Origin: Ostreococcus lucimarinus
Taxonomy: Eukaryota
Length of the DNA stretch: 64,000 nucleotides
Assembly: GCA_000092065.1 (NCBI GenBank)
Contig: CP000583.1
Reading direction: 5' to 3' (one strand)
How positions within the stretch are numbered: position 1 is the first letter of the stretch; every line of letters begins with the position of its first letter. The notes under the pieces are model-generated. The model had not been told where the DNA came from and did no database searches. It was given only the letters and a program-made list of their open reading frames with translations. The translations under genes were made by a program, and so were the position numbers. Shown here piece after piece: positions 1 to 64,000 of the stretch.

Positions 1-44
1 TGAAGTCTAGGTGCCTGGCAGCGGTTGGTTCTACATGAATTTTA

Positions 45-3000
45 CTAGGTCACGTCTACATCAGAGTCTCTACGAGCTTTTTTCCATGCCGGAGACGGAT
101 CGACGGCGTTCAATAATTCTGAATGCGCCGGTTGCTGTGACGAACGACGCTGCGACATTCGCGGAAGTTCGTTGACGTAAACGTCCAAATCTTCTTCGAT
201 TTCATCTTCTTCACGGTTGTCGTCTTCGACATAAGGATTCGGAATACCTTTTTCCATGCACTCCACCGCTTGTTTGATGACGGCGAGAACTTCAGCGTTA
301 TTCTTTTTGATCGCAGTTCTCTCGTTCGCTTTATCGACGCCGCTTTCGATGAACTTTTTCATATCATCAGCAGTGCGCGGTCTTACTTTTTGGAGTAACT
401 GCAAGAGATTCGGAGGGAATGCGACATCGAGGCTGACTGGTTTGCCCGTCTTCAGCTCTCGCGCATGAGCCATGCGCTTACGCCAAGAGGTCAAAGCTGC
501 GAACACAGCATTGCGCATGTCTTGCTCCTTCTGGTTGTCCTCGAGCGCATTCGGATTGAGCATGTCAGCCAGGAAGCCATCGACATCGGATTGCGTACCG
601 GGTTGCGTACTAGGTTGCGTGCCAATAATGACAGTTGTAGTGACCGGAACTTTCTTTCCAGCAGATGCTCGCCTCTTGGTAAACGCCATAGAAAATCTTT
701 CTCTACCCTGTTGAATCGGTTCGCAGCGGTGTCGTTCGTAGTGAATGGTTGTCACAGTCGTCGCAAATGGTCCAGCTCCTTCACTACGAACGGTTTTCTC
801 GCTCAAAAAGCCACGCAAAACCATCGCGCGCGCGATTCTTTCCGATTCGGACTTGTCCAAACCTTTGCCTGACCCATAACCAGGTAAGCGGTTGTATTGC
901 TTCTGAGTCACCGTCTTTGCGCTTGAACCTCTGAATACGTCTACGAGGAGTCCGATACCAATACCCTCTGGAGTAGATTTCACGATGCTGATAATTCCTC
1001 TAGCGTACTCGGTGATGTCTGTTTGCTCGAATTTGACCCCATTGGCTATAGCGTGACACGAGTCACACATGCCTCGACAATGCGAGCGCTCGAACCGTTC
1101 ATCGAAGTGAGCCATCAATTGTGTCCGCCGACAATCCGCCAAATTTTCACAATAAGAGACCATAGTGTTGAGGGACTCTAGATTGTTTTGAAGGACCGCC
1201 GGTTGGGCACGCTCTCTGCGAGCACTATCGATCAACATACTCCTCGCTTTCGACGCGTCGCCCCAAGAGTAAAAGAGAATACACAAACCATGATCACCGT
1301 CGCGTCCAGCACGACCGCTCTCTTGATGATATGCCTCCAGAGATTTAGGCATGCTATGATGAAACACGAATCTAACGTTTGGTTTGTTGATACCCATCCC
1401 AAACGCCACCGTAGCGCAAATAATGTTCACTTCATCTCTTTGCCACATTTCCTGATGCTTCTTCCGCACGTTGTCTGCCAAGCCTGCGTGATAAGGCACG
1501 GCCCGTAGTCGTTTAGGGAATCTCTCGCGGTCTCCCACTGATCGATCAATCTTGTTTAATTCCGTTGCAATTTTTTCGCAGTCGGCTTGACTGAAGCAAT
1601 AAATGATACCGCATTGCACACGATTGTTTCTCATCAGTTTGCGACTCACGATAAGATTTTTTATCTCGTTGACCATTTGCTTACCTTTAAGTTTCGGATG
1701 AACTTCGTACGTCAAATTGGTTCGATTGAATGTATCGAAAAATCGCAAGCACTTTGGTAAGTTTAACTGGCGAACTATGTCATCTTGAACTCTTCGAGTT
1801 GCCGTCGCCGTCAGGCACATGATTGGCGTCGTCGGGAATAAATGTTTCAAACCTCTCAGTTCGGTGTAATCCTTTCTAAAGTCATGTCCCCAAGCACTGA
1901 TACAGTGCGCTTCGTCCAACACAAAGCGATTCAGCATACCTCTCTCATATAATCTCTGCAGAGCAGTCTTTAATTTGCCACTTCGCACTACTTTTTCTGG
2001 AGTGACATATAAGAGTCGAAGCTCGGGCGTAGGTGAGCGAAGATCGTCGTATATCGTATTATCACTGTCCTTTGCAGCAGAAAGCACTGTTGCTGGAATA
2101 CCCATTTCACTCAAGTGGTGCAGCTGATCCTGTATCAATGAAATAAGCGGTGAGATGACCACCGTGATACCGGGCTTGACGACAGCCGGGAGCTGGTAGC
2201 ACAACGATTTGCCTCCGCCAGTGGGCATCAACACGAGGCAGTCTCTCGCGGCCATGGTGGCATTCACCGCGAGCAGTTGTAAACTTCGAAACGACTTCGC
2301 GTTAAACGTGTTGCGAAGAGTCTGTTCGCAGAGTTTGCTCCACTGGAAGTTGGTGTGACCCCAGTCTTTGGCGTCTCCGCCTTTCATCTGACAGTCATTC
2401 ACCACAACATTCGACCCGACATTTACGGCACCAATCCCGTTCATGGGAATCACGACGTCATCACCGATCGGTAAATCGTCGTTCCATCCTGGGAAATCGT
2501 TGGGATCGTCACCCGCGGGAGGTGCCGTCCACGCGCTCGTCGACGGCGCTCCGTACTGGGGCGGCACTTGATGCCGCGGCGCCTCAATCATTCTCGACCC
2601 GTCTACCGGCATCGAATGACTCATCATCGGCGCTGAAGGATGAAAGCTATTTCGACTTCCATCTTCACACACTCGAATGATCGTTTCCGCTTCCATTCTT
2701 TGATAAACCAGAACCTTTCTGTCACTATTCTTCAACGCCACGTCGTCGTCTTCCAATTGGAAAACAATGTTTGCTAACACAGGTCGCAGTTGCTCGATGT
2801 GTGATGCGCGGTGCGAACAAGCATGTAAAGGCACCCCATGCTCGCATCTCCAATCCGCTCCTGAACCATTCAACGGCGGCGCCTGGCATGAGATAGACGG
2901 ACCCGATGGCGGCGCGCGAGACTGTTCCAAAACGCGCGCGCGTGGCGCGCTCATCGGTGCCGGCGTCATCGCTTGCCGCGCGGGAATCGGCGCCATCTGC

Positions 3001-3512
3001 AAGCTCACCGTTACGCTAGAATTCACCGCGTTCAACGAACCCGAGCGTTTGTGCATCATCACCTGTTCCACGTCAATATCCGCCATGATATCGTCGTCGT
3101 CGTCGTCAAACATCAACTCGTCCGCCGTCGAGTTTGCCACGGAAATCGGCGCCGATTTCTCCCCCACATTCCCCTTCCCCGTCTCAACGTTCGCTCGAGC
3201 TGGAACAAGTACACGTTCTCGAATCGTCTCGTTCCCGGATTTCCCATCTCGAACGCTCGATCGACGCGTTCCCGGATCTGGAAGGTTCAAACGCGCGTAC
3301 GGCGTTTTCAAAAAATCAATCACGCTCTGCAATCCTCGATCGTTCAGCGTCGCCGGCGCGAACGCCCCGTCGTCCACGCGCATCCACACTCGCGCATCGC
3401 TCGACGTCGTGTCGTTCAGAGGCGCGGCGAGCGGGTTTTGTCCATCGAGCGAGTACGCGAATCCCTCGCGCGTCGTCGACGCCTCGGCCGTTCGACCGGC
3501 GTCGACGCGCAT
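45..3512 (-). CDS. ATP-dependent DNA helicase, RecQ family (BLM/Sgs1-like), with about 400 aa N-terminal extension containing an acidic D-run
   Basis: ORF 1155 aa. Walker A 'LMPTGGGKSLCYQLPAV', DEAH box 'VLDEAHCISAWGHDFR', helicase-C 'YHAGL', 'ATVAFGMGINKPNVRFVFHH'. RecQ-C zinc cluster 'CRR..C..CDSC'. C-terminal HRDC-like tail. Confidence 0.9.
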   Translation of the reverse strand: MRVDAGRTAEASTTREGFAYSLDGQNPLAAPLNDTTSSDARVWMRVDDGAFAPATLNDRGLQSVIDFLKTPYARLNLPDPGTRRSSVRDGKSGNETIRERVLVPARANVETGKGNVGEKSAPISVANSTADELMFDDDDDDIMADIDVEQVMMHKRSGSLNAVNSSVTVSLQMAPIPARQAMTPAPMSAPRARVLEQSRAPPSGPSISCQAPPLNGSGADWRCEHGVPLHACSHRASHIEQLRPVLANIVFQLEDDDVALKNSDRKVLVYQRMEAETIIRVCEDGSRNSFHPSAPMMSHSMPVDGSRMIEAPRHQVPPQYGAPSTSAWTAPPAGDDPNDFPGWNDDLPIGDDVVIPMNGIGAVNVGSNVVVNDCQMKGGDAKDWGHTNFQWSKLCEQTLRNTFNAKSFRSLQLLAVNATMAARDCLVLMPTGGGKSLCYQLPAVVKPGITVVISPLISLIQDQLHHLSEMGIPATVLSAAKDSDNTIYDDLRSPTPELRLLYVTPEKVVRSGKLKTALQRLYERGMLNRFVLDEAHCISAWGHDFRKDYTELRGLKHLFPTTPIMCLTATATRRVQDDIVRQLNLPKCLRFFDTFNRTNLTYEVHPKLKGKQMVNEIKNLIVSRKLMRNNRVQCGIIYCFSQADCEKIATELNKIDRSVGDRERFPKRLRAVPYHAGLADNVRKKHQEMWQRDEVNIICATVAFGMGINKPNVRFVFHHSMPKSLEAYHQESGRAGRDGDHGLCILFYSWGDASKARSMLIDSARRERAQPAVLQNNLESLNTMVSYCENLADCRRTQLMAHFDERFERSHCRGMCDSCHAIANGVKFEQTDITEYARGIISIVKSTPEGIGIGLLVDVFRGSSAKTVTQKQYNRLPGYGSGKGLDKSESERIARAMVLRGFLSEKTVRSEGAGPFATTVTTIHYERHRCEPIQQGRERFSMAFTKRRASAGKKVPVTTTVIIGTQPSTQPGTQSDVDGFLADMLNPNALEDNQKEQDMRNAVFAALTSWRKRMAHARELKTGKPVSLDVAFPPNLLQLLQKVRPRTADDMKKFIESGVDKANERTAIKKNNAEVLAVIKQAVECMEKGIPNPYVEDDNREEDEIEEDLDVYVNELPRMSQRRSSQQPAHSELLNAVDPSPAWKKARRDSDVDVT

Positions 3513-3780
3513 GGCGTTTCGTCCCGCGCTCGCGCGGCGACGCGCGACCGCGCGCGCGGACGATGGAAAGCTTTCGCGCTCACTCGCGCTTCATCGCCGA
3601 TCGATCGCGCGCGCGATCGGTGGTGCGACGCACTGTGACGTCTCGGCGCGGGGTGCCTCGATTGTTTTCGCGTCCGCTTTTGTGTGAACTACAAGTCTGC
3701 GAGAGTCTACGCCTCGCGCGATGTCGAGGAACGAGGATTGAAAAAAGTGGATCGTGAACCGCGGGACGGAGTCGTCGTCG

Positions 3781-4083
3781 TTAGCCTCGGTCGACGGACC
3801 CGACGACGAGATTTTCGGGGCGCTCTTTCTTCACTCTCGGGTGCGCGGACGCCACGAGGTCGCACTCGCCGCGCTGCGTGTGAATGTCGATGGTGCACCA
3901 GCCTTTACCGGCGACGCCGTACATCTTGAAGGCTGAACCGAGACCATTCGGGGGATTGGCCAACATCTTTTCGGTATTTTTCGCCTTCTCCTCGGGCGAC
4001 CACGATGTCGGATCGCCCTTGAGAATGCAGTTGTGAGCGCACGATCCAAAGACGTAGTCGATGTAACCGGGTTCTTTCGTCAA
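3781..4083 (-). CDS. hypothetical small Cys-containing protein (100 aa)
   Basis: Intact ORF 'MTKEPGYIDYVFGSCAHNCILKGDPTSW...WCTIDIHTQRGEC' with paired Cys. No family recognised. Confidence 0.3.
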   Translation of the reverse strand: MTKEPGYIDYVFGSCAHNCILKGDPTSWSPEEKAKNTEKMLANPPNGLGSAFKMYGVAGKGWCTIDIHTQRGECDLVASAHPRVKKERPENLVVGSVDRG

Positions 4084-4124
4084 ACAAAAAAAAGGGTGTC
4101 GCCTGGTCGTCCGAGTTCATTCAG

Positions 4125-5143
4125 TTACAATACGACGGCGGCGGCGGCGCGGTCAAAGTCTCGCTCCAAAGACGCGATTTTCGTCAAAGCTTCGTTCGCC
4201 ACTCCGGCCTGCTTCATGGCGTTCACGAACCTGGCCGAGGACTTGCCGAGGTGCAGCGCGCACGCGGCTAAATTCGCGAGCGTCTCGCCATCCTTCGGAT
4301 CGATGGCCACGGCTTCTAGTAAATCACGCTCGGCGTCTTCGTAACTATTCATCATCATCGAACACACCGCTGAACCATTATACAGCTTCGGCGTCCACTT
4401 GTACTTATCGCCGAGCTCTTGGTAAATGTACGAGGCGTCTTGAATCTTCTTCCCGCCGCTCGCGCAGTTCGCCCACGCGCACGCGAGCTGCGCGATGGTC
4501 GAATCGTCATCGATCTGTTGCATCATCTTCGCTTGCTTTTCCGCCAACTCCGCGCGATCCATCTTACACAGCAAGTTCACCATCATCGCGTTCAACTCCA
4601 GCGACGATCCTCCGTGACACAGCCTCATCGCCTCGACGTAATTCCCCTCTCGCGCGAGCAGCGTCGCCCCGACGAGTCGCGTCGTCGCGTCCCCAGACGC
4701 GTGTTCGTCCGCCAGCATCTCACCGATCGCCTCCATCGCGCTCTGTCTCGCCTTTTCGTCCTCGTTCGTCTCGTACAGCGCCAGCAATTTCACCGCTCGC
4801 AGCGCCGCCGGCGCGTCCTCCGCCGTCTCGCGCGCGACGATCTGTTCGTTCACCCATCGGGCGCCGTCTCGTCAGTCCTTCGTCGTCCCGGGCGCTCGCG
4901 CGCGCGATCGGCGCTCGATCGGCGCGTTCGTTTCTCCGTCCGGTCCCTTCGCGGCGTTTCGCGCGCGTCGCGTCGTCGTCGCACCTCGCCCTCGCCCATG
5001 GCGACGCGCGATCGCGCGACGAACGCGTCGCGCCTGACGGCGTCGACGCCGTCCGCGTCCGCGCACGCCCTCGCGGCGTCGACGCACTCGGCGTAGGCGC
5101 CGATGTGGAAGTAGTTCTCGCAGTGAAACAGCGCCTCGGACAT
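4125..5143 (-). CDS. COPE: coatomer subunit epsilon (epsilon-COP), 2 exons: about 5143..4985 and 4840..4125; GC-rich 144-nt intron 4984..4841
   Basis: Exon 1 'MSEALFHCENYFHIGAYAECVDAARA' matches the epsilon-COP N-terminus (human '[22 protein letters not shown]'). Exon 2 matches through the C-terminus ('IQDASYIYQELGDKY...NGSAVCSM', 'ETLANLAACALHLGK...', 'ERDFDR'). Donor GTGCGA, acceptor ACAG, phase 0. Confidence 0.8.
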
Positions 5144-5227
5144 GGCGCGGGCGCGCGCGCGGCGAAGTGCGCGGCGACCGAGGTGGCGAGGGCGTCGCAG
5201 CGCGACGCGCGCGCGAATCGCGTCGCG

Positions 5228-6175
5228 ATGCGCGCGCGCGCGCGCGACGCGAGCGACGCGAGCGACGAGGACGACGCGTCGACGTCGGACGCGCCGCGCG
5301 CGCGCGCGAGCGGACGCCGCGCGCTGGATTACGTGCGATTCGACGACGGGAACGCGCACGGAAGGGCGTTCGAGCGGTCGGCGCTGCGACGAACGATGGC
5401 GCGCGATCCGGCGTTCGATTCCATGGCGAGGCACCGGAAGGTGAAGAAGGAAATCACGGAGGCGCACGGGGCGCTCGCGCAGGTGCGGCGCGCGCTTCGG
5501 GCGGGGGGCGGGGGGGGGGAAGACGGCGGCGGCGACGGCGACGGCTTGGTTTTGGTCGAGCTGTGCTCGGGACGGGGATTCGTGTCGCTCGTGCTCGCGG
5601 ATGCGTTTCCGAAGGCGCGAATATACATGATAGATCGCGATACGACCATGGATGTGAGTCACGTCGAGACGTACGGGGGGGCGCGCATGTCGTTTCACGC
5701 GCTCGATTTACACTCGACGGCGTGCGAGGAGTTCGTCCGAGGCGTCGCGGACGACGCCGAGACGCGCGGACAGACCGTGGTTTTGGTCGGCGTGCATTTG
5801 TGTGGCACGTTATCGCATCGCGCGATCGAGCTATACGAGCGAATAGAACGCGCGGTGGCGATCGTGGTCGCCCCGTGCTGCTTGCCGCAGCGGCGACGGC
5901 ACGACGTGTTCGGTTTTCACTGCAAGGACATCGCTCGATCGATCGGTAACGGCGTCACCCCGTTCCAGTGTTGGTGCACGCAGCTTTATTTTCGATTACC
6001 GTTGACTTCGAAGCGAAACATGACCATCGATCACGACGTGCTTTCGACGCAGAACACGTTTCTCGTCGCGCGGCGTCCCCTCGATTCGGCGCTCGACGCG
6101 CTGTCCATCTCGACGCCTTTGTCGCCCTCCATCGTCCCCGGTCGTTCGTGCGCCAAATGGCGATTAGTAAAGTAA
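5228..6175 (+). CDS. SAM-dependent methyltransferase, Methyltransf_32 family (METTL25/RRNAD1-like)
   Basis: 'LVLVELCSGRGFVSLVL' (motif I), 'IYMIDRD', 'VVLVGVHLCGTLSHRAIELY', 'IVVAPCC'. Start uncertain. The first 40 codons of the track ORF (5105) are antisense to COPE exon 1, so M42 (5228) or a later Met is more likely. Confidence 0.6.
   Translation: MRARARDASDASDEDDASTSDAPRARASGRRALDYVRFDDGNAHGRAFERSALRRTMARDPAFDSMARHRKVKKEITEAHGALAQVRRALRAGGGGGEDGGGDGDGLVLVELCSGRGFVSLVLADAFPKARIYMIDRDTTMDVSHVETYGGARMSFHALDLHSTACEEFVRGVADDAETRGQTVVLVGVHLCGTLSHRAIELYERIERAVAIVVAPCCLPQRRRHDVFGFHCKDIARSIGNGVTPFQCWCTQLYFRLPLTSKRNMTIDHDVLSTQNTFLVARRPLDSALDALSISTPLSPSIVPGRSCAKWRLVK
5505..5520. repeat. G16 homopolymer inside the methyltransferase CDS (encodes a Gly run)
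   Basis: 'gggggggggggggggg' read directly from the sequence. Confidence 0.9.
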
Positions 6176-6757
6176 ATCGTAGGCTTAGCAAACTTAGCTC
6201 ACGCGTTGAAATCGACGACGCGCATTGCGTTGAAAGTCGTTCGCGCCGATCGCCAGCCCCGAACCGCCGCGATGACTCAGCCTCGCGCCGCGGAGCGCGA
6301 GACCCCCGACGGGCGACTGCATATCGCGACGCGAGCGAGCGTCGAGCGTGGACAGAAGACGGACGTAACCGTCGCGCTCGCACTTCTTTCGCGTCGACGC
6401 GAGGAGCGAGTTCACGCGCTCGATCGAAAATGTTCGCCGTAACGAACGGCGCCTCCGCGCGCGTCGCCCTCGGCGCTCGGACCAATCGCGCGGTCGAACG
6501 CCGCGTGAGAGCGGTCGCCGCGCCCGCGCGATGCGGCGCGATTGAAAACACAGCTTCGTTCACTTGTGCGCGCCGCCGTGAGGTGCGTGAAGCGCTCGAG
6601 CGATGGAAACGAAGGCGAAACGCGATCGCTGGACGTTGGGGATCGTTTGAAAACTCTGTCGACGAGGGAGGGGCGAGAGCGACGCGTGTCGGCGGTGGGG
6701 AGGACCGAGAGATGTACTGACGCGTAGAGATGATTTTTTGCAACGATACAGGAAGTC

Positions 6758-7858
6758 GTGCGATCGCGAAGATGCGTCGTGGAGGCGAGACCGGCGGCCC
6801 GCGGGAGCGTCGTGGCGAAGGCGTCGTTGTCCGACATGGACGTGAAGACGAAGACGGCGGTGTACTTTTTTCTTTGGTACTTCTTCAACATCGTGTTCAA
6901 CGTGTATAACAAGTCGACGTTGAACGTGTTTCCGTACCCGTGGCTGATCTCGACCTTGCAACTCGCGGCGACGAGTCTTTGGATGTTAACCGTGTGGGCG
7001 ACAAAGGTGCAACCGAAGCCAGTCGTGTCGAAAGTGTTCCTTTTGGCCGTCGCTCCGGTGGCTTTGTTCCACACCATCGGGCACGTTTCTGCTTGTGTGA
7101 GTTTCAGTAAGATGGCGGTATCTTTTACGCACGTCATCAAGGCTGCTGAGCCGGTTTTCTCCGTCATACTCTCTGGCCCGCTCCTCGGCCAAACGTTCGC
7201 CCCGGCGGTGTGGTACTCTTTGATCCCCATCGTCGCCGGTTGCTCGATGGCAGCCATGAAAGAGGTTAGTTTCAATATTGTTGGCTTTCAAGGCGCCATG
7301 ATCAGCAATCTCGCGATGGTTTTGCGTAACATCACGTCAAAGAAATCGTTGAACGATTTCAAGCACATCGACGGCATCAACTTGTACGGCATTCTGGGCA
7401 TCATCGGTCTCTTCTATCTCGCTCCCGCGGCGTATGTGATGGAAGGTGCTCAGTGGTCTGCTGGGTACGCCGCCGCCGTTGCCAAGGTTGGCGAGCAAAA
7501 GCTTTGGCAAATGCTCTTCTTGTCTGGCATCTTCTATCACTTGTACAACCAAGTGAGTTACCAAGCTCTCACGAACATCACCCCCGTGACTTTCAGTGTA
7601 GGCAATGCCCTCAAGCGCGTGGCCGTGATCGTTGCTTCTGTTATTTACTTCAGAAATCCGGTCTCACCTTTGAACGCGGCGGGTTCTGCATTGGCCCTGC
7701 TCGGTGCGTACTTGTACACAAAGGCTTCCGAGTCGAAGAAATCCGCAGCGGCCCCCACCGCCATGACGAAGGCAGATCGATCTTACTCTGCCTACAACGA
7801 GCAATTCATCCAGACGACTGGTTTAACTGGTTTGACGCTCGAAGAATTCGATGTGTAA
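6758..7858 (+). CDS. plastidic phosphate translocator, TPT/PPT family (triose-phosphate/phosphate translocator-like, DMT superfamily)
   Basis: 'KTAVYFFLWYFFNIVFNVYNKSTLNVFPYPWLISTLQLAA', about 8 TM segments, 'NTLKRVAVIVASVIYF'. N-terminal extension before M27 (6836). TGTAA overlaps the stop codon. Confidence 0.85.
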   Translation: MRSRRCVVEARPAARGSVVAKASLSDMDVKTKTAVYFFLWYFFNIVFNVYNKSTLNVFPYPWLISTLQLAATSLWMLTVWATKVQPKPVVSKVFLLAVAPVALFHTIGHVSACVSFSKMAVSFTHVIKAAEPVFSVILSGPLLGQTFAPAVWYSLIPIVAGCSMAAMKEVSFNIVGFQGAMISNLAMVLRNITSKKSLNDFKHIDGINLYGILGIIGLFYLAPAAYVMEGAQWSAGYAAAVAKVGEQKLWQMLFLSGIFYHLYNQVSYQALTNITPVTFSVGNALKRVAVIVASVIYFRNPVSPLNAAGSALALLGAYLYTKASESKKSAAAPTAMTKADRSYSAYNEQFIQTTGLTGLTLEEFDV

Positions 7859-7916
7859 TCCCTGACATCAATACGCCTACGCTCTTCTAATAACACAACA
7901 AGTCTAGCACCTAGTT

Positions 7917-9188
7917 CTAAATGTCTAAGCACGTGGCCGTATCATGAAACCTGAGGAGCTCCTCTTTTCGTGCAGTGTCAGGCAAGTACGTTGCGAGACC
8001 CAAGAGGATCTCCATTTCTCCATCACACAACTCATACGCCCGCGCGTAGAAAGATTTTATCGGGATATGACCCTCTTGAAAGTCCCTCGCCGCGGTACGA
8101 AGCTCCATGTAAGCCGTTTCGCCAATGCGGTGCATCGCCTCTAATGCCAGCTTTGCGCTCGTCTCCGGAGCTTTACCTCGCGTCGGCTGTGAATCACGCT
8201 TTGCACTCCCTCGCTGATTCGACTCTATTGTCGCTTGCTTTTCGAAGAACTGCCGTATGAGTTGAGAGACTTCACCGTTTCCGGTCACGAGTTCGTTATG
8301 AGGCTTCGTGATCTCGCACGACTTCTCAGACGTAGTTTCAGCATTTTCAGCATCATTTGTAGCCTCTCGTGTCGTTTCGGTGACTTTTCCACCGCCGTTG
8401 CGACTATTTATGCTTCGCCGACGCCCCCAGGCGATGATGGAAAATCGCGGGTCGTTGTTTGATTTTGCCTTTGGCACGCCGTGTTTGAACCTTTTATTCA
8501 CCTCAGACGTGAAGGCAAACACGTCACCGTTGTTCTGAGGAAACGTAAACGTATTTCCACTCGGTTCGTGCAAGAAAATCAATTCTCGCGATCCACCGAA
8601 CGAGGCTCCCATCGTGAAATCTTCGCGTTGCGCTCGACCGCCGTACGCGTGCGAGTCGTGATGAAACGGTTTCCAGTCCGTCCCGTCTCGATAAAAATTC
8701 ATTCTCGTCGCGTACACTTCGACGTCGAAATAATCCGCCATCGCATCGACGACTCTCTGAAACGTTTCCGAAAAATCTGGGTTCTCGTGTTTCAGATGCT
8801 TCGACCAGTTCACCATGCCGCCGAGCTCCGCCGCGCGCTCCATCTCCCGCGCCAAATTCGCCAGCACGGAATAGTCGCGCGCCGAGGCGTGAAAATTCTG
8901 CAAGTAAATCGCGTTCCCGCTCAGCACGGACTCGAAATCGGCGAGCAGCCGCCCGTCCACCATCGCCGCTTCGCTTCGCAGCGCGCCTCGCGCGAACCGA
9001 AGCGCGTCGTTCTTCGCCCTCGTCCCCTCCCCGTCCTCGCCCTCGCGCTTCTTCACGAACCTCGGCGCGGACGCGGACGCCATGTTCGCGCCTTCGACCG
9101 CGTCCCGCGCGCGCCGTCGCCGCGTCGCGCTGCGCGGCGTCGCGCCCCGTCGCCGCGCGCGTCCCCGCCCGCGCCGAGCGCGCGACAT
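7917..9188 (-). CDS. 2OG-Fe(II) oxygenase, AlkB-like (putative nucleic-acid demethylase), with Arg-rich N-terminus and unrecognised C-terminal domain
   Basis: 'KPFHHDSH' (HxD), 'FTMGASFGGSRELIF', 'GDVFAFTSEVNKRFKHGVP' (distal His and Arg). Confidence 0.6.
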   Translation of the reverse strand: MSRARRGRGRARRRGATPRSATRRRRARDAVEGANMASASAPRFVKKREGEDGEGTRAKNDALRFARGALRSEAAMVDGRLLADFESVLSGNAIYLQNFHASARDYSVLANLAREMERAAELGGMVNWSKHLKHENPDFSETFQRVVDAMADYFDVEVYATRMNFYRDGTDWKPFHHDSHAYGGRAQREDFTMGASFGGSRELIFLHEPSGNTFTFPQNNGDVFAFTSEVNKRFKHGVPKAKSNNDPRFSIIAWGRRRSINSRNGGGKVTETTREATNDAENAETTSEKSCEITKPHNELVTGNGEVSQLIRQFFEKQATIESNQRGSAKRDSQPTRGKAPETSAKLALEAMHRIGETAYMELRTAARDFQEGHIPIKSFYARAYELCDGEMEILLGLATYLPDTARKEELLRFHDTATCLDI

Positions 9189-9202
9189 CGCGCCGCGTAC
9201 TT

Positions 9203-9310
9203 CATGTGAAAAAGGTCCATCAACAGCGTCACGTAGTTCATATGAAAAAGGTCCATCGACAGCGTCACGTAGTTCATATGAAAAAGGTCGATCAACCGCA
9301 ACACGCAGTT
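9203..9310. repeat. 36-bp tandem minisatellite x3 (third copy degenerate), AT-richer than flanks, in a divergent intergenic region
   Basis: 'catRtgaaaaaggtccatcRacagcgtcacgtagtt' repeated. Produces the artefact ORF 9053..9304 (MDLFHMNYVTL x3). Confidence 0.85.
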
Positions 9311-9315
9311 AATAA

Positions 9316-10443
9316 ATGAGGGTTTTCGCGCGGCGCCGGCCGACGGTGAAACTCGCGCCCCGCGCCCCCGTTTCGCCGGGCGCGTTCGAGCGATGGACGG
9401 CGACGCGCGGTGCCCCGCAGGCGCGGACGCGCGCGGCGCCGCGCGTCATGACGCTCGAGGACGCGATCGCGAGGTACGAAGCGACGAAAGCCGCGGCGAT
9501 CGCGACGGCGCGGGACGCCGCCGTCAGGGTGCGCGAGGAGGCGACGCGCGCGCAGCGGGTCGTGATGAACGCGCCGGCGCCCGCGCTGGCGGCGCGCTTC
9601 GCGCGAGCGGATGGGTTCGTCGATCGCGGCGCGTATCCGGTGTTCGTCGAACGCATCGCCGTCGGGTCGGTGATCTTCTCCCAGAGCTACGCCAGAGACG
9701 CGTGGTTGCACGTGAAGAACAATCACCTGCTCGTGGCGCTGTTCATGGCGCACCCGAAGCACCCGTTTTCGCGAACGGAGCGCGCGGTTTGTTTGTTTTG
9801 CTCGCTCATCATGGGATTCGGGTTGACGTGCGCGTTTGGTTTGATCGCGGACGAACCGGATAAAACGGTGGTGAGCGTGATCGTGGGAGGGTTCATTCAG
9901 GGGGTGTACGACGCGTTGTTGAGAATGTTCGCCGAATGCATCTGCATTCAGTCGTGCCCGCGTTGCGTGGTCAACTGTTTCGAGACGTGCGGGCGGATCG
10001 GGATGGTGCTGCAGTTCCTGCTCGGAATCTTGGTGCTCTGTATCGGTTTCTTAGCGTTCGTCACGTCGGAGAGCCTGAGAGCGCTGGGAGGGGTGACTTG
10101 GCGTTTCGCGATGTCGAAAGCGTCGTCGTGGGTCGTGGCGTCGATGATCTTTGTGCTCCTGGGACATCACCTAGCGCGAAGAAATCAGATGCGGCCGGCG
10201 GCGTCGAGGCACACATTCAGCGAAAAAGAGGCGCACGAGCGCTGGAACACGCCTCAAGAGCCGTGGTGCTGCTCGTGCTGTCTTCCGTCTCGCGCTCCGT
10301 CTTACTTTTGGAATTATTACATCGGCGAAGACGTCTCGTTTGAAGACTTGCCCATGAAACCGCCAAAGTACGCCGTCAAAAATTTTGGTTGCGTGTGCGG
10401 CCAAGACGAAGACGACGAGGACGGCGTCCCCGCACAGCTTTAG
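9316..10443 (+). CDS. hypothetical multi-pass membrane protein with Cys-rich segments
   Basis: Hydrophobic helices ('LVALFMAHP', 'CLFCSLIMGFGLTCAFGLI', 'VLQFLLGILVLCIGFLAFV', 'WVVASMIFVLLG'), 'CICIQSCPRCVVNCFETC', 'CCSCC'. Start may be M at about 9448. Confidence 0.4.
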   Translation: MRVFARRRPTVKLAPRAPVSPGAFERWTATRGAPQARTRAAPRVMTLEDAIARYEATKAAAIATARDAAVRVREEATRAQRVVMNAPAPALAARFARADGFVDRGAYPVFVERIAVGSVIFSQSYARDAWLHVKNNHLLVALFMAHPKHPFSRTERAVCLFCSLIMGFGLTCAFGLIADEPDKTVVSVIVGGFIQGVYDALLRMFAECICIQSCPRCVVNCFETCGRIGMVLQFLLGILVLCIGFLAFVTSESLRALGGVTWRFAMSKASSWVVASMIFVLLGHHLARRNQMRPAASRHTFSEKEAHERWNTPQEPWCCSCCLPSRAPSYFWNYYIGEDVSFEDLPMKPPKYAVKNFGCVCGQDEDDEDGVPAQL

Positions 10444-10570
10444 CCTAGTTCACTTATCTCTTCTTGCTATCAACATATTCTTGTAGCGCCGGCGACGCGT
10501 CTCGAAATTTTTAAACGCTGTCAATCTTGTCTGACTCCGCACTCTTCGTCCGTTCATCGAGATCGCGTGC

Positions 10571-11626
10571 ATGGCGTCCATCGACGTCGGCGTCGCCGCG
10601 TTCTCGTGTCGTCCGTCCGCGCGCGCGCGCGAGCGACGCGCGTGCGAACCGTCGTCGTCGACATCGCGTCCGCGCGCGCGCGCCCTCGTCAGCCAACACC
10701 GACGCGCGTCGCTCGTACGCACGCGCGCCGCCGATGGGGCGTCCGCGCTGACATACGTCGCCGACAGCGTCATTGGTGGTGCGCTAGTGTTCGCGCTCGC
10801 GAGGTCAGGGTCGAGGTACACGTCGAGGAGAGATTCGGGCTGGTTGGCGACGGAGGACGACGACGAGGCGGAGGTCGACGACGCGGGCATCCGATGGACG
10901 GTCGCGAGCGTGGTCGGGTGCGTACCGCTGTTAGCTTGGCTCGCGTGGGTGCTACCTGTGATCTCGGTCGGGGAATGGGACGACGATCAACGTCCGGGGA
11001 CGATAGCAAAGCCGGAGGCGTTTGCGCTCGCGGCGGCGTACCTACTCGCGTACGCGGCGCACGGATTCAACTTATCCGACGGTTTCACGTGGGCCATAAC
11101 GGTGTTGTGTGCGGGACATGTGCAGCTAGAAAGGACAAACGCACTTCTAGCCCCGAGCTCGGACGATGCTCTCGAGATCGCCTCGCCGCCGAAGCGCACT
11201 GAGAAGGAAAACGACATTGTTCGTGCGTTGCTGAATCCCCGACCGGCGACGACTATGGAGGAGTGGACCCGCGACGAAACCACTGGCTCGATCACTCAAG
11301 CTCCGCAAAATTCAGTCGAAGGCGCGGTCAAACTCGGACGATCACTCGGCAAAGCCGGGGTCGTTGCGAGACAACTCAGCGAAAGCATAGCCGAAGGAAA
11401 GTTGCAAGCGGAAATCGAACAAGAGACGCTCCGTACGGAAGAAGCGGTGCGGCGCCAGAACGAGTTACTTTCAGGAGAGCTCGAAGAGTGGGACGGCCGA
11501 TTCCGATTACGAACGATGACGCGAACAGAGCTATTAGAGCTCGCGCGTCAACGGGGAATGACCAGGTATTCAAAATTGAACAAACCGGAGCTCGTCGAGC
11601 GCTTAGAAGCCGAGATCTATGAATAG
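10571..11626 (+). CDS. Rho-N (Rho termination factor N-terminal/SAP-like) domain protein, membrane-associated, RHON1-like, probably plastid-targeted
   Basis: C-terminus 'RTMTRTELLELARQRGMTRYSKLNKPELVERLEAEI' = Rho_N motif. Central TM segments. Ala/Arg/Ser-rich N-terminus. Confidence 0.6.
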   Translation: MASIDVGVAAFSCRPSARARERRACEPSSSTSRPRARALVSQHRRASLVRTRAADGASALTYVADSVIGGALVFALARSGSRYTSRRDSGWLATEDDDEAEVDDAGIRWTVASVVGCVPLLAWLAWVLPVISVGEWDDDQRPGTIAKPEAFALAAAYLLAYAAHGFNLSDGFTWAITVLCAGHVQLERTNALLAPSSDDALEIASPPKRTEKENDIVRALLNPRPATTMEEWTRDETTGSITQAPQNSVEGAVKLGRSLGKAGVVARQLSESIAEGKLQAEIEQETLRTEEAVRRQNELLSGELEEWDGRFRLRTMTRTELLELARQRGMTRYSKLNKPELVERLEAEIYE

Positions 11627-11681
11627 TAGTAGAACATGTACACGCTAGTATTACTGTATCACAACAAAGAAAAGATGTAGA

Positions 11682-12236
11682 TTATCTATTTTCCCATCCA
11701 TTCCACGACGAGATATCCGACTTAACGCACGCGTCGTCCGCGCCTTCGCGAAGCATCGACGCGTTGCACGAAGATTCGCTCGACATGCCCACAATTCTTC
11801 TCGGGCGTCTCAATCTCCCAGCCTTCACCTCTTCGTTCACCATTTTCAGCACCGCCAGCCCCGTGAACGGTGGCATGTAATAATCGAGCAACAACACATC
11901 GGGTTCGAACTCCTTGATCACCTCCAAGCAATTCTCGCTCGTCCATCTCTGCGAGAAGACTGTGGTGCCCTCCACCTCGACGTCGCCGTCCCGCAACATG
12001 TCTCGAATATCGTACGAGTCCTCGAACGCTAAAATCTTCAAAGTCGGCGTCACCGCGGGCGTGGTACTTTTACCTCCCCCCACCGTCGCCTCGGACTCCC
12101 TCTCGAGCGACGACAAGGACGAGGACGACGACGATTTCCCGACGCCGCGTTTCAACTGTAACCTCCGCACCAAGAGCGACGTCGCCGGTCTGTGCGCGCG
12201 CATCGCCCGCGTCATCTCGCGCGCGCGAACGCTCAC
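11682..12236 (-). CDS. stand-alone response-regulator receiver (CheY-like) domain protein with Ser/Arg-rich N-terminal extension
   Basis: 'LKILAFEDSYD' (acidic pair), 'PDVLLLDYYMPPFTGLAVLKMV' (phospho-acceptor Asp), 'IVGMSSE' (Ser/Thr), 'GADDACVKSD' (Lys). Confidence 0.65.
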   Translation of the reverse strand: MSVRAREMTRAMRAHRPATSLLVRRLQLKRGVGKSSSSSSLSSLERESEATVGGGKSTTPAVTPTLKILAFEDSYDIRDMLRDGDVEVEGTTVFSQRWTSENCLEVIKEFEPDVLLLDYYMPPFTGLAVLKMVNEEVKAGRLRRPRRIVGMSSESSCNASMLREGADDACVKSDISSWNGWENR

Positions 12237-12521
12237 CGACGCGCGCGCGAACGCTCCCGCGCGATCCTCTCACGAAAACCGCGTCGCGTCGAAGCGCGAT
12301 CGTTTTTGACGCGCAAGATGACGACGGCGCGGAAAAGCGTATCGCGCTTTTCGCGCGCCTCCAGATTCGCGCGGGAAAAACCGTCGGTCGGTCTGTCCGA
12401 TTGTCCGATCGATCCCACATCGCGATTCCGCGCGTAAAACACTCGTGGAATTCGCGATTCGCGCGTTTTCGCTCGAAAATTCGCGCCGCGCGTCGACGCG
12501 CGACGTCCGCGGCGCGACGCG

Positions 12522-12595
12522 GTCGATCGATCGATCGATCGATCGGTCGATCGATCGATCGGTCGGTCGATCGGTCGGTCGGTCGAACGCATTTT
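12522..12595. repeat. (GATC/GGTC)n microsatellite in the 5' region between divergent genes
   Basis: 'ggtcgatcgatcgatcgatcggtcgatcgatcgatcggtcggtcgatcggtcggtcggtcg'. Confidence 0.9.
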
Positions 12596-12625
12596 TCGCG
12601 CGACGCGGCCCGCAGTCGCGCGCGC

Positions 12626-14272
12626 ATGTCCCGGTCGCGGCCGTCGACGCCGCGGGGTGCGTTGCACGCGTCGCCGGGCGCGATGGGGGCGTCGCCGAGC
12701 GAACGCCGGCATCGACACGCGCTGGCGGCGAAAGCGGCGCGACAGCGCAGGCGAAGGGCGCTTCGCCGATGCGCGCTCGTCGCGGTCGTCGCGGTCGTCG
12801 TCTTCTTGAAGACGTTTTATCCGGGCGACCAGACGGTGCGGAACGCGAGCGAGAGCTGGGCGCGGTTGATGTTTAGTAGGGATGGGTTCTCGTTCGGTCG
12901 AATGTACGAGCAGCGATTCGAGACGCAGGTGCGAATCGACGCGAAAGACGGCGCGATCGAGGAGACCAAGGAGGGGTACACGGTGCAAGGGAAGATTCCC
13001 GACAGGCCAAAGTTTACGACCAAGTTGAAGACCAGTGATATGCTCAAGGATGAATACAATCGCGCGGGCCGACAGAAGAAGTGCTATTTCTACGTCGAGC
13101 TCGAGGAACCGGTGTTGGTGTTGCACGACGATGGAGATGAGTTGCGGCATCACTTGGAGCTCGACGCGCACGACTTGGAATTTGAGCAGTTCAAGTGCAC
13201 GTACTTTCACGGCGTGCAGAGGCCCGTCAACGGAGGTTCGATCGAGAGTGGAAAGTGGGAAATCAAAGACGAGCGCGAATCTGGGGGGAAGGTCGCCATC
13301 ATGAGCTCGGCGACGACGTTAACGATGCTATCAGCGTACCATCGAACGCTCGTAAATCATCAAGCGTTCGCGAAACATCATGGATACGCTTCGATTCTCG
13401 CGCTGGTTTCTCGCGACACATTAGCGGGTAGATCTGGGAAATTCGCCAAACACATGGCGATGGGAGTGCAAACGTTGAAGAAAGATCACGACATGACGTG
13501 TCACGTCGACCTCGACGCCTGGTTCGCGAGTTGGGATCCGCTCAGCTATTACTCAAAGAACTGGCCTGGGGACAAAAACTTGTTCTTCGGCGACACCGGA
13601 CAAGTGTGGTTGAACTCGGGATTGATGTGCGCTCGATCGGTCGACTGGACGGTAGACTTTTTCGAGCGAGTGCTGAACGCGGTGCACGAAAAGGGAATGG
13701 ACGAGAATTCAAATCCCGTCAAGTTTGGTTTCAAGCGAGACCAACCGGCGATGTGGCATGTTCTCGCAACAGAGTGGGCCCAAAAGGACAACATCCCTTA
13801 TCTCGGCACCAAGTGTCCTCGATGGGACTCGTGTAATCCAGACTCGAATCCTATAGAGTGCTGGCATTGGTGTTTCTGGGACGCATTCCAGAGAAGACCT
13901 AAGGGATGGGACGGCTTGCACGACTTGAACAAGCTCTCAAACGTGTATCTCGACCCGCAAGAGAACGAGCCGAAGATGCATCGCATGTGTTTAGCGAGCT
14001 GTCAAAGCGTCTTGAGTCGAGCGAATATGGCGCTGTGCTCTACTATTACCGGCAGTGCAGGATGTTTGCCCAAGGATGTGGACAAGATGTCGCTTTGTGA
14101 CGGAAGGGGTTGCCTGCAGCAGCTCACGTCGAAAGGAGGCGCGTGGCTTAAGCACACTGGACATCAGCACTGGCGAGACGTTCTCCCGAGGTGTATCCCA
14201 CGCAACTCACAAGAGTCGGAGCGCGAAAAACGCTCGTATTTAAGCTTGTGCGATACTAAACGAACGGTGTAG
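12626..14272 (+). CDS. type-II membrane glycosyltransferase, GT34-like (GMA12/MNN10 galactosyl/xylosyl/mannosyl-transferase family)
   Basis: Basic cytosolic tail, TM 'LVAVVAVVVFL', then 'FAKHHGYASILAL', 'HVDLDAWFASWDP', 'WLNSGLMCARSVDWTVDFFERVLN', Cys-rich C-terminus. Start chosen downstream of the microsatellite. Confidence 0.5.
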   Translation: MSRSRPSTPRGALHASPGAMGASPSERRHRHALAAKAARQRRRRALRRCALVAVVAVVVFLKTFYPGDQTVRNASESWARLMFSRDGFSFGRMYEQRFETQVRIDAKDGAIEETKEGYTVQGKIPDRPKFTTKLKTSDMLKDEYNRAGRQKKCYFYVELEEPVLVLHDDGDELRHHLELDAHDLEFEQFKCTYFHGVQRPVNGGSIESGKWEIKDERESGGKVAIMSSATTLTMLSAYHRTLVNHQAFAKHHGYASILALVSRDTLAGRSGKFAKHMAMGVQTLKKDHDMTCHVDLDAWFASWDPLSYYSKNWPGDKNLFFGDTGQVWLNSGLMCARSVDWTVDFFERVLNAVHEKGMDENSNPVKFGFKRDQPAMWHVLATEWAQKDNIPYLGTKCPRWDSCNPDSNPIECWHWCFWDAFQRRPKGWDGLHDLNKLSNVYLDPQENEPKMHRMCLASCQSVLSRANMALCSTITGSAGCLPKDVDKMSLCDGRGCLQQLTSKGGAWLKHTGHQHWRDVLPRCIPRNSQESEREKRSYLSLCDTKRTV

Positions 14273-14361
14273 TACTTAGAGTTTAGACATTTAGTTACTG
14301 GGGTGTTTACGAGACGGCGTCGAGAATTGCCAAATTTCTTTCACTCGGTCACTACAGCAAA

Positions 14362-15432
14362 CTAAACTACAGAGCGAGTCGAACGCCTCGTGGGTCCTTC
14401 GTTCGCGCTCATGGCCAGACCGACTTCTTCATCCTCCCCTTCCTCTATCCTCGATCCAAACACATCCAGCTCCGTGTCGTCGTCGTCGTCGTCTGAGCCC
14501 GTCGACGGATCCCAATGCGTTCCAACTTTTGATCGCATCGCCTCTTGCGCGATGACGGCAATCCTATAACTAACGAACAGAGTCACCAGCAGACCGAGGA
14601 CGTAGAAAACGATCTCCATCAACGTCGCACCATCCGATCCACTCGCTCTTCTTCCGGTATCTCCCATGTACACGTACACGAAGCTCGACGGAAGCAACCC
14701 GACGGCGGTCGCCGTGCAAAACGAAACGAACGGCACCGACGTCAATCCTAGCATGTAACTCGCCACGGTAAACGGTGAAAACGGCGAAAGTCTGACTAAT
14801 ATGACGATCTGTGATCCATCTTTCGATACCGCGTCGTCCAACGCCTTAAGCCTCCCCCCATCGCGCACGAACGCCTTCTCCACCCACGGTCGCGCGACGT
14901 ATCTCGACAGCGTAAAGCTCACGACGGCGCCGACGCTCGCGCTCGTCACGCACAGCGCCATCCCCCCCAGCGTCCCGAATACTATCCCCGCCGTCACGCA
15001 CGACGCGCTCGCCGCCCCCGGAATCACCCCAAACGACGCCACCGCGACGTTCAACAAGAAAAACTTGACTGGATTCTTCACGTGCGGCACGACGTCTTCG
15101 TACAGGTCGATTTCCAATCGCGTCGACGCGTACACCACCCCCCCGATCACCGCGACCACGCACAGCAGCACCGCGATCGCGCGGCACACCGTTCCGATCG
15201 TCGCCGTCGCCGTTCCTCCTCCCTCGCTTCCCGTCGCTCGCGCGCGTCGTCCCGCGCCCGGCGACGCGTCGTCGTCGTCCGCGCCCAGCAGCACGCCGTT
15301 CGCGCCCGGCGACGCGTCGACCGCCGCGCTCGCGCGCGCGCGCGCCGCGCTCGTCGCGCTCGTCGCGCTCGTCCGCATCGATCGCGTCTTCGTGTGGCCG
15401 TCGTCGTCGTCGTCGCGTCGCAATCGCCCCAA
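14362..15432 (-). CDS. TVP38/TMEM64 (DedA/SNARE-associated Golgi protein) family membrane protein
   Basis: 'VRLSPFSPFTVASYMLGLTSVPFVSF', 'FGVIPGAASASCVTAGIVFG'. Acidic C-terminus. Confidence 0.8.
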   Translation of the reverse strand: MGRLRRDDDDDGHTKTRSMRTSATSATSAARARASAAVDASPGANGVLLGADDDDASPGAGRRARATGSEGGGTATATIGTVCRAIAVLLCVVAVIGGVVYASTRLEIDLYEDVVPHVKNPVKFFLLNVAVASFGVIPGAASASCVTAGIVFGTLGGMALCVTSASVGAVVSFTLSRYVARPWVEKAFVRDGGRLKALDDAVSKDGSQIVILVRLSPFSPFTVASYMLGLTSVPFVSFCTATAVGLLPSSFVYVYMGDTGRRASGSDGATLMEIVFYVLGLLVTLFVSYRIAVIAQEAMRSKVGTHWDPSTGSDDDDDDTELDVFGSRIEEGEDEEVGLAMSANEGPTRRSTRSVV

Positions 15433-15508
15433 TCATCGCGCGCGCGCGGCGCGCCGCTCGATACGCGCCACACACGGACCCGCGAACACCCGGAAGTAAG
15501 CGGGTCGT

Positions 15509-17839
15509 TTGAACGACGCGCGCGACGGTCGACGCCGGCGCGGACGCGCGCGCCGCACACGTCGGCCGTCGATGCGCGCGACGCCGGCGACGTCGAGCGC
15601 GACGAGATCGTCGACGACGACGCGCGCGCGGGCGACGAGGACGACGCGAGCGAACGCGCGGGCGCGGGGCGCGCGAGACATGGGACGCGCGCGCGCGGTG
15701 ATGCGGGGACTGGGACGGGCGCGCGCGGTGATGCGGGGCGCGGTGGGCGCGGGAGGAGGCGCGCGGACGGCGACGATCGATGGGACGCGCGCGAACGGGC
15801 GAGGATGGCGCGAGACGGCGGCGAGCGCGAGCGCGAACGCGGTCGCGGGGATGCGGCGGGACGCGAGAGCGCGAGCGGCGAGCGCGTCGACGGCGGCGTC
15901 GGGACGCGAAAGCGGGGACTACGACGCGGGATCGATTCAGGTGTTACAGGGGTTAGAGCCCGTTCGCAAGCGGCCGGGAATGTACATCGGGAGCACGTCT
16001 ACGAAAGGTTTGCACCACTTGGTGTGGGAGGTGTTGGATAACTCCGTGGACGAAGTCCAAGCCGGGCACGCGAGTCACGTCCGAGTGGTCGTGGAAGAAA
16101 ATGGATTCGTCAGCGTCGTGGACGACGGGCGTGGGATTCCCACGGACGTGCACCCGGTCACGGGGAAGAGCTCGTTGGAGACGGTGCTGACGATTTTGCA
16201 CGCCGGTGGTAAGTTTGGCGGCGACAGTAGTGGTTACCACGTATCCGGCGGTCTTCACGGGGTGGGTATTTCCGTCGTGAACGCACTCTCCGAACTCGTC
16301 GAGGTCACGGTTTGGCGTAATGGTAACGAGTACATACAGTCGTTCTCCAGGGGAATCGCTCTCGGACCGATGCAAGAGAAGAAGCAAGACGGCTCCGGGC
16401 AAAAGAAAGGGACGATGATTCGTTTCAAGCCCGACGATCAGATCTTTGACAAAGTGAAGTTTGATCCGACCATCATTCGAACGAGAATGAAGGAATTGGC
16501 CTTCTTGAACAGCGGAACTGAGTTACATTTGCGGACGTTTGACAAGAAGACGAAGGAGTACGAAGACGAAAAGCTCCTCTTCGCAGAGGGATTGAAGGAT
16601 TACGTGTTAGACCTTACATCGGATGCGACGCGTTTGCATGAACCGATCACGTTCAGTGGTACCATGGACGGCGTTCGCGTCGAAGGAGCTCTTTGCTGGA
16701 CTGCAGATTCGTACTCTGACACGCTTTTGGGTTACGCGAATAGTATCCGAACGACCGATGGCGGTACGCACCTCGACGGCTTGAAGTATTCCCTCACGAA
16801 AACGCTCAATGTCGTGAGTCGCAAAGCGAAACTTTTGAAAGACTCCGATCCTAATCTCGGTGGTGATCACATTCGCGAAGGTTTATCCGGTGTCATCGCA
16901 GTTTGGGTGCCCGAGCCTGAATTTGAAGGTCAGACGAAAACACGTTTGGGTAACAGTGAGGTTCGCAGGATCGTTGAAAATATCGCCAACGATGCCGTGG
17001 CCGGTCATATGGAGTTTAATCCGAGTGTTTTGAAGTCTATTTTCGCAAAGGCTCAGTCAGCCTTCAAGGCTGCCGAAGCCGCGAAGCGTGCGCGAGAGAT
17101 GGTTCGCCGAAAGACGGTGCTGACGTCCAACCGCCTACCGGGGAAGCTGTCCGATTGTTCTTCGTCCGACGCTGATCAAACCGAAATCTTCTTAGTCGAA
17201 GGTGACTCAGCTGGTGGAAGCTGTAAGCAAGGTCGGGATCGCGGCTTCCAGGCCGTCTTGCCTCTACGAGGGAAGATTATGAACGTTGAGCGCAAACTTG
17301 ACGCCGCCGCGCTGTACAAGAATACCGAAATCACTAATATGATTTCAGCCCTGGGCTTGGGAGGTATGGGAGAAGATCTGGACACGACCGCTCTTCGGTA
17401 CTCCAAGATCATCATCCTCACCGATGCCGACGTCGACGGTGCGCACATCCGAACGTTGCTGCTTACGTTCTTGTACCGCTATCAGCGAGATTTGTTTGAG
17501 AAAGGATACGTGTACGCCGCCGTCCCACCTCTGTATAAAGTCGTGGTGGGTAAGAAAGAAACGTACTGCTATGATGAAGATGATCTTCAAGAAGTTCTCG
17601 TTTCTTTACCCGAGGGTGGGGCGAAGCACATCCAGCGCTTTAAAGGTCTCGGAGAAATGATGCCAGAGCAACTCTGGTCGACGACTTTAAACCCGAAGAC
17701 TCGCGTTTTGAAGCGTTTAACCGTAGACGACGCGTCCGCGGCAAATCATATGTTTTCTACGCTCATGTCTAAGGATGTCGAGCCGAGAAGAAAACTCATC
17801 ACAGACGAAGGTTCGACGCTAGCGTCGATCGACATATAA
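15509..17839 (+). CDS. gyrB: DNA gyrase subunit B, organelle-targeted (about 160 aa Arg/Ala/Thr-rich presequence)
   Basis: 'LEPVRKRPGMYIGST', 'HHLVWEVLDNSVDE', 'GGLHGVGISVVNALS', 'TDGGTHL', 'EGDSAGGS', 'PLRGKIMNVE', 'IILTDADVDGAHIRTLLLTF', 'PPLYK'. Presequence has a 27-bp tandem duplication (MGRARAVMRG x2). Confidence 0.95.
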   Translation: MNDARDGRRRRGRARRTRRPSMRATPATSSATRSSTTTRARATRTTRANARARGARDMGRARAVMRGLGRARAVMRGAVGAGGGARTATIDGTRANGRGWRETAASASANAVAGMRRDARARAASASTAASGRESGDYDAGSIQVLQGLEPVRKRPGMYIGSTSTKGLHHLVWEVLDNSVDEVQAGHASHVRVVVEENGFVSVVDDGRGIPTDVHPVTGKSSLETVLTILHAGGKFGGDSSGYHVSGGLHGVGISVVNALSELVEVTVWRNGNEYIQSFSRGIALGPMQEKKQDGSGQKKGTMIRFKPDDQIFDKVKFDPTIIRTRMKELAFLNSGTELHLRTFDKKTKEYEDEKLLFAEGLKDYVLDLTSDATRLHEPITFSGTMDGVRVEGALCWTADSYSDTLLGYANSIRTTDGGTHLDGLKYSLTKTLNVVSRKAKLLKDSDPNLGGDHIREGLSGVIAVWVPEPEFEGQTKTRLGNSEVRRIVENIANDAVAGHMEFNPSVLKSIFAKAQSAFKAAEAAKRAREMVRRKTVLTSNRLPGKLSDCSSSDADQTEIFLVEGDSAGGSCKQGRDRGFQAVLPLRGKIMNVERKLDAAALYKNTEITNMISALGLGGMGEDLDTTALRYSKIIILTDADVDGAHIRTLLLTFLYRYQRDLFEKGYVYAAVPPLYKVVVGKKETYCYDEDDLQEVLVSLPEGGAKHIQRFKGLGEMMPEQLWSTTLNPKTRVLKRLTVDDASAANHMFSTLMSKDVEPRRKLITDEGSTLASIDI

Positions 17840-17938
17840 TTCACGTAGGCGCTTGCTTGCTCAGTCGTAGTGTACTTTTAGTCTTGAAAGAGAGAGACGA
17901 GCTCGGTGTGATGATGAAAGAAAATTTAGTACTACAAA

Positions 17939-18337
17939 TCATTCGTCGCCACTCAACGTCGCGCCCTCTAGAAGCGCACTCACGTGTCGTGCGATGTTTG
18001 CAGTCTGTCGGAGACGTGACGGTCTTCGAGGCGATGCCTTGTCCGTTACGACGTTTGTAAAGGGATGATGAGACTCCAGTGCTCGCTTTCCCGCATGGAT
18101 CCCCAAAACAGAAGCTTCTAGAGTTTTAATATCCATTCGTAGCGAGTTTAACTCTTCACGGATGGCGTGGAGCGCGTGTGTGAATGCGTCGAGTTCCTTC
18201 GACAGCGTTACCTTGGGCTTCGGCTCGAACTTAGCTCGAATCGTAGCGAGCGCATCCGCACTACGAATCACCTCGTCTTTCGCCGTCTTCCCATCGTCAC
18301 TCGTCGCAGTAGTAGTTTGCGAGGACATCAGAGCCAT
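17939..18337 (-). CDS. hypothetical small coiled-coil protein (132 aa)
   Basis: ORF only. 'LNSLRMDIKTLEASVLGIHAG'. Confidence 0.25.
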   Translation of the reverse strand: MALMSSQTTTATSDDGKTAKDEVIRSADALATIRAKFEPKPKVTLSKELDAFTHALHAIREELNSLRMDIKTLEASVLGIHAGKRALESHHPFTNVVTDKASPRRPSRLRQTANIARHVSALLEGATLSGDE

Positions 18338-18480
18338 GACGCGTGATATTGTGACGTTCCATGTGATATAAAAACACTAAACTCTACTAACGTTTGTATT
18401 TCCGAGGCTTCGAGTCGACGTTAACGTGCCAAAGAGTCGCTTCAAACAGCTTCAACACCGACACTAACACCTCACTACCC

Positions 18481-18825
18481 CTACTGGTTAAATTCTGACG
18501 CATCCAGCTCAAGTTTAAGTCGCATCGCCTCGTCTTTTAATCGCTCGAGCTGCTGTCTTTGTTCGGGAGTAAGTTGCTCGATGACGTCTTCCGTCAAGTC
18601 GCCAGAGACAACTTTGCCGGCGTCTCCTCGAAGTGACTCTACATAACTCTGCCAAGACTCCACAAACGTGCGCCATTGCTTTTCTTGTATTTTCTCCGAA
18701 CGAAGATGCGTCCTAAACTCCTCTCGCGCGTAAGTACCGCCGAGTTCCTTCATCGGACCCGGCAAGTTGCGATGCGCTCGCAAGATCGACCGGTACAGTG
18801 AAAAAATTCGCCCCACGCCGCTCAT
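18481..18825 (-). CDS. SDHAF3: succinate dehydrogenase assembly factor 3 (SDHAF3/ACN9, LYR-motif family)
   Basis: 'FSLYRSILRAHRNLPGPMKELGGTYAREEFRTH' closely parallels human '[31 protein letters not shown]'. Confidence 0.8.
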   Translation of the reverse strand: MSGVGRIFSLYRSILRAHRNLPGPMKELGGTYAREEFRTHLRSEKIQEKQWRTFVESWQSYVESLRGDAGKVVSGDLTEDVIEQLTPEQRQQLERLKDEAMRLKLELDASEFNQ

Positions 18826-18952
18826 GATATCCGATAGCTACTATAGGCCGTGTGCTCTGCTCTAAAATTTCCGCCTTCTACGTTCTGTCTTCACCTCTGT
18901 AAACCGCTCGAAACCTTTCGCGTCTCGCTCGCGTACCCTTGCCGCGCGCCGC

Positions 18953-19210
18953 CTACTCCGCCTGAAGCCCCGTGGGTTGATTGAGCACCCCGAGCTGCTC
19001 CTTTTCCAACTCGATCAGCTGTTCTTCCCTGTGCAACTGCACGATGAGTGGCACGATGAGCACTAAGAACGACGTCCCGAACGTCCACGCCGCCTTCCCT
19101 GTGTGCACCGCCAACTTCCTCGTCAAACGCGACGCGTCCGCCCACCCCAATCGCACCGGCTTCGCGCTCTTCGCCTCCTCCGCGCCGTAGTCGGGCGTGA
19201 TCTCCATCAA
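18953..19210 (-). CDS. TOM22: mitochondrial import receptor TOM22, plant-type (TOM9)
   Basis: 'TGKAAWTFGTSFLVLIVPLIVQLHREEQLIELEKEQLGVL' versus Arabidopsis TOM9-2 'TGKAAWIAGTTFLILVVPLIIEMDR..Q..ELE.QQASLL'. Confidence 0.7.
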   Translation of the reverse strand: MMEITPDYGAEEAKSAKPVRLGWADASRLTRKLAVHTGKAAWTFGTSFLVLIVPLIVQLHREEQLIELEKEQLGVLNQPTGLQAE

Positions 19211-19632
19211 TAGCGTGCGAAAACCTGTGCCGTCTTCTTTTCCCCCTCGTCACGTCTCGTCGAGCGCGTCGTCGAGCGCACGCTTATGCCGTCTTCGCTC
19301 GACGCGCGCGATCGGCGGTTCGCGGTTCGCGCGCGCGCGCCGACGATCGCCCCGCGATTTAGGGTTGTGCGCGTGCGATTTATCAATCTAGTGTGTTCTC
19401 TACATGGGCGATCGAAGACGTTGAATGCGCAATTGCCCCCCGCCTCGTCGCGCGACCGGCTCGAGCGATCGATGGTCGTCATCCTCGCGCGCTAACCGCT
19501 TCGCCCGTCGCGGGCTCGCACGCGGATTGGTCGCGGCGTGACAGCGACGCGCTCGCGTCAGCTTGGTCGACATCGGCACGAGGCGGCGCTCGAGGAGTAA
19601 TCCTTGGCGCATCTCGGTGCCGCGCACTCGCC

Positions 19633-20783
19633 ATGGCGATGTCGGCGAACCCGTTCATGGCGCTCGACGAAGACGCCCCGCGCGCGCCCGCGCCGAGCGC
19701 GAAAGCGGCGAGCGCGCCCGCGAGTAAGCCGGCGACGAAAGGTGCGCGCGCCGCGCGCGACGCGAGCGCCGGGGTGGGGCGGAGACGATCGCACGGCGGC
19801 GAATGGGAATTTAACCGAGCGTTCACGCGGTCGGGACGACGATGCGCGCGCGCGAACCCGCGGACGCGCGCGACGCGACGGGAAAAGCAATGCGCGGATG
19901 AGGGTAAACCCCAATCGAGGGCTGACGATGACTGACGCTTTGATTTTTTATCTCTCACGCAGTCGCTGCGCCCGCGCGAAGCAACGGTGGCAGCAAAGCT
20001 AAGCCTGCGAAGGCGACTCGTGAATTCGAGGGCGAAGTTATCGGTGCCGAAGGCAGCAAGGGGTTCCACGCCAAGGGCGGACGAGGCGATCATAAAGGTC
20101 ACTCCCGCTCGGCTCGTCGCGGCGGACGCGGCGAAGGCGGCGAAGGCCGCCAACGCTCTCGACGCGACTTTGATCGTCGTGACGCCTCGGGTCGAGGCCA
20201 CGATGGCCACCGTGGCGGTGCCGGTAAGGGCAACTGGGGCAAAGCCGGCGACGAACTCGCCGAGCTCGGCGCCAACACCGTCGATGAAAGCGAAACCGAA
20301 CCTGAGGTCGTGGATAACTCCAGCGAGCTCACGTTCGCGCAAGCCGAAGCGCTCAAGGCCGAAAAGCGAGCGGCCCTGGCCGCTCAATGGAAGAGGCCTG
20401 AAGCTAAGGTACTCGATGGCTCTGCTCTCGAAGGCCTCAAGCTCATGTCTGGCGACGCCGACGACGCCGACTTGGACTTTGGCGGCGTCGGCGTGAAGAG
20501 CAAGCGTGACCGCACGAAGAACACCACTTCCAAGCAAAAGGTTGACGTTGGCTTCCGCATTGCTTCGACGCAACCGGCGGATGACCGTGATGACCGCGAC
20601 GACCGTCGCGGCGGTCGCGGCGGTCGCGGCGGTCGCGACTCTGGCCGTGGCGGTCGCGGTGGCCGCGACTCCGGCCGAGGTGGCCGTGGAGAAAGCTCTC
20701 GCGGTGGCCGTGGCGGTGGTGGACGTGGAGCCAACATCAAAATTGAAGACACCTCCGCCTTCCCGACGCTCGGTGGCAAGTAA
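19633..20783 (+). CDS. Stm1/SERBP1/HABP4-family mRNA- and ribosome-binding protein, 2 exons (19633..19741, 19963..20783; 221-nt GC-rich intron, phase 1)
   Basis: Exon 1 'MAMSANPFMALDEDAP' = Stm1_N motif. Exon 2 has RGG repeats and C-terminal 'FPTLGGK'. Donor GTGCGC, acceptor 'ctctcacgcag', branch point 'ctgac'. Confidence 0.75.
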
Positions 20784-21016
20784 TCGAGCCACTTGCCCCA
20801 CGCCAAGCACAACGCGCGCAACACGCGCAGGTTGTCAAGTTGGCGCAACGGCGTAGGATCTGAGACGAGCGTATGCAACGGCGCGCGAAGATACTACAGC
20901 GCAATACTCGTGTACACTTCATTTCTAATATTCACGTAGACGCTATAAAGTATTTCGCTCGTGACACGCGTCTCGTCCCGCACATACTCCGACGCTTCAC
21001 TTACTAGCGCGCAGTA

Positions 21017-22108
21017 TTGACTAAATCATCAATAGTTGCCTCTCGCGCCGTGTTAAACTCGATGACGTACGAAATACTGGAGTACTCGACCACTTCAGTC
21101 GACTTCACGCCGCACGATAGCCGGTGGATTCCGCACAGCGCGCGCTTTGTTGTCCTCGGAGAAACTGCAAAGTCAACAGGAAGACTAGGTGTCTTCAAGT
21201 TGAGCGATAGCGGCGTCACCTCAGTGTGTGAGACTGAACGAGACAGTGGTCTCAAATGCTGTACATTTGGCAGTCACACGCTTCCAGAGCGATTCATCGC
21301 TACAGGAAGTCTGAGTGGTGAGCTCGAAACGTGGGACCTCGAACATGCGTCGGAACCGCGGTCGAGCTTCAAAGCGCACCGCGGCGCAGTCAACGCTATT
21401 GACGGCATTGGGGGGGGGACACATGGAATTGGTGCGCTAGAAATTGTTACAGGTGGTCGAGATGGGACAGTGAAAGTCTGGGATACGAGGCAAGACAGTG
21501 CAGTGGCAATATTTAAATCAGTCTCCGCATCAACGTGCGAATGTTGGTGCGTCGCATTTGGAAACTCTTTCGACGAGAATGAGCGCTGCGTGTTAGCTGG
21601 TTATGAGAATGGAGACGTGAAGATGTTTGATCTTCGAGTGGGCACCGTGAGATACGAGACGAACATCGCAAATGGGGTATGCAGCGTCGAATTTGATCGA
21701 AAAGATATTACAATGAACAAATTTGTTGCGACATGCCTCGAAAGTCAATTCGTGGTGTTTGATGCGCGAACGCAACACCCGGACGATGGGTTTGCTTCAG
21801 TGACACAGAATTCATCGGTCAAAACGACAATCTGGGGTGTTCGACATCTTCCTCAGGATCGGGAGGTGTTCGCCACGCTGCTCGGTGATGGTTCAGTGGC
21901 GTTGTACAGGTATGAGTACCCGGTGAAGAGACAAAGATTGTGCCCCGCTGGCAAACCTCAAGGAGTAGCAGGAAGTGCAAAACGTATTAGTTCGACGAGT
22001 CTCGCGTCGCAGCCGATCAATAGCTGGGATTGGCACGCAGAAAAGACGGGACTTGCGGTATGTAGTGGGTTTGACCAGCACGTGCGTGTTGTTGTCATGA
22101 CTAATTGA
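21017..22108 (+). CDS. WDR92: WD repeat protein 92 (WDR92/Monad/DNAAF10), dynein-arm assembly factor
   Basis: Near-colinear with human WDR92: 'AHRGAVNAIDGIGG', 'EIVTGGRDGTVKVWDTRQ', 'CWCVAFGNSFDENERCVLAGYENGDVKMFDLR', 'NGVCSVEFDRKDITMNKFVATCLESQFVVFDARTQHP', 'VRHLPQDREVF', 'YRYEYP', 'SQPINSWDW'. Confidence 0.9.
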   Translation: MTKSSIVASRAVLNSMTYEILEYSTTSVDFTPHDSRWIPHSARFVVLGETAKSTGRLGVFKLSDSGVTSVCETERDSGLKCCTFGSHTLPERFIATGSLSGELETWDLEHASEPRSSFKAHRGAVNAIDGIGGGTHGIGALEIVTGGRDGTVKVWDTRQDSAVAIFKSVSASTCECWCVAFGNSFDENERCVLAGYENGDVKMFDLRVGTVRYETNIANGVCSVEFDRKDITMNKFVATCLESQFVVFDARTQHPDDGFASVTQNSSVKTTIWGVRHLPQDREVFATLLGDGSVALYRYEYPVKRQRLCPAGKPQGVAGSAKRISSTSLASQPINSWDWHAEKTGLAVCSGFDQHVRVVVMTN

Positions 22109-22130
22109 TTTTTATTCACATCCAAAAGAA

Positions 22131-23357
22131 TTAATCTAACGCGTCGGACTCGTCGTTATTCTGCGATGCCATAGCTTTCATCAACTGCGCGAGCATCTCC
22201 TGCATTTCGTTGTTGACGCGATCTCCATTGCGAACGTCTCGCGCCGCTCGTCTGCGGAAATCCGTCTGCTGGTAGAGTGACGCAGCTTCCGTCGACGGCG
22301 GACTGGTGTCCAAGACTTCTTTAAAATCTGAATACGCAATTGCGCGTGGCCCAACAGACGTATCCTGTCCGAATTCTCCGAATTGCGCTTGCTTCCTTTC
22401 TGCTTGAAGGAAATCTCTCACGGGGCCGTATGCCGCTTGTTTGCACAAGTCGCGCAAGTCACTCCCACTAAAGCCCTCCGTCTGTGCTGCGATCTTCCAC
22501 AGCGGGCAGTCTTGACTCGGTGATATGAAACCAGCTTCCAGATTTTCTCCCTTGAGTGTCACAGCCAGCACCTGCGCACGCTGCTCCGTGTTAGGGAGAC
22601 CAACCTCAAACGCTCTCGGAAGACGTCGCAAGATTGCTTCGTCCACATCCCATGGCCTGTTCGTCGCCCCGAGCACCATCACCTGCGCGTTGTCATCCGT
22701 GTTGAACCCATCCCAAAGCGTCATGAATTCGGTCTTCATCGTCGAAGTCGCTTCGTGCTCTCCAGACTTTCTAGTACCTAAGAACGAGTCAATCTCATCA
22801 ATGAAAATGATTGAAGGCTGAAGCTTCCAGGCCAGCGTGAAAACTGCAGATACGAGCTTCTGAGCGTCACCGAACCACTTGCTTTGCAAGGTTGACGACC
22901 GAACATTGATAAAGCAGGCACGCGATTCCTTCGCTAACGCTTTTGCCAACAAAGTTTTCCCTGTGCCCGGAGGCCCATAGAGCAAGACCCCTTTCGCCGG
23001 CTGCAAGAGTTTACCTCGCGCGAAAAGCTCGGGGCGCATGAGAGGCAAAATGACCAATTCATATAATGACTGTTTCGTATCTTCCAACCCACCGATGGAA
23101 TCAAATCGCACGTCAATGTGGTCTGGGTTGGCGACGTCGGCCGCAATCACATCCTCGTACACGTTCGTGTCTAAATTAGGTCGTCCTAAACGGCTCGCCA
23201 GCTCCTTTTTCCTCTCGATTGCCGCCTTACTCGTCTGACGGTTCGGATCTAACCTCTTGAGTCCGAAGTTCAACACGATCATAGACAGCAAGGCGCTACA
23301 ACCGATGAGGAGGAGCTCCTGCAAGACCGAAGGTTGTCCACTCTGAGCGCGACTCAT
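22131..23357 (-). CDS. AAA-ATPase ATAD1/Msp1 family (outer-membrane protein extraction ATPase)
   Basis: N-terminal TM '[17 protein letters not shown]', '[20 protein letters not shown]', '[35 protein letters not shown]', '[20 protein letters not shown]'. Confidence 0.85.
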
Positions 23358-23571
23358 CGTGCTTTCTTTCGCGCGTGCAAGCGGGTTGAGCTCGACGACA
23401 CTCGCGGCCGTGTGCGCAAAGATATCGTTACGTCCCAGACCGTCGTCTGCGTGCGCAAACTGATTTCACGCGCGCGTCAAAGTGAGGAGACGTATCGGAT
23501 CTCGTCCACTCTCGGGCGGTTTTTCTGTTCTGCTGGGCACAATTCTTGACAACTATACTACTCAAATAATT

Positions 23572-24438
23572 CTATTCCTGGTTCGGGGGCGCTTGTAAGC
23601 TCTTGGCGTTGAACGTAGCTTCGCGTTTGGCTCTCTCGACCCAGTTCATGGCCGCGATCGAGCCCTCTCGCGATTCCAATAATTTCTTGAGTTGGTCGTA
23701 CAGAGGTCTTTCGTCGAACTCTCCGAGAGCCTCGGCGACAATTTTGTTGTTCTCATTCGGCGCTAACGCAAACACTTGCCACTTGTTCGGGTATACTTTT
23801 AACGTACGCACGATCTCTCCTTGAATGCGCTGCTCCTTCAAGTAATACGTCTGCTCAAACTTCCCCACAAACTCTTCTGCCCGTCGCTTCCACGGCCCAA
23901 AGCCGAAGTCGCCAATGATGGCGCCCTTGGTGTTCCATTGCGGGTTAGCGATGATCTTTAGACGGAAATCGTTTTTGTTTTCGATCGCCCGCAAATCATC
24001 CAAGACCTCGGCCGTCGGAAACGAGACAACGACGTCGGAACCAAGCGTCAGAGCCGCCACTGCATCGGCGTCGTCGATGACGCGTTGTTGGCACGTCCCC
24101 TCGGCGCCGGCGTTGATTAGTCGCAGCACCTCGCTCACCATGGGCGCTAGAGCGCCGTATTGTTGACGGATCCCGCCCGGCCAATCATCAAGATCGGTAG
24201 CACCGATCAAAGGAAGGTTCAACTCGATCGCTTGCGTCGTTTTTCCGTCCCTCAACGCCGCTTCGATCGCCCCAGCGGCTTGCTCTATCTGCTCCTTCGT
24301 GTTCAACGGAAGCGATGGGAGGGCGCTGACGACGGTTCGCGCGGCTCGCGCGGCTCGCGTGCGCGTTTTATTCATCGAGCGTCGCGCGAGCGACGGCGAC
24401 ACGCGCGCATTGGTCGAACACGATGACGACGACAGCAT
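23572..24438 (-). CDS. hypothetical protein with Ser/Arg-rich presequence (probably organelle-targeted); tentatively DUF1995-like
   Basis: 'MLSSSSCSTNARVSPSLARRSMNKTRTRAARAAR' transit-like, 'ELNLPLIGATDLDDWPGG', 'IIANPQW', 'GFGPW'. The family assignment is a recollection, not verified. Confidence 0.35.
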   Translation of the reverse strand: MLSSSSCSTNARVSPSLARRSMNKTRTRAARAARTVVSALPSLPLNTKEQIEQAAGAIEAALRDGKTTQAIELNLPLIGATDLDDWPGGIRQQYGALAPMVSEVLRLINAGAEGTCQQRVIDDADAVAALTLGSDVVVSFPTAEVLDDLRAIENKNDFRLKIIANPQWNTKGAIIGDFGFGPWKRRAEEFVGKFEQTYYLKEQRIQGEIVRTLKVYPNKWQVFALAPNENNKIVAEALGEFDERPLYDQLKKLLESREGSIAAMNWVERAKREATFNAKSLQAPPNQE

Positions 24439-24562
24439 CGTCCGTTCTCGAGGCGACGTGTGCGGGTGCGACCTCCAGCCAAGCCCGCCAGACGTCCACG
24501 TGTGACGTGCGGCGACGAGGCGGGCGATGAATCGAGCCGCGACGGTGACGATAGAAACGTAA

Positions 24563-25600
24563 ATGGCAGCCCCGGATGGTGCGCGCGAGTTTTACACCGG
24601 GAAGAACGTGTGCGCGCCCATGGTGCGCATCAGCACCCTGGCGACGAGGCTCTTGGCGCACGAATACGGCGCAGACTTGGTGTACGGGGAGGAACTCGTG
24701 GACAAGCGTTTCATGCACTGCAGGCGGATATTAAATAAAGAGCTCGGAAGCGTTGATTTTATCGACGCCAAGGGCACGCTGACATTCCGCACGGTGCCAG
24801 AGGAGCGCGAGCGCGTGGTGTTTCAGGTTGGAACTTCTTCGGCGGCTTCGGCTCTGAAGAGCGCGGAACTCGTCGCCAGGGACGTAGCGGCGATTGACGT
24901 TAATATGGGGTGTCCCAAGCATTTCAGCACGTCCGGTGGGATGGGTGCGAGACTGTTGAGCCAGCCTGAATTGGTAAGAGACATATTGACCACGTTGAGG
25001 AGGAATCTGCCATCGACGACACACGTGACTTGCAAGATACGGCTGCTTGAGAGCGAGAGAGAGACAGCAGAGTTGGCGAAAATGATAGAATCTTGCGGAG
25101 TCTCTGCATTCGCAGTGCACGGCCGTTATATTCCACAGCGTCCACGCGAGCCAGCGCACTGGAATCTTATAAAGAACGTCGTTGAAGCGGTCGACTGTCC
25201 CGTCATTGCAAATGGCGATGTGGAATGTTACGAAGATTTTGCGAGAATTAGAGCCCAAACAGGCGCGGCTAGTGCCATGTGCGCAAGGGGAGCACAGTGG
25301 AACCTTTCGATATTTCGTCCAGAAGGCATGCTACCGATTGATGTGGTAAAAAAGCACTTTGTTCAAAGAGCAATCGAGTATGACAATCCGTGGAACTTTA
25401 CAAAGTTTCAGTTGCGAGAGATTTTAGTTCACAACAAGCGCATGGCTTCTGATGAGGGACAATGTCTCAATAAGTGCAAAACATGGGATGAACTCGCGGA
25501 GCTTTACTCGTTAGAAGACGTGCTGAAGGAGAGCCGAGAGAAGCGTCGGCGAGCCGCACTTCGAGACGACGACGAATACACTGACACCGTTCATCCATAG
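24563..25600 (+). CDS. DUS2: tRNA-dihydrouridine synthase, DUS2-like (no dsRBD)
   Basis: 'CAPMVRISTLATRLLAHEYGADLVYGEELVDKR', 'VVFQVGTS', 'IDVNMGCPKHFSTSGGMGARLL', 'VTCKIRLL', 'FAVHGR', 'VIANGDV'. Confidence 0.9.
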   Translation: MAAPDGAREFYTGKNVCAPMVRISTLATRLLAHEYGADLVYGEELVDKRFMHCRRILNKELGSVDFIDAKGTLTFRTVPEERERVVFQVGTSSAASALKSAELVARDVAAIDVNMGCPKHFSTSGGMGARLLSQPELVRDILTTLRRNLPSTTHVTCKIRLLESERETAELAKMIESCGVSAFAVHGRYIPQRPREPAHWNLIKNVVEAVDCPVIANGDVECYEDFARIRAQTGAASAMCARGAQWNLSIFRPEGMLPIDVVKKHFVQRAIEYDNPWNFTKFQLREILVHNKRMASDEGQCLNKCKTWDELAELYSLEDVLKESREKRRRAALRDDDEYTDTVHP

Positions 25601-25653
25601 ACGTAGCTCTTAGCGTAATTCATTTCTATAGATATCTACTACATTTCATCCAT

Positions 25654-28602
25654 CTACCTCAAATACTGCGCAACACGATGTGCACGCTCGAATATAGGAT
25701 CCAAGAATGCATTGCTTGAGCGGTGGATTTCGCTTATGAAGTGTTGCATGGCGGCCTCATCATCGAGCTCTAACGCGAACTTTGACTCAAATCTAAGCAA
25801 AGCTTTTTCGTAGTCTTGATTTATGTTGATGTCAGGGATATTCGCGTCTGCCATCAGGCTGAAAAGATTCAACAGCAACACCACCGACTCACTCTTTCGT
25901 AAGATGTTGTATGCTTCGCAACAGTAAGTCTTAAACTCACTGAAGTACTCGCCCATCGCTTCGACCATCTCTTTGCAGAGCTTCATCGATGGGGGAGAAA
26001 TCTTTGGATCACGTCCCATGATGAATCCAAAGTCAATGTGAAACAACCTTCCATCTGAGGCCAGCATCAAGTTGTCCAAGTGTCGGTCCCCCACGCCCAG
26101 CAGATACGTAATCACCGAGTACCCAGCACAACTCTTGACGAAGTTCATCATCGATGTCATCGTACATCCGTTCGGGCCGTGCGGGTCGGGATTGTGTAAA
26201 GCTATGTATGTCGTCAGCTTCTCGTGTTCCTTGAGGATGTCAGCAAGCCCTTGGGACTTGACAAACTCAATGAGTCCTGTATCATTTCCAGTGGCGAGTA
26301 CACGGTACGAAGTCAATTTCAAATCAAGATTTTCTCGCTTCAAAAGCTTGTCCATCAATGAAATCATCTGCACGCAGAGTTGATCTTGCCGTAAGTCATC
26401 GCCCTTCTTGAAGATCATCGTTGCGCTGTCCCCGGTGCTGTTGGCGAAATATAATTAATAAAAAAAATAAAGTCGAATGTGAAATAATTACTCACAGCGT
26501 CTGGAACGCGAGCTTCAATGGGCTCAGCGCAGATTTGAAAACATTACTTTCACTGAAACATGAATGATTTAACCACTCGTCGAAAACGTGCAGAAATTGA
26601 GATTTACCTCGCAAGTATGCCAGTCGTCAATACCTGAGCGAAAATTAAATAATTAGACCGTGAGAAGACAAACGAAAGCTCGCAATTCTGAACGTACCGT
26701 CGGATTCAACGGGTTGGGAATGGCCTGAGGGAACGATGTTAACACAGCACCAAGCGTATTGTCACTAGAGAGAATGGCCTGCGAAGTTAATCGCGTCAGC
26801 TCCCGAATATTTAATTAATTCAGAAATAATAATTGAACGTACCCTCAGACGCTCGACTTTACGCGCCCCACGAAGCGTGTTAACTTCTTGAGTAATGATC
26901 TACCCACGTAACGTCAGAAACGAATTAATTCGACGTAATTGATCGAAAACCGTACCGTAATCTTTTCCATCAGTTCCCGCTGGAATTTCAGTGTCTCCCA
27001 AACACTACGTCCTCGTGTATCCTTCGCCCTACTAGCTCGCTCGAACATGCGGAATGCGCTCATGCTACGTTCCGCTGCTAATCCCTCCCATCCAACTTGC
27101 AAGTACCTGCGACAAAACGCGTCAGAACCAATCTTGATACATTTAATTTAATTTAATTAATTCCACGAGGTGGAGTTCTTTGCACTAATACGTACCAGTA
27201 CAAATAGTTCCCGACGACTTCGTTCGCGACTGCGCGTTCGACTAAAAATTTCGCGAGTTCGTTGTCGTCGGCTGTTTCGTAGCGTAACGCCTGTTTGCAT
27301 TTGCGAAGAAAATTTGTTAGTGAACCCATTTAATTTAACACATCGAGCACAGAGCGCACTGAGACATAGAGTATCGACAACATGTGCGCAAACGATCCAT
27401 ACCTGAACTAACTGCAGCAAATATAGCAATAGATCTTCATTCTCAGCTTGTCTCAGGATGGAAACCGCGTAACGACGTACTTCGCTGTTCGAGAAGGTTG
27501 GTGTCAGAAGTTCCAACGCTGCGGCTGGGCCGATGGGCGCCCACTCGCGCATCAGTTGCACTGAGGCCTGCGTTTCAGCCGGATCTGACCAGTCGACACA
27601 CTTAAGGAACTTTGTTAACGCCCTTGGATCGTGACTTATGGCGAATCTAAACTTCCACAGCAAATTTTGCGATTCCATGTCCAGCGGTCGCGTGGGTGGG
27701 AGTTGGATAATTGCCGACAGCCTGCGCTTCTCGGCTCCATCTGGCTTCAACTCCATATCAATAACGCCACGACCGACACTACGCGAAAGCTTTTGATGCT
27801 TACGCTCAGCCGGGTTTTCTAACATCAAATTAACCTCGTCGTCGACGAGCCAAGTCAAGCGCTGCCAACTGTGAATCTCCAGCGGCTCCACGTCTTCTCG
27901 ACGCTCGCGAAAAATCACTGGGCGCACGTACACGGGCAGCTCTACCAAGAGTTGGAAGAAGTCATCAGTCGCCTGGGCTATACGCAACTGCATACTTCGA
28001 GCATCTCGTATGCGAGAAAACACCAAATTATCCAACCAGTTCACCGAAGGCAAAGTTCCTTGCTCATACTGCACCAAGAAACTCTCGAGCTGCTGGAGCT
28101 CCGCCTGTTGCTCCATGAACTTGGCGCCAAGTTGATCGTACTCTTTCTTCGACTCACGAGCCGTCGAGAGCGCTAAACAACGCAAACCTTGTAATAATCG
28201 ATCATCGTCCCCAAAAATATCCACTCGAGAGTATCCCAACACGGTGTTCGGCAACTTTCTCGCCGAAAGTATTCTAAATTCGAGAGACGTCTCACGAGGA
28301 AGATCTCTCACTTTGATGGGAAATCTCAGCTTTTCCTTCCACTCAGCCATTCCATCGGCGTGAACAACCATCGTTGTAGAAACTTCATTCGTAAGAGGTT
28401 CCTCGTTCGACAGCAAACGAGCGCTCACAAGAATTTCACTCTCCACGGTTCCCACTCGCGAGCGAGGCAGTTTGCCGTACAGCGCCTTGACGTGCACGTT
28501 GAAGTCTAACGAGACATCTCTGCTTGAAAAGACCTTCAAGTTCTCATCTTGAACCACGTCGGTCATCTCGAACGACCTTTTCGCCCCCCAATCGGTTCGC
28601 AC
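25654..28602 (-). CDS. VPS34: phosphatidylinositol 3-kinase catalytic subunit type 3 (VPS34), 8 exons with approximate coordinates 28602..27403, 27290..27196, 27106..26956, 26899..26843, 26778..26698, 26633..26608, 26552..26496, 26437..25654
   Basis: Exon 1 = C2 + helical domain ('VRRYAVSILRQAENEDLLLYLLQLVQ'). Middle exons = 'ALRYETADDNELAKFLVERAVANEVVGNYLYW', 'VFKSALSPLKLAFQT'. Last exon = kinase core 'IFKKGDDLRQDQLCVQMISLMDKLLKRENLDLKLTSYRVLAT', 'LGVGDRHLDNLML...GRLFHIDFGFIMGRDPK'. Seven AT-rich 55-112-nt introns with GTACG/GTATG/GTGAG/GTAAA donors, CAG/TAG acceptors and CTGAC/CTAAC branch points. Confidence 0.9.
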
Positions 28603-28922
28603 GTGCGCTAATCCACCGACTCGACCGATAACCGAATGTCGTCGGCTTTTGAATCTTCACTCGCGTCCGTCAATCCTGCGTTGCCCGCCGAGTCCGCGTG
28701 GCACACGCTTGAATAACCCACAACGCACTGGTTGCCGTCTCGCTCGCCCGCGCGCGCTCGTGCGGTTGCGCGCAGTCTGCGGTGCGCCAACGCGAACGCG
28801 ACGGGAGGAAAAAAAGCTCAGCGCGTGTGGCGCCAAAATTCCCCAGACGAGAACAGGTCGAGCAGACGCCGCCACACGAGTACGTTCAGACGGCATTCGA
28901 CGGCGTCCGCGACGCTGAGACG

Positions 28923-29972
28923 ATGCTGGCGTGTAACGCATGCTGGTGTGACCTAGACTCTGGATCGGCGTACATCGCGGCGTGCGATCACGTCTTCTGT
29001 GCGTGCGAAAGACGCGTGTGCTCTCGACCTCGACCGTTTAGGTTGCGGTTTTATTCGAATACTTCCCTCGCTCGAAGCGCGCGCATGGCGCGAGTTCGTA
29101 GAATCTGACGACAGTTGATCGACACAGGTGAAAAGGATGTGCACCTCGGCCTCGAGCAGCGACAGTGCGCGGTGTGTGCGACGAAGATGGAAGAGCGAAC
29201 TATTCGAGTCTCGGAAGTTCAACCCGACCTCGGCGAGCTTCAACGCAAGCTGACTGGCCTCAACCCGAACGACATGCTCACCGCCGTTGCGTACGGATTA
29301 AAATTTTGGGACGATCAACTCGAGCTTCGATACAGAACTGAGCTTGAAAAGTCGTTCACGAGCGCGCAAAGAAGCGCTGAGATGTACAAGAGGAAACTTC
29401 AGGTGTGTCGTCGCCTCTTGAAACGCCACATGCCATGCAAACTAACCTGATCGCACCTCCAGGACGTGCACAACGCTTATAAGAGAGCCAAGACGAAACA
29501 AGATGAACTTGCCGCTCAGTTAAAGGAACGAGAGAATGATATTGAAGAGTTACAGCATCGCTACGAAGAGAAGAGCAGAGAGAAGCGTCGTTTGGAAGAT
29601 TCAGCTGGAAGAGGCAGACCGAGCCTGGGACCACAGTTTCAGGCACGCACGGCACCTATGATGCCAGAGACTGCGGGTCGAATCGATACTCGAGGTCGTA
29701 CCGAACCTGATGGTTGGCTGCAACAACAACGGGTCTCGTCTAGCGAACTCCGCAGTCATCGTAGCTCCGAGCAACTTCACAGGAATTTACCGCAGCGTCG
29801 CACCAGTCTCACGCGCAGTTTCGACAGCGGATTGACACCTCCATCAAATTCACGCGACTCACACGAGCGCACATTTCGAGCTCTTTCTCCGTACACGCGT
29901 CAGGCAGTCGAACCACCTTCTCGGCCCGGACGTGATTCCGTCGGACTGTTCTCGAAACGACGCATATTCTGA
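28923..29972 (+). CDS. HEI10: RING-type E3 ligase HEI10/CCNB1IP1 (meiotic class-I crossover factor), 3 exons: 28923..29015, 29127..29402, 29463..29972
   Basis: Exon 1 'MLACNACWCDLDSGSAYIAACDHVFCACE' versus human 'MLLCNYRKCRIKLSGYAWVTACSHIFCDQH'. Exon 2 'QCAVCATKMEERTIRVSEV...AVAYGLKFWDDQLELRYRTE' (second CxxC of the RING, then coiled coil). Exon 3 coiled coil and Ser-rich tail ending 'LFSKRRIF' (human '...FKVKRI'). Introns 111 and 60 nt with GTGTG donors. Confidence 0.75.
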
Positions 29973-30129
29973 CGCCGATTGACAATTGAATGAACGAGTG
30001 AAACGAGTGATGACGACATGCATAATAACGATTATCTTTTATTCTCTACTAGATGGCTAAAAGAGATATGTGGTAACACGCTACGTAGGAATGTAAAGGT
30101 TTGAATGAAATGACTCGACCGTTGCCTTT

Positions 30130-30843
30130 TTATCGCCCGATGATACTCTGCGCCGCCACGTTGAGGCCCGAAAGTAGGGCGCCACCAGCACCATACACCG
30201 CTACAGCGCGAGGACCACTCATACTTTTGTAAAGTGCCCCTGCACCTCCGCCTGCGAATATGGAGCACAGGGAATCGTGCCGATTTTCCAAGTACGCCAT
30301 CGAGGCGCTTTCGAGAGCGGCGTAATACAAGCCGAGGCAACCCAAGGTGTTCCCCATCGATCGTCCTCTTTGACTTACGGCGTTGAGCATTCTATTCAAT
30401 CGCAACTTGGACGTGTCCAAAGCCGGTTCCGGTGCGGCTTTCATGCTCCCGTATAACCCCCACCCTCCGCCGGCGATGCTTCCACCGAGGTATCCAACCC
30501 CGGTCAGGTACGTCAGGTTTTCACTCCAGCTTCGCGTCTTCACCGTGCGCTCTTCATCGAATAAGAACTCAGGTGTATCCGATAACGCATAAATCGCCTT
30601 ATTCATCGACGGATCGAAAGGCCCACCCAATCCGCTATACGGATTGTACGCCCCGCTCGCCCCGCTCGGCAGCGCCAGGCTCTCCGCCGGCGCCCCGAAG
30701 TTTGGCTGCTCTATGTTCTCGTTCAGCGCGCTCGTCGTCACCGCGCCTCCGTTGGGTTCATCCAACGTCTTTGCCCCGCTCGATGACGCTTCGTTCTTGT
30801 TCTTTTCACCCCTTCGCACGCTCAACAAGTCTCGAAGACCCAT
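30130..30843 (-). CDS. TIM23: mitochondrial inner-membrane translocase subunit TIM23 (Tim17/22/23 family)
   Basis: 'NLTYLTGVGYLGGSIAGGGWGLY', 'GNTLGCLGLYYAALES', Gly-zipper TM segments. Soluble N-terminal domain. Confidence 0.75.
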   Translation of the reverse strand: MGLRDLLSVRRGEKNKNEASSSGAKTLDEPNGGAVTTSALNENIEQPNFGAPAESLALPSGASGAYNPYSGLGGPFDPSMNKAIYALSDTPEFLFDEERTVKTRSWSENLTYLTGVGYLGGSIAGGGWGLYGSMKAAPEPALDTSKLRLNRMLNAVSQRGRSMGNTLGCLGLYYAALESASMAYLENRHDSLCSIFAGGGAGALYKSMSGPRAVAVYGAGGALLSGLNVAAQSIIGR

Positions 30844-31361
30844 GATTCCACGCCAGACTCGCGATCGGCGCCGACGCGCGTCCGTCCTTTAATCGGTTTC
30901 CGTCGCGCGCGTCGGTCGCGTCGCGCGCGTCGGTCGCCGTTCGTCGCGTCGCGCGCGCGTTCGAGTCGCGCCTCGTCGCGTCGCGCGCGCGTTCGAGTCG
31001 CGCCTCGTCGCGGCTCGGCGCGCGTCGTCTTCAGACGACGAAAGATGTCGACGATGATTTTCCGCGCCCACCGCGAGGGTCTGGCGCTCGCGCGGGTTCG
31101 GTCCGCCCGGGCGCGACCTTTTCGGGACGGCGGCCCGCGTCGACTTTTACCGCGCGCAGAGGGCGACGCGGCGACGCGACCGCGACCGCGCGTCGACCGA
31201 GGGACGCCCGACCGCGGTCGGCGATGCGCGCGGTGGCGCCCGCGCCGAACGCGCGCGCGCGACGCGAGGCGACGACGCGGCGCGCGGGCGGTCGCCGCGC
31301 GCGATGGGGCGACGAGCGACGACCGCGCGCGAGTGCCGCGAGCGCGCGAACGGCGTGGACG

Positions 31362-33068
31362 ATGGGGATGAGTGAAAAGACATCGACGACGCGCGCGCGG
31401 CGATCGCGAGGAGACGGCGCGACGGAGACGCGAGCGCGGTGGACGTCGGCGCGCGCGGCGAACAAAGGGTGGGTGCTCTCCGAACGGGACTACCCCGAGG
31501 GAGAAGTGATCTTGGGGATCGAGATTCGATCGCATTCCATAAAAGCCGCACCAGTGGATACCGCGAACGCCGAGTTTCAGCGACCGGGGGTGTCGGTGCC
31601 GATCGAAGAATTCAACGAAGAAAGCTTGCGAGAGGCGCTCGAGAAGGTTAACAAACACTTTGGCTGGAGAGGGCCGGTGGGTGTAAGCTACACTCGTTTA
31701 GCCGTGCGCGCGCTCGGAGGCGTGCAAAAGGGAGAACAGCTGATGTCTAGGATGATTCCCGATTGGCAAGGACGAATCGCCATGATGATTCACACCGAGG
31801 CGGCGGCGTATGCGGAGATGTATTTCGGCCCAGGTCGCGAGAGCTCGGGCGTGGTGCTTGTGTGTACGCTCGGCAAAGGATTCGGTGCGGTGCTGTACAA
31901 ACGAGGTCAAAAAGTTCGAAACGCTGACTTCAAGCACATGACGTGGACGTACGAAAGGGAGCTCCAGAAATTACAAAAGACGTGGGGCTGGAGCGGCGTG
32001 ATGCCACCGTTGCCCGAGGAGACGTCAGAGAACGTTTTGAAAGTAGTCAAAGAGTACGGATTAAACGGTAGAGGATGGTGGCTTGAAAATCTTCAACCGT
32101 CAGAAAATCCGTGCGCGACGACGGACGCTGTCCTCGCGTGGGCTTCTCTCGTTGATCGATATCTACAAAAGGTTGCTTCAAGCGTCAAGCCAGAGCGTCT
32201 CATTTTGTTACCCACCGGAACCGCGTCGGATGTGAGTGAAGAGGTTTTACTCTCTCTGTTTCGCCCAGGAGTCCAATTAGCTGGGTTAGAGTCTGAAGTT
32301 CTCATCATGGGGGAGTTCCCAGACAGAGCATTGGTGAAAGGAGCTGCAGTCGGGGCGCACATAGAACTCCAATCGCGAGCCGCGAGCGGCGTGTTGCGAG
32401 ACGCAATTTGCAAAACAGTCACCGAAAGCCCGATTCTACGTGCGCTGACTGACGTTGAGCTCGACTGGGTGTTTAAAAAGCTCGATTCCGATAAAGACGG
32501 CGAGATATGCGAAAATGACCTGGTCACTGGCGCGAGATTCTTTGGCGCAAATCTGTCAGTCGCAGAGGTGAATGGCGTGCTTAAGGAGTTACATTGTGGC
32601 TTAACAGGAGCAATCACCCGCGAACTCCTCGTCAAGTGGTGGAGCTCAGAAGTGTCTCACGGTATTGTCACTCAAATATCTTCATCTATTGAATTGGATG
32701 AAATTCTTGCAGCCTCAAAAGCGGAGATGGAAGTTAGCAATCTCGCTGGTGTCTTAGTGGCGTCGAATGTAGATAAAGTCGTCGTCGTCCAATGTGGGTT
32801 TTCATATTGCCGTCCGTGCAAGAAGTTTGAAGCGTCGTATGAGCAAGTCGCGAGGAATTATCCACAGGTGTCGTTCTTAAAAGTAATTGGTGATAGTACC
32901 CCAGCTGCCGCACACTTGTGCAAGGATGTTCTCGCAATTCAGTCGACTCCTGACTTTCGCATTTTCAAAGGGGCGACATTAGTGCGTCAATTTACGGGCG
33001 CGAATAAAACTAAGCTCGAAGAAGCTATTAACGCCGCGCTCGAGTATAAGGAATTTACCGTACAGTAG
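31362..33068 (+). CDS. three-domain protein: polyphosphate-glucokinase/ROK-like domain with degenerate P-loop + EF-hand + thioredoxin-like domain
   Basis: PPGK-like 'HFGWRGPVGVSYTRLAV', 'MIHTEAAAYAEMYFGPG', 'VVLVCTLGKGFGAVLYKRG', but 'GIEIRSHSIKAAPVD' replaces 'GIDIGGTGIK'. EF-hand 'LDSDKDGEICENDL'. Trx-like 'VVVQCGFSYCRPCKKFEASYEQVARNYPQVSFLKV...TPDFRIFKG'. Track ORF starts at 31224 in Arg-rich read-through; M47 (31362) chosen. Confidence 0.65.
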   Translation: MGMSEKTSTTRARRSRGDGATETRARWTSARAANKGWVLSERDYPEGEVILGIEIRSHSIKAAPVDTANAEFQRPGVSVPIEEFNEESLREALEKVNKHFGWRGPVGVSYTRLAVRALGGVQKGEQLMSRMIPDWQGRIAMMIHTEAAAYAEMYFGPGRESSGVVLVCTLGKGFGAVLYKRGQKVRNADFKHMTWTYERELQKLQKTWGWSGVMPPLPEETSENVLKVVKEYGLNGRGWWLENLQPSENPCATTDAVLAWASLVDRYLQKVASSVKPERLILLPTGTASDVSEEVLLSLFRPGVQLAGLESEVLIMGEFPDRALVKGAAVGAHIELQSRAASGVLRDAICKTVTESPILRALTDVELDWVFKKLDSDKDGEICENDLVTGARFFGANLSVAEVNGVLKELHCGLTGAITRELLVKWWSSEVSHGIVTQISSSIELDEILAASKAEMEVSNLAGVLVASNVDKVVVVQCGFSYCRPCKKFEASYEQVARNYPQVSFLKVIGDSTPAAAHLCKDVLAIQSTPDFRIFKGATLVRQFTGANKTKLEEAINAALEYKEFTVQ

Positions 33069-33104
33069 CAAATCCGTAATCATAGCAGCTAGCATGATTG
33101 TCAA

Positions 33105-35210
33105 CTACAAATCTATTTGCAAGTCAGTCCAGTCCCCAAGCCCGTTTAGGATTTCGTTCAAACGCGCTTCAACTCGAGCGCGATCGTCGAGGTTACCAAT
33201 ATCTTGAAATTTTGCTCGTGACGGATGCCAAACTATTATATTCGATTTGTGATCCTCGAATACTTCGTTCCATTGAAAAGCATCCACGACTCGCTCGCTG
33301 GCCTCAACAAATGCCAATAACTTTTCACTCTTGAAATCTTTCGCAAAATCTCTGAAGCTAGAGTTACTGTCTGATTCAAGCACCATGGCTATGTAAACAC
33401 TTTTCTCCTTCAGACGTGTGCCATGAACATCGACAAGGTTGACTATCTGTGGTTTTCGAGAAGTTTGTTTTGCCGTCTTACGCATCGCCGGCGCGCGAAT
33501 CACCAAAACTCTGAACCACCCAGCGGCAACAATCGCAAAAATAGTGCCGACTAAAGGTAAAATTCCATTTTCTAAGCAAAAGAACCATAAACTCTCGGCC
33601 ATGTCGGAGACATCTGTGCGTAGCGCTTTCATCAAGAGCCTCCAATCAATGGGTGCTCCAGGGATTGGGAAAAGAAGGTGCGCATCAAATTCCGCGGCTG
33701 GTAAGCCTTCTTCTGTTACCAAGACGCGAGATATCCATGCCACGAGTGTGTCACGAGTGCTCCAATCTTTCAGCTGATCGTAATATACGTGCCCACGTTT
33801 ACCGCGGTGAAACATAAGGGCGACTAATTGCGTTCCATTTGCAAACGTCTTGACAAATTTTTTATTTCGCAATCCATCAATCCATCCGAAAGCCACTTCA
33901 TCTTCCGTCAAAGATAACTTACCACTACTTCTAACGTTAGCAAGCTCTTGCATTAAGCGCACAAAAGACGGGCTCCTTTTACTGCCGACCGCTACGAAAC
34001 ACACTCTCGTCAATCCCCCCGGCTCGCAACCGACTCCATGAGCATTGGACGCGGTTAGTCTAGGAATGACTTGAAATCTATACTGGGCTAAAGTTAGCCG
34101 TATTTTATCTTTCGAGTTCACATTGTCGACGACAGTGCGGTCGAAATCCCTGAAGATGATCATCGCGGGTTCCTTCTTTACGCCCAAATCCTGTTCCCAA
34201 AATTTGGTGTCACCAGTCTCGTAGTCTACCCATACAACGTCGACATCCGCGCTGTACTCTTCAGCCAAGTATCGCACCATCAATGGCGGTCGTTTAGAAG
34301 AAACGTACACAAATTTTACCTTATCTTCATAGGAAGTCATCGATTGCACATCGTTTGGGGTGATGGCAACAAGATCTGGTAACGTCAGCATTTTCTTGCC
34401 GACAAAGGACAGGAGTAAGTTCACCTTAATACTACCGCGATATCTTTTGATGCAAGAGTAATGCCGACAATTTGGACGTACACCAACAATAACGGGTAGG
34501 TCTGATCGACGAATGGGACGAGAAAATAAGCCACTGCTCCCTAACAATTGCACGAGCCGAGGCGATGTGAGAGTGTTTACCCGTCCAAAGTTTGCCACGC
34601 CGTTGGTCATCCTCGAAGCCTGCTCCCATACTGGCCCCGCTCTGTGGCATGAATCGCTCGCATCATCGTATATTTGTATTAACCACGTCTTTTGGCTCCT
34701 GAAAACGAGTTTTTCGATGTTCTTTTCGTTCAACAAAGTGGTTTCAGAAGCAATCAGTTCCGCCTCTTGGAAGCCGCTTTGCTGTCGAAGGCCTTCTTGC
34801 GTTGATCCCGAGTCCCAGGTGCCACGTCCGCGGAACCCAGCACCTTGATTCGTTTGTGTTTCAGATTCGTCCAAATATATCTGCAAATCGTACACGCGTT
34901 TACTTTCTTCATCCGACAACACTGCGTAAGCCTTTTGTATCTCAACGAACCGTTCGCCAGCCTTCGCTTTCTCGACGTCGTCAACGTTTCTTTGCTTATC
35001 TGGGTGGTAAATGAGCGATAGGGAACGATACGCTTTCTTAATATCTCCCGCACCCGCCCCCCGTTCGAGTCCTAGGGCACCGTACAAGTCGTTCGCGCCC
35101 TCGCAAACTCGCACGTGAACGCAAAACAGAAAGGCGAGTACTAGAAAGCGCCGCATCTTGCGCAGTGTCGCTGAATCACGCGCGATTTGGGCGACGACAC
35201 GAGCGTGCAC
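33105..35210 (-). CDS. ER-membrane J-domain protein with thioredoxin-like luminal domain (DNAJC16/ERdj8-like)
   Basis: Signal peptide 'MRRFLVLAFLFCVHVRVCEG'. J domain 'DLYGALGLERGAGAGDIKKAYRSLSLIYHPDKQ...VYD'. Trx-fold region. TM 'ILPLVGTIFAIVAAGWFRVLVI' near the C-terminus, then a cytosolic tail. Confidence 0.65.
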   Translation of the reverse strand: MHARVVAQIARDSATLRKMRRFLVLAFLFCVHVRVCEGANDLYGALGLERGAGAGDIKKAYRSLSLIYHPDKQRNVDDVEKAKAGERFVEIQKAYAVLSDEESKRVYDLQIYLDESETQTNQGAGFRGRGTWDSGSTQEGLRQQSGFQEAELIASETTLLNEKNIEKLVFRSQKTWLIQIYDDASDSCHRAGPVWEQASRMTNGVANFGRVNTLTSPRLVQLLGSSGLFSRPIRRSDLPVIVGVRPNCRHYSCIKRYRGSIKVNLLLSFVGKKMLTLPDLVAITPNDVQSMTSYEDKVKFVYVSSKRPPLMVRYLAEEYSADVDVVWVDYETGDTKFWEQDLGVKKEPAMIIFRDFDRTVVDNVNSKDKIRLTLAQYRFQVIPRLTASNAHGVGCEPGGLTRVCFVAVGSKRSPSFVRLMQELANVRSSGKLSLTEDEVAFGWIDGLRNKKFVKTFANGTQLVALMFHRGKRGHVYYDQLKDWSTRDTLVAWISRVLVTEEGLPAAEFDAHLLFPIPGAPIDWRLLMKALRTDVSDMAESLWFFCLENGILPLVGTIFAIVAAGWFRVLVIRAPAMRKTAKQTSRKPQIVNLVDVHGTRLKEKSVYIAMVLESDSNSSFRDFAKDFKSEKLLAFVEASERVVDAFQWNEVFEDHKSNIIVWHPSRAKFQDIGNLDDRARVEARLNEILNGLGDWTDLQIDL

Positions 35211-35343
35211 GACGCTTCAATACTTTATCTCTTCATTTTTTATCCTCAAGGCGGCCGATAACGAATCGCGTTTCGGAGTGCGGGGATGGATGTCTGCGCG
35301 CGCGCTCGGTGTCGCGCGCTGGGGTTTGGGCTCTGTTAACAAT

Positions 35344-36915
35344 CTAATCTTCCTCGTCTAATGCCCCCGAGTACTCCGCGATGGCGTCCAAGGGAAGCAT
35401 GTGCGCTTCAAAATCATCGCTTAGCTGGATAGATGCCGTGTCAGTTGACTTATTCTTCTCGAGGAGCTTGCCGCGCCTGCCGCGGAACTTTCCTGAGACG
35501 ACACAAATGCGCCCACCGGGCTTCGGTACAACCGTCTCCAGCGCGCTTTGACTAACTTCGATCGTAGTTCCGTTTTCTTCTAGTTGTAGCATGCACTCGG
35601 TTGGGGTCAAAACGTCCACAACGACTCCCTTCATGAGGTAGAATTGTCCACGTTTAAAGCTTTTGCTCACAACCCGCACACGAATGTTGGCAAACAACCA
35701 AGGCTTTGCCGACATTTCGGAGTCTTTACCTGCATCACTTCTACCACGCTTCTCCCCAACTTTTGCATATTGACTTTCATGCATCTCTGCAAGTTCACTA
35801 GACCTAACTGTCACTACTTTACCGCTATTGGTGAGCTCAACGCTGACTTTCCCGTCGGACATTCGCAAAACGCGCCCAGATACGCCTGCATGACGTCCAT
35901 CGACGATGTACATGAGCTTGCCTTCGCGCGGTCCAAGCTCTTGGCGCCTAACAAGCTTCTCATCTAACGTTTTTACATTCCTCAGTCCCGCATTAGCCAT
36001 CATTTGTGGGTCTCGCACCATGTCAGCCTTCTTCTTGCGAGAATCACCCGGTTTGATGTACTTCTTCTGTGGCTCATCTTTCTCCACCGGTTGAGCACCC
36101 AAGCCAAGACGGCCAGGTCGTGGAATAAATTCTACCGCTTCGACCATACCCTTATGCATTCGACCGACTGCCTTACCCTCCTCCCAACCCATGCCGCGCA
36201 ACATCGCTTTGCCAAAATCCTCAATTGGCATGTCCTCGTATTCGTCCATCGATGCTTGATTCGGTAAATCTTCCATATCTTCCTTGAACGCTTGAAGCTC
36301 CTTCTCTTGCAAACTTCTACCTATGAAACTCTCCCTCGCGCGATCTTCGTTGCTTATCTTGGGTGCGGCGGAGCCGTCTTTCGGCCCCATCTTCGTCAAC
36401 CCATATGATACACCTTTCTGAGCCACCTCACCACCACCCGCCGCGATGGTTTCCGCCACGTGGAATCGCTTCTGATCTTGTTCTATTTCTTCCTTTGTTG
36501 GTAGAAAACTTGGTGCCTGCGTGAGAAAATTACATTCGTCAGCAGTCGCTTTGTCTCGAGCTCGTCGCGTCCCTACACTCACCTTTCTTTGTCGTCCCGT
36601 GCCCACTTCGAACGTATTCGCAATCTTAGGGATGACCTTCACCTCTGTCACTTTCTCCTTCTTCGTCCCCTCCAGCGCGTTATCGTTGACGGCGGTGAGG
36701 TAATCCACGTCTTCCTTTGCCTCCTCGTGCTGCACGGCCACCTTCACCTGCGGCGCCTTCTTTTTCGTGAACGCGAAAGATTGCATGGCGTGCGTGGGGA
36801 TCAGCCTACCGTCGAACAACTGCACGCGATATGCCCTATTGCGGTGCGCGCCTCTCGCGCGATTCTGTTCGCAACGCGCCCGGCACTGCGGACGAATGCG
36901 GCGAAAGTTTCGCAA
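35344..36915 (-). CDS. GPKOW: G-patch and KOW-motif protein (GPKOW/MOS2/Spp2-like splicing factor)
   Basis: G-patch 'FGKAMLRGMGWEEGKAVG...RPGRLGLG'. Two KOW motifs 'GKLMYIVDGRHAGVSGRVLRMSDGKVSVEL' and 'GRICVVSGKFRGRRGKLLEK'. Confidence 0.7.
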   Translation of the reverse strand: MRNFRRIRPQCRARCEQNRARGAHRNRAYRVQLFDGRLIPTHAMQSFAFTKKKAPQVKVAVQHEEAKEDVDYLTAVNDNALEGTKKEKVTEVKVIPKIANTFEVGTGRQRKVSVGTRRARDKATADECNFLTQAPSFLPTKEEIEQDQKRFHVAETIAAGGGEVAQKGVSYGLTKMGPKDGSAAPKISNEDRARESFIGRSLQEKELQAFKEDMEDLPNQASMDEYEDMPIEDFGKAMLRGMGWEEGKAVGRMHKGMVEAVEFIPRPGRLGLGAQPVEKDEPQKKYIKPGDSRKKKADMVRDPQMMANAGLRNVKTLDEKLVRRQELGPREGKLMYIVDGRHAGVSGRVLRMSDGKVSVELTNSGKVVTVRSSELAEMHESQYAKVGEKRGRSDAGKDSEMSAKPWLFANIRVRVVSKSFKRGQFYLMKGVVVDVLTPTECMLQLEENGTTIEVSQSALETVVPKPGGRICVVSGKFRGRRGKLLEKNKSTDTASIQLSDDFEAHMLPLDAIAEYSGALDEED

Positions 36916-37059
36916 GGCAACGACGGAGCGGGGGCGGAATTGAATGCACGAACCGCACTGCGCGTCGCTCGAGTGGGTGTGTCGAGCGTCGTCGTTCTCA
37001 AGGCGAGAAGAACATCAAGAGTGCGCGACTCAACCAATCGAACCTCGCGCGCGATCAGG

Positions 37060-38043
37060 ATGGCGGACGAAAAGCCGACTTTGCTGGAGCACGAGTGGGT
37101 GGAATTCAGTGCCAGAGTCAGAAGAGTGTGCAAACGCTCAGCGGCGCTCACGCTGAGTGCGGCGATAATTTCGTTTGGGTTACTCATCGCGTCGATCACG
37201 TGTGTGTTCGCGCTGCGATATATCGTCGTTCCGCGCGGTCCGGCGTCGCTCTCGCAAGATCTAGTGTTCGACTACACCGCCGCGGCGCCGGTGGCGAGAG
37301 TGAGTTTCATACCGCAGAAGTTCGCAAATACGGGCGAATCGAAACCGCGGAAAGGACGAATTGTGAGCGCGAAGCAAAACTTTGACGTGGACATCGAGTT
37401 TGTCGTCCCAGACAGCGAGTATAACGTAAACGTTGGTATGTTTCAAGTGAATGCAAAGTTGCTGACTCCAAGTGGGAAAACTTTACTCGAGAGATCTCGA
37501 CCTGGAATCGTGAAATACACGTCCAAGGAAGTGAAATGGCTCAAAACAATTGTATGGTGGCCGTTTCACGCTCTGGGGTTGATTGAAGAGCAGCAAAACG
37601 TGCGCGTCGCAATGGTACAAAACTACAAAGAAGATAGTGAGTCTCCGTTCACGGACATTGAAGTGACAATGAAACCGCACGCTGGAAGTGCCAGGTTACC
37701 GCAAATATATGAGGCCCGCGCAATCGTTCATTTAAGTATGAATTTTGTTGCCAAGCTGCTATATTTCTACCCCATCGCGTCGTCCTTTGTTCTCGTTGGG
37801 CTGTTCTGGTCGGGTTTCAGCTTTGCCGCCTTTGTGTCGACGGTCATTTCTTTGCTTATCATGGGGAGTAAAATCGACGAAAAAGATGCAGAATCTCCCA
37901 TGAAACCGGACGAGATCGGAAAATACGCTAGAGCGATCGCGGATGCGATGGATTCCGCCGAAAGCTCGCAGGCACCGGCGCATACGACAAACGGGATGAT
38001 GGACGAAGGTTTGCGGCGGCGAAATGTCTCTCCGTCATCTTAG
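37060..38043 (+). CDS. seipin (BSCL2 family; lipid-droplet biogenesis)
   Basis: N-terminal TM 'LTLSAAIISFGLLIASITCVF'. Luminal 'NVGMFQVNAKLLTPSGKTLLERSRPGIV...WLKTIVWWP', 'ARLPQIYEARAIVHLSMNF'. C-terminal TM. The upstream part of track ORF 36589 is read-through and is excluded. Confidence 0.7.
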   Translation: MADEKPTLLEHEWVEFSARVRRVCKRSAALTLSAAIISFGLLIASITCVFALRYIVVPRGPASLSQDLVFDYTAAAPVARVSFIPQKFANTGESKPRKGRIVSAKQNFDVDIEFVVPDSEYNVNVGMFQVNAKLLTPSGKTLLERSRPGIVKYTSKEVKWLKTIVWWPFHALGLIEEQQNVRVAMVQNYKEDSESPFTDIEVTMKPHAGSARLPQIYEARAIVHLSMNFVAKLLYFYPIASSFVLVGLFWSGFSFAAFVSTVISLLIMGSKIDEKDAESPMKPDEIGKYARAIADAMDSAESSQAPAHTTNGMMDEGLRRRNVSPSS

Positions 38044-38125
38044 TGTTAATTCATTCTTTCATTAGTCGAAGCATACGGTACGCTTGTAAATCATTTCTAG
38101 TACAGCTAATCGTAAACGTAACATT

Positions 38126-38998
38126 TCATTTCTTTTGCACCTTCTCTTCCACAAACTCGTCGATCAAGTATGGCCATGCGTCGTTGGAATCATAAGTGTC
38201 CAAATTCTCGCCCACTTGTCGACTAAACTGAAGAACTTGCGACCAGGTGTCGTTCGAGATGGCCTTGCCGTGATTCTTCTCCAGAAAGTCGCACCATTCA
38301 TCCGTAAAGCACCATTTGTCCGCCATCAAAACTTTCCACAAACCGATGGCGGTATCGAGTGACAGCGCCTTCGCGTTTGGTTCCTTAGCGAAGCCAAACG
38401 TAAACTCGTACACATCCTTGAAGGCATTCGGCCTGGTGAGCTCACTTCTCAGTGCATCCATTTTTGCCTTTAATTTAGCCACGGAATCGCACTCCAAATC
38501 CATCATTCCTCGAGTAAACTCCTCCTTTGTGTATTTCCCCATCGTCTCGGCGTCCATCTTCAGTGAAAGCACGAGCGTCACTGGATCGAAAGGATCCACA
38601 CCTAAATCTTTGCAGAGCTGAATGATACCCTCCGCTTCGATTCTCTGCTCTTGCTGGTCGTCTTGGGCTTTGTACACATCGAACATCGCGTCAATACCGG
38701 CCGAGTTAGTGGAAGACCTTTTCGAACTCTTCGAGCGTGCCGAGTAAAAGTACACCTCGAACGCGCTTTCCATGTTCCAAGACGCCTCTTTGAGCGCGTG
38801 AATCGATGCACTCTCATCACTCGTATCCGCGACTTCCATAAATCGTCGCACGATAGCTTTTTGGTTCTTGTTGAGCTTATTCTGTTCGTCAAAGTGCGCG
38901 GTCAGTGATTTAAATTCATCTTTCACGAGTCTTCGTTCGCGCGAGCGCTGCACAGAGTGTGCTTTCAAGGTAACTGGCAATGTGAGAGTGCGTACCAT
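38126..38998 (-). CDS. DCN1: DCN1-like protein (defective in cullin neddylation; UBA-like + PONY domain)
   Basis: 'FKDVYEFTFGFAKEPNAKALSLDTAIGLWKVLM', 'DTWSQVLQFSRQVGENLDTYDSNDAWPYLIDEFVE' closely match the DCUN1D PONY domain. Confidence 0.85.
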   Translation of the reverse strand: MVRTLTLPVTLKAHSVQRSRERRLVKDEFKSLTAHFDEQNKLNKNQKAIVRRFMEVADTSDESASIHALKEASWNMESAFEVYFYSARSKSSKRSSTNSAGIDAMFDVYKAQDDQQEQRIEAEGIIQLCKDLGVDPFDPVTLVLSLKMDAETMGKYTKEEFTRGMMDLECDSVAKLKAKMDALRSELTRPNAFKDVYEFTFGFAKEPNAKALSLDTAIGLWKVLMADKWCFTDEWCDFLEKNHGKAISNDTWSQVLQFSRQVGENLDTYDSNDAWPYLIDEFVEEKVQKK

Positions 38999-39236
38999 GG
39001 TGCCAACTATCTCTCACTCTCGTCTTTGACGCCGTTCATAGACGTACGCGACAGGCGTGCGAGCGCTTATGACGATGGTCGCTGTCTCCTTGTCCAAGGC
39101 GCGTCGCATTGGTTTTTCAGAATGCGCGGTAAAATCGACGACGTCTGCAGACGAATTTGCACGATGGGAATGGCTTTGAGAATGACAAGGTATACTATTT
39201 ACATCGCGTGGTGTCATGTCTTCGAAGAAGCGAATA

Positions 39237-40595
39237 CTACACTTGCGTCGGCGCGGCGCCGCGCAGAGGAGGGCTCGTGATGATTTCGAGCTTGCGCTGC
39301 AAGTACGCAGCAGAGACCAAGAACAACGAGCACATAGCAAACATGGCCGTCAGAGGGAACAAAGCCACGTTGTACAAAATAATACAGACGAAGAGGTTGA
39401 GTGGGATTCTGAAGCAGTTCATCACCGTGCTTCTGATTTCCTCGGGAACGTACGTCGCGCGCATCTTCATCATGCTTGGCCAGAAAATTCCAACCAAACA
39501 TTCAAAGACTAGAAACCCGAGCATCGTGATTTGCCCCTCGAGCGTAATCGACTGCCCCGGAGTATAGTTCGCTTGGAACGGGAAAATCTTGAGCACGATG
39601 GGCAACGCCAAGGATGCGGCGGACGCCAAGAAGACGTATTGCATATACTTCTCCGGTCGTAAGTCCTTGTCTCCCAAGAGCTGACCCGCGAAAGATGAAC
39701 CGATCATGCACGCGACCATCATGGTCGCGAAAATCATCCCATGAGGAATGATTTCGTCGTTCGGGCTCAGGGCGGGGGTCCACAAAAAGACGAACGAATA
39801 CATCGCCGCCTCGAAGAGCGACTGCATCGCACCAAGATACAGCACCTTCTTGTCGTTGAAAATGGCATGCTTCGCCGCCGAGAAACTGGCTTCGAGAGAA
39901 ACGTTAGCATTTACGGCGCCTCTATTTTCTGTCCACGTCAAAGCGATGATAACACCACCGATTGCCAAAAACGTAGCCGCGGCGTCAAACGGCGCAACGG
40001 GACCAAAGTTCATATCAGTCACCAAATAGTTCGCCAACAAGCCCGCGACGATCGACACCACACCGTTGCCGATGAAGATCGCTTTTGAAAACGTCCCATT
40101 CAACCACTCCGGGTCGTAGTTCCGAGAGAAGTGTTCGGACACGAGCCAAGATTCGAACGCGGTGAACAACAGCGACGTCGCGATGCCGCCAAAAAAGCGA
40201 CCGAGCATGAGCACGCCGTAATCACTCCAGTGCTTCGTGATGCAGGACGCGATGTACGTGGCGACATATGTTAAACCCGCGAGCTTACGTCCATATCTGT
40301 CCGCTAAACTACCCACGATGGTTCCGAAAATCATACTCGACCCGAAACCAGCGATGAAGAGTTTCCCGATATCTCCGGTGCCGTATCCGTAGTGTTTGTA
40401 CAGCGCGTACACGTACGGTCCTTGCAACCAATCCCCAGCCATCATCAACGCGTACACGACCAAGTAATTGGTCCTAAACGCCAAGAAATTCGCCGGTAAA
40501 CTCGCCCCCTTCCCGCTCGTCGGACGCTTTCGCACCTCGAGCGCCGCGCACACGGACGCGAGGGCGCCGAATGTGAGCACATAAAACGACTCCAT
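39237..40595 (-). CDS. MFS transporter, MFSD5/MOT2 molybdate-anion transporter family
   Basis: 'FLAFRTNYLVVYALMMAGDWLQGPYVYALYKHYGY', 'GRFFGGIATSLLFTAFESWLVSEHF', 'LFEAAMYSFVFLWTPAL' align with human MFSD5. 12 TM segments. Confidence 0.85.
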   Translation of the reverse strand: MESFYVLTFGALASVCAALEVRKRPTSGKGASLPANFLAFRTNYLVVYALMMAGDWLQGPYVYALYKHYGYGTGDIGKLFIAGFGSSMIFGTIVGSLADRYGRKLAGLTYVATYIASCITKHWSDYGVLMLGRFFGGIATSLLFTAFESWLVSEHFSRNYDPEWLNGTFSKAIFIGNGVVSIVAGLLANYLVTDMNFGPVAPFDAAATFLAIGGVIIALTWTENRGAVNANVSLEASFSAAKHAIFNDKKVLYLGAMQSLFEAAMYSFVFLWTPALSPNDEIIPHGMIFATMMVACMIGSSFAGQLLGDKDLRPEKYMQYVFLASAASLALPIVLKIFPFQANYTPGQSITLEGQITMLGFLVFECLVGIFWPSMMKMRATYVPEEIRSTVMNCFRIPLNLFVCIILYNVALFPLTAMFAMCSLFLVSAAYLQRKLEIITSPPLRGAAPTQV

Positions 40596-41665
40596 CGCGC
40601 GCGCGAACCGTCAGCGCGCGAACGACGAAGACGATGCGCGCGCGCTCGATCGCGTCGGTGTTGGCGTCGAGGCGGCGTGTGCGCGCGCGCGCGCGCGTCG
40701 CGCGCGTTCGACGTCAAATGCTCCTCCGAGGACGGGTTTTCGTGAAAACACGCCAGAGATCTCCAGATCTTCGTTTTCACCCTCGAGCGGTTAAATACGT
40801 GACTTGATGGCGAAAAGCCGCCCGCGCCCGAGCCGTCGCGCCGGAGCTTTCTTTGGCATCGCGCGCGCCGAATCCAGGTTGCGCCCTTGGCGTGCGCGCG
40901 ACGCGCGGTGCGACACAACGTGACGTCCGCTCGAAACGAACGCGATGCAATCTTTGACGCACACCCCGCTCAGGTACGACGCACGCGCGACGACGCGCAC
41001 GCGCGACGGCGCGACCGCGACGACCGCGGAACCGCGGACGGTGTTTATCCATCCGCGCGCGGGCGCCATCGGCGATCTCGTAAAATCGCGCGACGCGCGC
41101 GCGCGACGGACGACCGAGGATACTGACAATTGAAAATTTCCTTCTCCAGATCCACGAGCTCGCCGCTCGCGACGCGCCGATCGAAGGCGTCCAGGTGCGT
41201 GACGGACGTAGAACTCGCGCGCCAGCCCGATAAGGAAGGATATCGGGGCTAGACCTCGCGCGCGCGTGCGGGCAGCGTCGAACGCGCGCGCGATGCGGAC
41301 TCGCGATGGAGCGCGGCATCGCACCGTCGGAAATGTTTGCGCCGATGGCGCGCACGCTGGGGAGCATCGCGCGATCGATGCGGGCGTCGTTTGCGTGGGA
41401 TTGGAAACCTGAACGATCGCTTCAATCGACGCTCCTGGCTGGACGCCCAAGGGCGAGTGGGACGACGAGGAGAGAAGAAACGACGACGATGCGGTCGTCT
41501 CGAGAGCGCTCGAATTCAAATGACTAACGCAATGCGCTTGTTTAATCACATCGCAGAGGTGTCGTCGCCACTGCGACGACCGAAGGTCGCAAGACGGCGC
41601 CGCTCGAAACTGGCGGCACGCTGAAGGGTGAAAAAGCGTTCGGTAAGGCTGCGGGCGCCGCGGCC

Positions 41666-42178
41666 ATGACTGGTGCGATCTTCGCCGGTGAACAGTCCCA
41701 GTGGAAGGATCCGCGTTGGAAGAACGGTAACTGGGACCTCGACATGTTCAAGAACGCAGCTGGCGAAGTTGACTGGGATGCCGTGATCGACGCAGAAGTC
41801 GTGCACCGCAAGATGTTGGAGGACAACCCGGCCGTCTATGATGAAGACGGTCTCTTCGATACCTCCATTGTGCCGTGGCAAGTGTGGATGCGCCGATTCC
41901 ATCTTCCGGAGGCGGAGAAGGCGAACGGCCGCGCCGCCATGGTTGGCTACGCGTTTGCGTACCTCATTGACGCCGCCGGCGGCGCCGGTCTCGTTGACTT
42001 GCACAACTCCTTCTTGGGCAAGACTGCCATTTTCGCTACCATCCTTTTCGTCACCCTCGTCCGATCTCTCAAGGACATTGACAACCTCAAGGATCTCGCG
42101 GCTGAAGCTACTTTCTACGATAAGCAGTGGAATGCGTCCTGGGAAGGTGTCGACCGTCCGTCTGAATCGCAGAAGTAA
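41666..42178 (+). CDS. LHC-like one-helix protein (CAB/ELIP/HLIP superfamily)
   Basis: Single chlorophyll-binding-type helix 'PEAEKANGRAAMVGYAFAYLIDAAGGAGLVD' (ExxNGR motif). Transit-like 'MTNAMRLFNHIAEVSSPLRRPKVARRRR' at 41521 lies in another frame, so a small 5' exon or frameshift is possible. Confidence 0.5.
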   Translation: MTGAIFAGEQSQWKDPRWKNGNWDLDMFKNAAGEVDWDAVIDAEVVHRKMLEDNPAVYDEDGLFDTSIVPWQVWMRRFHLPEAEKANGRAAMVGYAFAYLIDAAGGAGLVDLHNSFLGKTAIFATILFVTLVRSLKDIDNLKDLAAEATFYDKQWNASWEGVDRPSESQK

Positions 42179-42580
42179 ACGCTGAAACGCTTGGCGTGTT
42201 TTCTTTAGGATCGTAGCTGGCTTGCTGAAAGTTTATCGAGCGGAAGTATCGGTGAACTTCAAACAAACATTTTATACAACACATTAATTTGTTACAAACT
42301 CTTCGCATGCGTCATTTGCGTCGTAGGTGACCCCACCGCCGTCTTTGCCCTTTGAGGTGTGCTCCCCAGAAACCACAAAACGTGGCGCTTTGGCTCTGAA
42401 GCACCGCGCGAACCGACCCGGTCGTCGTGCGCGAACGATGACTTACTCACACATACCTTTCGCGCACTGATGCAAGCGCACTTTCCCTCAATCACGAGCG
42501 AGCACCGGCCAACTGCTGTTCGGATTGGGCGCACAAAACACAAGGCGGCACGAAGGCAATCGTCGAGGTTCGTACCGACA

Positions 42581-44314
42581 ATGGCACTCGACTCGACGAT
42601 AGATCCTATCTCGTTCGCCCCCGATGAAGCTTTGACGAAACTGTCCAACTTAATGACCCAAGGAGTGAAATACCCGCAACTGAGAGCGGTGGTCGTGAGC
42701 TGGCTCGCCGAGGTGCGCGAACCATCGACTCTCGTTGCGGCGTGCATCGACGTCATCTTCACCACCCTGCGCGATCAGTACGAGATCGGACGCGAAGAAG
42801 ACGATGATGGCGAGTTACTGATTTGCATGTACTTGTTGTTGGAGTGCCTCGGTAGAACTCCCGGAACGCGGGAAGGGCGAGAACGGAGACGCTTTACCAG
42901 CACCGTCACGAGAGGCGTAGTTTTGTGTGATCGAAGTCGCGCACACGTAGGTAAATTGGTACATTCAGCGATGACCACGACAAATGATGTCATACCAAGC
43001 CGTGCGATCGTTCGCTTGATCGAAACATTTGGGCTTGAGTTTGAGGATTTGAACTTTACGAGCTGCGCAGCTGCTGCCGAAGGCGTCTCAGGCTTCGTTC
43101 GACAGCTTTTAGAAGACGGCAAACAGAGCTCGGCCATGGCGCTCATTTTTCACTTCAACCTGGAAGAGTTCGCAACAAATGAAACACTGCAAGGTTTGGC
43201 GCAGTGTAATGAATTTTCACTCGCTCTTGAGTTTGTTCAACTCGAACCAACTCTGGCCAAAAATTGGATTGAGTTTTGCGTGCACCAGGGCGTCCACGAG
43301 CACCATCACGCTGCTTTGCGACAAGCACACAAAGTTGTCACGATATTTGAGATGGAAGCCGAGTTTCCGGACGTGCGCACGCAGTATTACAAGTCGACTA
43401 TTGCGAGAATGATTGCGAAAGGACAATTTGAAGTCGCGCTCAAGCGCGCAGGCGCCGAAATCAATCTTCAAGAGTTTGTTGTCGAATCTCTTGCAGCGAT
43501 CGAACAATTCGAATACGCTTTGGAGTTCGCAAATAGGTGTGGACTAGAGTTTGACTGTGATCCAGTGGAGCTGGAGAAGTTAGTCGCACGCAGGAGAGCA
43601 ACGTTTTTCCAGCTTCCAGAGCATCTCTCTCTCGACGCGAACGTCGTCTTTGTTGACGATGCAAAGAGCTTGCATTACATCTCAGAACGGTACCTCGCAA
43701 ATAAAAAAGACATTGGAATAGATACTGAATGGGGTGCTGCGGTGGGTGAAGACGCGGACAAGGAAGACACGAGTCAGGTAGCTACTCTACAACTTGCGTC
43801 AGAAGACGGCGTAGCAATTTTAGACTTGCCAGTTCTAGTTCAGAGCTGTCCCGAGGCGTTAGAGGCAACGATCGGGCGAATGTTTCAGGACGATAAGGTG
43901 TTAAAATTAGGGTTCGCAGTTCAAGAAGACTTGCGACGCTTGGCAAAATGTCACCCTGCGTCTTTCGGCAACGTACGCAATGTGGCCGACTTGCAATCGT
44001 TGTGGAAATTAGCTGTGTCAAAGGCGCGAATGACGAAAGAGACTCGTGATTTTCCATGGGCAACCGACGAAGAACTGTCACGATATCAACCCGTTGGCTT
44101 ATCGACTATGGTCGCTGCCGTACTCGGGAAACCGTTGGACAAGACGATGCGGATGTCTGATTGGTCGAAACGTCCGCTGACCGCACAACAGCGAGTGTAT
44201 GCGGCACTCGACGCGTGGACTCTGGTCGAATCGCATCGTTCGCTCCTCGCATCTCACGCCGATCGATACATCGCACTAGTCGATCAAGTGAACAAATCAT
44301 ATGAGTTCAAATAG
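42581..44314 (+). CDS. 3'-5' exonuclease domain protein (DEDDy, Mut-7/EXD3/WRN-exo-like) with long helical N-terminal region
   Basis: 'DIGIDTEW' (exo I), 'KVLKLGFAVQEDLRRL' (exo II), 'RVYAALDAWTLVE' (exo III with Tyr/Asp). Confidence 0.7.
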   Translation: MALDSTIDPISFAPDEALTKLSNLMTQGVKYPQLRAVVVSWLAEVREPSTLVAACIDVIFTTLRDQYEIGREEDDDGELLICMYLLLECLGRTPGTREGRERRRFTSTVTRGVVLCDRSRAHVGKLVHSAMTTTNDVIPSRAIVRLIETFGLEFEDLNFTSCAAAAEGVSGFVRQLLEDGKQSSAMALIFHFNLEEFATNETLQGLAQCNEFSLALEFVQLEPTLAKNWIEFCVHQGVHEHHHAALRQAHKVVTIFEMEAEFPDVRTQYYKSTIARMIAKGQFEVALKRAGAEINLQEFVVESLAAIEQFEYALEFANRCGLEFDCDPVELEKLVARRRATFFQLPEHLSLDANVVFVDDAKSLHYISERYLANKKDIGIDTEWGAAVGEDADKEDTSQVATLQLASEDGVAILDLPVLVQSCPEALEATIGRMFQDDKVLKLGFAVQEDLRRLAKCHPASFGNVRNVADLQSLWKLAVSKARMTKETRDFPWATDEELSRYQPVGLSTMVAAVLGKPLDKTMRMSDWSKRPLTAQQRVYAALDAWTLVESHRSLLASHADRYIALVDQVNKSYEFK

Positions 44315-44329
44315 CGCATAATCCCATGG

Positions 44330-46600
44330 TTGTTGTATCAAATGTATCAAATAAGCATCCCGCCGGCTTCAATGCTGTGTTCAGTAAGAACGCACGTCGT
44401 TGCACGTCCGCACTCGTGCGCTCGCGCTCGAGTCCCCATGGCGGTCGAAAGCCAGATGAATGCGCTGCAAATAAACCCGGGTAAAATATTGATCGACGAC
44501 ACCTTCGTTCGCGACACCTCGCGCGCGGTTTCGACGTATTGGTTCCCCAATCGAGCGCAAACGCTGGAGGCGGCGTATAAAAAAAAGTGGTTCGCCACGG
44601 ACGATACCGTGACTATCGTGGACGAAGAGATACGCACAAGGTTCGCCGATATCATCCATGCCTTAGAACTCGCGGTTGATGGCGACGATATCGATCGAAC
44701 GCGTGTTTTGGGCGCGCACGCTCGGTGGTTGCAAGCGCCGGCGACGACGGCTGCACTCGTGGTGCTGTTGGACCAGTTCAGTCGCCACGTGTATAGGAAC
44801 AGAGACGATCGAGACGCGAAAGTCAAGGTAAACGATACCGTAGCTACGATAATTGCCGAAGACTTGCTCGATAACAAGCGCGAATGGTTGGTCGAGCTTA
44901 CAGTACCCGAGCAGGTGTTTGTGCTCATGCCATTTCGTCACACCCAAAAGAGTTGTCCTCGCCTGTTGCGATGCTTGGACACGATCGACGCCCATGTAGC
45001 GATGGAGAGTGAGAACAAGGCGTTGTTGGAACGGTTTCGTAAAACCACGCTGCGTTGTTACCAGGATTTACAAGGTAAGCAGCACAAGGCTGGTGATAAT
45101 ATTTTAGAACGAGAAGAGTTCACGCCGACGGAGGGTGTCATGACGGCGATGGCCTCGCACACACTGTACAAAACCATAGAAGCGTTTATGCGCGATAGAA
45201 TGAGTGAATTTGGGAACTCAATAGCCGTTTCGCTGAGTGGAGGCGTGGACTCCATGGTCCTGGCGTATATTCTCAAGCATCAAGGGTACGACGTCGTGAC
45301 GCTTCACATCGATTACAAGAACAGGCCAGAGAGCACGGAGGAGGCTGACTTCGTCGATGATTGGAGCCTGAGACATGGCATGAAATTCGAGAGATGTACA
45401 GTGGATCAAATTAGACGCGGAGTCACGCCGAGAGAGCAATACGAGATCGAGTCGCGGAGAATACGATACGGTTTCTACAAGGAAGCCGGGGCAAAGCATG
45501 GCTTTCCCGCCGTATTGCTTGGACATCACCACGGAGACGTGCAGGAAAATATAATCACCAACTTGATGCGTGGAGCGAATTTATTATCAGTAAATGGGAT
45601 GAGTGACGAAGGTGTAGTGGAAGGTGTTCGCATTTGGCGTCCGATGCTCTCCCATGTGAAGGATGACGTTCTGACTTTTGCGCACGCTTATGGCATTCCG
45701 TATTTCCTAGACTCGACGCCGACTTGGAGTACGCGAGGAAAGCTCCGAAATCAGCTCGTACCTTTGCTTGAAGACATGTTTGGGATTGGTTTATTGAGGA
45801 ACCTCAGCGTTATTGGTGAGAATAGCGAGCAGCTTTCTGAAATGGTCGATAAATCTCTCTTCAAACCTTTTTGGGACGCTACAAAGTCGAGCGACGTGGG
45901 CTGTTACGTTGATTGCGAACCATTCATTTCCCAGCCTATATTCTTCTGGAAACAAGTTATTCGCGAAACATGTCATGGTCTCGGAGCGAGTATGATGAAA
46001 GATCGCTCTGTACGCTTGCTATTGGCCCGAATCAAGAGAGAAAGATCGACAAAAGATGGTTGGTTGTGTTTAAAGAAGGAGAACGCGACTTTCATGCACG
46101 GCAATACGTTTGGTATGTTTACAACAGAGTTTATGCCTAGGTCTGATACCATCGTGCCTGGAACGCCCATAGTCGTGAGCTCCAGTGGAGCATCTTTCGA
46201 TATCGGAAATTGGCATATCGACCTCGAAGTGGTGTCGAACGTGAGCGTCGACGGGAATCAGTGCCCTTTGGAGGGCCCCGCAATAACTGTGTGGAACGTG
46301 CTCGAGAACGATATTTCCTACCACATTCCGTACAAGGACGGAACCAATTCATACGTCATAGATCCAGAGATTAGATTTCCCCCGACACAGAACCTGGATA
46401 CCGCGGTACGGGACGCGCTCCCGCTTGTCGTCCCCTCGGCGCTGAGTTTCGCCCACCTGCCTAAGGAAGACAGACCACCTCGCAAGGCGAACCGTTGGGA
46501 CCGAGCGATGATGGAGCTCCCGACGTGCGTTAAAGTGACGCTTAAGTTTAGGAGAACGAAGCTCTACGTCGTCTCAAATGACGACGACGACGCGTCCTGA
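44330..46600 (+). CDS. tilS: fusion protein: DUF924 domain + tRNA(Ile)-lysidine synthetase (TilS, PP-loop ATPase)
   Basis: DUF924 'WFPNRAQTLEAAYKKKWFATDD', 'LQAPATTAALVVLLDQFSRHVYRN'. TilS 'IAVSLSGGVDSMVLAYIL' (SGGxDS), 'HIDYKNRPESTEEADFV', 'LLGHHHGDVQENIITNLMRG', 'RIWRPMLSHVKDDVLTFAHAYGIPYFLDSTP'. N-terminal 40 aa may be a presequence. Confidence 0.75.
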   Translation: MLYQMYQISIPPASMLCSVRTHVVARPHSCARARVPMAVESQMNALQINPGKILIDDTFVRDTSRAVSTYWFPNRAQTLEAAYKKKWFATDDTVTIVDEEIRTRFADIIHALELAVDGDDIDRTRVLGAHARWLQAPATTAALVVLLDQFSRHVYRNRDDRDAKVKVNDTVATIIAEDLLDNKREWLVELTVPEQVFVLMPFRHTQKSCPRLLRCLDTIDAHVAMESENKALLERFRKTTLRCYQDLQGKQHKAGDNILEREEFTPTEGVMTAMASHTLYKTIEAFMRDRMSEFGNSIAVSLSGGVDSMVLAYILKHQGYDVVTLHIDYKNRPESTEEADFVDDWSLRHGMKFERCTVDQIRRGVTPREQYEIESRRIRYGFYKEAGAKHGFPAVLLGHHHGDVQENIITNLMRGANLLSVNGMSDEGVVEGVRIWRPMLSHVKDDVLTFAHAYGIPYFLDSTPTWSTRGKLRNQLVPLLEDMFGIGLLRNLSVIGENSEQLSEMVDKSLFKPFWDATKSSDVGCYVDCEPFISQPIFFWKQVIRETCHGLGASMMKDRSVRLLLARIKRERSTKDGWLCLKKENATFMHGNTFGMFTTEFMPRSDTIVPGTPIVVSSSGASFDIGNWHIDLEVVSNVSVDGNQCPLEGPAITVWNVLENDISYHIPYKDGTNSYVIDPEIRFPPTQNLDTAVRDALPLVVPSALSFAHLPKEDRPPRKANRWDRAMMELPTCVKVTLKFRRTKLYVVSNDDDDAS

Positions 46601-46637
46601 AATAGTCATAGTCGTCCCGTCCCCTCGTCGGCGTCGC

Positions 46638-46904
46638 TCAGTCCCCCGTATGCGGTCCTTTTAAAGAAACTTGCCATTGATTCGACTTCGAGTCCATGTT
46701 CGAGAATGCATTCAGGCGATCTAAACCGTCTCGCGCCATCGCTACCGCCTTCTCGATCTCCTTGGCGTCCGTCAGTTCGCGCTTTTGCCTAAACTCAACC
46801 TTGATTTCCTCCACGATGGCCATCTTGTTCTTGCTCGGAAACTTTGTCGCGGATTTCAACACCGCGCGGTACAATCGTACGGTGTCCATCGCGCGCGCAC
46901 CCAT
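46638..46904 (-). CDS. LYR-motif (Complex1_LYR) protein, LYRM4/ISD11-like
   Basis: 'VRLYRAVLKSATKFPSKNKMAIVEEIKVEFRQKRELTD'. Confidence 0.55.
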   Translation of the reverse strand: MGARAMDTVRLYRAVLKSATKFPSKNKMAIVEEIKVEFRQKRELTDAKEIEKAVAMARDGLDRLNAFSNMDSKSNQWQVSLKGPHTGD

Positions 46905-46998
46905 GCACGTTCCGCGTCGCTCGTCGCGCTACGCGGTATGCGTCGAATCGCGTCGCGTTGTGTGTTCGTCACTCTCGCGCGCGCCTCGTCGTCTCCCG

Positions 46999-48654
46999 AT
47001 GGCGTCGCGCGCGCTCGCGATCGGTGCGACGGCCACGACGGCGGCGTTTACGGCGTACGTCGCGAGTGAAGAAGGCGCGCAGCGCTCGTGCGTGTTCTGG
47101 GCCAACGCGTTTCCCGTGTACGCGCGCTATCGCGCGGTGCAAGCGCGACATCGCGACTTCGCTCGCGCGGGCGTCCCGCGCTGGACCGGGATGGTGCTGA
47201 GCGATGACGAGGCGAACGAGGCGTACGAAGCGCTGCACGATCAATACGCGACGCCAGTGCGAGATTTAGTGTACGCGATGCGGGGATTTTATCTGAAAAA
47301 CGCGCAGTTGCTGTCGACGCGGGACGACTTTGTGCCGCGGCAGTACTTGACGTGGTGCAAGGACACGCAGGATAGCGCACCCGTGGAGATGAAACCGGGC
47401 GAGGCGAGGGCGATCGCAATAAGAGAACTGGAGAAAAATGGACACACGGACGTGTTCGAGGCGTGGGACGAAACTCCGCTCGGAGTGGCGAGTATCGGAC
47501 AGGCGCACAGGGCAAAGCTGACGAAAAAGTACGGCGGCAGAACCGTCGTCGTCAAGGTGCAGGCGCCCGGAATCGAGCGACGATTTCGAGCGGACATTCG
47601 TACATGCATTGACTTTTGTAAGCTCGCCATGCCGCAACACGTGCCACCACTGGAAGAAATAGAGAGGCAGTTTTTGACTGAATTCGACTATCGCGCCGAG
47701 GCGGAAAATCTCGACGAAGTCAGATCTGCGGTGATGCCGCGGTGGGGGAACAAGGTGTACATTCCGGCGCCTCACAAGGAACTGTGCACAAAGGAGGTGT
47801 TAGTGATGGATGAAGTTCCTGGGAAGCGATTAGTAGACGGTATTCGCGATCAGTTTGACGCCATTGCTCGGTACAGGGGCACCAGTGTGAGTAGTCTGGA
47901 GGAAAATGAGCGTAGAAAGATTGAGAGCGGGAGGTTGCGAAGTCGAGACGCGAAACAAGCGGCGAAACACACAGAAAGAGTAAATACTTTCATGAAACTT
48001 CAGCATCACTTACTGATGCCTCTGAAGCTCGCGTACAACGTGTCGCCTCTTCGGTTGGTGACCGGTCCCGTGAATCGACAACCGCCGCCGAAGCTCGTGA
48101 ACCTGGGAGCGCTCCTTCAAACCTTGGTCGACGTGCACGCGTATGAGATTTTCGAGACAGGAGTGTTCAATGGCGATCCACATCCGGGAAACATCATGCT
48201 GATGCCTGACGGTAGGCTCGGACTGATTGATTACGGGCAGGTGAAACGCATAGACTCTGATGCGCAGCGGGCGTACGCCAAACTCATCTTAGCTGTAGCC
48301 AAAGGCGACGCTGAAGAATGCCACAGGTTGGTGCAGTCTAATAAACCAGAAGGTTTCGGAGCCCGAAGTAAGAATTCAGATGCAGAGGTCAGTTTTAAGT
48401 TGGCGACGTTTTGGAACGATCGAGACACGCCCGACGTTACCGAGGGACTCAACTTGCAAGAGTTTTTGGACGAAATGCAAGCGCGTGATCCGGTCATCAA
48501 GGCTCCCGATGAGATGGTCATGATTGCACGCGTTTCGGTACTTCTACGAGGTATGGGCAACGCGTTCAACATTAGGCTTAGAATGGCCGAGGCGTGGAGA
48601 GCAGATGCGGAGAAGCTCTTGGCGCGCACGGACCCAGATTACTTTCTGTTGTGA
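46999..48654 (+). CDS. ABC1/UbiB atypical kinase (ADCK family), mitochondrial-type
   Basis: 'PLGVASIGQAHRAKLTKKYGGRTVVVKVQAPGIE', 'VLVMDEVPG', 'VFNGDPHPGNIMLMPDGRLGLIDYGQV'. Start at the first Met after Arg-rich read-through. Confidence 0.85.
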   Translation: MASRALAIGATATTAAFTAYVASEEGAQRSCVFWANAFPVYARYRAVQARHRDFARAGVPRWTGMVLSDDEANEAYEALHDQYATPVRDLVYAMRGFYLKNAQLLSTRDDFVPRQYLTWCKDTQDSAPVEMKPGEARAIAIRELEKNGHTDVFEAWDETPLGVASIGQAHRAKLTKKYGGRTVVVKVQAPGIERRFRADIRTCIDFCKLAMPQHVPPLEEIERQFLTEFDYRAEAENLDEVRSAVMPRWGNKVYIPAPHKELCTKEVLVMDEVPGKRLVDGIRDQFDAIARYRGTSVSSLEENERRKIESGRLRSRDAKQAAKHTERVNTFMKLQHHLLMPLKLAYNVSPLRLVTGPVNRQPPPKLVNLGALLQTLVDVHAYEIFETGVFNGDPHPGNIMLMPDGRLGLIDYGQVKRIDSDAQRAYAKLILAVAKGDAEECHRLVQSNKPEGFGARSKNSDAEVSFKLATFWNDRDTPDVTEGLNLQEFLDEMQARDPVIKAPDEMVMIARVSVLLRGMGNAFNIRLRMAEAWRADAEKLLARTDPDYFLL

Positions 48655-48743
48655 CAGAGGTTTGTTTTAGCGACCGGTACTTAGTGATATAATGTCGAAT
48701 AATGAGATATTGTACTAGAAATGATACGATATATGGTGTGTGT

Positions 48744-50300
48744 CTATTTCCCCTCGTCGTTGAAGGTGACGCAAACTTCGACGCTTTGTTCGTTTTCGTT
48801 CGCGACGAGAGAAACCGAAAGGCCTCGCGTGGCCTTCTTACCGCCCTTCTTCTTGCCCTTGCCGCCGCTCTTCTTACCATCAGCTTTTTGACTCTTCTCT
48901 TTGCCCTTCTCCGCTTTTTCCTCCTTTTCTTTCTCATCTTCATCCTCCAAGCCGGCGGCGATTCTCTCCTTCTTGATCTTGCGCCGTTCCAAAAACTCTT
49001 CCTTCTTCGCCTTGATGACGTCCAACGAGGCGGGCACGTCGGACACCTTGGCGACGACGGCGATTTTTACTTTTGAGAAGAAGGTGAGAGTATCGAGAGA
49101 GTGCTGAATACGTTCGTTACCGCTCGGCGCACTCTTCCCGTTGCTCTTCTTACTCTTCTTCTTGTATGCGGTGCTGACGGCGAACATGTCATCTTCGTCG
49201 TCTTCGTTGCGTCGACTCAACTGAGTGGTTTTGACGGCGGATACATCGACTTTCTTGGTATCCCACTTTGCCAAATAAGCCAGCAAAGCATCACATGCCG
49301 ACACTTCGTCCTCGAATGGTTCTGGAGCGTTCTCCTTTTCCCACTGCTTGCGCTCCTCGTCGCGCGCCTTGCGCTCCTCTTGCGAAGCCTCCCACTGCGC
49401 CTGCTTGATTTCCTTTTGCTGCGCGCGGAACAGCTTCTCACGAGCCCAATAATTGTCCTCAATCTTCTTTTGATTCGCTCGAAGCCGGTTGATTTCCTCT
49501 CTCTTCGCTTTGATCACCTCGTACGCCGCGTTCTTCTCTTCGATGAGCTTGGGCACGTCGGCGTTGGCGGTGTCGTCTTTGCTCTTCACCTCGTTCAATT
49601 GCGCGCGAATTTTAGCTTGTTCAGCTTTGATGCTATTGATTTCCGCGTCCTTCGCTTTGATGCGATCCATGCACGCTTTTCTCCTCGCGTCGTGCGCGGT
49701 GATCAGGGCTTGCTTCTCCGCGTACTCGCGCACGAGGTCTCTACTCTTGTTCAAGCTCTTGATTTGGTCGACCAACTTCTTCTCTTGCGCCAGTGGCATG
49801 GTTTCGTGCGCCAGCTTCCCATCGATTCTCGCGATCTCTTGATCAATCGATTCATTGGTGAGGAATTTCGATTGCGCCCGCATGGCGTTCGCCTCCTCGC
49901 GAACCCGATCGCGTCGCTCGTCGTTCGCCGCGAGCTCGGCGCGAACCTCGTCCCGCTGCGCGATCTTTTCGTTAGCAATCGCGTTCAGCGCCTTGACCTT
50001 TTCCAGCAACGGCGCGTTCGTGGTCGAGCTCGTCGTGCGTCTTTCACGCGCCGCGTTCACCAACGCCTTAATCTCCACGATGCGAGCCTGTTTCTCGTCC
50101 GTAATCGCCACGAGTGCCGCGATCTCGGCGTCGTGCGCCTCGCGGTCTGGACGTGGCAATCGCTCTATGCGTTTCGGCTTTACGACACCATCGACGGTCT
50201 TCAGCACGCTCTCGGGCGAGCCTTGTTCCTCATCACACTTCGTCGTCGTCGTCGTCGTCGTCGTCTCGGGCGCCTTCGCGGACGCGGTGTCGGCCGTCAT
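48744..50300 (-). CDS. Lys/Glu-rich coiled-coil protein; tentative similarity to the plant proton-pump-interactor (PPI) family
   Basis: 'EANAMRAQSKFLTNESIDQEIARIDGKLAHETMPLAQEKKLVDQIKSLNKSRDL' heptad-rich. (TCG)n encodes a Thr8 run. Basic K/G-rich C-terminus. The family call is from memory only. Confidence 0.35.
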   Translation of the reverse strand: MTADTASAKAPETTTTTTTTKCDEEQGSPESVLKTVDGVVKPKRIERLPRPDREAHDAEIAALVAITDEKQARIVEIKALVNAARERRTTSSTTNAPLLEKVKALNAIANEKIAQRDEVRAELAANDERRDRVREEANAMRAQSKFLTNESIDQEIARIDGKLAHETMPLAQEKKLVDQIKSLNKSRDLVREYAEKQALITAHDARRKACMDRIKAKDAEINSIKAEQAKIRAQLNEVKSKDDTANADVPKLIEEKNAAYEVIKAKREEINRLRANQKKIEDNYWAREKLFRAQQKEIKQAQWEASQEERKARDEERKQWEKENAPEPFEDEVSACDALLAYLAKWDTKKVDVSAVKTTQLSRRNEDDEDDMFAVSTAYKKKSKKSNGKSAPSGNERIQHSLDTLTFFSKVKIAVVAKVSDVPASLDVIKAKKEEFLERRKIKKERIAAGLEDEDEKEKEEKAEKGKEKSQKADGKKSGGKGKKKGGKKATRGLSVSLVANENEQSVEVCVTFNDEGK

Positions 50301-50737
50301 CGCGCGAAGCGTGCGCCGATCTGTCGCGACTTCTGGCGTTCTGTCGAAAACGTCCCGTCGCGGCAAAAGCTGGACGATCGGGCATGTGAAGTAGTGAGGT
50401 GATATAAATAAAAACACTGAAAATGATCGATAAAAAAGAATGTTGTACTTGGGGATGGCCGAGAATCTATGACGTGACAGTGACGACCGGTCAGTTGTCC
50501 GAACTTCCTGCTCGTTCCCGCGCCGCGCGAGCACACGCGAGTCGCACACTCACCGAACTCGGGACCTCCTCGACGTCTGCGGACGTGTCGTGTTTTGATG
50601 TCGTATCGCATCGTTTCGCGACTCGTTCGGTGGGCCCAAACGAGGAATCATACCACTAGACCACCATCCCGTAAAGAACGACCGTTAAGCCTATCAGTTG
50701 AGGATATAGAAATATTGGAAACACATTTGCATGGCGA

Positions 50738-51712
50738 ATGGTGGAAGTTATGGGTACTTCGGACGAAGTGTTCGTTCGGAAACTGCGTTCGTTCGCGTCG
50801 CGAACGCACCTCGAACTTCACATCGACGCGGCGATGCGAGGCGAAAACGCGGAGGAGGATTACATCGACGTCTACGCATCGTCTCGCGCCAGACGAGTCG
50901 CACGCCACGCGAAAGCGGCGTCGACGACGCTCGAGAGTCAACGACGCGAAAGGCATTTGCTCCTCGAGGCGGTGACGCAGCAAAAAGAGCTGTTGGATGT
51001 GGAACAGAAACGCGCGGACGACGCGGAGGATGAGCTGGAGAAAGTCACCGCCCAGGCGGACGCGTTGTCGAAGAAATTGGACGATTTGATGTCGACGTTC
51101 ATGTCGAGGAAACTGTTGGAGAGAACGTGCGAGACGCCGACGCCGTCGTCCTCCGTTGCGGCGACCTCGACACTGCAGCTTGAAAACGAGCGCTTGAAAA
51201 GAGAAATGTACGACATGGAGAAACGCCACGCGGCGGAAATTGCTGATCTTCGCGCTGATCTTCGTGCTGATAAGCCGAATGCGCTCACGGCGGAGGAACG
51301 AAGGCGATTGTTGACGGAAATCGCCGAGGCGCGGAAAGAGATTGCAGTCGCGAAAGAAGCGCGCGCGAAGGCGCTTTCGGAAGCCATCGACCTACGTACG
51401 AAATTAGAATCTTTAGGAGCGGCGGCGAGTGTGAACGGTGTGAGTGGCGCGAACAATGCTTTCACACCGGCGGCGAGTGTGAACGGTGTGAGTGGCGCGA
51501 ACAATGCTTCCACACCGCCTAAAACCCCCGAGTGGGCAAACATAGACTGGGACGCGGCGCACGCAGAGATGGATTCCATCAAGGCGGAGAAACAGCGCAT
51601 CACGCCAAAGTTAGATAGTGGGAAACTACCCTCATTAGAAGAAGAAATAGATTGGGAAGCCGCCTACTCGGATATCGACGCGACGCGTGCGCGACGGAAA
51701 ATATTATCATAA
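50738..51712 (+). CDS. hypothetical coiled-coil protein with internal 48-bp direct repeat
   Basis: 'AASVNGVSGANNA[F/S]TP' encoded twice by near-identical 48-bp units (about 51425..51520). Confidence 0.4.
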   Translation: MVEVMGTSDEVFVRKLRSFASRTHLELHIDAAMRGENAEEDYIDVYASSRARRVARHAKAASTTLESQRRERHLLLEAVTQQKELLDVEQKRADDAEDELEKVTAQADALSKKLDDLMSTFMSRKLLERTCETPTPSSSVAATSTLQLENERLKREMYDMEKRHAAEIADLRADLRADKPNALTAEERRRLLTEIAEARKEIAVAKEARAKALSEAIDLRTKLESLGAAASVNGVSGANNAFTPAASVNGVSGANNASTPPKTPEWANIDWDAAHAEMDSIKAEKQRITPKLDSGKLPSLEEEIDWEAAYSDIDATRARRKILS

Positions 51713-51724
51713 ATAAATGTGTAT

Positions 51725-52486
51725 CTACTCCATTTCGAGCGTGGTAAAGTACTTAAGCGCGTCGAACTTCTCACCCTTCGCTTCCTTGATCAATCGTTGC
51801 AACTCGCGCGGCTTCTTGATCTGACCTTGAATACCGATTTCGTCGTCTTCGCCCTTCGGCACGACCCAGAGTGGCCACGCGCTCGTGTATCCGGTGCAAA
51901 TCCCGTCTGGCTTGATCACATCTTCGTGCCCTTCGGCGTTTTGGTAGACTCCGTTCGGGAAGCATTCAACGTAATCGATGTACTCCATCGCTTCTTTTCC
52001 CAACAGTTCCTTTTGCTTGTTGCAGTTTTCGCACCAAAACGCCCCGTACAGACGCGCCCCCGCCTCCTTCAACTGCTTCGCGATGGCGATCGCTTCTTCA
52101 CTCGATTCCTTCTGGACAACGTACTTGGTGTACGGTACGGCGACCACTTTCTTGGCCTTTTCTTCTTCATCCGCGATCGCACCGAGCGGCACACCGAACG
52201 CGGACGCGAGTGCGGCGGTAGACAGTCCGAAGAGCGCCGCGCGACGGTCGAGGTGTTCGTCGTTCGCCGACGCCGACGCGCGAGTCGTCGTCGTCACGCG
52301 CGCGCGCGACGTGGAACGACGCGCATTGGTGCGCGCGTTGATCACCGGAACGTTCGAGCGAGCTGGAGCGAACATGGACGATACGAGGGGCGCGTAAGAG
52401 TGGCGCGAGCGAGCGATCGGTTGTGGATATGTTGGAATCGGCGAGCGGCGGATGGTACAACGAAATGCTCTCTTCACACGAGTCAC
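51725..52486 (-). CDS. thioredoxin-like protein related to the soluble Trx-like domain of VKOR/LTO1, with twin-arginine (Tat) lumen-targeting motif
   Basis: 'LDRRAALFGLSTAALASAFG' (RR motif + hydrophobic core), 'LYGAFWCENCNKQKELLGKEAMEYIDYVEC' (CxxC), 'GYTSAWPLW'. Confidence 0.55.
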   Translation of the reverse strand: MTRVKRAFRCTIRRSPIPTYPQPIARSRHSYAPLVSSMFAPARSNVPVINARTNARRSTSRARVTTTTRASASANDEHLDRRAALFGLSTAALASAFGVPLGAIADEEEKAKKVVAVPYTKYVVQKESSEEAIAIAKQLKEAGARLYGAFWCENCNKQKELLGKEAMEYIDYVECFPNGVYQNAEGHEDVIKPDGICTGYTSAWPLWVVPKGEDDEIGIQGQIKKPRELQRLIKEAKGEKFDALKYFTTLEME

Positions 52487-52493
52487 GGATCTA

Positions 52494-53198
52494 TCACGAT
52501 CCCATTTGCTCCGCTTGGAGCTTGTCTAAAATGCTCTGTACGCGATGCTTCATCACTGGCTGCCCGCGCTTGGTCTTCTTGCGCATGAGTTGCTTTTTGT
52601 CCTGACGCTTGACGCGTTGAGCTTTGAGCTCGGCGTCTCGTGCGGCTTTTTCTTCTAAAAATACTTTCCTCTGCGCCTCACGCTCGGCGCGCTCGACTTG
52701 GCCTTTCTCCCAAGCCTTTTTCAAATAATCAAATTTCTTCTTCTTCCCTTTCACCGTGAGCTGTTCCTCGGGCGCCTCGTCGTCTTCGGCGGCGGCGGCG
52801 CGCGTCTTCGCGTCTTCGTCCAAATCTTCGTCCTCATCGTCCCCTCTCTTCGCCCCTTTCGCCTCTCGGGCGAGGTCTGGGTTATCAATCGCCGCCAATC
52901 GTCGCTCGTACGCCTCTGGATCGAACCCTTCGTCCCGTTCTATCTTCTCCCCGAGCTTCTTTTGCAATCTCTCATACTTTGCCTTTTTCGCCGCCGCCTC
53001 GTCTCGCGACTGTTTGATTCGTGCCCGCTTGTCGTACGTCGACTTGCGGGCGTTGATGAAACGACCGATGGACAGCGCGCTGCGTCCATCGCGCTTCATC
53101 TCCGTCCGTCGCAAGGTTTTGTCCCCGCGTTTCGCATCGCGCGACGTCGACGCTAGAATTTCACCCATGCCCTCCGCGCGTCGCGGAGTGCGGCCCAT
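52494..53198 (-). CDS. hypothetical Lys/Arg/Glu-rich basic protein (nucleolar/rRNA-processing-type composition)
   Basis: Intact ORF. Charged coiled coil. No confident family. Confidence 0.35.
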   Translation of the reverse strand: MGRTPRRAEGMGEILASTSRDAKRGDKTLRRTEMKRDGRSALSIGRFINARKSTYDKRARIKQSRDEAAAKKAKYERLQKKLGEKIERDEGFDPEAYERRLAAIDNPDLAREAKGAKRGDDEDEDLDEDAKTRAAAAEDDEAPEEQLTVKGKKKKFDYLKKAWEKGQVERAEREAQRKVFLEEKAARDAELKAQRVKRQDKKQLMRKKTKRGQPVMKHRVQSILDKLQAEQMGS

Positions 53199-53251
53199 TC
53201 GTCGACGCGACTCGTCGCGACGGCGCGCGCGTCGCGAGCGCGGAGGGCGCG

Positions 53252-53989
53252 ATGGAGCTCCCGGCGTCGATAAATAAGTTTATCGAGCGCGCGCGGGGCG
53301 TCGTCGATGGGGCGTCGAACGCGCGCGCGGCGCTGGATGAGCGGATAGATCGAACGAGCTCGGACGCCGCGTTCGCGGTGGCGAAGACGATCGAGACGAC
53401 GAGGGAGCGGGTGAACGATATCACCGATACCGCGGTCGCGCACGCTGAGGCGTTGGCCGAGCACGCGCGGGAGAGCGAGGATGAGTTCTTTAAGATGGCG
53501 AGCAAGCGCGTGGTGGAGACGGTGCGGGAGAACCCAGCGAGCGCGACCGCGGGTGCGCTGACGTTTCTCGCGCTCGCGCTTCCGGGACCGAGAGCGTTGC
53601 TGTGGCGATCGACGCTCGGGAGATTGCAAAGCGAGGAGGCACTCTTCAACGCGTGCGTGCGTAGGAGCGAAACGCTGGCGCTCGACGCTGAAGCGGCGAG
53701 CGGGGAGATTCAGCGCTTGACGGAAGCTGCGAGTGCCGCGGAGGTTGAGATGAAGCGTGGGGCGGCAAATTTGAAATCGGCTGCCCGAGAGCTTCGTGCG
53801 ATGGAGTCGAGGACGTACGGTATGGATAAGAAGGCGACGACACTCTTGAACGACTTGCGCGTCTTGCCGAGCAAGGAGGCGGTGGCGCTCCAAGAACAGG
53901 TGGCCTCGACGGTCGATAAGGTGGCGGCCCATCGCAACGTCGCCCTGTCCACGCTTAAGCGTATTTTCAAGAGCGGTATCGAGGTGTAA
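53252..53989 (+). CDS. hypothetical protein with one predicted TM segment and Ala/Glu-rich helices
   Basis: 'AGALTFLALALPGPRALLW'. The antisense Arg-rich ORF 53153..54139 is judged spurious. Confidence 0.35.
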   Translation: MELPASINKFIERARGVVDGASNARAALDERIDRTSSDAAFAVAKTIETTRERVNDITDTAVAHAEALAEHARESEDEFFKMASKRVVETVRENPASATAGALTFLALALPGPRALLWRSTLGRLQSEEALFNACVRRSETLALDAEAASGEIQRLTEAASAAEVEMKRGAANLKSAARELRAMESRTYGMDKKATTLLNDLRVLPSKEAVALQEQVASTVDKVAAHRNVALSTLKRIFKSGIEV

Positions 53990-54364
53990 ATCTCCTCGAA
54001 CGTCTTCGTAGTCCAGCGCATTAGATGTGTAAGTAGCAGCACCCGCGGCGAAGCCTTCTCCTCTCGCGACGTTCGCGGGAGTGCCTCCGCGAACGAAACG
54101 CCCTCTCGTCGCTCTCGCGAGCGATCGAGCGCACGTCAAGACTTCACACGAGCTCGCGCGACGCGTAATTCCGACTCTCGCGAATCGACGGACCGAACGG
54201 GGGGGGAGGCGAAGTCTTTCGTTCGCACTGGAGAAATGTAAAAGATTGTGAGAAACGTGGCGAGGAGGGCCCTGTTTTAACTGCGATCGCGTCCGATCGG
54301 TTCGCGTGTTTCGGGCTTACGGTTCCGAAACACTGAAAAAAGCTGAAATCCGCGTCAGAGTTCG

Positions 54365-55036
54365 TTGCGCGTCATCGGTATGAGAGCGTCGTGTTCGGCG
54401 TCAGGAGTTCGAGCCCCCAGCGCGTCGACGGCGGCGAAGCGCAAGCACGCTACCCCCTCAGCGAATCGTCGCGATTTCCTCGCTTTCGTCGCTTTTCTTT
54501 CGTCCTCCTCGGCGCCTGCGTCGCGAGCGCAATTCTACAAGCGAAGCTTTCGCGAGCGATTCGAGACGTCCATCTCTTCCGCCACGCACGATTATTCCTT
54601 CGAGTATCCGGAGGATTGGAGCGCGGATATCGTGTCGTTAAATGATGGCAAACTCTACGGCGTCGATACTCGCTATAAGTCGGACACAGGGAACGGTCAG
54701 CTCGCCGTGAGTGTTTTGCCTTTCGTCGGGGCGGACGGTATCAAAGACGCCGGGACGCCGGAGGATGTTTTGCAAAGATTTGAAGAGCTCATCGGTGCCT
54801 ACTGGGAACAAAATGGTTTTGGACAACCAGGACGAACGCCATCGTCAACGTCTGTGTCGACGAAAAACGGTGTCGATTATTATCTATACGAACTCGTGTC
54901 GCCGCACAACTTGATTTCCGCGTGCATCGTCGAAGGTGAACTGTATCTCATGGTCGCCTCTTGCGGCGCTCGGTCTTGGAAGAGCGCCGAAGGCGATCTA
55001 CGATCAATCGTTGATTCGTTCAAGGTGCCACCATAG
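54365..55036 (+). CDS. PsbP-domain protein (PPL/PPD-type), thylakoid-lumen Tat substrate
   Basis: Tat motif 'NRRDFLAFVAFL'. PsbP fold 'YSFEYPEDWSAD', 'GVDYYLYELVSPHNL', 'GELYLMVASCGARSWKSAEGDLRSIVDSFKV'. Confidence 0.7.
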   Translation: MRVIGMRASCSASGVRAPSASTAAKRKHATPSANRRDFLAFVAFLSSSSAPASRAQFYKRSFRERFETSISSATHDYSFEYPEDWSADIVSLNDGKLYGVDTRYKSDTGNGQLAVSVLPFVGADGIKDAGTPEDVLQRFEELIGAYWEQNGFGQPGRTPSSTSVSTKNGVDYYLYELVSPHNLISACIVEGELYLMVASCGARSWKSAEGDLRSIVDSFKVPP

Positions 55037-55103
55037 CCTTAGCGTTCGTTGTATTACAAAATTCTCATTTCCAACAAGATTTCGTCGGTGTCATTTCATG
55101 CAT

Positions 55104-58100
55104 TCATTTCCAAGTGTTTGGAAATTGTTGCGTTCGCGATGATGATATTCTCGTGAATCGGTGCTGCGTTAAGTCTCTGTTCGAATCGAAACAATCAAGC
55201 GTCGAGTTTCTTCGCCCACGCTCGGGAGGCGCGGGCATTCGGTAAGACTCGAGCATTTGATTGAATTCCTCAAGTGACGGTTCAGGTTGCTGCCGATGCT
55301 TCTCCAGAATCATGTTTGCGCTCGTCGAGGGTCCGTCGCTCGTCCGGGTCGGTTGCCAGAGTCGACCACCGCCGACAGCGCCAACATTGACAGGGGGCGC
55401 TCTTCGTGGTGACGCCGCTGGCGGTGATCGTAAGAGTGATCGCGGCGCCGACGTGGGAGACGTCTTGAAGTCCACGATTGGAGACGGCGTATCGATATTG
55501 CGCCGATGCAAAGATTGGTAATAATGCGGAGTCGCGGTGTTTGTCGGCGAATCTAAAGACAAAGATTCGAGCTCCCATTCGTCGAGTCGTGGTCGCTTCG
55601 AAATGGGCGAGTAAAACTCTGTGATTGGACGTTCCGTGAAGACTTGCCTTCGTTCTTGCGCAGCTCCGCCGCGGGGCGAATACGGCGGTGGTACATCCTT
55701 CGCCGGCTCTTCGGCACCGAAGACATCGAGTGGGCATCCAAGGTATCCATCGCGTTGCAAGTACGCCTTAGTATTCGAAGACAGATTACCAATGCGTTGG
55801 AGTTCATCGCAAACGAATTCATCCGCCAATAGAGCGCATGCGGAGATTGGATTGAGCAAAGGAAACATATCACACAACTCCATTTCTTCAATCGTTCGGC
55901 TCTCTGGCATTGGCGCAGAAAATTCTGAGAAACGACCATCTTGTGGCTGCAGAATCTCATGTAGCATCGACGCGGTTTCATCTTCGAGACTGTACCTGAG
56001 ATCGATGGAAAAATGCATGTGCGCGGCGTCTGAATGGATTCTTCGATCAAGCGTTTGCGCAATGTTTAAAAAGTCCAAATCACCCTCAAAGACCATCGTT
56101 CCTGACACAAACGAGTGCGCCATAGCAACCATCAAATCTTCCACCAACGAAAAAAGTTCAATTTGTGTCGGTAACCCTTCAACAAAATATTCTGGCACGA
56201 TCAATATCACTGCGTGAACTTGCTTGCCGACGGTGAAGCATGCGTCAACGTCGATCCCAAACTCTCGCAAAATCACGTCGCACCCGTCGTCGAGTAAGTT
56301 TCGCTCAACTTGACCAAATAGTTGCTCTCGTACCTTGATAATCTGTCTAGCGACGTTGAGCACGACGACGTGCCTCGGAACGCCATCGAATTGTACAGGA
56401 GGCGATACATTGGGATCTTCGTCGCGCACGACGCTTGCAGCATGTTGATTATTCTCCACGTACGGTGAATGACGCAACGCCGATGACGCAGGCTCTGGAT
56501 CTTCACTAGGTATAGAGACACCCCGTTTCATGGCGAGCACTCTCACAAAGCGATTTGCAGCGTGGCGCGAAGAACCAAGCAGATGAAGATCTTGAAGCGC
56601 ATTCGGCGACGGAGCGTAATAAACGCACGTCGAAAATAGCTCCAATGGAAATGCCTCATGAGCAATATGAGCCTCGAGAGCGATTAAAACTTGTACATTG
56701 GCCGTCGCGAGCGTAACCGCGCGAGCGAAATCCTCAACATCGTCTTCGTGTAGATTTTTAAACTCTTGCTTACCATCAAACTGAACTGCTTTTGTACCAA
56801 GCTTACTGATAAATCGCACGATGGAGAGTATACCCATCGCGTCGGGAAAGATAATGAGCATTTTCGATTGAGTCACTATGAGATCTGCGATGTACGCTCT
56901 GATCATTCTCAACTTGGGATGATCGTCAAACTCGCCGCGCTCCACGGCAACGTCGTTGTTTTCGACGAGGCTCTTGATGTCTGATAAATCTTGTTCATCC
57001 TTAGCGTAACTCCGCATCAAAATGTGCGCTTGATGAATTCCATACACATGAATTAAATTCGCCGCACTTTGACAGCACAGCAAGTTCTTCAAATGTCGAT
57101 TGATTGACGACGACTCATTCGCAAAGTGTTTCATTGCGTGCGCGAGCTCCGTAGATTCGCCGACTTGAAATCGGGGAATAGCTCGCTGAATATCCAGAGG
57201 TAAAATTTGCGATATGTAACCATAACGTTCCGCGAGCACTTTGATCACATATGTGTGTTCTGGATCAAGGTCAAGCTCGACGAAATCGATCAAGCACGCA
57301 TCCTTGTGTTTCTCAATCTTCGAAAGAGACAGCGATTCACTCAGCGTCGGTGGCTTTGGAATGGCTTCAGGCGCTGACTTTGGCGGTTCTTTCGTCGTTC
57401 GTGGTTCATCGTTCTTATCCATCATGTCGTCCCAAGTCCAATCGAGATCATCATTATCCATCTCGGCTTCGCGAAATAAAGTTGCCGCCGCGGTGTGCTC
57501 TTCTTCTTGAAATCGCGCCAACGTATCGAGGGCGTTTGGGATAGCAACTTTCCATTCGGATAACGCGGGCGCGCGGTCTTTTACTGCTTGCACACTCGCA
57601 ATCACGTCTCGCATTGCGCGATCCGTACGAACATTCGCATCTTCTTCTTCTTCTTCATCGATCTTCGGTACAATCATTGGTTTGGTGACGAATCGGTCGT
57701 CGACGTTTAGAAGCTTCTTTGTCATTTGCGCTTTGGCTTTGGACGAGAAATCATTCGACACCGCGAGGGTGTGCTCTTCCACAGGCGTCGTTAAAGTCTT
57801 CAACTTTGAGTCCAGAGCAATATCCATCGAATCTGGATCCACGTTCTCCATGAACCTTGGCGCGGTGTCTTCACAAATCAACGGAGCGATCTTCGTCGGC
57901 ACGGCTTGGAAAGGGTCTTTCGTCGACGGCTCGGGGATCCTTCCTTGAAACAGGAGATTCTTTAAGTACTCCTTGCATGAACTATCAATCTTTATCTCAT
58001 TTTCCCACGGCAGCACTTTGATCTTTTTCGCCATCGAGAGCAAGAACGTGATCGGAGACGCGAGAAGAGAAGGCTCGTCCATCGCAAACGAAGTCTCGAG

Positions 58101-58766
58101 TGGGCGCGGAAACAAACTCATGAAATCCTTCAACTTACCAACCTTCGTCGTCGACTCAAACTCTTTCGAACCTTCGCTCTCTCGCTCAACGTCGTATCTC
58201 TTCTGCAAGTCATTCTCAACGCAATCCAGCGCCTCCAGGGCGTCTTCGTTCAATCGAAACAAACAGCTCTCCGAATTTGTCGAGAAACTCGCCTCGCGAA
58301 TCGCTCTTCGCAGCGCTCTTCGCGTCTCGTCTTCATCGACGATCACGGGCGTCTCCATCCTCTCCATCCACCGCGAATCCATCGCTACTACCAATGACTT
58401 ATCGATGCCACCGCGCTTCTTCCCATGATCGACCGATATCTTCACCGGACGCGAAGCCACCGCGCCGAACGCCATCGCTCTCTCGTCTCTCGTCTCGCGA
58501 CCCGTCTCCACCCAATCCATCGTCTCCACGCACTTCTCCACCGGCACGGCGGCGATGATGTCCATCGCCGTCAGCGACGCGCACCGCACTTTCGTCCTCC
58601 CCCCCCCCGTGGCGACGTCATCGAGCGTCACCGACCCACCGCTCGTCTCCGACGTCGCCTCGTTCTCGTCCTCCCCCGCCGTCGTCGCGTCGCCTTCGAT
58701 CGCCCTCGCCTTCGCCTCCCACTTCCCACCCCCGTCCTCGCTCGGTTTCGCCCCGATGTGCGTCAT
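55104..58766 (-). CDS. large uncharacterised protein (about 1220 aa) with acidic Gly/Thr-rich N-terminus; possible degenerate helicase-C-like segment
   Basis: Continuous ORF with no Walker A/B. 'KMLIIFPDAMGILSIVRFISKLGTKAVQFDGK' is reminiscent of the SF2 helicase-C motif IV-V context. Track ORF's first 100 codons are microsatellite read-through; M102 (58766) or M87 (58811) is a likelier start. Confidence 0.45.
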   Translation of the reverse strand: MTHIGAKPSEDGGGKWEAKARAIEGDATTAGEDENEATSETSGGSVTLDDVATGGGRTKVRCASLTAMDIIAAVPVEKCVETMDWVETGRETRDERAMAFGAVASRPVKISVDHGKKRGGIDKSLVVAMDSRWMERMETPVIVDEDETRRALRRAIREASFSTNSESCLFRLNEDALEALDCVENDLQKRYDVERESEGSKEFESTTKVGKLKDFMSLFPRPLETSFAMDEPSLLASPITFLLSMAKKIKVLPWENEIKIDSSCKEYLKNLLFQGRIPEPSTKDPFQAVPTKIAPLICEDTAPRFMENVDPDSMDIALDSKLKTLTTPVEEHTLAVSNDFSSKAKAQMTKKLLNVDDRFVTKPMIVPKIDEEEEEDANVRTDRAMRDVIASVQAVKDRAPALSEWKVAIPNALDTLARFQEEEHTAAATLFREAEMDNDDLDWTWDDMMDKNDEPRTTKEPPKSAPEAIPKPPTLSESLSLSKIEKHKDACLIDFVELDLDPEHTYVIKVLAERYGYISQILPLDIQRAIPRFQVGESTELAHAMKHFANESSSINRHLKNLLCCQSAANLIHVYGIHQAHILMRSYAKDEQDLSDIKSLVENNDVAVERGEFDDHPKLRMIRAYIADLIVTQSKMLIIFPDAMGILSIVRFISKLGTKAVQFDGKQEFKNLHEDDVEDFARAVTLATANVQVLIALEAHIAHEAFPLELFSTCVYYAPSPNALQDLHLLGSSRHAANRFVRVLAMKRGVSIPSEDPEPASSALRHSPYVENNQHAASVVRDEDPNVSPPVQFDGVPRHVVVLNVARQIIKVREQLFGQVERNLLDDGCDVILREFGIDVDACFTVGKQVHAVILIVPEYFVEGLPTQIELFSLVEDLMVAMAHSFVSGTMVFEGDLDFLNIAQTLDRRIHSDAAHMHFSIDLRYSLEDETASMLHEILQPQDGRFSEFSAPMPESRTIEEMELCDMFPLLNPISACALLADEFVCDELQRIGNLSSNTKAYLQRDGYLGCPLDVFGAEEPAKDVPPPYSPRGGAAQERRQVFTERPITEFYSPISKRPRLDEWELESLSLDSPTNTATPHYYQSLHRRNIDTPSPIVDFKTSPTSAPRSLLRSPPAASPRRAPPVNVGAVGGGRLWQPTRTSDGPSTSANMILEKHRQQPEPSLEEFNQMLESYRMPAPPERGRRNSTLDCFDSNRDLTQHRFTRISSSRTQQFPNTWK

Positions 58767-58889
58767 CGCGTCTCGTTTCAAATCATCCCTTCGCGTCGAC
58801 GCGTACCGCATCCTCGTCCGTCGCGCCGTCGTCGCGGTGTGGCCGTCCAGCCGTCGCCCGTCCGTCCGTCTCGTCCCGTCTCGGGACGC

Positions 58890-59062
58890 GAATCGCCGGA
58901 TCGGCGAATCGCCGGATCGCGCGATCGGCGGATCGGCGGATCGGCGATCGCGCGATCGATCGTCCGTCGATCGCGCGATCGCGTCGATCGATCGATCGTC
59001 GATCGACGTCCGTCGACGGACGTCGATCGTCGATCGTCCCGCCCGGCGCGTCGATCGTCCCG
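58890..59062. repeat. GATCG/GGATCG-based microsatellite cluster in a divergent promoter region
   Basis: 'gaatcgccggatcggcgaatcgccggatcgcgcgatcggcggatcggcggatcggcgatcgcgcgatcgatcg...'. Confidence 0.9.
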
Positions 59063-59070
59063 CCCGCACA

Positions 59071-61716
59071 ATGACGTCGTCCGCGTCGGCGATGTTTGCG
59101 CACGCGACGACGGGCGCGCGCGGCGCGTCGACGGTGCGCGCGCGCGCGAGGACGTCGGTGACGACGACGGGCGCGCGCGCGACGATCGCGCGCGGCGCCG
59201 GGGCGCGGCGAAGCGCGCGCGCGACGGCCGAGGACGGGCGCCGCGATGGAGGGTTTCGTCTCGGGACGGCGACGACGGACGGATGGGCGCGAGCGCGCGC
59301 GATGCGCGGCGAGGGACGAGAGGACAGAGCGGTGATGACGCGCGCGGTGGCGGACGCGGAGGCGGCGCGGGAGGACGACGATAAAAAGTCGCGCGCGAAG
59401 CTCGTGCGAGGGGCGGACGGGAAGTTTTACCGCGAGGGCTCGGAGGGCGGCGGTCGCGGCGGCCGCGGCGGTCGCGGCGGTCGCGGCGGTGGACGCGGTG
59501 GTGGACGCGAAGGTGGACGAGGTGGATTCGGGCGCGGTGCGCGCGGTGGTGCAGGCGGCCGCGGCGATGGGGGTCAACGAAACTTTAGAAACGCGGCCAA
59601 GCCGAGCGGCGGCGGTCGCGCGGGTCGCGGCGGCCGCGGTGGACGACAAGACTTTCGATTCCAAGACGGTCGCAAACCGGGACGCGGCGGTAGACCAAAG
59701 ATGAATATGAGTGGTGCGAGTGGTAGCGATCAAGTGAAACAGCGACGAGGAAGCAAAGCGGCAAAGAGCGCGCAGCGCAAAAAGGCGCTCGAGGAAAACA
59801 GAGCCGTGGCTGTGGAGATTCTCGAAGTTCCCACGGATGGCATGGCGATCGAAGATCTCACCGAACTTCTCGCCACGACGCAAGCGCAAATTATCAAAAC
59901 GCTTTTCATGAAGGGTATCGCGGTTCAAATGGGCCAGTTGCTCGATAAGGAAGCTGTGATTGCCGTGGCTGAGGATATGGAAGTGGAATGGATAGACGAG
60001 GCTGAACAGGGCGTCGCGACGGCGGCAAAGAAGGTGACGCAGTTCTTGAGCGAAGACGACTTCGACTACTTGGTACCGCGAGCACCCGTAGTTACCATCA
60101 TGGGTCACGTCGATCACGGTAAAACATCGCTGTTGGATTACATTCACAAGTCCAAGGTTGCCGCGGGCGAGTCCGGCGGCATCACGCAAGGCATCGGCGC
60201 GTACCAAGTCAGCACCATGGTTGGTGATGAAGAGAAGGATATTACCTTCCTCGACACTCCGGGTCACGAAGCGTTCAGTGCGATGCGTGCTCGTGGTGCG
60301 CGAGTGACGGATATTGCCATAATTATCGTCGCGGCCGACGACGGCGTTCGACCGCAAACGGAAGAGGCTGTATCTCACGCCCGAGCCGCCGACGTTCCGA
60401 TCATCGTCGCCGTCAATAAAATTGACAAAGAAGGCGCGAACGTCGACCGTGTGCGTGATGAACTATCGCGCATCGGTATCATCAGCGAAGAGTGGGGCGG
60501 GGACGTTCCGTTCCTGCCCATCAGCGCCAAGTCTGGCGAAGGTATCGACGAGTTGCTCGAAACTATTTCTCTCACCGCCGAGCTCGCCGAGCTCGTCGCG
60601 AATCCCGATCGCGAAGCTCAAGGTACGGTCATCGAGGCATTCCTCGACAAACAACGTGGTCCGATGGCGACTGTTCTCGTCCAAGCCGGCACTTTGCGCA
60701 TCGGCGATGCGATTCAAATTGGTGGCGCGTATGGCAAAGTGCGCGCAATGGACGACGCAGATGGCACCAAAGTCGAAGAGGCTGGACCATCTATGCCTAT
60801 TCAAATCATGGGCCTCAACGGCGTTCCAGCCGCGGGTGAAGAATTTACCGTCTACGCGTCCGATACCGCGGCTCGTGACAAGGCTGAGCAAGTCCAAAAT
60901 GAGATTCGCAACAACCGCTTGATTGAGGGCAACGTTGTTTCGCTGAGCAACTTGCCGGGCGATGAGGATGGATTACAAAAGATCAATCTCATCGTCAAAA
61001 CAGACGTTAGTGGTTCTTGCGAAGCAGTCAAGGCTGCTCTCAGTGCGTTGCCTCAAGACCGCGTCCAGCTTCGTTTCCTCATGGCCTCTGCAGGCGAAGT
61101 GAGCGAGAGCGACGTCGATTTGGCTTCTGCCTCCGAAGGGATCATCTTGGCTTTCAATACGCCTTGCAGCGACCGAATCGGCGAGATTGCGAAAAAGAGG
61201 AAGGTTGAAGTACGTACTTACGACGTTATCTACGATCTGGTCGATGAAGTTCGTGCGGCAATGGAAGGCATGTTGAGTTCGATCAAGGAAGAAATACCGT
61301 TTGGCAAGGCGACGTGTAAGGCTGTCTTTGGCGGCGGTAAGGCGAAGGTTGCCGGTTGCGAGGTGACTGACGGTTACTTCCAGTCCAAAAAGTACTTGAG
61401 AGTCACTAGAAGGGGCAAAGAAGTGTTCTTCGGTAAGGTCGGCTCACTTCGTCGCGTCAAGGATATCGTCAAGAAGGTTGAGGCTGGCTTAGAATGCGGT
61501 ATCGGCGCCGATCCCGAGTGGGACGGCTTCAAAGCGGGCGACGAACTGGAGTGCTTGGACTTGGTCGATAAGATTCAAACACTCGAAACTGCGAGTGAAA
61601 TTTTGGCAGAACGTGTTGAAGAATACCAAGCTGGTGAGGCCGAGCGTGAAGCCGCGCGAGAAAAGGCCAAGGAAGGTTACCAGCGACAACAACGACGGGC
61701 CGCTCCGTCAAAGTAG
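59071..61716 (+). CDS. infB: translation initiation factor IF-2, bacterial/organellar type, with presequence and RGG-repeat N-terminal region
   Basis: 'VVTIMGHVDHGKTSLLDYI', 'DTPGHEAFSAMRARGA', 'NKIDK', domains II-IV ('ATVLVQAGTLRIGD', C-terminal beta-barrel 'VFGGGKAKVAGCEVTDG'). Confidence 0.9.
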   Translation: MTSSASAMFAHATTGARGASTVRARARTSVTTTGARATIARGAGARRSARATAEDGRRDGGFRLGTATTDGWARARAMRGEGREDRAVMTRAVADAEAAREDDDKKSRAKLVRGADGKFYREGSEGGGRGGRGGRGGRGGGRGGGREGGRGGFGRGARGGAGGRGDGGQRNFRNAAKPSGGGRAGRGGRGGRQDFRFQDGRKPGRGGRPKMNMSGASGSDQVKQRRGSKAAKSAQRKKALEENRAVAVEILEVPTDGMAIEDLTELLATTQAQIIKTLFMKGIAVQMGQLLDKEAVIAVAEDMEVEWIDEAEQGVATAAKKVTQFLSEDDFDYLVPRAPVVTIMGHVDHGKTSLLDYIHKSKVAAGESGGITQGIGAYQVSTMVGDEEKDITFLDTPGHEAFSAMRARGARVTDIAIIIVAADDGVRPQTEEAVSHARAADVPIIVAVNKIDKEGANVDRVRDELSRIGIISEEWGGDVPFLPISAKSGEGIDELLETISLTAELAELVANPDREAQGTVIEAFLDKQRGPMATVLVQAGTLRIGDAIQIGGAYGKVRAMDDADGTKVEEAGPSMPIQIMGLNGVPAAGEEFTVYASDTAARDKAEQVQNEIRNNRLIEGNVVSLSNLPGDEDGLQKINLIVKTDVSGSCEAVKAALSALPQDRVQLRFLMASAGEVSESDVDLASASEGIILAFNTPCSDRIGEIAKKRKVEVRTYDVIYDLVDEVRAAMEGMLSSIKEEIPFGKATCKAVFGGGKAKVAGCEVTDGYFQSKKYLRVTRRGKEVFFGKVGSLRRVKDIVKKVEAGLECGIGADPEWDGFKAGDELECLDLVDKIQTLETASEILAERVEEYQAGEAEREAAREKAKEGYQRQQRRAAPSK

Positions 61717-61792
61717 AGTGCATGTGCGACATAGATAAAATCAAGTTGAACGAATGTGTATAACTAAAACCAACCATTTTTTACAACGTACT

Positions 61793-62331
61793 TCACTCCC
61801 GCCCTGCTTCCTCCTCTCGCTCCCGCGCGCGACGTTTCTCCTCCGCCTTTTTCTTGCGCGCCGCGCCGAGTGCTCGTCTGTCCGCGTCGCTTCGATCCGG
61901 CGCATCGCCCAACTTCACGTTCAACGCGTTCGCGATCATTCTTCGGGCCACCGAAGCGTTCGTCTTCGGTCTCGCCCTCGGCGGTCGCAAATCAAACTCA
62001 GAAACGTCCCCCCTCAGCGTTTCGCTCGTCTCCTCCCACCGCGCGCACCTCGCGTCGCTCCCGAGCGTCCTCGGCGCGCCATCCTCGAGCAACTTTTTCG
62101 CCAGCGCCTCGCTCGCGAACACGCACACCGCGCTCGTCTTCGTTCCCCACGCGATCTTCACCGCGTTCGCGTCTTCGCTCTCGACGATCGCGCGCTCGAT
62201 CTCGCGCGTCTTCGTCGTCGGTCGCAGCCCGAGCAGGACGACGACGTGCGCGGTCGACGTCGTCGCCTTCGACGCGCTCGCGACGTCGAGCGTCCCGACG
62301 CGCGTCGCGAGGTCGTCGACCGCATCGCGCG

Positions 62332-62390
<59 letters not shown>

Positions 62391-62410
62391 GCGCGCGCGC
62401 GCGTCGTCAT
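61793..62410 (-). CDS. hypothetical protein with N-terminal (Gly-Asp)n repeat and Lys/Arg/Glu-rich C-terminus
   Basis: (GTCGCC)9 encodes the GD repeat. Possible RRM-like beta strands 'HVVVLLGL'/'SAVCVFASE' (weak). Confidence 0.35.
62338..62392. repeat. (GTCGCC)9 hexanucleotide microsatellite (coding)
   Basis: Read directly from the sequence. Confidence 0.9.
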
Positions 62411-62436
62411 ATCGCGTCGCCGCGTAACGACCCGCG

Positions 62437-63216
62437 ATGTCCCGACGCGCGCCCGCGTGCGCGCGCGAGCTCTTCGGCGCCTACGCCGACGGCCCGCGAC
62501 GGGCGACGCCCGATCGCGTCGACGCCGTCGCGCCGAACGGCGAGCGACGCGCGTTCGGCCCGTTCGAGCGCTGGGACGCCGACGAACTCGGAAAAACGCT
62601 TTGCGTGTACGTGTACGACGGCATCGACGGCGTCGACGACGACGCCCTGGTCGCGCTCGCGATGCGCGAATCCCGGGACGCGGAAAGCATGCGCGTGTCG
62701 AACATCGGTGGGTTTCACTCGCAGCCGGACGTGTTCGAGCGAGAGAGGCGCGAGACGCGGGCGCTCGCGGCGCTCGCGGAGCGCGCGTGCGCGCGCGCGT
62801 GGGAGGAAAACGACGCGAAGACGACGTTCGTGAAGTCGATGATGGGGAGAGGAGACCCTGCGAAAGTGAGCACGTCGTGGATAAACGTGTGCGAGCGCGC
62901 GGGTGATGGGCACGGGTTGCATAATCACGCGAACGCGGTTTGGAGCGGGGTGTATTACGCGTCGGCGGGCGATCGAGGCGACGACGACGACGACGTCGAC
63001 GAACCGGGCGATTTGTTGTTGCGCGTCTCCGCCGGTGGCGTCGATCCGATGGCAGACACTAGCACTGGATACTGTACATACACGTGCATTAAACCCAAAC
63101 GTCGGCGTTTGGTGGTATTCCCGAGCTGGGTGCTGCACGGCGTGTTGGCGTCCCCCGGCGGAGCGCCGAGAGTTTCCTTTGCGTTCAACACGGGCGAGAC
63201 GGGGGTGAAGTTTTAG
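62437..63216 (+). CDS. 2OG-Fe(II) oxygenase, PF13759-like (family best known from marine cyanobacteria and cyanophages)
   Basis: 'NIGGFHSQPD', 'HGLHNHANAVWSGVYY', 'GDLLL', 'RRRLVVFPSWVLHGVL', 'RVSFAFN'. Confidence 0.6.
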   Translation: MSRRAPACARELFGAYADGPRRATPDRVDAVAPNGERRAFGPFERWDADELGKTLCVYVYDGIDGVDDDALVALAMRESRDAESMRVSNIGGFHSQPDVFERERRETRALAALAERACARAWEENDAKTTFVKSMMGRGDPAKVSTSWINVCERAGDGHGLHNHANAVWSGVYYASAGDRGDDDDDVDEPGDLLLRVSAGGVDPMADTSTGYCTYTCIKPKRRRLVVFPSWVLHGVLASPGGAPRVSFAFNTGETGVKF

Positions 63217-63245
63217 CACATGTAGCAGATATATAGAGATACAAA

Positions 63246-63959
63246 CTATTGCCCACCGCAGCTCGTGGCTTCGTCGTCCATCAAACCCAACGGAGAGTAA
63301 GTTTCTAAAGTAACGCGCTTCGCGTAAGGTCGTTTGTGTACCCACGCCGCGTACGCGAACGCGCTGCCGAGCAAAGCGCCAACGGTGACGTCTTCCCAGT
63401 GGTGCCAGTAATCTCTAATGCGCGTCAAACCGATGAAACCGGCGAGTATGGTTGGTGCTAAAACTATCACTAACTTCCAAATACCCTCCCATCGCCCCAA
63501 TCGACGATCTTGCCCCCCTATTTTCAACCAAGCGGCGAGGTAGAGCGAGCAGTACACGAAGCCGCTAAACGACATCGACGTGTGCCCGCTTGGAAAGCTC
63601 CGCCGTCCTTGCTGCACGACGTCATTCACGCCCGAGCACGAAGGCACACCTACCGAGGCCCACACCTGGTTCCCATCGGGCCAGCATCGCGCGACAAAGT
63701 CTGGTCGAATGCCTCCGATGATGTTTTTCATAGCGCACGTCACGACCCAAGTCAAACCGACGCTCGCGCACAGTCCGCCGATCGCCCGTTCTTTGTGCAC
63801 CGCCGGATTCAACCTCTTCGGCATCAACAGCATGCAAATCAACGGCACGACGAACGCGATGAGCGGCACCACCACCGCCGGCACCGTATTTTCCCCGTGT
63901 GGATACGAATACCGCCACAACAAATCGCCCTGTATGAAGCGTTGATGCGGCGTCGCCAC
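63246..63959 (-). CDS. PAP2-family lipid phosphate phosphatase (may be 5'-truncated by the window edge)
   Basis: 'KNIIGGIRPDF' (KxxxxxxRP), 'SFPSGHTS' (PSGH), 'SRIRDYWHHWEDV' (SRxxxxxHxxxD). 5-6 TM segments. Confidence 0.75.
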   Translation of the reverse strand: MATPHQRFIQGDLLWRYSYPHGENTVPAVVVPLIAFVVPLICMLLMPKRLNPAVHKERAIGGLCASVGLTWVVTCAMKNIIGGIRPDFVARCWPDGNQVWASVGVPSCSGVNDVVQQGRRSFPSGHTSMSFSGFVYCSLYLAAWLKIGGQDRRLGRWEGIWKLVIVLAPTILAGFIGLTRIRDYWHHWEDVTVGALLGSAFAYAAWVHKRPYAKRVTLETYSPLGLMDDEATSCGGQ

Positions 63960-64000
63960 CTCGAGCCACGCCCCGATCCCGAACGTCGACGCGAACAGGA

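Follow-up and report, generated by a model that had tools for sequence, protein, structure and literature searches.

On the minus strand of the 64,000-nt Ostreococcus lucimarinus sequence analysed here (the window), the gene for VPS34, the class III phosphatidylinositol 3-kinase, is interrupted seven times (Table 1). Four proteins encoded in the window are identical to entries of strain CCE9901. Removing the interruptions produced an in-frame CDS of 2415 nt that encodes 804 aa, in which Pfam matched PI3K_C2 (PF00792), PI3Ka / PIK helical (PF00613) and PI3_PI4_kinase (PF00454) in that order, the PI3Ka match running continuously over junctions 1 and 2. Alignment with an uninterrupted Micromonas-type orthologue (812 aa) was collinear, with zero indels at the junctions. 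The best named matches of the protein were VPS34 or PI3K proteins of plants and fungi, and its nearest homologues were those of other Mamiellales, followed by plants and green algae. Judged from sequence, by domain order and orthology, the host gene is VPS34. An exact look-up of the spliced protein found no identical entry in the searched collection, and the public model XP_001416907.1 is reported without the C2 domain, which suggests that this model is imperfect.

Table 1 Coordinates of VPS34, its introns and the itemised introns of neighbouring genes in the window.
Feature	Position	Strand	Length (nt)	GC (%)	Phase	Sequence features
VPS34 (class III phosphatidylinositol 3-kinase) CDS	28566..25654	-				ATG 28566-28564, stop 25656-25654; 8 exons
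VPS34 exons	28566-27403, 27290-27196, 27106-26956, 26899-26843, 26778-26698, 26633-26608, 26552-26496, 26437-25654	-				in-frame splicing
VPS34 intron 1	27291..27402	-	112	41	0	GTATGG...AACAG; CACTAAC 26 nt from 3' splice site
VPS34 intron 2	27107..27195	-	89	36	2	GTACGT...CGCAG; branch site TTCTGACGC; has AATTAATT
VPS34 intron 3	26900..26955	-	56	41	0	GTACGG...GGTAG; branch site TTCTGACGT; has AATTAATT
VPS34 intron 4	26779..26842	-	64	34	0	GTACGT...CGCAG; branch site AGCTGACGC; has AATTAATT
VPS34 intron 5	26634..26697	-	64	39	0	GTACGT...CTCAG; branch-like site CTAAT only
VPS34 intron 6	26553..26607	-	55	36	2	GTAAAT...TTCAG; without CTRAY; preceded by 26-nt micro-exon
VPS34 intron 7	26438..26495	-	58	24	2	GTGAGT...AACAG; without CTRAY
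Coatomer epsilon (COPE) intron	4842..4984	-	143	71		GTGCGAC...GGACTGACGAG...AACAG
TPT-family transporter intron (gene 6430-7858)	6583..6751	+	169	58		GTGCGTG...GTACTGACGCG...TACAG; model in frame
Stm1/HABP4-like gene intron	19742..19962	+	221	67		GTGCGCG...GACTGACGC...CGCAG; in frame, Pfam HABP4_PAI-RBP1
HEI10-like RING gene intron 1	28999..29127	+	129	56		GTGCGTG...ATCTGACGA...CACAG
HEI10-like gene intron 2	29403..29462	+	60	55		GTGTGTC...AACTAACCT...TCCAG

An earlier note on this DNA had placed seven short introns in VPS34, and the reading frame, the Pfam matches and a JGI transcript-derived contig (L054) showed these positions to be exact to the base. L054 lacks introns 2, 3, 4, 6 and 7 and is joined exactly at the predicted junctions, with 100% identity in the first five aligned blocks and 99.9% in the last. 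Intron 5 is still present in it, and its first bases fall within intron 1, which is unspliced; this one contig, our transcript evidence for splicing, thus supports five junctions and not the other two. A junction-peptide tblastn search for more spliced contigs returned false positives from gapped alignments and was dropped. The seven interruptions are spliceosomal GT-AG introns, five of whose junctions are confirmed in RNA.

The lengths (55-112 nt) and donors given for these introns also stood up to measurement, four of the donors being GTACG (GTACGT three times, GTACGG once) and the others GTATGG, GTAAAT and GTGAGT; none was GTGCG. Their GC content ranged from 24 to 41% with a mean of 36.5%, a wider spread than the "about 30-35%" first estimated, compared with 51% in the internal exons (182 of 498 versus 238 of 467 bases; Fisher p = 7e-6). 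CTRAC branch motifs (CTGAC or CTAAC) were present in four of the seven, intron 5 had CTAAT, and introns 6 and 7 had none; the best matches, TCTGACG, GCTGACG and ACTAAC, lay 14-26 nt from the 3' splice site, and ACTGAC was found in 0/7. All seven introns are packed into 467 of 2412 coding nt (clustering p = 3e-4).

Around VPS34, five or six canonical GC-rich introns occur in four or five genes, and the five itemised in Table 1 (55-71% GC) all have GTGCG or GTGTG donors. As a class, the canonical introns of the window have 62.6% GC, approximately equal to their own flanking exons, and ACTGAC was found in the COPE, TPT and STM1 introns. The spliced coatomer epsilon model of 291 aa was matched by Pfam Coatomer_E over positions 2-288 of 290, and the RING finger match of the HEI10-like protein (residues 4-43) was unbroken over the junction of intron 1. 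In the transporter gene the Pfam TPT match falls entirely within exon 2, and its intron is based on splice signals and frame only. Several statements of the earlier note needed correction here: the range of 60-70% GC given for these introns missed the two HEI10 introns at 55-56%, and the count of four intron-bearing genes in 64 kb omitted the TPT-family gene and a tRNA-Pro gene. A CTGAC/CTAAC branch point common to all introns held for the canonical introns, exceptions among the HEI10 introns aside, and for four VPS34 introns, and failed for VPS34 introns 5, 6 and 7. The tRNA-Pro gene (50670-50451), with a predicted mature tRNA-Pro(UGG) of 72 nt, is interrupted twice, with the second intron in the T-loop; no orthologous copy was present in the 500 nt available from the corresponding syntenic place in a relative, and the minimum free energy of the folded precursor (z = -0.3) gave no information.

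Further introns of the VPS34 type were sought by ORF and Pfam continuity and by motif distribution, and none was found in the window's other genes, about 40 in number, or in roughly 10 kb past its two ends. A brute-force scan for low-GC, frame-joining GT..AG segments, which these searches replaced, had yielded 795 candidates and was uninformative.

The VPS34 introns have a core in common, AATTAATT / AAATTAAAT, of the form (AATT)n. AATTAATT occurred 25 times against 0.5 expected, an approximately 50-fold enrichment, and wherever it was present in the window or in the loci of seven relatives it fell inside VPS34 introns. The hits of an all-against-all blastn of the seven introns were confined to (AATT)n stretches of 8-13 nt; the introns shared no longer similarity, and the window contained no further copy. 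Among 63 VPS34 introns from nine orthologues, retention would introduce an in-frame stop in 50, while lengths divisible by three were not depleted (18/63); any contribution of (AATT)n to these stops is inseparable from plain AT-richness. The motif may be an additional splicing cue; as against a remnant of a mobile element, it could equally be such a cue or have arisen by slippage in AT-rich DNA.

Comparison with relatives revealed that five or more diverged Ostreococcus-like lineages keep the positions of all seven introns, their phase and their approximate length; these lineages show 78-84% identity in Dus and 81-85% in the ABC1 orthologues found. All 63 introns of the nine orthologues begin with GT, end with YAG, occupy the same alignment columns and are of similar length; intron 1 keeps its position and GT..AG in eight diverged orthologues, and intron 5 keeps its position, GT..AG and CTAAT. 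The relatives are metagenome contigs, to which the labels "Ostreococcus lineages" and "Bathycoccus-like" were assigned by identity levels, GC and synteny. Outside this group the introns are absent from syntenic loci: about 25 Micromonas-type VPS34 loci, one cluster of which bears the name Micromonas pusilla, each consist of one ORF (excess 0-21 nt), and VPS34 in a Bathycoccus-like contig (44% GC, syntenic) is a single ORF of 841 aa. Both kinds of locus have the same neighbours, namely DUF1995, Dus, AAA and Tim17/23, so that VPS34 stayed put while the introns appeared. Beyond the Mamiellales, the positions were compared with Scenedesmus (17 introns) and the moss Ceratodon (16 introns) only, in neither of which five of the seven have a match. 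Intron 2 alone has its position and phase in common with a Scenedesmus intron, intron 1 sits three codons from another, and none of the seven matches in Ceratodon, so the comparison with green algae and plants that had been called for yielded one exact and one near correspondence in the alga and nothing in the moss.

The earlier note had read the two compositional classes as a sign of different ages or origins. The positions of the VPS34 introns and of both HEI10-like introns are kept in the same diverged Ostreococcus lineages, and at the tested depth the two classes showed no detectable difference in age. Different origins are plausible given the absence from sister groups, the clustering, the motif of their own and the mostly unshared positions, with intron 2 and its Scenedesmus counterpart the exception.

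The BOC1 or chromosome 2 introns of Ostreococcus, Bathycoccus and Micromonas are said to go back to Derelle 2006 and Palenik 2007. Outside chromosome 2, the canonical introns of O. lucimarinus have been described as GTGCGTG...GACTGACG...CGCAG, whereas chromosome 2, with 1748 of the 2148 predicted introns, carries short, AT-rich introns that prefer GTRNGT and have weak branch sites (PMC2483917). Small, AT-rich BOC1 introns, many per gene, occur in all Mamiellales (PMC3491373; PMC3879977), at 40-65 bp (Moreau 2012, PMC3491373) or, by definition, below 75 nt and 43% GC (Verhelst 2013, PMC3879977), and the BOC1 region itself is dense in introns, has many transposable elements and lacks collinearity between species (PMC3491373). 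Mamiellales are in general strongly intron-reduced, and introner elements are known in Micromonas (PMC3879977). The contrast between two intron classes, borne out at this locus, is thus already published for O. lucimarinus and for all Mamiellales, and the main observation is mostly a rediscovery. Genome-wide prevalence of AT-rich introns had been named beforehand as evidence against singling out VPS34, and the literature does record that such introns are normal for part of this genome.

The VPS34 introns resemble the BOC1 class in being mostly short, AT-rich relative to their exons, numerous in one gene and bounded by GT-AG with GTRNG-type donors, in the weak or absent branch motif of some, in sharing the genome with a canonical class and in their transcript support. 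Five are 55-64 nt long, while introns 1 and 2 (112 and 89 nt) exceed the BOC1 range; all lie below 43% GC and below their flanking exons, and of the seven in this one gene five are excised in L054. They depart from the class in a stronger branch signal, the chromosome 2 set being almost devoid of branch motifs, in an enriched AATTAATT where BOC1 introns are described without a conserved motif, and in an apparent location outside the BOC1 block, within an intron-poor, collinear neighbourhood. With the canonical introns they have in common GT-AG boundaries and presumably the same single spliceosome, a broadly similar branch spacing (the canonical GACTGACG precedes the 3' splice site by 20-35 nt), residence in the same 64 kb and conservation across Ostreococcus lineages. 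They differ from them in GC (36.5% versus 62.6%) and in having neither the GTGCGTG donor nor the (G)ACTGAC(G) branch, and they form a mid-gene cluster, whereas the canonical ones here occur singly or in pairs, near GC-rich 5' gene ends. Taken together, these comparisons lead us to regard the VPS34 introns, with a probability of roughly 0.8 for the explanation as a whole, as genuine introns of the known AT-rich "chromosome 2" or BOC1 kind standing beside canonical ones.

Whether VPS34 is simply an ordinary BOC1 gene depends on where the window lies. Its GC content (55.8%, and 53-54% around VPS34) is below the >59% reported for the Ostreococcus genome (PMC3491373), which leaves room for a low-GC, outlier-like context; the orthologous loci of other Ostreococcus-like lineages are likewise GC-poor (47-52%), and most predicted introns are on chromosome 2. 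Accession order speaks against a position within that block. EukProt index P001554 corresponds to XP_001416911, and in the strand-ordered accessions (Dus 416620, Seipin 416623, VPS34 416907; 7603 proteins in total) at least about 976 proteins precede the record that contains the window (982,987 bp). This is beyond the capacity of chromosome 1. Accession order would make the record the third, not the second, which suggests that the locus is on chromosome 3 rather than on outlier chromosome 2. Unlike BOC1, moreover, the surroundings of VPS34 are intron-poor, the roughly 40 other genes there being free of such introns; gene order is shared between lineages and in part also by Micromonas, and nothing resembling a transposable-element gene was seen at the locus. 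The locus is therefore probably outside the chromosome 2 outlier region, and we consider it unlikely that the window belongs to BOC1.

The introns might instead be old, inherited from a Mamiellales or green-plant ancestor and erased in Micromonas and Bathycoccus, for example through recombination with spliced cDNA. Whole-gene intron loss is an established process, the order is strongly intron-reduced, and the Scenedesmus correspondences of introns 1 and 2 fit such a history, but it would require two independent complete losses, leaves five positions unmatched in both outgroups and accounts poorly for a tight cluster whose flanking ancestral positions are all empty, a pattern that partial cDNA-mediated loss from an even set would not leave; we regard it as improbable. 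That VPS34 is foreign, acquired by horizontal transfer, or was moved out of BOC1 together with its introns, seems very unlikely: the BOC1-like introns and a CDS of 49.8% GC, among the GC-poorer of the window, would suit such a gene, but its exons (47-52%) fall within the range of neighbouring ORFs (47-72%; RecQ 52%, DnaJ 48%, DCN1 49%), its closest homologues are from the Mamiellales and its neighbours are the same at intronless loci. With its exons in that range and its synteny conserved, the compositionally distinct gene that the earlier note had offered as an explanation finds no support either. The clustered burst in one lineage, the enriched core common to the introns and the presence of introner elements in the sister genus Micromonas might point to decayed mobile copies with (AATT)n as their remnant. 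Like the introner elements (IE-A to IE-D), the VPS34 introns would be lineage-specific gains in Mamiellales, but introner elements are repeated, similar at family level, GC-rich and scarce in low-GC regions, whereas the VPS34 introns are singletons with no more than the (AATT)n core in common, as blastn of the seven introns and the window showed. The repeats at their boundaries stop at the AG/GT consensus in a direct reading of the sequence, and the core has the other explanations given above, which makes decayed introner copies a decidedly poor prospect.

Within the preferred reading, that of known AT-rich introns beside canonical ones, we hold with moderate confidence that the VPS34 introns arose in a local burst on the stem of Ostreococcus and do not go back to the green-plant ancestor, gain having been preferred to double loss by parsimony and two outgroups only. 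Published proposals and the anatomy of the introns suggest that they would be recognised by intron definition. The signals would be the GTRNG donor and YAG acceptor, a loosely matching CTRAY 14-26 nt before the acceptor in those introns that have one, and a GC content about 14 points below that of the exons, to which the mid-intron (AATT)n motif may add a further cue. With the locus probably off the outlier region of chromosome 2, a known intron class would occur outside its described territory. More tentatively, and as a doubtful proposition at present, outlier-type introns may not be confined to the outlier chromosome: early in the genus Ostreococcus, seven of them could have burst into 467 nt of a single housekeeping gene located on a standard chromosome, to be kept throughout its radiation, with the palindromic AATTAATT core as an insertion footprint or as a hitherto unnoticed cis-signal by which the one spliceosome could process AT-rich introns poor in other signals.

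What is new here is the conservation of position, the absence from sister groups, the clustering, the AATTAATT motif and the probable location outside chromosome 2. How one spliceosome serves two intron populations, and where the AT-rich one came from, has been asked since 2008 (Irimia & Roy 2008, PMC2483917) and continues to be called unexplained. VPS34 offers a compact single-gene test bed for both questions: its intron gain is dated, the positions have been kept while the sequences diverged, and there is a candidate motif. If the locus were confirmed outside BOC1, the intron type would be separated from the environment of the outlier chromosome.

An in-frame join of eight minus-strand exons gave a VPS34 coding sequence of 2415 nt (804 aa) with the Pfam order PI3K_C2, PI3Ka, PI3_PI4_kinase. 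The PI3Ka match crossed junctions 1 and 2 without a break, and alignment with an uninterrupted 812-aa orthologue was free of indels at all seven junctions. This model bore out the intron coordinates, lengths and donors read earlier from the sequence, while the 30–35% GC proposed for these introns proved slightly low, since we measured 24–41% (pooled 36.5%, versus 51.0% in the six internal exons; Fisher p = 7e-6). All seven introns ended in a YAG acceptor. CTRAC branch sites lay 14–26 nt from the 3' splice site in four of them, with CTAAT in intron 5 and no branch-like site in introns 6 and 7, so the claim of a strong branch point common to all introns holds for the neighbouring genes but is overstated for VPS34. 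The public model (XP_001416907.1) is reported without the C2 domain, no identical entry to our 804-aa spliced protein was found in the protein collection searched, and the deposited model probably contains an error at one or more of its small introns.

Splicing was directly visible in one JGI contig (L054, Ga0256412_1036119; of its six aligned blocks, five are 100% and the sixth 99.9% identical to the window), which joined exons 2-3, 3-4, 4-5, 6-7 and 7-8 at precisely the predicted junctions. Nothing other than a transcript origin explains these exact joins, which therefore confirmed five of the seven junctions (introns 2, 3, 4, 6 and 7). The contig retained intron 5 and began inside unspliced intron 1, a structure that hints at inefficient or ordered splicing. 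Compared with window positions 25500-27350, it also continued at least 154 nt beyond the VPS34 stop, far enough to enter the 3' end of Dus, the convergent neighbour, hinting that the two 3' UTRs overlap.

Features of the window and the basis on which each was placed
Feature	Position	Strand	Description
Coatomer epsilon intron	4984-4842		143 nt, 71% GC; in-frame spliced model
TPT-family transporter gene	6430-7858	plus	intron 6583-6751, 169 nt
Stm1/HABP4-like gene intron	19742-19962		221 nt, 67% GC; in-frame spliced model
DUF1995 protein	23575-24438	minus	exact match, O. lucimarinus CCE9901 protein; uninterrupted
Dus	24563-25597	plus	exact match, O. lucimarinus CCE9901 protein (XP_001416620); uninterrupted
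VPS34 exons 1-4	28566-27403, 27290-27196, 27106-26956, 26899-26843	minus	in-frame join
VPS34 exons 5-8	26778-26698, 26633-26608, 26552-26496, 26437-25654	minus	in-frame join
VPS34 intron 1	27402-27291	minus	112 nt, 41% GC, donor GTATG
VPS34 intron 2	27195-27107	minus	89 nt, 36% GC, donor GTACG
VPS34 intron 3	26955-26900	minus	56 nt, 41% GC, donor GTACG
VPS34 intron 4	26842-26779	minus	64 nt, 34% GC, donor GTACG
VPS34 intron 5	26697-26634	minus	64 nt, 39% GC, donor GTACG
VPS34 intron 6	26607-26553	minus	55 nt, 36% GC, donor GTAAA
VPS34 intron 7	26495-26438	minus	58 nt, 24% GC, donor GTGAG
AATTAATT	27155-27162 (intron 2), 26923-26930 (intron 3), 26813-26820 (intron 4)		palindromic
HEI10-like RING gene intron 1	28999-29127		129 nt, 56% GC; in-frame spliced model
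HEI10-like RING gene intron 2	29403-29462		60 nt, 55% GC; in-frame spliced model
Tim23	30133-30843	minus	exact match, O. lucimarinus CCE9901 protein; uninterrupted
DCN1	38129-38998	minus	exact match, O. lucimarinus CCE9901 protein (XP_001416911); uninterrupted
tRNA-Pro(UGG) gene	50670-50451; pieces 50670-50635, 50573-50554, 50466-50451	minus	sequence reading

The window has 55.8% GC, with spikes of 65–73% at 5' ends and in promoter/intergenic DNA and values down to 45–50% in gene bodies and 3' ends. Introns of the coatomer epsilon, TPT, Stm1-like and HEI10 genes all carried a GTGCG or GTGTG donor and CTGAC/CTAAC 17–31 nt from the 3' splice site, and their GC approximated that of the flanking exons. 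The TPT gene, absent from the earlier note's list of intron-bearing genes, has an intron whose donor is exactly the consensus GTGCGTG and whose branch is GTACTGACGCG (also given as TACTGACGC); it divides a 51-codon presequence exon from the remainder of the gene. The spliced coatomer epsilon model matched the Coatomer_E profile over 2-288 of 290. No further gene in the window looked split: both the gene calls on overlapping metagenome contigs and Pfam scans of the remaining ORFs gave single ORFs with complete domains. Separately, we observed a (CGAT)n / CGACCGAT microsatellite at 12520-12590, upstream of a small response-regulator gene, and tandem GTCGCGTCGCGCGCGCGTTCGAGTCGCG-like repeats in the divergent promoter region 30890-31000.

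The two compositional intron classes noticed earlier are right in kind but already published for this genome. Irimia & Roy 2008 (PMC2483917) analysed O. lucimarinus itself and described confirmed non-chromosome-2 introns with the atypical donor GTGCGTG, ACTGAC in 87%, GACTGACG in 66.5%, a CGCAG tendency and a branch-to-AG distance of ~20–35 nt, and chromosome 2 introns with preferred GTRNGT donors and very weak branch signals; they called this a "natural experiment" and pointed out that both sets must share a single spliceosome. Introns of the second kind occur in all Mamiellales in BOC1, the low-GC region of the big outlier chromosome (Moreau 2012, PMC3491373; Verhelst 2013, PMC3879977), where they are small (40–65 bp; <75 nt), AT-rich (<43% GC) and many per gene, show no motif conservation and probably owe their recognition to the drop in GC; intron enrichment in BOC1 reappears in a 2026 preprint. 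The observation on VPS34, real and well localised, is therefore a rediscovery as far as the classes themselves are concerned.

Scanning JGI metagenome contigs once gave 75 loci, which fall into two groups. In group A, the VPS34 span exceeded the coding length by ~483–505 nt and gene GC was 0.44–0.48; it comprised, in addition to O. lucimarinus-type contigs, at least five lineages that were 77–84% identical to one another in Dus. ABC1 orthologues, found separately, were 81–85% identical to the window protein, and the named Bathycoccus prasinos ABC1 49%. We take the group A lineages to be further Ostreococcus clades. When nine sequences were aligned as DNA, the seven introns fell in identical columns, with GT starts and YAG ends in 63/63 and very similar lengths per position (e.g., 52–56 nt for intron 3 and 61–64 nt for intron 5), despite largely diverged intron sequences. 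In group B (~25 loci, gene GC 0.54–0.64), VPS34 was an ORF without interruption and its locus was syntenic, with DUF1995, Dus and DnaJ/thioredoxin nearby, and one of its neighbouring-gene clusters bore the name Micromonas pusilla. One further contig (L098; ~44% GC, 48% identity), which we read as Bathycoccus-like, carried VPS34 as a single 841-aa ORF with AAA, DUF1995 and Tim17 neighbours. In Micromonas-type loci (L011, L018, L023, L024 and others), DUF1995 and then Dus lay downstream of VPS34, the reverse of Ostreococcus, and Dus matched in two separated pieces, suggesting that Micromonas Dus carries an intron where Ostreococcus has none.

Most simply, the introns would have arisen in a local burst of gain on the Ostreococcus stem; the alternative is that they were lost completely twice, independently. 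A 467-nt stretch of the 2412 coding nt holds all seven introns (simulation, p = 3e-4). We threaded the VPS34 proteins of Ceratodon purpureus (16 introns) and Scenedesmus sp. (17) onto their own loci, and in a common alignment only intron 2 (phase 2, YLYW|Y) coincided with a Scenedesmus intron, intron 1 lying three codons off another; the other five had no match in either species, and none of the seven matched a moss position. The earlier note had also suggested a compositionally distinct gene, against which count both the VPS34 exons, at 47–52% GC inside the range of their neighbours (RecQ 52%, DnaJ 48%, DCN1 49%, others up to 72%), and the gene order, since VPS34 has kept its neighbours while the introns appeared. 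As for different ages, the canonical (GC-rich) HEI10 introns are likewise position-conserved across the same lineages, and no difference is visible at this depth. In a diverged Ostreococcus-like contig (L066, 3390-3519), the orthologue of HEI10 intron 1 combines a GTAAGT donor and 42% GC with a retained GACTGAC branch; the boundary between the two classes is thus soft, one passing into the other with changing regional GC, and intron composition partly tracks regional GC.

The VPS34 introns share a motif, unlike the published BOC1 class, which is said to have no conserved one. In 42 VPS34 introns from six lineages, AATTAATT was found 25 times where dinucleotide shuffles predict 0.5 (~50-fold) and AATTAA 43 times where they predict 2.7, counts that none of 500 shuffles reached and that are not independent, the lineages being related. 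The window holds three copies of AATTAATT, all in VPS34 introns, and 13 of its 21 AATTAA/TTAATT hexamers fall within the 498 nt of these introns, an independent marker agreeing that no other window gene is split. Among relatives (L059, L049, L064, L069, L071, L051 and L066; ~10 kb each), 29 of 29 copies lay in VPS34 introns, and none was present in 122 kb of Micromonas-type loci; a full-text literature search returned no report of the motif. Beyond the (AATT)n core, the seven introns showed no similarity to one another and no other copies in the window, and are therefore not introner-like repeats today. The motif persists where surrounding intron sequence has changed. It may act as a cue for splicing, be the footprint of an insertion or have arisen by slippage; it may also supply premature stops, a reading inseparable from plain AT-richness.

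A scan for canonical introns also matched 50549-50467 on the minus strand, within a tRNA-Pro(UGG) gene. ARAGORN called no tRNA on the genomic window, and folded the three joined pieces (72 nt) into a perfect tRNA-Pro(tgg) cloverleaf. The first insert (61 nt) occupies the canonical anticodon-loop site, and the second, of 87 nt (50553-50467), interrupts the T-loop as TTCG|ATT. Given its GTGAGTG start, CAACTGACC / ACTGAC 24 nt before the 3' end and TAG end, the second insert has the look of a canonical Ostreococcus spliceosomal intron. The joins are supported by two giant-virus contigs, whose uninterrupted tRNA-Pro(UGG) genes are identical to this one across the D and anticodon arms; no orthologous copy was found in the one relative examined. 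For Ostreococcus tRNAs, a 2026 review names canonical introns and permuted genes and nothing else, and it reports T-loop introns for red algae only; this twice-split gene may merit separate study.

To place the locus indirectly, we used the order of O. lucimarinus accessions, which run per record through plus-strand genes by position and then minus-strand genes. EukProt Ostreococcus_lucimarinus_P001554 equals XP_001416911, so the first of 7603 proteins is XP_001415358. Plus-strand accessions (Dus 416620 and Seipin 416623, flanking HEI10 and the thioredoxin gene) and minus-strand accessions (VPS34 416907, Tim23 416908, DCN1 416911) imply that this 982,987-bp record has ~287 plus-strand genes and that 976–1262 proteins lie on preceding ones. 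So many do not fit on chromosome 1 by itself (1.15 Mb), and they are too few for three chromosomes, making this most likely the third record, chromosome 3. The VPS34 neighbourhood is intron-poor, has no transposable-element-like genes and is collinear across relatives and partly with Micromonas; BOC1 is described as intron-dense, transposable-element-rich and non-collinear (PMC3491373; 2026 preprint). Window GC, ~4 points under the reported genome value, counts against a location outside BOC1, which we nevertheless hold at roughly three-in-four odds.

Beyond the literature, VPS34 thus adds an AT-rich intron set conserved genus-wide and absent in both sister groups, mostly at novel positions, tightly clustered, sharing a AATTAATT core and probably located outside the outlier block.

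Follow-up and report, generated by a model that had tools for sequence, protein, structure and literature searches.

A three-exon HEI10/CCNB1IP1 gene in Ostreococcus lucimarinus and a corrected model of its 286 aa product

The closest described relatives of the gene reported here are Arabidopsis thaliana HEI10 (At1g53490, F4HRI2), which belongs to the ZMM proteins and is needed for class I crossovers, and human CCNB1IP1/HEI10 (PDB 9ges), the assembly of which in cells depends on the length of its coiled coil (PMC13174674). The RNF212/Zip3/ZHP-3 proteins form a sister family with a pro-crossover role and the same order of RING, coiled coil and variable Ser-rich tail, and their chemistry is reported to be that of SUMO ligases and not of ubiquitin ligases (PMC3405992). 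The 64-kb window (the whole stretch of DNA that was analysed) is from the O. lucimarinus CCE9901 genome, and several of its ORFs match proteins of this strain exactly. Within it we find a locus that is most probably a single-copy HEI10/CCNB1IP1 gene of three exons encoding 286 aa, and for which we infer a function in meiotic crossover formation from the characterised family members; we give this reading a probability of roughly 0.85.

Family assignment and the RNF212 alternative

The locus had initially been annotated as a HEI10/CCNB1IP1 ortholog, and this identity was borne out by phmmer, BLASTP, profile comparisons and a published survey. The best phmmer match among 177,635 PDB sequences was human CCNB1IP1 (9ges, E 1.3e-7, query residues 1–162), and BLASTP against Arabidopsis HEI10 gave an E-value of 2e-20 over residues 2–163, at an identity of only ~23%, with this locus being the sole match to Arabidopsis HEI10 in the window. 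A profile built with default hmmbuild settings from the O. tauri model P0001 and the duplicated translations of the window exons had 286 states, corresponding to the spliced protein, and retrieved 135 family members at E ≤1e-3 from 1.84 billion proteins. The named matches were CCNB1IP1 (Balamuthia, Mastigamoeba and Desmodus (P0274)). Across the searches the best named matches were CCNB1IP1/HEI10 and not generic RING proteins, and the JGI/IMG name for the exon 2 ORF (P0130) is 'E3 ubiquitin-protein ligase CCNP1IP1'. A profile search of the PDB with the family alignment A8 returned 9ges at E 2e-64, which is not an independent result because A8 includes a mammalian CCNB1IP1.

Since RNF212/Zip3/ZHP-3 proteins share the layout of an N-terminal RING, coiled coil and variable tail, the gene might belong to this SUMO-ligase-type family of crossover RING proteins instead of HEI10. 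Pfam zf-RING_5 is matched by both families, and hhalign did give a weak match to mammalian RNF212 (59% probability, E 9e-5), but this was confined to 50 columns of the RING, whereas the match to vertebrate CCNB1IP1 (97.1% probability, E 6e-11) spanned 151 columns and took in the linker and coiled coil as well. Profile scores were 25.5 bits for CCNB1IP1 against 4.4 bits for RNF212, and no RNF212 protein id was present among the 135 profile matches, which did include mammalian CCNB1IP1. The similarity is thus greater to the characterised HEI10 members than to RNF212/Zip3; nothing beyond the RING resembles RNF212/Zip3/ZHP-3, a family with conserved residues of its own, and the O. lucimarinus protein carries the HEI10-specific GLxP...FW..Q motif. 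Membership of the RNF212 family is therefore highly improbable.

RING finger, coiled coil and tail of O. lucimarinus HEI10

A distinctive HEI10 RING start had been noted in exon 1, and the quoted motif is indeed present: MLACNACWCDLDSGSAYIAACDHVFC matches the human MLLCNYRKCRIKLSGYAWVTACSHIFC, except that one residue fewer precedes 'SG', and the two proteins have a near-identical start (ML-x-CN...SG-x-A...AC-x-H-x-FC), while the C-N-A-C-W start is shared with Arabidopsis HEI10. The RING ligands, C4-x2-C7...C21-x-H23-x2-C26-x2-D29...C39-x2-C42, follow the N-terminal family pattern C-N-x(2-4)-C...C-x-H-x-F-C-x2-[C/H/D]...C-x2-C, with the first ligand pair spaced as C-x2-C and not as C-x4-C as in the human protein. 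Zinc ligand 6 is Asp (D29), as in Arabidopsis HEI10 (C-x2-D) and land plants, whereas it is His in human HEI10 and other mammals and in the Ostreococcus lineage L005, and Cys in the more distant genomic contig L008 and in many protists; D29 lies within the C/H/D set used by the family at this position. All ten residues that are invariant in an alignment of 34 family members were found (C4, N5, C7, C21, H23, C26, C39, C42, G69 and Q89), and P72 and F85 are nearly invariant in the same alignment. Pfam has no HEI10-specific model, and its zf-RING_5 model matched residues 4–43 with an E-value of 2.8e-6 and a score of 27.6 bits, 0.3 below the cut-off of 27.9.

Following the RING are the family's helix-containing linker and the helix-cap motif (G-L-x-P...F-W-x-x-Q), of which the G-(L/I)-x-P part is also found in Arabidopsis HEI10. 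The Ostreococcus cap is nearer to that of animals and amoebae, because it has FW and not the FY of Arabidopsis. Residues P72, L76, L83, F85 and W86 correspond to P82, L86, L93, F95 and W96, named as contacts at the head-to-head tetramer interface of the human protein (PMC13174674), and together with human L77 this makes six of the nine human tetramer contacts identical; the other three are changed (Y72 to E62, V76 to K66 and Y98 to D88).

Exon 2 had been described as supplying the second CxxC and a coiled coil, of which the CxxC (C39-x2-C42) is present as stated, and the coiled coil does start there but continues into exon 3. This coiled coil of about 90 residues (~92, compared to ~115 in human HEI10) aligns to that of human CCNB1IP1 and ends ~10–20 residues before that of Arabidopsis HEI10, with which it shares VH-x-AY-(K/Q)-(R/K) and ELQ-x-(K/R)-(F/Y)-x-EKSR-x-KR-(K/R)-L. 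The latter family motif (ELQxxYxEKSRxKRxL, or ELQ-x-K-(Y/F)-x-EKSRQKRKL) is present and aligned as ELQHRYEEKSREKRRLE, whereas the '...LYDxL' that follows EKSRxKRKL in most other members is replaced here by Gly/Pro-rich sequence. In the AF2 prediction of the O. tauri ortholog, made from the read-through model P0001 (mean pLDDT 55.6, pTM 0.26), the equivalent of the coiled coil was helical with a pLDDT of 76–94, and the RING region and the whole of the tail had a pLDDT <50.

The tail (residues 166–286) is variable, predicted to be disordered, and consists of 17% Arg, 14% Ser and 10% Pro, with S, T, P, R, G and Q making up 63%; it ends in ...LFSKRRIF, in agreement with the Ser-rich tail and basic C-terminus initially proposed for exon 3. 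Arabidopsis HEI10 likewise has a disordered tail (total length 304 aa versus 286 aa in Ostreococcus), and the Arg/Ser/Pro-rich Ostreococcus tail cannot be aligned with that of human HEI10. The basic C-terminal tip is common to the Ostreococcus (SKRRIF) and human (FKVKRI) proteins, in contrast to ...RPQLFTL in Arabidopsis, and no substitution of its residues S281, K282, R283, R284 or F286 is seen in any Ostreococcus-lineage sequence. We speculate that the invariant Ser/Thr-Pro sites of the tail, T242-P and S259-P, are candidate CDK sites.

Gene model, database entries and conservation

The HEI10 gene runs on the + strand from the ATG at 28923 to the TGA ending at 29972, with both bounds being exact in our hand-built and script-checked model, and the spliced coding sequence of 861 nt is interrupted by two GT-AG introns (Table 1). 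No in-frame ATG was found upstream of 28923, and the in-frame translation 5′ of this position is not conserved between lineages. The three-exon structure put forward in the initial annotation was recovered with its intron positions and phases in four Ostreococcus lineages (this genome, L001, L002 and L005); intron 1 measures 129, 113 and 145 nt in L001, L002 and L005, and intron 2 measures 60, 84 and 64 nt. Splicing of intron 1 is required, because reading through it meets a stop codon in O. lucimarinus and shifts the frame in L002 and L005. The junction across intron 2 is identical in the RefSeq entry XP_001416621.1.

Table 1. Positions of the HEI10 gene, its protein domains and flanking features in the window
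Feature	Position	Strand	Description
PI3K/Vps34-like ORF	27157-28602	-	From the ORF list and the Pfam labels of syntenic genes in L001/L002/L005
Upstream intergenic region	28603-28922	.	Between the HEI10 ATG and the divergent PI3K/Vps34-like gene; presumed shared promoter and 5′ UTR
Exon 1	28923-28998	+	Met1 to base 1 of the Cys26 codon; first half of the RING (C4, N5, C7, C21, H23, F25, C26); donor T/GTGCGT, phase 1, splitting the Cys26 codon
RING finger	28932-29177	+	Residues 4-42, split by intron 1
Intron 1	28999-29127	+	129 nt, GTGCGT...CACAG, phase 1; acceptor CACAG/GT; putative branch point CTGAC at 29105-29109
Exon 2	29128-29402	+	Rest of Cys26 and residues 27-117; zinc ligand 6 (D29), C39-x2-C42, linker, GLxP...FW..Q helix-cap motif, start of coiled coil; donor CAG/GTGTGT, phase 0
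Helix cap and coiled coil	29265-29600	+	Residues 72-163, split by intron 2
Intron 2	29403-29462	+	60 nt, GTGTGT...CTCCAG, phase 0; acceptor CTCCAG/GAC; putative branch point CTAAC at 29442-29446
Exon 3	29463-29972	+	Residues 118-286 and TGA; remaining coiled coil (to ~residue 163, with ELQHRYEEKSREKRRLE), tail and tip
Basic C-terminal tip LFSKRRIF	29946-29969	+	End of exon 3
3′ UTR and convergent intergenic spacer	29973-30129	.	Ends at the stop of the Tim23/Tim17-family gene; putative role
Tim23/Tim17-family gene	30130-30843	-	Convergent with HEI10

The deposited annotation differs from this model, as XP_001416621.1 ("predicted protein") has 241 aa, starts at Met46 and equals residues 46–286 of the spliced product, and it lacks the RING because exon 1 was missed. 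If this entry were correct, the product would be RING-less and exon 1 would lie outside the mRNA; the pattern of conservation makes this very unlikely. In two diverged lineages 21–22 of the 26 residues of exon 1 are the same in the face of 19–21 nucleotide changes (22/26 residues identical to L005, yet 19 of 78 nucleotides differing), so that it is conserved at the protein level, while sequence upstream of the ATG is not. The donor, the acceptor and the split Cys codon are also retained in all four lineages, all family members have their N-terminus only a few residues from C-N-x-C, and six of the ten residues invariant in the family are encoded by exon 1, without which half of the RING would be lost. 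The genomic comparison supports the three-exon model with a coding exon 1, and the gene is judged to be real and intact.

The O. tauri ortholog (OUS43796.1, UPI0000E4ADE7) is 72% identical after removal of the intron-encoded residues and has the same exon structure. Its deposited models (315/316 aa) read through both introns, which are in frame and free of stop codons in that species, and thereby contain 19–20 plus 9 spurious residues; the spliced O. lucimarinus protein scored 34.4 bits against human CCNB1IP1, compared to 14.9 bits for the O. tauri read-through model P0001. The O. tauri ortholog is named 'putative bZIP protein', and the listing of 27 Pfam families for the window protein at E ≤10 includes no bZIP. 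Only the corrected gene model is new here, as the identity of the gene is already published, and its practical value is curatorial, with the RefSeq entry being RING-less and the O. tauri entries mis-modelled and mis-named. A phylogeny, a structure prediction or a cloning project based on XP_001416621.1 or the O. tauri entries would start from a defective protein. The corrected sequence of 286 aa provides a HEI10 of compact size that can be compared biochemically with the human core, which was solved recently.

Comparison with L005 gave a pN of 0.10 and a pS of 0.74 for the RING and coiled coil, and nucleotide identity of 0.66 in intron 1 versus 0.76–0.80 in the flanking exons. Across the lineages pS was 0.71–0.79, at which synonymous sites are saturated, with a pN of 0.10–0.14 in the RING and coiled coil, and these values indicate that HEI10 is under strong purifying selection in Ostreococcus. 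As sex is unobserved in the genus and some ZMM partners are undetected, the gene could be seen as a decaying relic or pseudogene of a lost sexual cycle, but this is exceedingly improbable with an intact frame and canonical splice sites in at least four lineages at such pS and pN values, and with invariant tail motifs and C-terminal tip. The flanking PI3K and Tim23 genes are syntenic in all relatives. In L008 intron 2 is missing together with 21 codons; reading this sequence (P0003) as a spliced transcript was rejected, since the 3′ end of intron 1 remains, which identifies it as genomic.

Meiotic context and the wider window

The Ostreococcus protein may share the K63 ubiquitin-chain activity and the oligomeric state described for human HEI10. 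By analogy with Arabidopsis HEI10 and with structural and biochemical results on human HEI10 (PMC13174674), two parallel coiled-coil dimers would meet head to head at a bundle of P72, L76, L83 and W86 and so form a rod-like tetramer, with the four RINGs probably grouped at its centre. Such tetramers may self-assemble via the coiled coil and the basic C-terminal tip, and the assembled HEI10 would recruit an E2 and build ubiquitin chains. In meiotic prophase, HEI10 would then gather at a subset of recombination intermediates and commit these to becoming ZMM-dependent (class I) crossovers; it is by this analogy that we infer a meiotic role in Ostreococcus.

A survey of plant meiotic genes from 2023, using proteome-wide PSI-BLAST/HMMER searches, lists XP_001416621.1 as O. 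lucimarinus HEI10 (PMC9957857, Supplementary file 2); no full text pairing HEI10 or CCNB1IP1 with Ostreococcus was found in the literature, with the assignment present only in this supplementary table. The same survey lists MER3, MSH5, ZIP4, SHOC1, MLH1/3, DMC1, HOP2, MND1, REC8 and SPO11-2 for O. lucimarinus, while MSH4, ZYP1, PTD and HEIP1 were undetected, and the pathway context is thus incomplete; HEIP1, the partner of Arabidopsis HEI10, is undetected in chlorophytes. Direct evidence of sex in Ostreococcus is absent, with three indirect lines of evidence cited (PMC8557840), and publications on the meiotic toolkits of the genus and on indirect signs of sex have appeared since 2006. The initial annotation had argued from an intact, spliced HEI10 to a functional meiotic sexual cycle in a microalga where sex may never have been seen, which is a reasonable argument for a gene that appears intact and constrained. 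Both this argument and the HEI10 assignment are already published, so that our results agree with the literature and are not new in this respect; they fit the long-held view of a cryptic sexual cycle in Ostreococcus and add little beyond confirmation.

An intact HEI10 would be silent on sex if the protein acted outside meiosis, for example in the control of cyclin B at G2/M, as mammalian CCNB1IP1 was first found as a cyclin-B1-interacting cell-cycle factor (PMC3405992). Such a role would fit with the unobserved sex and the undetected MSH4 and ZYP1, but is unlikely given the other ZMM and meiotic genes listed for O. lucimarinus (PMC9957857). Rare expression is weakly hinted at by the GC3 of HEI10 (0.54, the lowest when compared to 0.60–0.72 for its neighbours), and by finding no transcript-derived full-length HEI10 protein in a collection of 5.8 billion proteins that includes the MMETSP culture transcriptomes. 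In plants and mammals, all that genetics has revealed about the family likewise concerns meiosis. To our knowledge, the same is true of the evidence from fungi.

With a meiotic role as the preferred reading, it is conceivable, but doubtful, that Ostreococcus uses a pared-down form of crossover designation, in which a HEI10 with a short coiled coil works with SHOC1, MER3, MSH5, ZIP4 and MLH1/3. Should MSH4, PTD, HEIP1 and ZYP1, the transverse filament of the synaptonemal complex, prove to be truly absent, HEI10 would be designating the obligate crossover on a set of 21 very small chromosomes that lack such a complex. The HEI10 transcript could be used as a marker when screening for meiosis-inducing conditions in Mamiellales.

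Rfam and tRNA scans of the 64-kb window returned no matches. The GC content of the window is 0.558, compared to 0.60 for the genome, and its conserved synteny makes a location within the low-GC candidate mating-type region less likely. CCE9901 is of candidate mating type MT-, and BCC118000 is an example of an MT+ strain. The window also contains a SHOC1-like ORF, for which support came solely from tblastn with Arabidopsis SHOC1 and which had no Pfam or PDB match, and a gene for a BLM-type RecQ helicase. Together with HEI10, these two genes fall within 59 kb, and the GC3 values of the three are lower than those of any other gene in the window; this may point to co-regulation or to rare expression of all three.

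Structure of the HEI10 gene and its deposited models

The region 28923-29972 opens with ATG and closes with TGA, and no single ORF covering it was present in the ORF list. Three segments in differing frames are linked via two canonical GT-AG introns, giving a spliced CDS of 861 nt that encodes 286 aa. The three-exon gene described in the initial annotation is accurate in coordinates and structure, and its features were recovered in each exon: the HEI10-type RING start in exon 1, where the N-terminus MLACNACWCDLDSGSAYIAACDHVFC aligns with that of human CCNB1IP1 (MLLCNYRKCRIKLSGYAWVTACSHIFC) with one residue fewer ahead of 'SG', the second CxxC in exon 2, and the Ser-rich tail with a basic C-terminus in exon 3 (17% Arg, 14% Ser, 10% Pro).

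Features of the HEI10 gene and of neighbouring genes in the window
Feature	Position or length	Strand	Description
Exon 1	28923-28998	+	encodes the first half of the RING
Intron 1	129 nt	+	GTGCGT...CACAG, phase 1, Cys26 codon split T|GT
Exon 2	29128-29402	+	carries C39-x2-C42
Intron 2	60 nt	+	GTGTGT...CTCCAG
Exon 3	29463-29972	+	encodes tail, last residues LFSKRRIF
SHOC1-like ORF	55104-59069, best match 55824-56375	-	1321 aa as listed; tblastn
IF-2 gene	58555-61716	+	bacterial/organellar-type translation initiation factor, 1053 aa; GTP_EFTU, IF-2, IF2_N domains
RecQ-family helicase ORF	45-3512	-	1155 aa; DEAD, Helicase_C, RecQ_Zn_bind, RQC domains

Several window ORFs exactly match O. lucimarinus CCE9901 proteins belonging to a 982,987-bp record, including XP_001416905.1, XP_001416620.1, XP_001416911.1 and XP_001416912.1. 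The HEI10 gene is itself already in RefSeq as a 241 aa 'predicted protein' (XP_001416621.1 = ABO94914.1 = UniProt A4RU71), which is identical to residues 46-286 of our spliced model and thus shares its intron 2 junction. The start of the RefSeq protein is the internal Met46 in exon 2, so that exon 1, and with it the RING, is omitted. The O. tauri ortholog is deposited as OUS43796.1 (316 aa, 'putative bZIP protein') and UPI0000E4ADE7 (315 aa), models which translate both introns, open and in frame in O. tauri by chance, and so contain the spurious residues ASRRRDGR(S)RDIQRLFINVG and VRIVSNRSH. In the AF2 prediction for the O. tauri read-through protein the coiled-coil helices are confident, with a dip at the insertion encoded by intron 2, and the tail is disordered; no RING is modelled, this domain being split by 19 intron-encoded residues. 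The deposited models of both species are annotation errors, and the remaining value of the analysis lies in a corrected gene model with the RING restored, and in flagging the O. tauri entries as wrongly modelled and wrongly named. Metagenome ORFs corresponding to exons 2 and 3 carry the JGI/IMG name 'E3 ubiquitin-protein ligase CCNP1IP1'.

Assignment to the CCNB1IP1/HEI10 family

Pfam recognised a generic RING only (zf-RING_5, E 2.8e-6), at 27.6 bits, below the cut-off of 27.9. Among all PDB sequences, human CCNB1IP1 (9ges) was the sole significant match (E 1.3e-7, query residues 1-162), and BLASTP against Arabidopsis HEI10, with the sequence taken from PMC9957857, gave 2e-20 over residues 2-163. 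A profile of 286 states, equal to the spliced protein, matched 135 of 1.84 billion proteins at E<=1e-3. The top matches beyond Mamiellophyceae were 280-400-aa proteins aligned at positions 1-165, with named entries in Balamuthia ('cyclin B1 interacting protein 1, E3 ubiquitin protein ligase') and Mastigamoeba ('putative e3 ubiquitin-protein ligase ccnb1ip1'), the remainder being from ferns, lycophytes, charophytes and chlorophytes. The best matches that carry names thus belong to CCNB1IP1/HEI10, not to generic RING proteins.

The sister RING family RNF212 would be the rival assignment. Comparison of identifiers placed the mammalian CCNB1IP1 cluster representative, and no RNF212 protein, within the 135 matches. 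In profile-profile comparisons, four Ostreococcus sequences matched 14 vertebrate CCNB1IP1 sequences with 97.1% probability (E 6e-11) over 151 columns including the linker and coiled coil, versus 59% for 14 mammalian RNF212 sequences over 50 columns covering the RING only; the CCNB1IP1 and RNF212 profiles did not match each other. HMM scores for the window protein were 25.5 bits for CCNB1IP1 and 4.4 bits for RNF212. An alignment of 34 family sequences from plants, green algae, amoebae, fungi and animals showed C4, N5, C7, C21, H23, C26, C39, C42, G69 and Q89 to be invariant and F25, P72 and F85 nearly so, and the window protein carries all of these residues. Zinc-ligand position 6 is always C, H or D: D in the window protein, O. 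tauri and land plants, H in the L005 lineage and mammals, and C (CEKC) in L008, a contig from a more distant relative. The initial observation is confirmed and its HEI10 interpretation supported.

Conservation across lineages and predicted architecture

Ortholog loci were drawn from metagenome and SRA assemblies and comprised L001 (nearly identical to the window), L002-L004 and L005-L007, all of which keep the gene order PI3K-HEI10-Tim23. Both introns have the same positions and phases in 4/4 lineages, with GT-AG ends and a CTRAY-type branch motif throughout, and vary in length (129, 113 and 145 nt for intron 1; 60, 84 and 64 nt for intron 2). If intron 1 is retained, the frame runs into a stop codon in the window genome and is shifted in both L002 and L005, so that splicing is the sole way to join the RING halves. 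Of the 26 residues of exon 1, 21-22 are retained although 19-21 nucleotides have changed; upstream of the ATG there is no in-frame ATG, and the in-frame sequence is not conserved across lineages. As judged from these sequence comparisons, the gene is intact and constrained across lineages with saturated synonymous sites, since the RING and coiled coil show pN 0.10 and pS 0.74 against L005 (dN/dS ~0.03), with dN/dS ~0.19 in the tail.

No full-length transcript-derived protein was found in a collection of 5.8 billion proteins; the L008 protein (P0003) was considered as a spliced-transcript candidate and rejected, its sequence being genomic. This copy (L008 1-817, Tara Oceans metagenome contig, ENA ERZ908152) retains intron 1 (ACTAAC...TTTTAG|GT), but intron 2 and the first 21 codons of exon 3 are missing (...KRKL|KDREND...), which looks like intron loss plus a neighbouring in-frame deletion.

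The human HEI10 core is a 29-nm tetramer in which two parallel coiled-coil dimers are joined head to head through a four-helix bundle centred on L86 and L93, the helix being capped by P82 against W96, the RING docked by F95 and Y98, and the linker residues Y72, V76 and L77 interlocking (PMC13174674, the 2026 preprint behind PDB 9ges). Higher-order assembly, driven by the basic C-terminal tip and the long coiled coil, is required for K63 ubiquitin chain formation, and the tetrameric core is retained in Arabidopsis HEI10 (PMC13174674). Human P82, L86, L93, F95, W96 and L77 are identical to P72, L76, L83, F85, W86 and L67 of the window protein, whereas Y72, V76 and Y98 are replaced by E62, K66 and D88. 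The basic tip is SKRRIF, invariant in Ostreococcus, compared with human FKVKRI, and the coiled coil is shorter (~92 versus ~115 residues), lacking the LYDxL continuation after EKSRxKRxL. Given the shared contact residues and basic tip, the same architecture would be expected: by analogy with human HEI10, the Ostreococcus protein may form a rod-like tetramer with four centrally clustered RINGs, and may act as a ubiquitin ligase dependent on assembly. By homology with Arabidopsis HEI10 genetics (PMC3405992), it would commit recombination intermediates to class I crossovers.

Meiotic gene inventory and linked genes

HEI10 is conserved across all major plant lineages (PMC9957857, Plant Reprod 2023), and Supplementary file 2 of that survey assigns O. 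lucimarinus HEI10 to XP_001416621.1, so that the published assignment rests, in a supplementary table, on the truncated model. The same row holds accessions for ASY1, DMC1, HOP2, MER3, MLH1, MLH3, MND1, MSH5, PCH2, REC8, SHOC1, SPO11-2 and ZIP4, and 'ND' for MSH4, ZYP1, PTD, HEIP1 and SPO11-1. The O. tauri REC8 entry, XP_001415906.1, is the accession also given for O. lucimarinus, probably a copy error. Meiosis genes were reported with the 2006 O. tauri genome, as cited in PMC2488364. Direct evidence of sex is absent in Ostreococcus, and the indirect evidence comprises meiotic genes, recombination in populations and a candidate mating-type locus, with CCE9901 as a candidate MT- strain (PMC8557840). 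No main text treating Ostreococcus together with HEI10 or CCNB1IP1 was found among searchable papers. The argument from HEI10 to a sexual cycle is reasonable and matches the published position (PMC8557840), but it was already known, as both the HEI10 assignment and the indirect evidence for sex have been published.

In tblastn with Arabidopsis SHOC1/ZIP2, its conserved central part matched the window only once (E 2.8e-6, 24% identity over 190 aa), in the minus-strand ORF 55104-59069, which has no Pfam or PDB match. Its 5′ part is overlapped by the antisense IF-2 ORF, and the true start must therefore lie downstream of the listed one. By RefSeq numbering, as the next minus-strand gene after XP_001416916, this ORF should be XP_001416917.1, the accession listed for O. 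lucimarinus SHOC1 (PMC9957857 Supplementary file 2). If so, HEI10 would have a second ZMM gene at a distance of ~25 kb. For some ten ZMM-class genes spread over a genome of ~13 Mb, the probability of such a close ZMM-class neighbour by chance is a few percent.

A RecQ helicase gene also lies 25 kb from HEI10, and near-identical proteins in its 90% cluster carry the JGI name 'bloom syndrome protein'; BLM/Sgs1-type helicases oppose crossover formation. Among 10 genes measured in the window, GC3 is lowest in the HEI10 gene (0.54), the SHOC1-like ORF (0.535 over 55104-58400) and the RecQ gene (0.555), possibly through infrequent expression or weak codon bias; neighbouring housekeeping genes have values of 0.60-0.72. 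A reduced ZMM pathway, possibly operating without a synaptonemal complex and with the HEI10, SHOC1-like and BLM-type helicase genes linked within 59 kb, is a reading that we consider unlikely; it draws on the negative searches of one survey and one weak tblastn match. The GC content of the window is 0.558 (0.47 to 0.65 per 2 kb), with 0.60 for the genome (PMC8557840), and a location inside the non-recombining mating-type region is disfavoured by the synteny shared with other Ostreococcus lineages.

Follow-up and report, generated by a model that had tools for sequence, protein, structure and literature searches.

The window, a stretch of 64,000 nucleotides of the O. lucimarinus contig CP000583.1, contains as its longest open reading frame a gene on the minus strand (Table 1). 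A first, sequence-only reading had estimated this frame at 1.2–1.3 kaa, and the frame is indeed real. Other genes of the window encode a homologue of HEI10 and a RecQ helicase. The GC content was 55.8%, compared with 60% for the genome, and introns are present in at least one gene of the window. We considered whether the window belongs to the candidate mating-type region on chromosome 2, which is low in GC, and dropped this idea, as the order of the protein indices (EukProt P001258–P001560) suggests the third sequence record instead.

Table 1. Coordinates of the gene, its predicted domains and the adjacent intergenic region within the window.
Feature	Position	Strand	Remarks
Whole CDS, very probable SHOC1/ZIP2 orthologue	55104..58811	-	1235 aa; stop codon 55104-55106
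N-terminal region, residues 1-504	57300..58811	-	Patchy conservation
Degenerate Hef/FANCM-type helicase lobe, residues 505-763	56523..57299	-	
Acidic, Pro/Ser-rich linker, residues 764-810	56382..56522	-	Poorly conserved; pLDDT <50 at model residues 260-306
ERCC4 (XPF nuclease)-like domain without catalytic motif, residues 811-955	55947..56381	-	
(HhH)2-like helical domain, residues 970-1032	55716..55904	-	
Pro/Ser/Arg-rich C-terminal tail, residues 1033-1235	55107..55715	-	Composition, conservation, low pLDDT
Divergent intergenic region	58812..59070	.	SHOC1 ATG (58811, minus) to probable IF-2 ATG (59071, plus)

The form starting at Met16 (58766) has the same 1220-aa sequence as XP_001416917.1 (O. 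lucimarinus CCE9901), which corresponds to UniProt A4RU90 and is still listed in the databases as “predicted protein” or “uncharacterized protein”. The N-termini of the prasinophyte orthologues read MRY..R, with one carrying 13 more residues ahead of MRY, and full-length plant SHOC1 proteins mostly begin with MR(T/L)R(F/Y). Because of these N-termini, the ATG at 58811 was preferred over the annotated one, and, judged by the aligned sequences, the annotated start codon at 58766 probably needs to be corrected to this position. The program-made reading frame reaches even further, up to a GTG at 59069, since the 8-bp unit CGCGATCG is repeated approximately 14 times at 58887–58998 in the SHOC1/IF-2 intergenic region and this repeat prolongs the frame. 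Two metagenomic copies differed from the gene of the window by only 9–10 nucleotides (3–4 synonymous changes and 5 non-synonymous codons), and pN/pS was therefore not calculable.

Significant and specific sequence homology to the genetically characterized SHOC1 was found by profile alignment, with a plant HMM and by exhaustive search. For the latter, a profile of the prasinophyte core (residues 140–1075) was run with hmmsearch against 1.84 billion representatives, and solely family members and land-plant proteins were returned, including a Tasmannia protein with the RefSeq name ‘shortage in chiasmata 1’ (E 2.5e-5), while XPF, MUS81 and FANCM were not retrieved. In hhalign, the prasinophyte alignment matched plant SHOC1 with a probability of 99.2% (E 3.2e-19) over 472 columns, pairing window residues 509–997 with Tasmannia 678–1230. 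The match to Arabidopsis SHOC1 (F4KG50), the genetically characterized protein with its sequence taken from PMC9957857, reached a probability of 92.5% (E 4.9e-7) over 383 columns. The outer parts of the protein (residues 1–508 and 1000–1235) gave no hhalign signal against the plant SHOC1 flanks. In the reciprocal direction, a plant-only SHOC1 HMM matched this frame as the sole one among the 322 open reading frames of the window (E 9.1e-19 at proteome size), and the RecQ helicase of the same window was not matched.

With regard to these data, the gene is very probably the O. lucimarinus orthologue of SHOC1/ZIP2 (MZIP2), a pseudo-enzyme that belongs to the XPF family and to the ZMM pathway of crossover formation in meiosis. 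The SHOC1 identity was already known: the plant meiosis gene survey of Thangavel et al. 2023 (PMC9957857) gives XP_001416917.1 for O. lucimarinus under SHOC1 in its Supplementary file 2. Since the assignment already stands in that table, the gain of this work is its confirmation, the domain anatomy and a probable correction of the start codon, and not a discovery. The label “predicted protein” can now give way to a specific assignment, which is backed domain by domain.

SHOC1/ZIP2 is related to the repair nuclease XPF but has no catalytic activity of this kind, and it promotes crossovers during meiosis in plants, yeast and mammals. By analogy with yeast, plant and mammalian work, the N-terminal half of the algal protein, which is studded with motifs and probably disordered, would recruit the TPR scaffold ZIP4/TEX11, and both proteins together would shield joint molecules from anti-crossover helicases, so that these molecules could then be steered into class I crossovers. 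Residues 1–504 are, by comparison with yeast Zip2 (PMC6411835), a probable partner-binding region of the ZIP4/TEX11 type. A ZIP4 homologue of O. lucimarinus (XP_001418982.1) has been tabulated, as have homologues of HEI10, MER3 and MSH5 (PMC9957857, Supplementary file 2).

Alternatively, the SHOC1 homologue could have been repurposed in an organism with rare or cryptic sex, and would then, as a pseudo-enzyme of the XPF/FANCM family, serve as a scaffold for DNA repair or for the processing of replication forks in vegetative (mitotic) cells instead of in meiosis. We consider this unlikely: the exhaustive profile search brought back SHOC1 and neither FANCM, XPF nor MUS81, the active DEAH ATPase of FANCM is missing from the algal protein, and the genome contains the ZMM genes named above, with the HEI10 homologue even located within the window. 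With the preferred meiotic assignment, SHOC1/ZIP2 joins the meiotic toolkit of a picoalga with a sexual cycle that has never been seen; direct observations of sex in Ostreococcus have never been made (PMC8557840). SHOC1 is not included in the commonly used list of meiosis toolkit genes (PMC11603280).

The conserved core of the protein (residues ~505–1032) has the XPF/Hef architecture, consisting of a Hef/FANCM-type helicase lobe, an ERCC4 nuclease fold and (HhH)2, and the tails on either side of it evolve fast and are probably disordered. Within the N-terminal region, CVENDL and LKNL are examples of short motifs without any variation, and MVVPKI, WKVPFPN and LSESLSLSK are conserved in most members. 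An AF2 run with 1200 residues and a 5-sequence alignment yielded a pLDDT of 28.9 and no confident fold for residues 1–504. The helicase-fold domain lies N-terminal to the ERCC4 domain, as in plants and mammals. It comprises a helical insert (~517–624) and, after this, an alpha/beta domain of the RecA2 type (~633–761) with DHPKL and KMLIIFPD and a degenerate motif V/VI region (FPLELFSTCVYYAPS ... GSSRHA). The length of the subsequent linker varies among homologues and is far greater in plants. The central domain has an ERCC4 (XPF nuclease)-like fold with the strands VVVLN, DVILR, (DVD)ACFTV, VHAVILIV and GTMVFEG. Four to five helices at model residues 470–527 (pLDDT ~70–87) form the (HhH)2-like domain, and they fall within the full-length structural alignments to both human XPF (Foldseek) and Zip2. 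Its motif FP.(L/I/V)N(P/A)(I/L)(S/T/V)(A/L), here FPLLNPISACALL, is shared with plant SHOC1 and can be aligned from the prasinophytes to Arabidopsis; an insert of 31 residues makes the second hairpin less certain. In the C-terminal tail, SPxVD..TSPT..PRSL, MLESYRMP and HRF.RI...P..W are conserved as short motifs.

Neither Walker A, for which a loose pattern was also tried, nor CxxC, ERK or motif VI Q..GR was present in the 1235 residues. The sole match to a DExD/H pattern, DEQD at residue 605, is situated within the helical insert and is not a credible DExH. GD dipeptides occur at residues 40 and 910 only, the latter within FEGD. A RecA1 lobe was not recognizable, with residues 1–504 remaining outside any confident model, and the combination of RecA1 with Walker A, DExH/D and Q..GR that characterizes FANCM, Hef and SF2 helicases is thus not found in this protein. 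GDx(n)ERKx3D is diverged or absent, as in SHOC1/ZIP2 and not as in an active XPF/ERCC4 endonuclease. In the sole alignment obtained (hhalign of the ERCC4-like block vs human XPF and Pfu Hef nuclease), hydrophobic residues (AVILIV) stand opposite XPF E725/R726, where LWY/VVY is found in plant SHOC1; as this alignment is not significant (E 0.12), the register of the catalytic residues, for which the fold match is the second basis, is indicative only. With no Walker A and no ERK triad, the protein is expected to lack both ATP hydrolysis at a canonical SF2 site and DNA cleavage. A total lack of ATPase activity is a further step that we infer, since residues 570–1111 of human SHOC1 were reported with ATPase activity (PMC5962103).

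That report, together with the invariance of D854, D856 and E874 in the ERCC4-like domain, could also point to an active helicase, translocase or nuclease with catalytic motifs diverged past recognition. However, the missing P-loop, ERK and Q..GR motifs, the unrecognizable RecA1 and the hydrophobic equivalent of the XPF V-E-R-K strand in the sole alignment obtained, with LWY/VVY in plant SHOC1, argue against an active enzyme, as does the absence of nuclease activity in Zip2 and mammalian SHOC1 (PMC6155065, PMC5962103), and we regard this explanation as very unlikely. The “pseudo-helicase scaffold” of the sequence-only reading was essentially right, given the degenerate lobe, and so was its helicase-C-like segment without RecA-1, which turned out to be the Hef/FANCM-type helical insert plus RecA2 lobe; the Pro/Ser-rich C-terminus is equally borne out by the composition of the tail. 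Its description of a protein without recognizable motifs holds for Walker, CxxC and ERK, but the dead ERCC4 fold and the (HhH)2 following the helicase lobe had been missed.

The same reading had also offered a lineage-specific protein, and had itself named a clear profile match to a known family, as now obtained with SHOC1, as the outcome that would speak against it. A prasinophyte-specific protein with a SHOC1/XPF resemblance by chance or convergence could account for the empty Pfam search and for PDB sequence searches that gave only noise with both a single sequence and a 6-sequence profile, as well as for the close lineages being just seven, all Mamiellales-like. Bona fide plant SHOC1 proteins, however, likewise returned nothing from Pfam, and the silence is therefore a property of the family. 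The collinear hhalign match and the reciprocal HMM match to land-plant SHOC1, along with independent fold matches that span two consecutive domains in the XPF order, refute a prasinophyte-specific origin, which is even less probable than an active enzyme. A pseudogene or a frame artificially joined from several smaller genes, to which nothing but the length and the missing annotation point, has a negligible probability and is refuted by full-length collinear orthologues (1183–1234 aa, 38–50% identity, no stops) in the seven lineages, which also leave a hidden-intron variant unsupported, and by hundreds of metagenomic copies on record and conserved blocks along the entire length.

Some observations on other proteins of the pathway speak against the SHOC1/ZIP2 assignment, as do the outer parts of the protein without similarity to plant SHOC1 and a sexual cycle never directly observed. 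PTD, the ERCC1-like partner, is given as ‘ND’ for O. lucimarinus and MSH4 was undetected (PMC9957857, Supplementary file 2), and a tblastn search with AtPTD against the window found no partner either. With PTD/SPO16 and MSH4 undetected, SHOC1 would need to form a homodimer, like archaeal XPF/Hef, or to pair with an unrecognized, highly diverged ERCC1-like protein. Ostreococcus might thus run a trimmed ZMM pathway in either of these ways, with the tail motifs as lineage-specific docking sites, although we put this forward as a speculative and rather doubtful proposal. If the pathway is trimmed, the prasinophyte-specific CVENDL, LKNL, MLESYRMP and HRF.RI..P..W would be the candidates for such sites, and this minimal alga would reveal, as a natural experiment, which components of ZZS/ZMM crossover formation can do without.

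In comparison with known systems, the RecA1 lobe of FANCM and archaeal Hef is active and carries Walker A and DEAH, whereas the algal protein has neither Walker A nor a credible DExH. XPF/ERCC4/RAD1 shares the order of modules (degenerate helicase-like module, ERCC4 fold, (HhH)2), and XPF entries were the best full-length structural matches in Foldseek (9pcp_Q, 5.5e-11; 9qed_A, 1.4e-10; ~600 columns), but XPF retains GDx(n)ERKx3D (D715 and E725-R726-K727 in 6sxa_F), in contrast to the alga without ERK. S. cerevisiae Zip2 (Zip2:Spo16, PDB 6BZF/6BZG), compared over the solved construct of residues 499–704 only, showed no similarity at the sequence level and 8–12% identity in structural alignments. 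Arabidopsis SHOC1 (AT5G52290, F4KG50) and its land-plant orthologues are longer (~1500–1770 aa vs 1235 aa), with more than 100 residues instead of ~47 between helicase lobe and ERCC4 domain, while the alga has ~31 additional residues between the two HhH hairpins and N-terminal 500 and C-terminal 200 residues that are unalignable to the plant proteins. The cores, however, are homologous and collinear, equally devoid of an ERK triad and a Pfam match, and they have in common YG(I/F)H.AH, (D/S)HP(K/S)L, a short hydrophobic strand and FP...F...Y in the helicase lobe, VV.N, a D at the GD position and (I/V)FEG in the ERCC4-like fold, and FP..NP(L/I)(S/T)A as the first HhH motif.

The reading frame at 55104-58811 (-), which the sequence-only reading had singled out as the longest ORF, was confirmed as the longest of the window in the ORF listing, with its first ATG at 58811 and a protein of 1235 aa. 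The mechanical ORF extends to a GTG start (55104..59069 (-), 1321 codons), and its first 86 codons are low-complexity and merely translate the 8-bp tandem repeat CGCGATCG, which marks this extension as spurious. The repeat scan found no tandem repeats inside the coding sequence, so the reported absence of repeats holds within the CDS, while the array lies outside it in the upstream GTG extension. The array (58857-59006; about 14 copies at 58887-58998, super-periods of 16 and 24 bp) takes up the short intergenic stretch between two divergent starts, ATG 58811 (-) and the probable IF-2 ATG at 59071 (+; MTSSASAMF...), and might be a bidirectional promoter element. The compositional description, an acidic Thr/Gly-rich N-terminus and a Pro/Ser-rich C-terminus, likewise stood, as the N-terminal 90 residues are rich in Ala/Gly/Thr/Asp and the final 225 in Pro/Ser/Arg.

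In an exact look-up, the Met16 form (55107-58766) was identical to XP_001416917.1 / ABO95210.1 / UniProt A4RU90 of O. lucimarinus CCE9901, labeled "predicted protein", whose gene model begins at Met16 (58766, -), 15 codons or 45 nt inside ATG 58811. Since prasinophyte orthologues start with MRY..R (one with a 13-residue extension ahead of it) and full-length plant SHOC1 proteins mostly with MR(T/L)R(F/Y), both fitting ATG 58811, this start is favored, and the public model is probably 45 nt too short. A word-indexed search yielded 5 clusters only; an exhaustive search extended these by P0051 and P0052, both full-length lineages, and by P0057, a 1393-aa protein that is more distantly related. 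In pairwise comparison, the window protein is 92-93% (same cluster), 49-50%, 45%, 40%, 38%, and 21% identical to its relatives. Because all relatives are collinear across their full length and free of stops, the ORF is, judged from these alignments, one constrained protein-coding gene and no pseudogene; a fusion of smaller genes, which had been raised as a possible refutation, is not supported and thus an unlikely origin.

Neither a Pfam search (E<=1) nor a PDB sequence search matched the window protein. Plant SHOC1 proteins also gave no Pfam match, and therefore this silence is not evidence against membership. A profile of residues 140-1075, searched against 1.84 billion representative proteins, returned 20 matches, namely the prasinophyte family and long land-plant proteins from Ceratopteris (E 1.3e-7), Riccia (3.6e-7), Calypogeia (1.2e-5), Marchantia, Vanilla, and Tasmannia lanceolata (XP_077239741.1, E 2.5e-5), the last named "shortage in chiasmata 1" in RefSeq; XPF, MUS81, and FANCM were not among the 20. 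When the prasinophyte alignment (7 sequences) was compared profile to profile with the plant alignment (6 sequences), the probability was 99.2% (E 3.2e-19, 472 columns), with window residues 509-997 opposite Tasmannia SHOC1 678-1230. The Arabidopsis SHOC1 gene was reportedly defined genetically by Macaisne et al. in 2008. Against its single protein sequence (F4KG50, from Table 1 of PMC9957857), the profile reached 92.5% (E 4.9e-7, 383 columns). Reciprocally, a plant-only HMM run with proteome-size Z against all 322 stop-to-stop window ORFs matched the SHOC1 ORF alone (E 9.1e-19, two domains), and the genuine RecQ helicase of the window was not matched. A chance resemblance is unlikely.

By eye, the helicase part of algae and plants has YG(I/F)(H/Q).AH.Y, (D/S)HP(K/S)L, and FP...F....Y in common, together with a short hydrophobic strand (KMLIIF in the window protein, KIL(I/L/V)(I/V)A in plants); further common motifs are (I/V)V.N, a D at the XPF "GD" position, (I/V)FEG...F, and FP.(L/I/V)NP(L/I)(S/T)A. 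Residues 1-504 showed no similarity to plant SHOC1 N-termini. On these comparisons, the window protein is an ordinary member of the known SHOC1 family. Of the two interpretations offered earlier, the pseudo-helicase scaffold survives, while the lineage-specific protein falls to the land-plant homology. Two metagenomic proteins (P0061, P0084; 1494-1588 aa) represent a distant Ala/Gly/Arg-rich relative, matched by the profile in the ERCC4-like and HhH part alone (VAVLNASR.., VVPEY, VVFEGD, FPLLNPISA) and lacking the DHPKL helicase motif; they may be a helicase-lobe-less SHOC1 form of another green-algal lineage.

AF2 modeling of 1200 residues with 5 close sequences gave a pLDDT of 28.9. For residues 505-1062 with an 11-sequence alga-plus-plant alignment it was 78.5, with values <50 confined to the linker (47 residues) and the C-terminal 30 residues of the model. 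Foldseek against the PDB ranked human XPF of the XPF-ERCC1 cryo-EM structures first over about 600 columns (9pcp_Q 5.5e-11, 9qed_A 1.4e-10), followed by the P. furiosus Hef helicase domain (1wp9, 2.9e-9), the FANCM translocase (9el5, 7.5e-8), and the RIG-I/MDA5/LGP2 group, and, lower, by A. pernix XPF (2bgw, 5.5e-5), yeast Zip2:Spo16 (6bzf, ~6e-5), and Mus81-Eme1. The sole PDB sequence match of the mixed alga/plant profile was Hef 1wp9 (E 0.011), spanning the helical insert and the DHPK(L/M) motif ahead of RecA2.

Domain anatomy of the SHOC1 ORF product
Feature	Residues	Remarks
N-terminal region	1-504	patchy conservation, no confident fold, several short invariant motifs
Helical insert and RecA2-like lobe, Hef/FANCM type	505-763	motif V/VI region read as degenerate
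Variable linker	764-810	
ERCC4 fold	811-955	
(HhH)2-like helices	~970-1032	
Pro/Ser/Arg-rich tail	1033-1235	short motifs

Given this insert and RecA2-like lobe, the earlier view of a helicase-C core without its RecA-1 partner was correct: upstream, no RecA1 lobe with P-loop or DExH was recognizable, the N-terminal half having no usable model. We read the region of motifs V and VI as degenerate, with FPLELFSTCVYYAPS ... GSSRHA in place of GLD...FYEP...QRxGR. The claimed absence of Walker motifs and metal-binding clusters was reproduced by the motif scan of all 1235 aa, which found no Walker A (strict or loose), ERK, Q..GR, or CxxC; the sole DExD/H-pattern match was an isolated DEQD at residue 605. 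Human XPF (PDB 6sxa_F 684-769) carries D687, D715, and E725-R726-K727. The profile alignment to this nuclease, which is not significant (E 0.12), places invariant D856 against D715, hydrophobic I871-V872 against E725-R726, and FEGD against IEFD; plant SHOC1 has LWY or VVY at the aligned position. Alignment register, the plant residues, and the lack of an ERK tripeptide taken together make an inactive nuclease site very probable, in line with published findings on Zip2 and mammalian SHOC1 (PMC6155065, PMC5962103). A cryptic enzymatic activity is unlikely.

The window also holds IF-2, PsbP, ABC1 kinase, TilS, GyrB, Dus, seipin, and other genes, a content that points to a compact photosynthetic eukaryote. 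A RecQ-family helicase (1155 aa, 45-3512 (-)) carries DEAD, Helicase_C, RecQ_Zn_bind, and RQC domains; this family includes BLM/Sgs1, the anti-crossover helicases against which ZMM proteins are proposed to act. Approximately 25 kb from SHOC1, at 28932-29972 (+), lies a homologue of the ZMM RING E3 ligase HEI10 (tblastn with Arabidopsis HEI10, E 3e-9) with an N-terminal RING (CNACW...C.H..C), its match broken by what are probably two short introns (stretches with in-frame stops). The order of accessions makes XP_001416621.1, entered as HEI10 in PMC9957857, its probable accession. Two adjacent ORFs with a weak Rho_N-like C-terminus, 9316-10443 (+, 375 aa) and 10571-11626 (+, 351 aa), are near-identical tandem paralogues, as they share one 90%-identity cluster; a 592-aa NCBI model in that cluster, XP_001416615.1, may join the two into one. 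G+C of the window, about 55.8%, compares with 60% genome-wide (PMC3491373, Table 1) and varies strongly along its length (47-65% per 2 kb), and at least one gene has introns. In these respects the window resembles the low-GC "outlier" region of Mamiellales chromosomes, a candidate mating-type region; the protein indices, by their order, speak against a location on chromosome 2.

The SHOC1 assignment is already published, though GenBank and UniProt list the protein as uncharacterized: in Supplementary file 2 of Thangavel et al. 2023, covering homologues of 27 Arabidopsis meiotic genes across Viridiplantae, XP_001416917.1 stands in the 23rd gene column (SHOC1) of the O. lucimarinus row (PMC9957857). 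This column gives OUS43815.1 for O. tauri and "ND" for both Micromonas species, and the O. lucimarinus row lists ZIP4, HEI10, MER3, MSH5, MLH1, and MLH3 homologues, with "ND" for PTD and MSH4 (PMC9957857). What the present analysis adds is independent confirmation, structural evidence domain by domain, controls for specificity, and a start codon that probably needs correcting.

Zip2/SHOC1 of yeast, Arabidopsis, and mouse uses its ERCC4-like and HhH2 module to pair with ERCC1-like Spo16/PTD/SPO16, and it binds branched DNA, D-loops and Holliday junctions included, but does not cut it. Through its N-terminal region, which carries motifs but is poorly conserved, it brings in the TPR protein Zip4/TEX11, so that joint molecules are stabilized against anti-crossover helicases and class I crossovers are promoted (PMC6411835, PMC5859969, PMC5962103, PMC6155065). 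Sexual reproduction of Ostreococcus has never been directly observed, but signatures of recombination and a candidate mating-type locus are known (PMC8557840). Repurposing of the homologue as a non-meiotic repair scaffold appears rather improbable to us. For the meiotic role, every structural element that the Zip2/SHOC1 model needs is present in the algal protein. By analogy, its core would pair with a partner and bind branched DNA uncut, and joint molecules so stabilized would yield class I crossovers. The N-terminal half would recruit a Zip4/TEX11-type protein; studded with motifs, it resembles the description of the Zip4-binding region of yeast Zip2.

Follow-up and report, generated by a model that had tools for sequence, protein, structure and literature searches.

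GATCG-type tandem repeats in divergent promoter regions of Ostreococcus lucimarinus

Two GATC-rich tandem-repeat tracts, each located between a pair of divergent gene starts, were analysed in a 64-kb stretch of Ostreococcus lucimarinus DNA, which as a whole is referred to as the window. They are probably hypervariable compound microsatellites made by slippage within CpG-island-like bidirectional promoters, where they would act as a nonspecific spacer with, at most, a length-dependent tuning effect. The tracts are tandemly organized, lie in promoter DNA, are polymorphic within the species and absent at the orthologous sites of sister species, and they are part of a general enrichment of repeats in divergent promoters. 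As such they belong to a known class, namely the variable promoter tandem repeats.

Structure of the IF-2 promoter tract

The window has a very compact eukaryotic layout with ~43 genes and few introns, a GC content of 55.8%, which equals the 56% published for O. mediterraneus (PMC5455958), and a CpG observed/expected ratio of 1.55. The first of its GATC-rich tracts lies next to the gene of translation initiation factor IF-2 (Table 1), where overlapping TRF arrays and GATCGTC-type units bear out the GATCG block given at 58890-59062 in the preliminary description. Three types of unit are present, namely (GGATCGSC/GATCGCGC)n with period 8, (GATC)n with period 4 and (GATCGTC)n with period 7. Between 58887 and 59006 the TRF arrays overlap each other with period 8 (GCGGATCG, about 8-14 copies), period 16/24 and period 4 (CGAT x 15.8), and the GATCGTC-type units run on beyond these arrays to 59066. 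This latter part harbors a 17-bp direct repeat, GTCGATCGTCCCGCCCG, found twice at 59029-59045 and 59050-59066.

The divergent interval from the minus-strand ATG 58811 to the IF-2 ATG 59071 (58812-59070) comprises 259 bp and contains 17 GATC. About two thirds of this shared promoter is taken up by the tract, which ends 5 bp before the IF-2 ATG, so that its assignment to bidirectional promoter DNA holds. The left partner, a large gene, encodes a 1235-aa protein for which no Pfam family was matched. ATG 58811 is taken as its start because the start context ATGCGGTAC is kept in sister species, with GTACCGCAT conserved in contigs L005, L008 and L140. For the right partner, IF-2, the start at ATG 59071 is supported by recurrence of the exact protein on at least 24 marine metagenome contigs, Tara Oceans assemblies among them. 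The best of its named homologues is that of Micromonas pusilla at 70% and marine-metagenome proteins reach 85-91%. The gene labels IF-2, RecQ and COPE used before agree with Pfam.

Table 1. Positions of the repeat features and of the genes next to them in the 64-kb window.
Feature	Position	Strand	Evidence or remarks
Mini-cluster CGATCGATCGCGCGCGCGATCGG, 3 CGATCG	3598-3620	none	86-108 bp upstream of RecQ ATG (3512, minus strand)
11-bp unit GCGCGCGATCG x 2.5, 2 CGATCG	4900-4926	COPE on minus strand	TRF score 47
Gene flanking the 9196-9314 repeat, left	7917-9188	-	
Gene flanking the 9196-9314 repeat, right	9316-10443	+	
Small response-regulator receiver gene, 173 aa	11682-12203	-	weak PF00072 match; translation
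Tetranucleotide microsatellite (TCGA)n with TCGG variants (= GGTCG units)	12523-12586	none	TRF and sequence
Gene of unknown function, 548 aa	12626-14272	+	right partner of second divergent promoter
Large gene, 1235 aa from ATG 58811	55104-58811	-	left partner of IF-2 bidirectional promoter; codon score 279.9
Compound imperfect microsatellite	58887-59066	none	sequence, TRF, GATC count, same-species 8-bp unit indels
44-bp near-perfect palindrome (CGATCGTCGATCGACGTCCGTCG / CGACGGACGTCGATCGTCGATCG)	58993-59036	none	inverted repeat, 96% complementary; DNA fold
Chloroplast-type translation initiation factor IF-2, 881 aa	59071-61716	+	Pfam IF2_N, GTP_EFTU, EF-G_D2, IF-2

Structure of the second divergent tract

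The second tract, described before as a GATCG/GGTCG block at 12522-12595, is confirmed as an array of (TCGA)x16, which TRF equivalently reports as the 16-mer TCGATCGGTCGATCGA x4 at 93% matches. It is located in the divergent intergenic region between the minus-strand response-regulator gene and the plus-strand gene of the 548-aa protein; ATG 12626 follows it after 40 bp and the conserved ATG 12683 after 97 bp. The label of the left partner as response regulator is backed by a PF00072 match, but a weak one; the gene is called on contigs L011 and L012 as well. The right partner had been named a GT34 glycosyltransferase, a label not sustained by the Pfam search of the 548-aa protein, which gave no match. 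Homologues of this protein are almost entirely of marine-metagenome origin, and the best named one, at 40%, comes from a diatom (Attheya, EukProt).

In the JGI contig L019 of the same species (1570-1600), ~56 bp are missing just 3' of the tract, ATG 12626 included. Furthermore, the ATGGGGGC start at 12683 is conserved in the sister-species contig L015. Because of this deletion and this conservation, the true start of the 548-aa gene is probably ATG 12683.

Minor sites near RecQ and COPE

Two smaller sites had been listed along with the tracts. At the first of these (3590-3625) the position upstream of RecQ is correct and the arrangement is non-random, since three CGATCG within 25 bp are reached in 0/2000 local dinucleotide shuffles (5/500 family-wise), but the cluster is small and sits in a tandem (same-direction) interval rather than a divergent one. 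At the second site (4895-4925) a repeat of 2.5 copies of an 11-bp unit does exist and lies inside the intron between COPE exon 1 and exon 2, as read from the translations and from the Pfam Coatomer_E match of COPE, which begins at profile position 51, but it is marginal, with 26/2000 shuffles reaching it before multiple-testing correction.

Distribution of tandem repeats in the window

Region classes (divergent, tandem, convergent and coding) were taken from a curated gene map of the window. Closely spaced GATC in groups of at least four are found in two places only, the 58.9-kb and the 12.5-kb tract, which also account for all 250-bp bins with at least five GATC. The GATCG-type tract is present in 2/14 divergent regions, with one weak case among 13 tandem regions. 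The earlier statement that such tracts recur specifically in divergent promoters is correct where the two strong tracts and the independent contigs of alga-like composition (see below) are concerned, but does not extend beyond 2/14 of the divergent regions of the window. As stated before, the tracts are absent from coding cores: none is found in coding sequence, where GATC has an observed/expected ratio of 0.8, compared with 1.2 in intergenic DNA, tracts included. No GATC frequency bias beyond the tracts, as for a Dam-like system, was seen in the coding and intergenic DNA of the window.

With the tracts masked, CGATCG occurs 25 times in promoter-side DNA of this small window, where 13.6-15.5 are expected (1.6-1.8 times). 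This excess has a nominal p of 0.003 and ranks 13 of 2080 hexamers, and it is non-significant after correction. The E2F-like motif TTTSSCGC is not enriched (24 observed, 27.9 expected). No report of a CGATCG motif in Mamiellales was found in the literature searched.

The promoter bias of the tracts is real but general, the GATCG type being one form among the CG-rich tandem repeats that generally accumulate in divergent promoters. Repeats found by TRF, whatever their motif, account for 15.6% of the divergent intergenic DNA of the window and for 0% of tandem and convergent intergenic DNA; in genes they make up 9.4% of the initial 300 nt and 1.4% of the remainder. Repeats with non-triplet periods cover 10% of divergent intergenic DNA versus 0.1% of gene interiors; by this TRF coverage they are kept to noncoding DNA in the manner of microsatellites. 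Some tandem repeat is present in 8/14 divergent regions, with a CG-rich unit that differs from region to region, and the GATCG type accounts for 2 of these 8. A cis-regulatory element would be expected in a good part of the promoters of this kind, which is not what is observed for the GATCG type (2/14 divergent regions).

The intergenic composition of the window is strongly polarised, with CG-rich divergent gaps versus AT-rich convergent gaps. The 14 divergent regions have 65% GC and 20 CpG per 100 bp, convergent intergenic DNA at gene ends has 36% GC and 4.5 CpG per 100 bp, and coding sequence has 55% GC and 11.5 CpG per 100 bp. The divergent regions thereby show the local rise of GC and CpG at gene starts over the surroundings that defines CpG islands.

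Two further repeats of the window are recorded here. A 36-bp unit, CGTAGTTCATATGAAAAAGGTCCATCAACAGCGTCA x 3.3 with 87% identity, at 9196-9314 occupies nearly all of a 127-bp divergent gap. It is AT-richer than the other promoter repeats, has a CATATG palindrome in most copies and may represent a candidate binding-site array. A 48-bp unit x 2.0 with 98% identity at 51420-51517 is located within the coding region of gene 50738-51712.

Polymorphism within the species

At the 58.9-kb locus, the window was compared with four other metagenome contigs of the same species, giving five haplotypes, all from short-read assemblies. The promoter flanks are 100% identical in the five haplotypes; inside the tract, two indels of an 8-bp unit, a single 1-bp indel and several substitutions set the haplotypes apart. 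Over ~7.8 kb of alignment, 21 variable columns fall into the 181-bp tract versus ~12 SNP columns in the other ~7.5 kb. The sole other variability hotspot in this alignment is the microsatellite (CGTCGC)n at 62332-62390, a perfect repeat of 9.8 copies at the 5' end of the coding sequence of the minus-strand gene 61793-62410. The length of this repeat varies in frame by ~9-18 bp among contigs of the species.

In L012 the 12.5-kb tract is shorter by 52 bp, representing either a polymorphism or a collapse of the short-read assembly, and the order of its units differs in L019. Short-read contigs often stop at or inside tracts, as seen for L011 (end 3297) and L014, both inside the 12.5-kb tract, and for L038, L052 and L088.

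Both tracts consist of short units in head-to-tail arrangement (periods 4, 8 and 16 at 58887-59006; 4 and 16 at 12523-12586), and their unit number is polymorphic between stable flanks in the short-read assemblies compared, as is typical of microsatellites. Such variation within a species is the classic signature of slippage-prone repeats, though part of it may be assembly collapse.

Sister species and independent metagenome contigs

The orthologous IF-2 promoter was compared in three sister lineages. In the first (contigs L005-7) a GATC tract is absent and (GACTGAC)n, (CA)n and (GTC)n are present instead. In the second (L008 and L140) the promoter contains (CATT)n, itself polymorphic, plus only TCGATCGATCGATG. 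On the contig of the third (L141), which begins inside the intergenic region, the tract was not found in the covered part of the IF-2 promoter; a ~70-nt perfect palindrome (CGCATGTACTATATGAGACTCACATGGGTAGTAC...) at the start of this contig (1-70) was most likely created during assembly of the contig end. The second divergent promoter is without a tract in the sister lineages L015 and L018. At orthologous sites of sister species the tracts are replaced by other repeats or by none, the rapid turnover known from microsatellites, and the conservation at orthologous promoters that marks a cis-regulatory element is not seen. The conserved feature is a short repeat-prone spacer, rather than the sequence of the spacer.

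A scan of JGI metagenomes for GATCGNNN x4 / GATCGNNNGATCGNNNGATCGNNNGATCG yielded at least 120 loci in soils, sediments and many organisms. GATC-type arrays are therefore not specific to this alga, given the range of environments and organisms in which they occur. The informative subset of the scan consists of contigs of alga-like composition (CpG observed/expected ~1.5 or more). Among these contigs, which were selected for having the tract, L097 and L102 carry it between divergent genes and L127 probably does so, and in L038, L052 and L088 it lies directly 5' of a gene at the contig end. These placements favour the positional claim of the preliminary description, with the reservation that the contigs were chosen for the tract and that about half of the total intergenic DNA belongs to divergent promoters.

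The divergent gap of L097 (5850-6210) shows a ~70-bp higher-order repeat with a (TCGA)n run in every copy, and that of L127 (4942-5105) is made up of ~14 copies of the 12-bp unit GATCGGATGGTT. Dispersed copies of TCGATCGA are numerous around the pure arrays of both contigs. Together with the higher-order repeats, these dispersed copies fit decaying older expansions; they could instead reflect a lineage-specific motif, for which they are the strongest hint.

Self-complementarity and read-through of the tracts

In line with the preliminary description, the tracts are rich in palindromes, can form hairpins and have a high density of CpG and GATC sites. The IF-2 tract harbors a 44-bp self-complementary stretch (Table 1), which is altered in 2/4 of the other haplotypes (CGACGGA to CGATCG- in L002 and L004), and the (TCGA)n array folds onto itself in an inverted-repeat search. 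Single-strand DNA folding of the tracts gives z = -2.5 and -3.0 relative to dinucleotide shuffles, with shuffled CG-rich sequence folding nearly equally well. Because the excess over the shuffles is modest, the cruciform potential is regarded as an intrinsic by-product and provides no evidence of function. Each repeat unit contains one GATC, and hence one ApT, plus 1-2 CpG, and the two tract-bearing intergenic regions reach 24-27 CpG per 100 bp.

The GATC-type tracts have zero stop codons in all six frames. ORF finders and gene callers therefore read through them, which gives false N-terminal extensions. Read-through spans are found in the window at 12401-14272, 55104-59069 and 58555-61716, in L127 at 2956-5238 and in P0163, and spurious tract-derived peptides of the types '...DRSIDRSIDRS...' and 'RSTIRSTIRSTI' are seen.

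Comparison with known repeat systems

In eukaryotes, promoters and 5'UTRs are hot spots of tandem repeats, and in yeast both expression and the positions of nucleosomes can shift when the repeat number changes (PMC3887541, citing Vinces et al. 2009). The mutation rate of intergenic DNA in Mamiellophyceae is 2-3 times that of coding DNA (PMC5455958), and promoter indel polymorphism has been documented in Bathycoccus (PMC11539686). The microsatellite reading fits both of the latter observations. The tracts resemble promoter and 5'UTR microsatellites of yeast and plants (5'UTR/UI200, PMC3887541) in their short units, their variation between individuals and their fast turnover between species, as well as in the exclusion of non-triplet periods from coding sequence and in a possible tuning of expression or nucleosomes. 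Contrary to typical yeast and plant repeats, which are AT-rich or of the CT/GA type, their motif is CG-rich and palindromic (GATCG, TCGA, GGATCGSC). Also unlike the usual promoter microsatellites, the tract takes most of a very short bidirectional promoter of 259 bp.

A second likeness is to CpG-island bidirectional promoters, inasmuch as DNA rich in GC and CpG is restricted to divergent gene starts and gene ends are AT-rich. This likeness is one of composition only, and the organism is a green picoalga whose relatives have Dnmt5-type gene-body/linker methylation, and not a vertebrate.

The cyanobacterial palindrome HIP1 (GCGATCGC) is found as dispersed single copies at high frequency throughout the genome, coding sequence included. 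It shares the CGATCG core with the tracts, and GCGATCGC octamers are present inside the 58.9-kb tract. In contrast to HIP1, CGATCG is here at expectation in the coding DNA of the window (observed/expected 1.0; GCGATC 0.9) and concentrated in two tandem arrays of a eukaryotic nuclear genome, and a HIP1-like dispersed palindrome was rejected on these ratios. With Dam-type GATC sites and eukaryotic ApT 6mA the tracts have in common that GATC holds an ApT and lies near gene starts; they differ from such systems in that there is no GATC-specific bias and in that the presence of the tract is sporadic and not conserved.

Origin and function of the tracts

The tracts are probably young arrays that would have grown by replication slippage, possibly aided by unequal exchange, out of short palindromes with a CG, for instance CGATCG or TCGA, as seeds. 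Two circumstances would favour their accumulation in divergent promoters: these are almost the only noncoding DNA that tolerates non-triplet repeats, and they are already CG-rich and of low complexity, so that seeds would be common. The self-complementarity of the units may in addition favour slipped hairpin intermediates. With regard to function, the tracts most likely represent a sequence-nonspecific spacer, i.e. low-complexity promoter DNA, and at most their length might tune the spacing or the accessibility of the two divergent genes. Slippage as the mechanism, neutrality or tuning as its consequence and the chromatin state of the promoters are what we infer from the patterns described above.

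Alternatively, the tracts could form a lineage-specific cis-regulatory array, in which CGATCG or TCGATCGA would act as a transcription factor site or core-promoter-like motif and copy number would tune the bidirectional output. Such an array would account for the filling of the promoter core by the tracts, for the non-random cluster of three CGATCG upstream of RecQ and for the short TCGATCGATCGATG that one sister species has kept at its orthologous IF-2 promoter. The excess of CGATCG in promoter-side DNA outside the tracts points in the same direction, but it fails multiple-testing correction; likewise, divergent placement recurs in the alga-like contigs L097, L102 and L127 along with extra dispersed copies, but these contigs were chosen for carrying the tract. 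Furthermore, 12/14 divergent promoters do without a tract, within the species the units vary freely in number and sequence, and no such motif is reported in the literature searched. To judge from the comparison of orthologous promoters, at which they are not retained, the tracts are not a conserved binding-site array, and a regulatory array of the lineage-specific kind is unlikely. The dedicated promoter or positioning element proposed in the preliminary description is not supported in view of the variation of unit number and sequence, the sister promoters without a tract, the restriction to 2/14 divergent promoters and the general accumulation of CG-rich tandem repeats in such promoters.

Somewhat more improbable still is the proposal that CGATCG/TCGATCGA arrays constitute a lineage-specific, fast-evolving promoter module of Mamiellophyceae, to which a factor would bind or which would carry 6mA/CpG methylation, and the copy number of which would tune short bidirectional promoters.

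An epigenetic signature is very unlikely. The tracts would in this case provide dense substrates for 6mA (GATC/ApT) or Dnmt5-type CpG methylation and thereby keep nucleosomes off the shared promoter or set their position there. Mamiellales do have CpG methylation and nucleosomes phased around TSSs, and for O. tauri 6mA calls have been reported, though without motif information (bioRxiv 10.1101/2025.04.21.649811). The same work cites methylation and MNase data of O. lucimarinus and M. pusilla (SRR847303-7). The content of the units, GATC with its ApT plus 1-2 CpG, and the CpG density of the tract-bearing regions would suit such a role as well. However, a Dam-like GATC bias is missing in coding as well as intergenic DNA, the tracts are not conserved in sister species, and an equal CpG density is found in other divergent promoters that are built from unrelated motifs. 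Since unrelated motifs reach the same density, GATC itself is not required.

That the tracts are artefacts, due to misassembly or to ligation at a Hi-C GATCGATC junction, or mobile remnants such as the end of a MITE, is scarcely credible. Contigs frequently end or are collapsed there, but tracts with the same flanks were obtained in many assemblies made independently by different projects (L001-L004, L011, L014 and L019). The two tracts are not a mobile element because they share no flanks, with BLASTN similarity confined to the repeat arrays and no flanking terminal inverted repeats seen. An RNA gene was likewise rejected, as no Rfam or tRNA match was obtained.

As hypervariable promoter microsatellites, the tracts carry little weight as a discovery in themselves: they are a further case of a known phenomenon, and functional ideas are not needed to explain them. 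In practice, they break or collapse short-read assemblies and cause false N-terminal extensions of genes. They belong to a broader pattern in which CpG-island-like, repeat-rich divergent promoters stand opposite to AT-rich convergent gene ends. Should the reading as a promoter module be true, the tracts would be a source of heritable expression variation in natural populations. The tracts are also good candidate population markers for this globally distributed picoalga.
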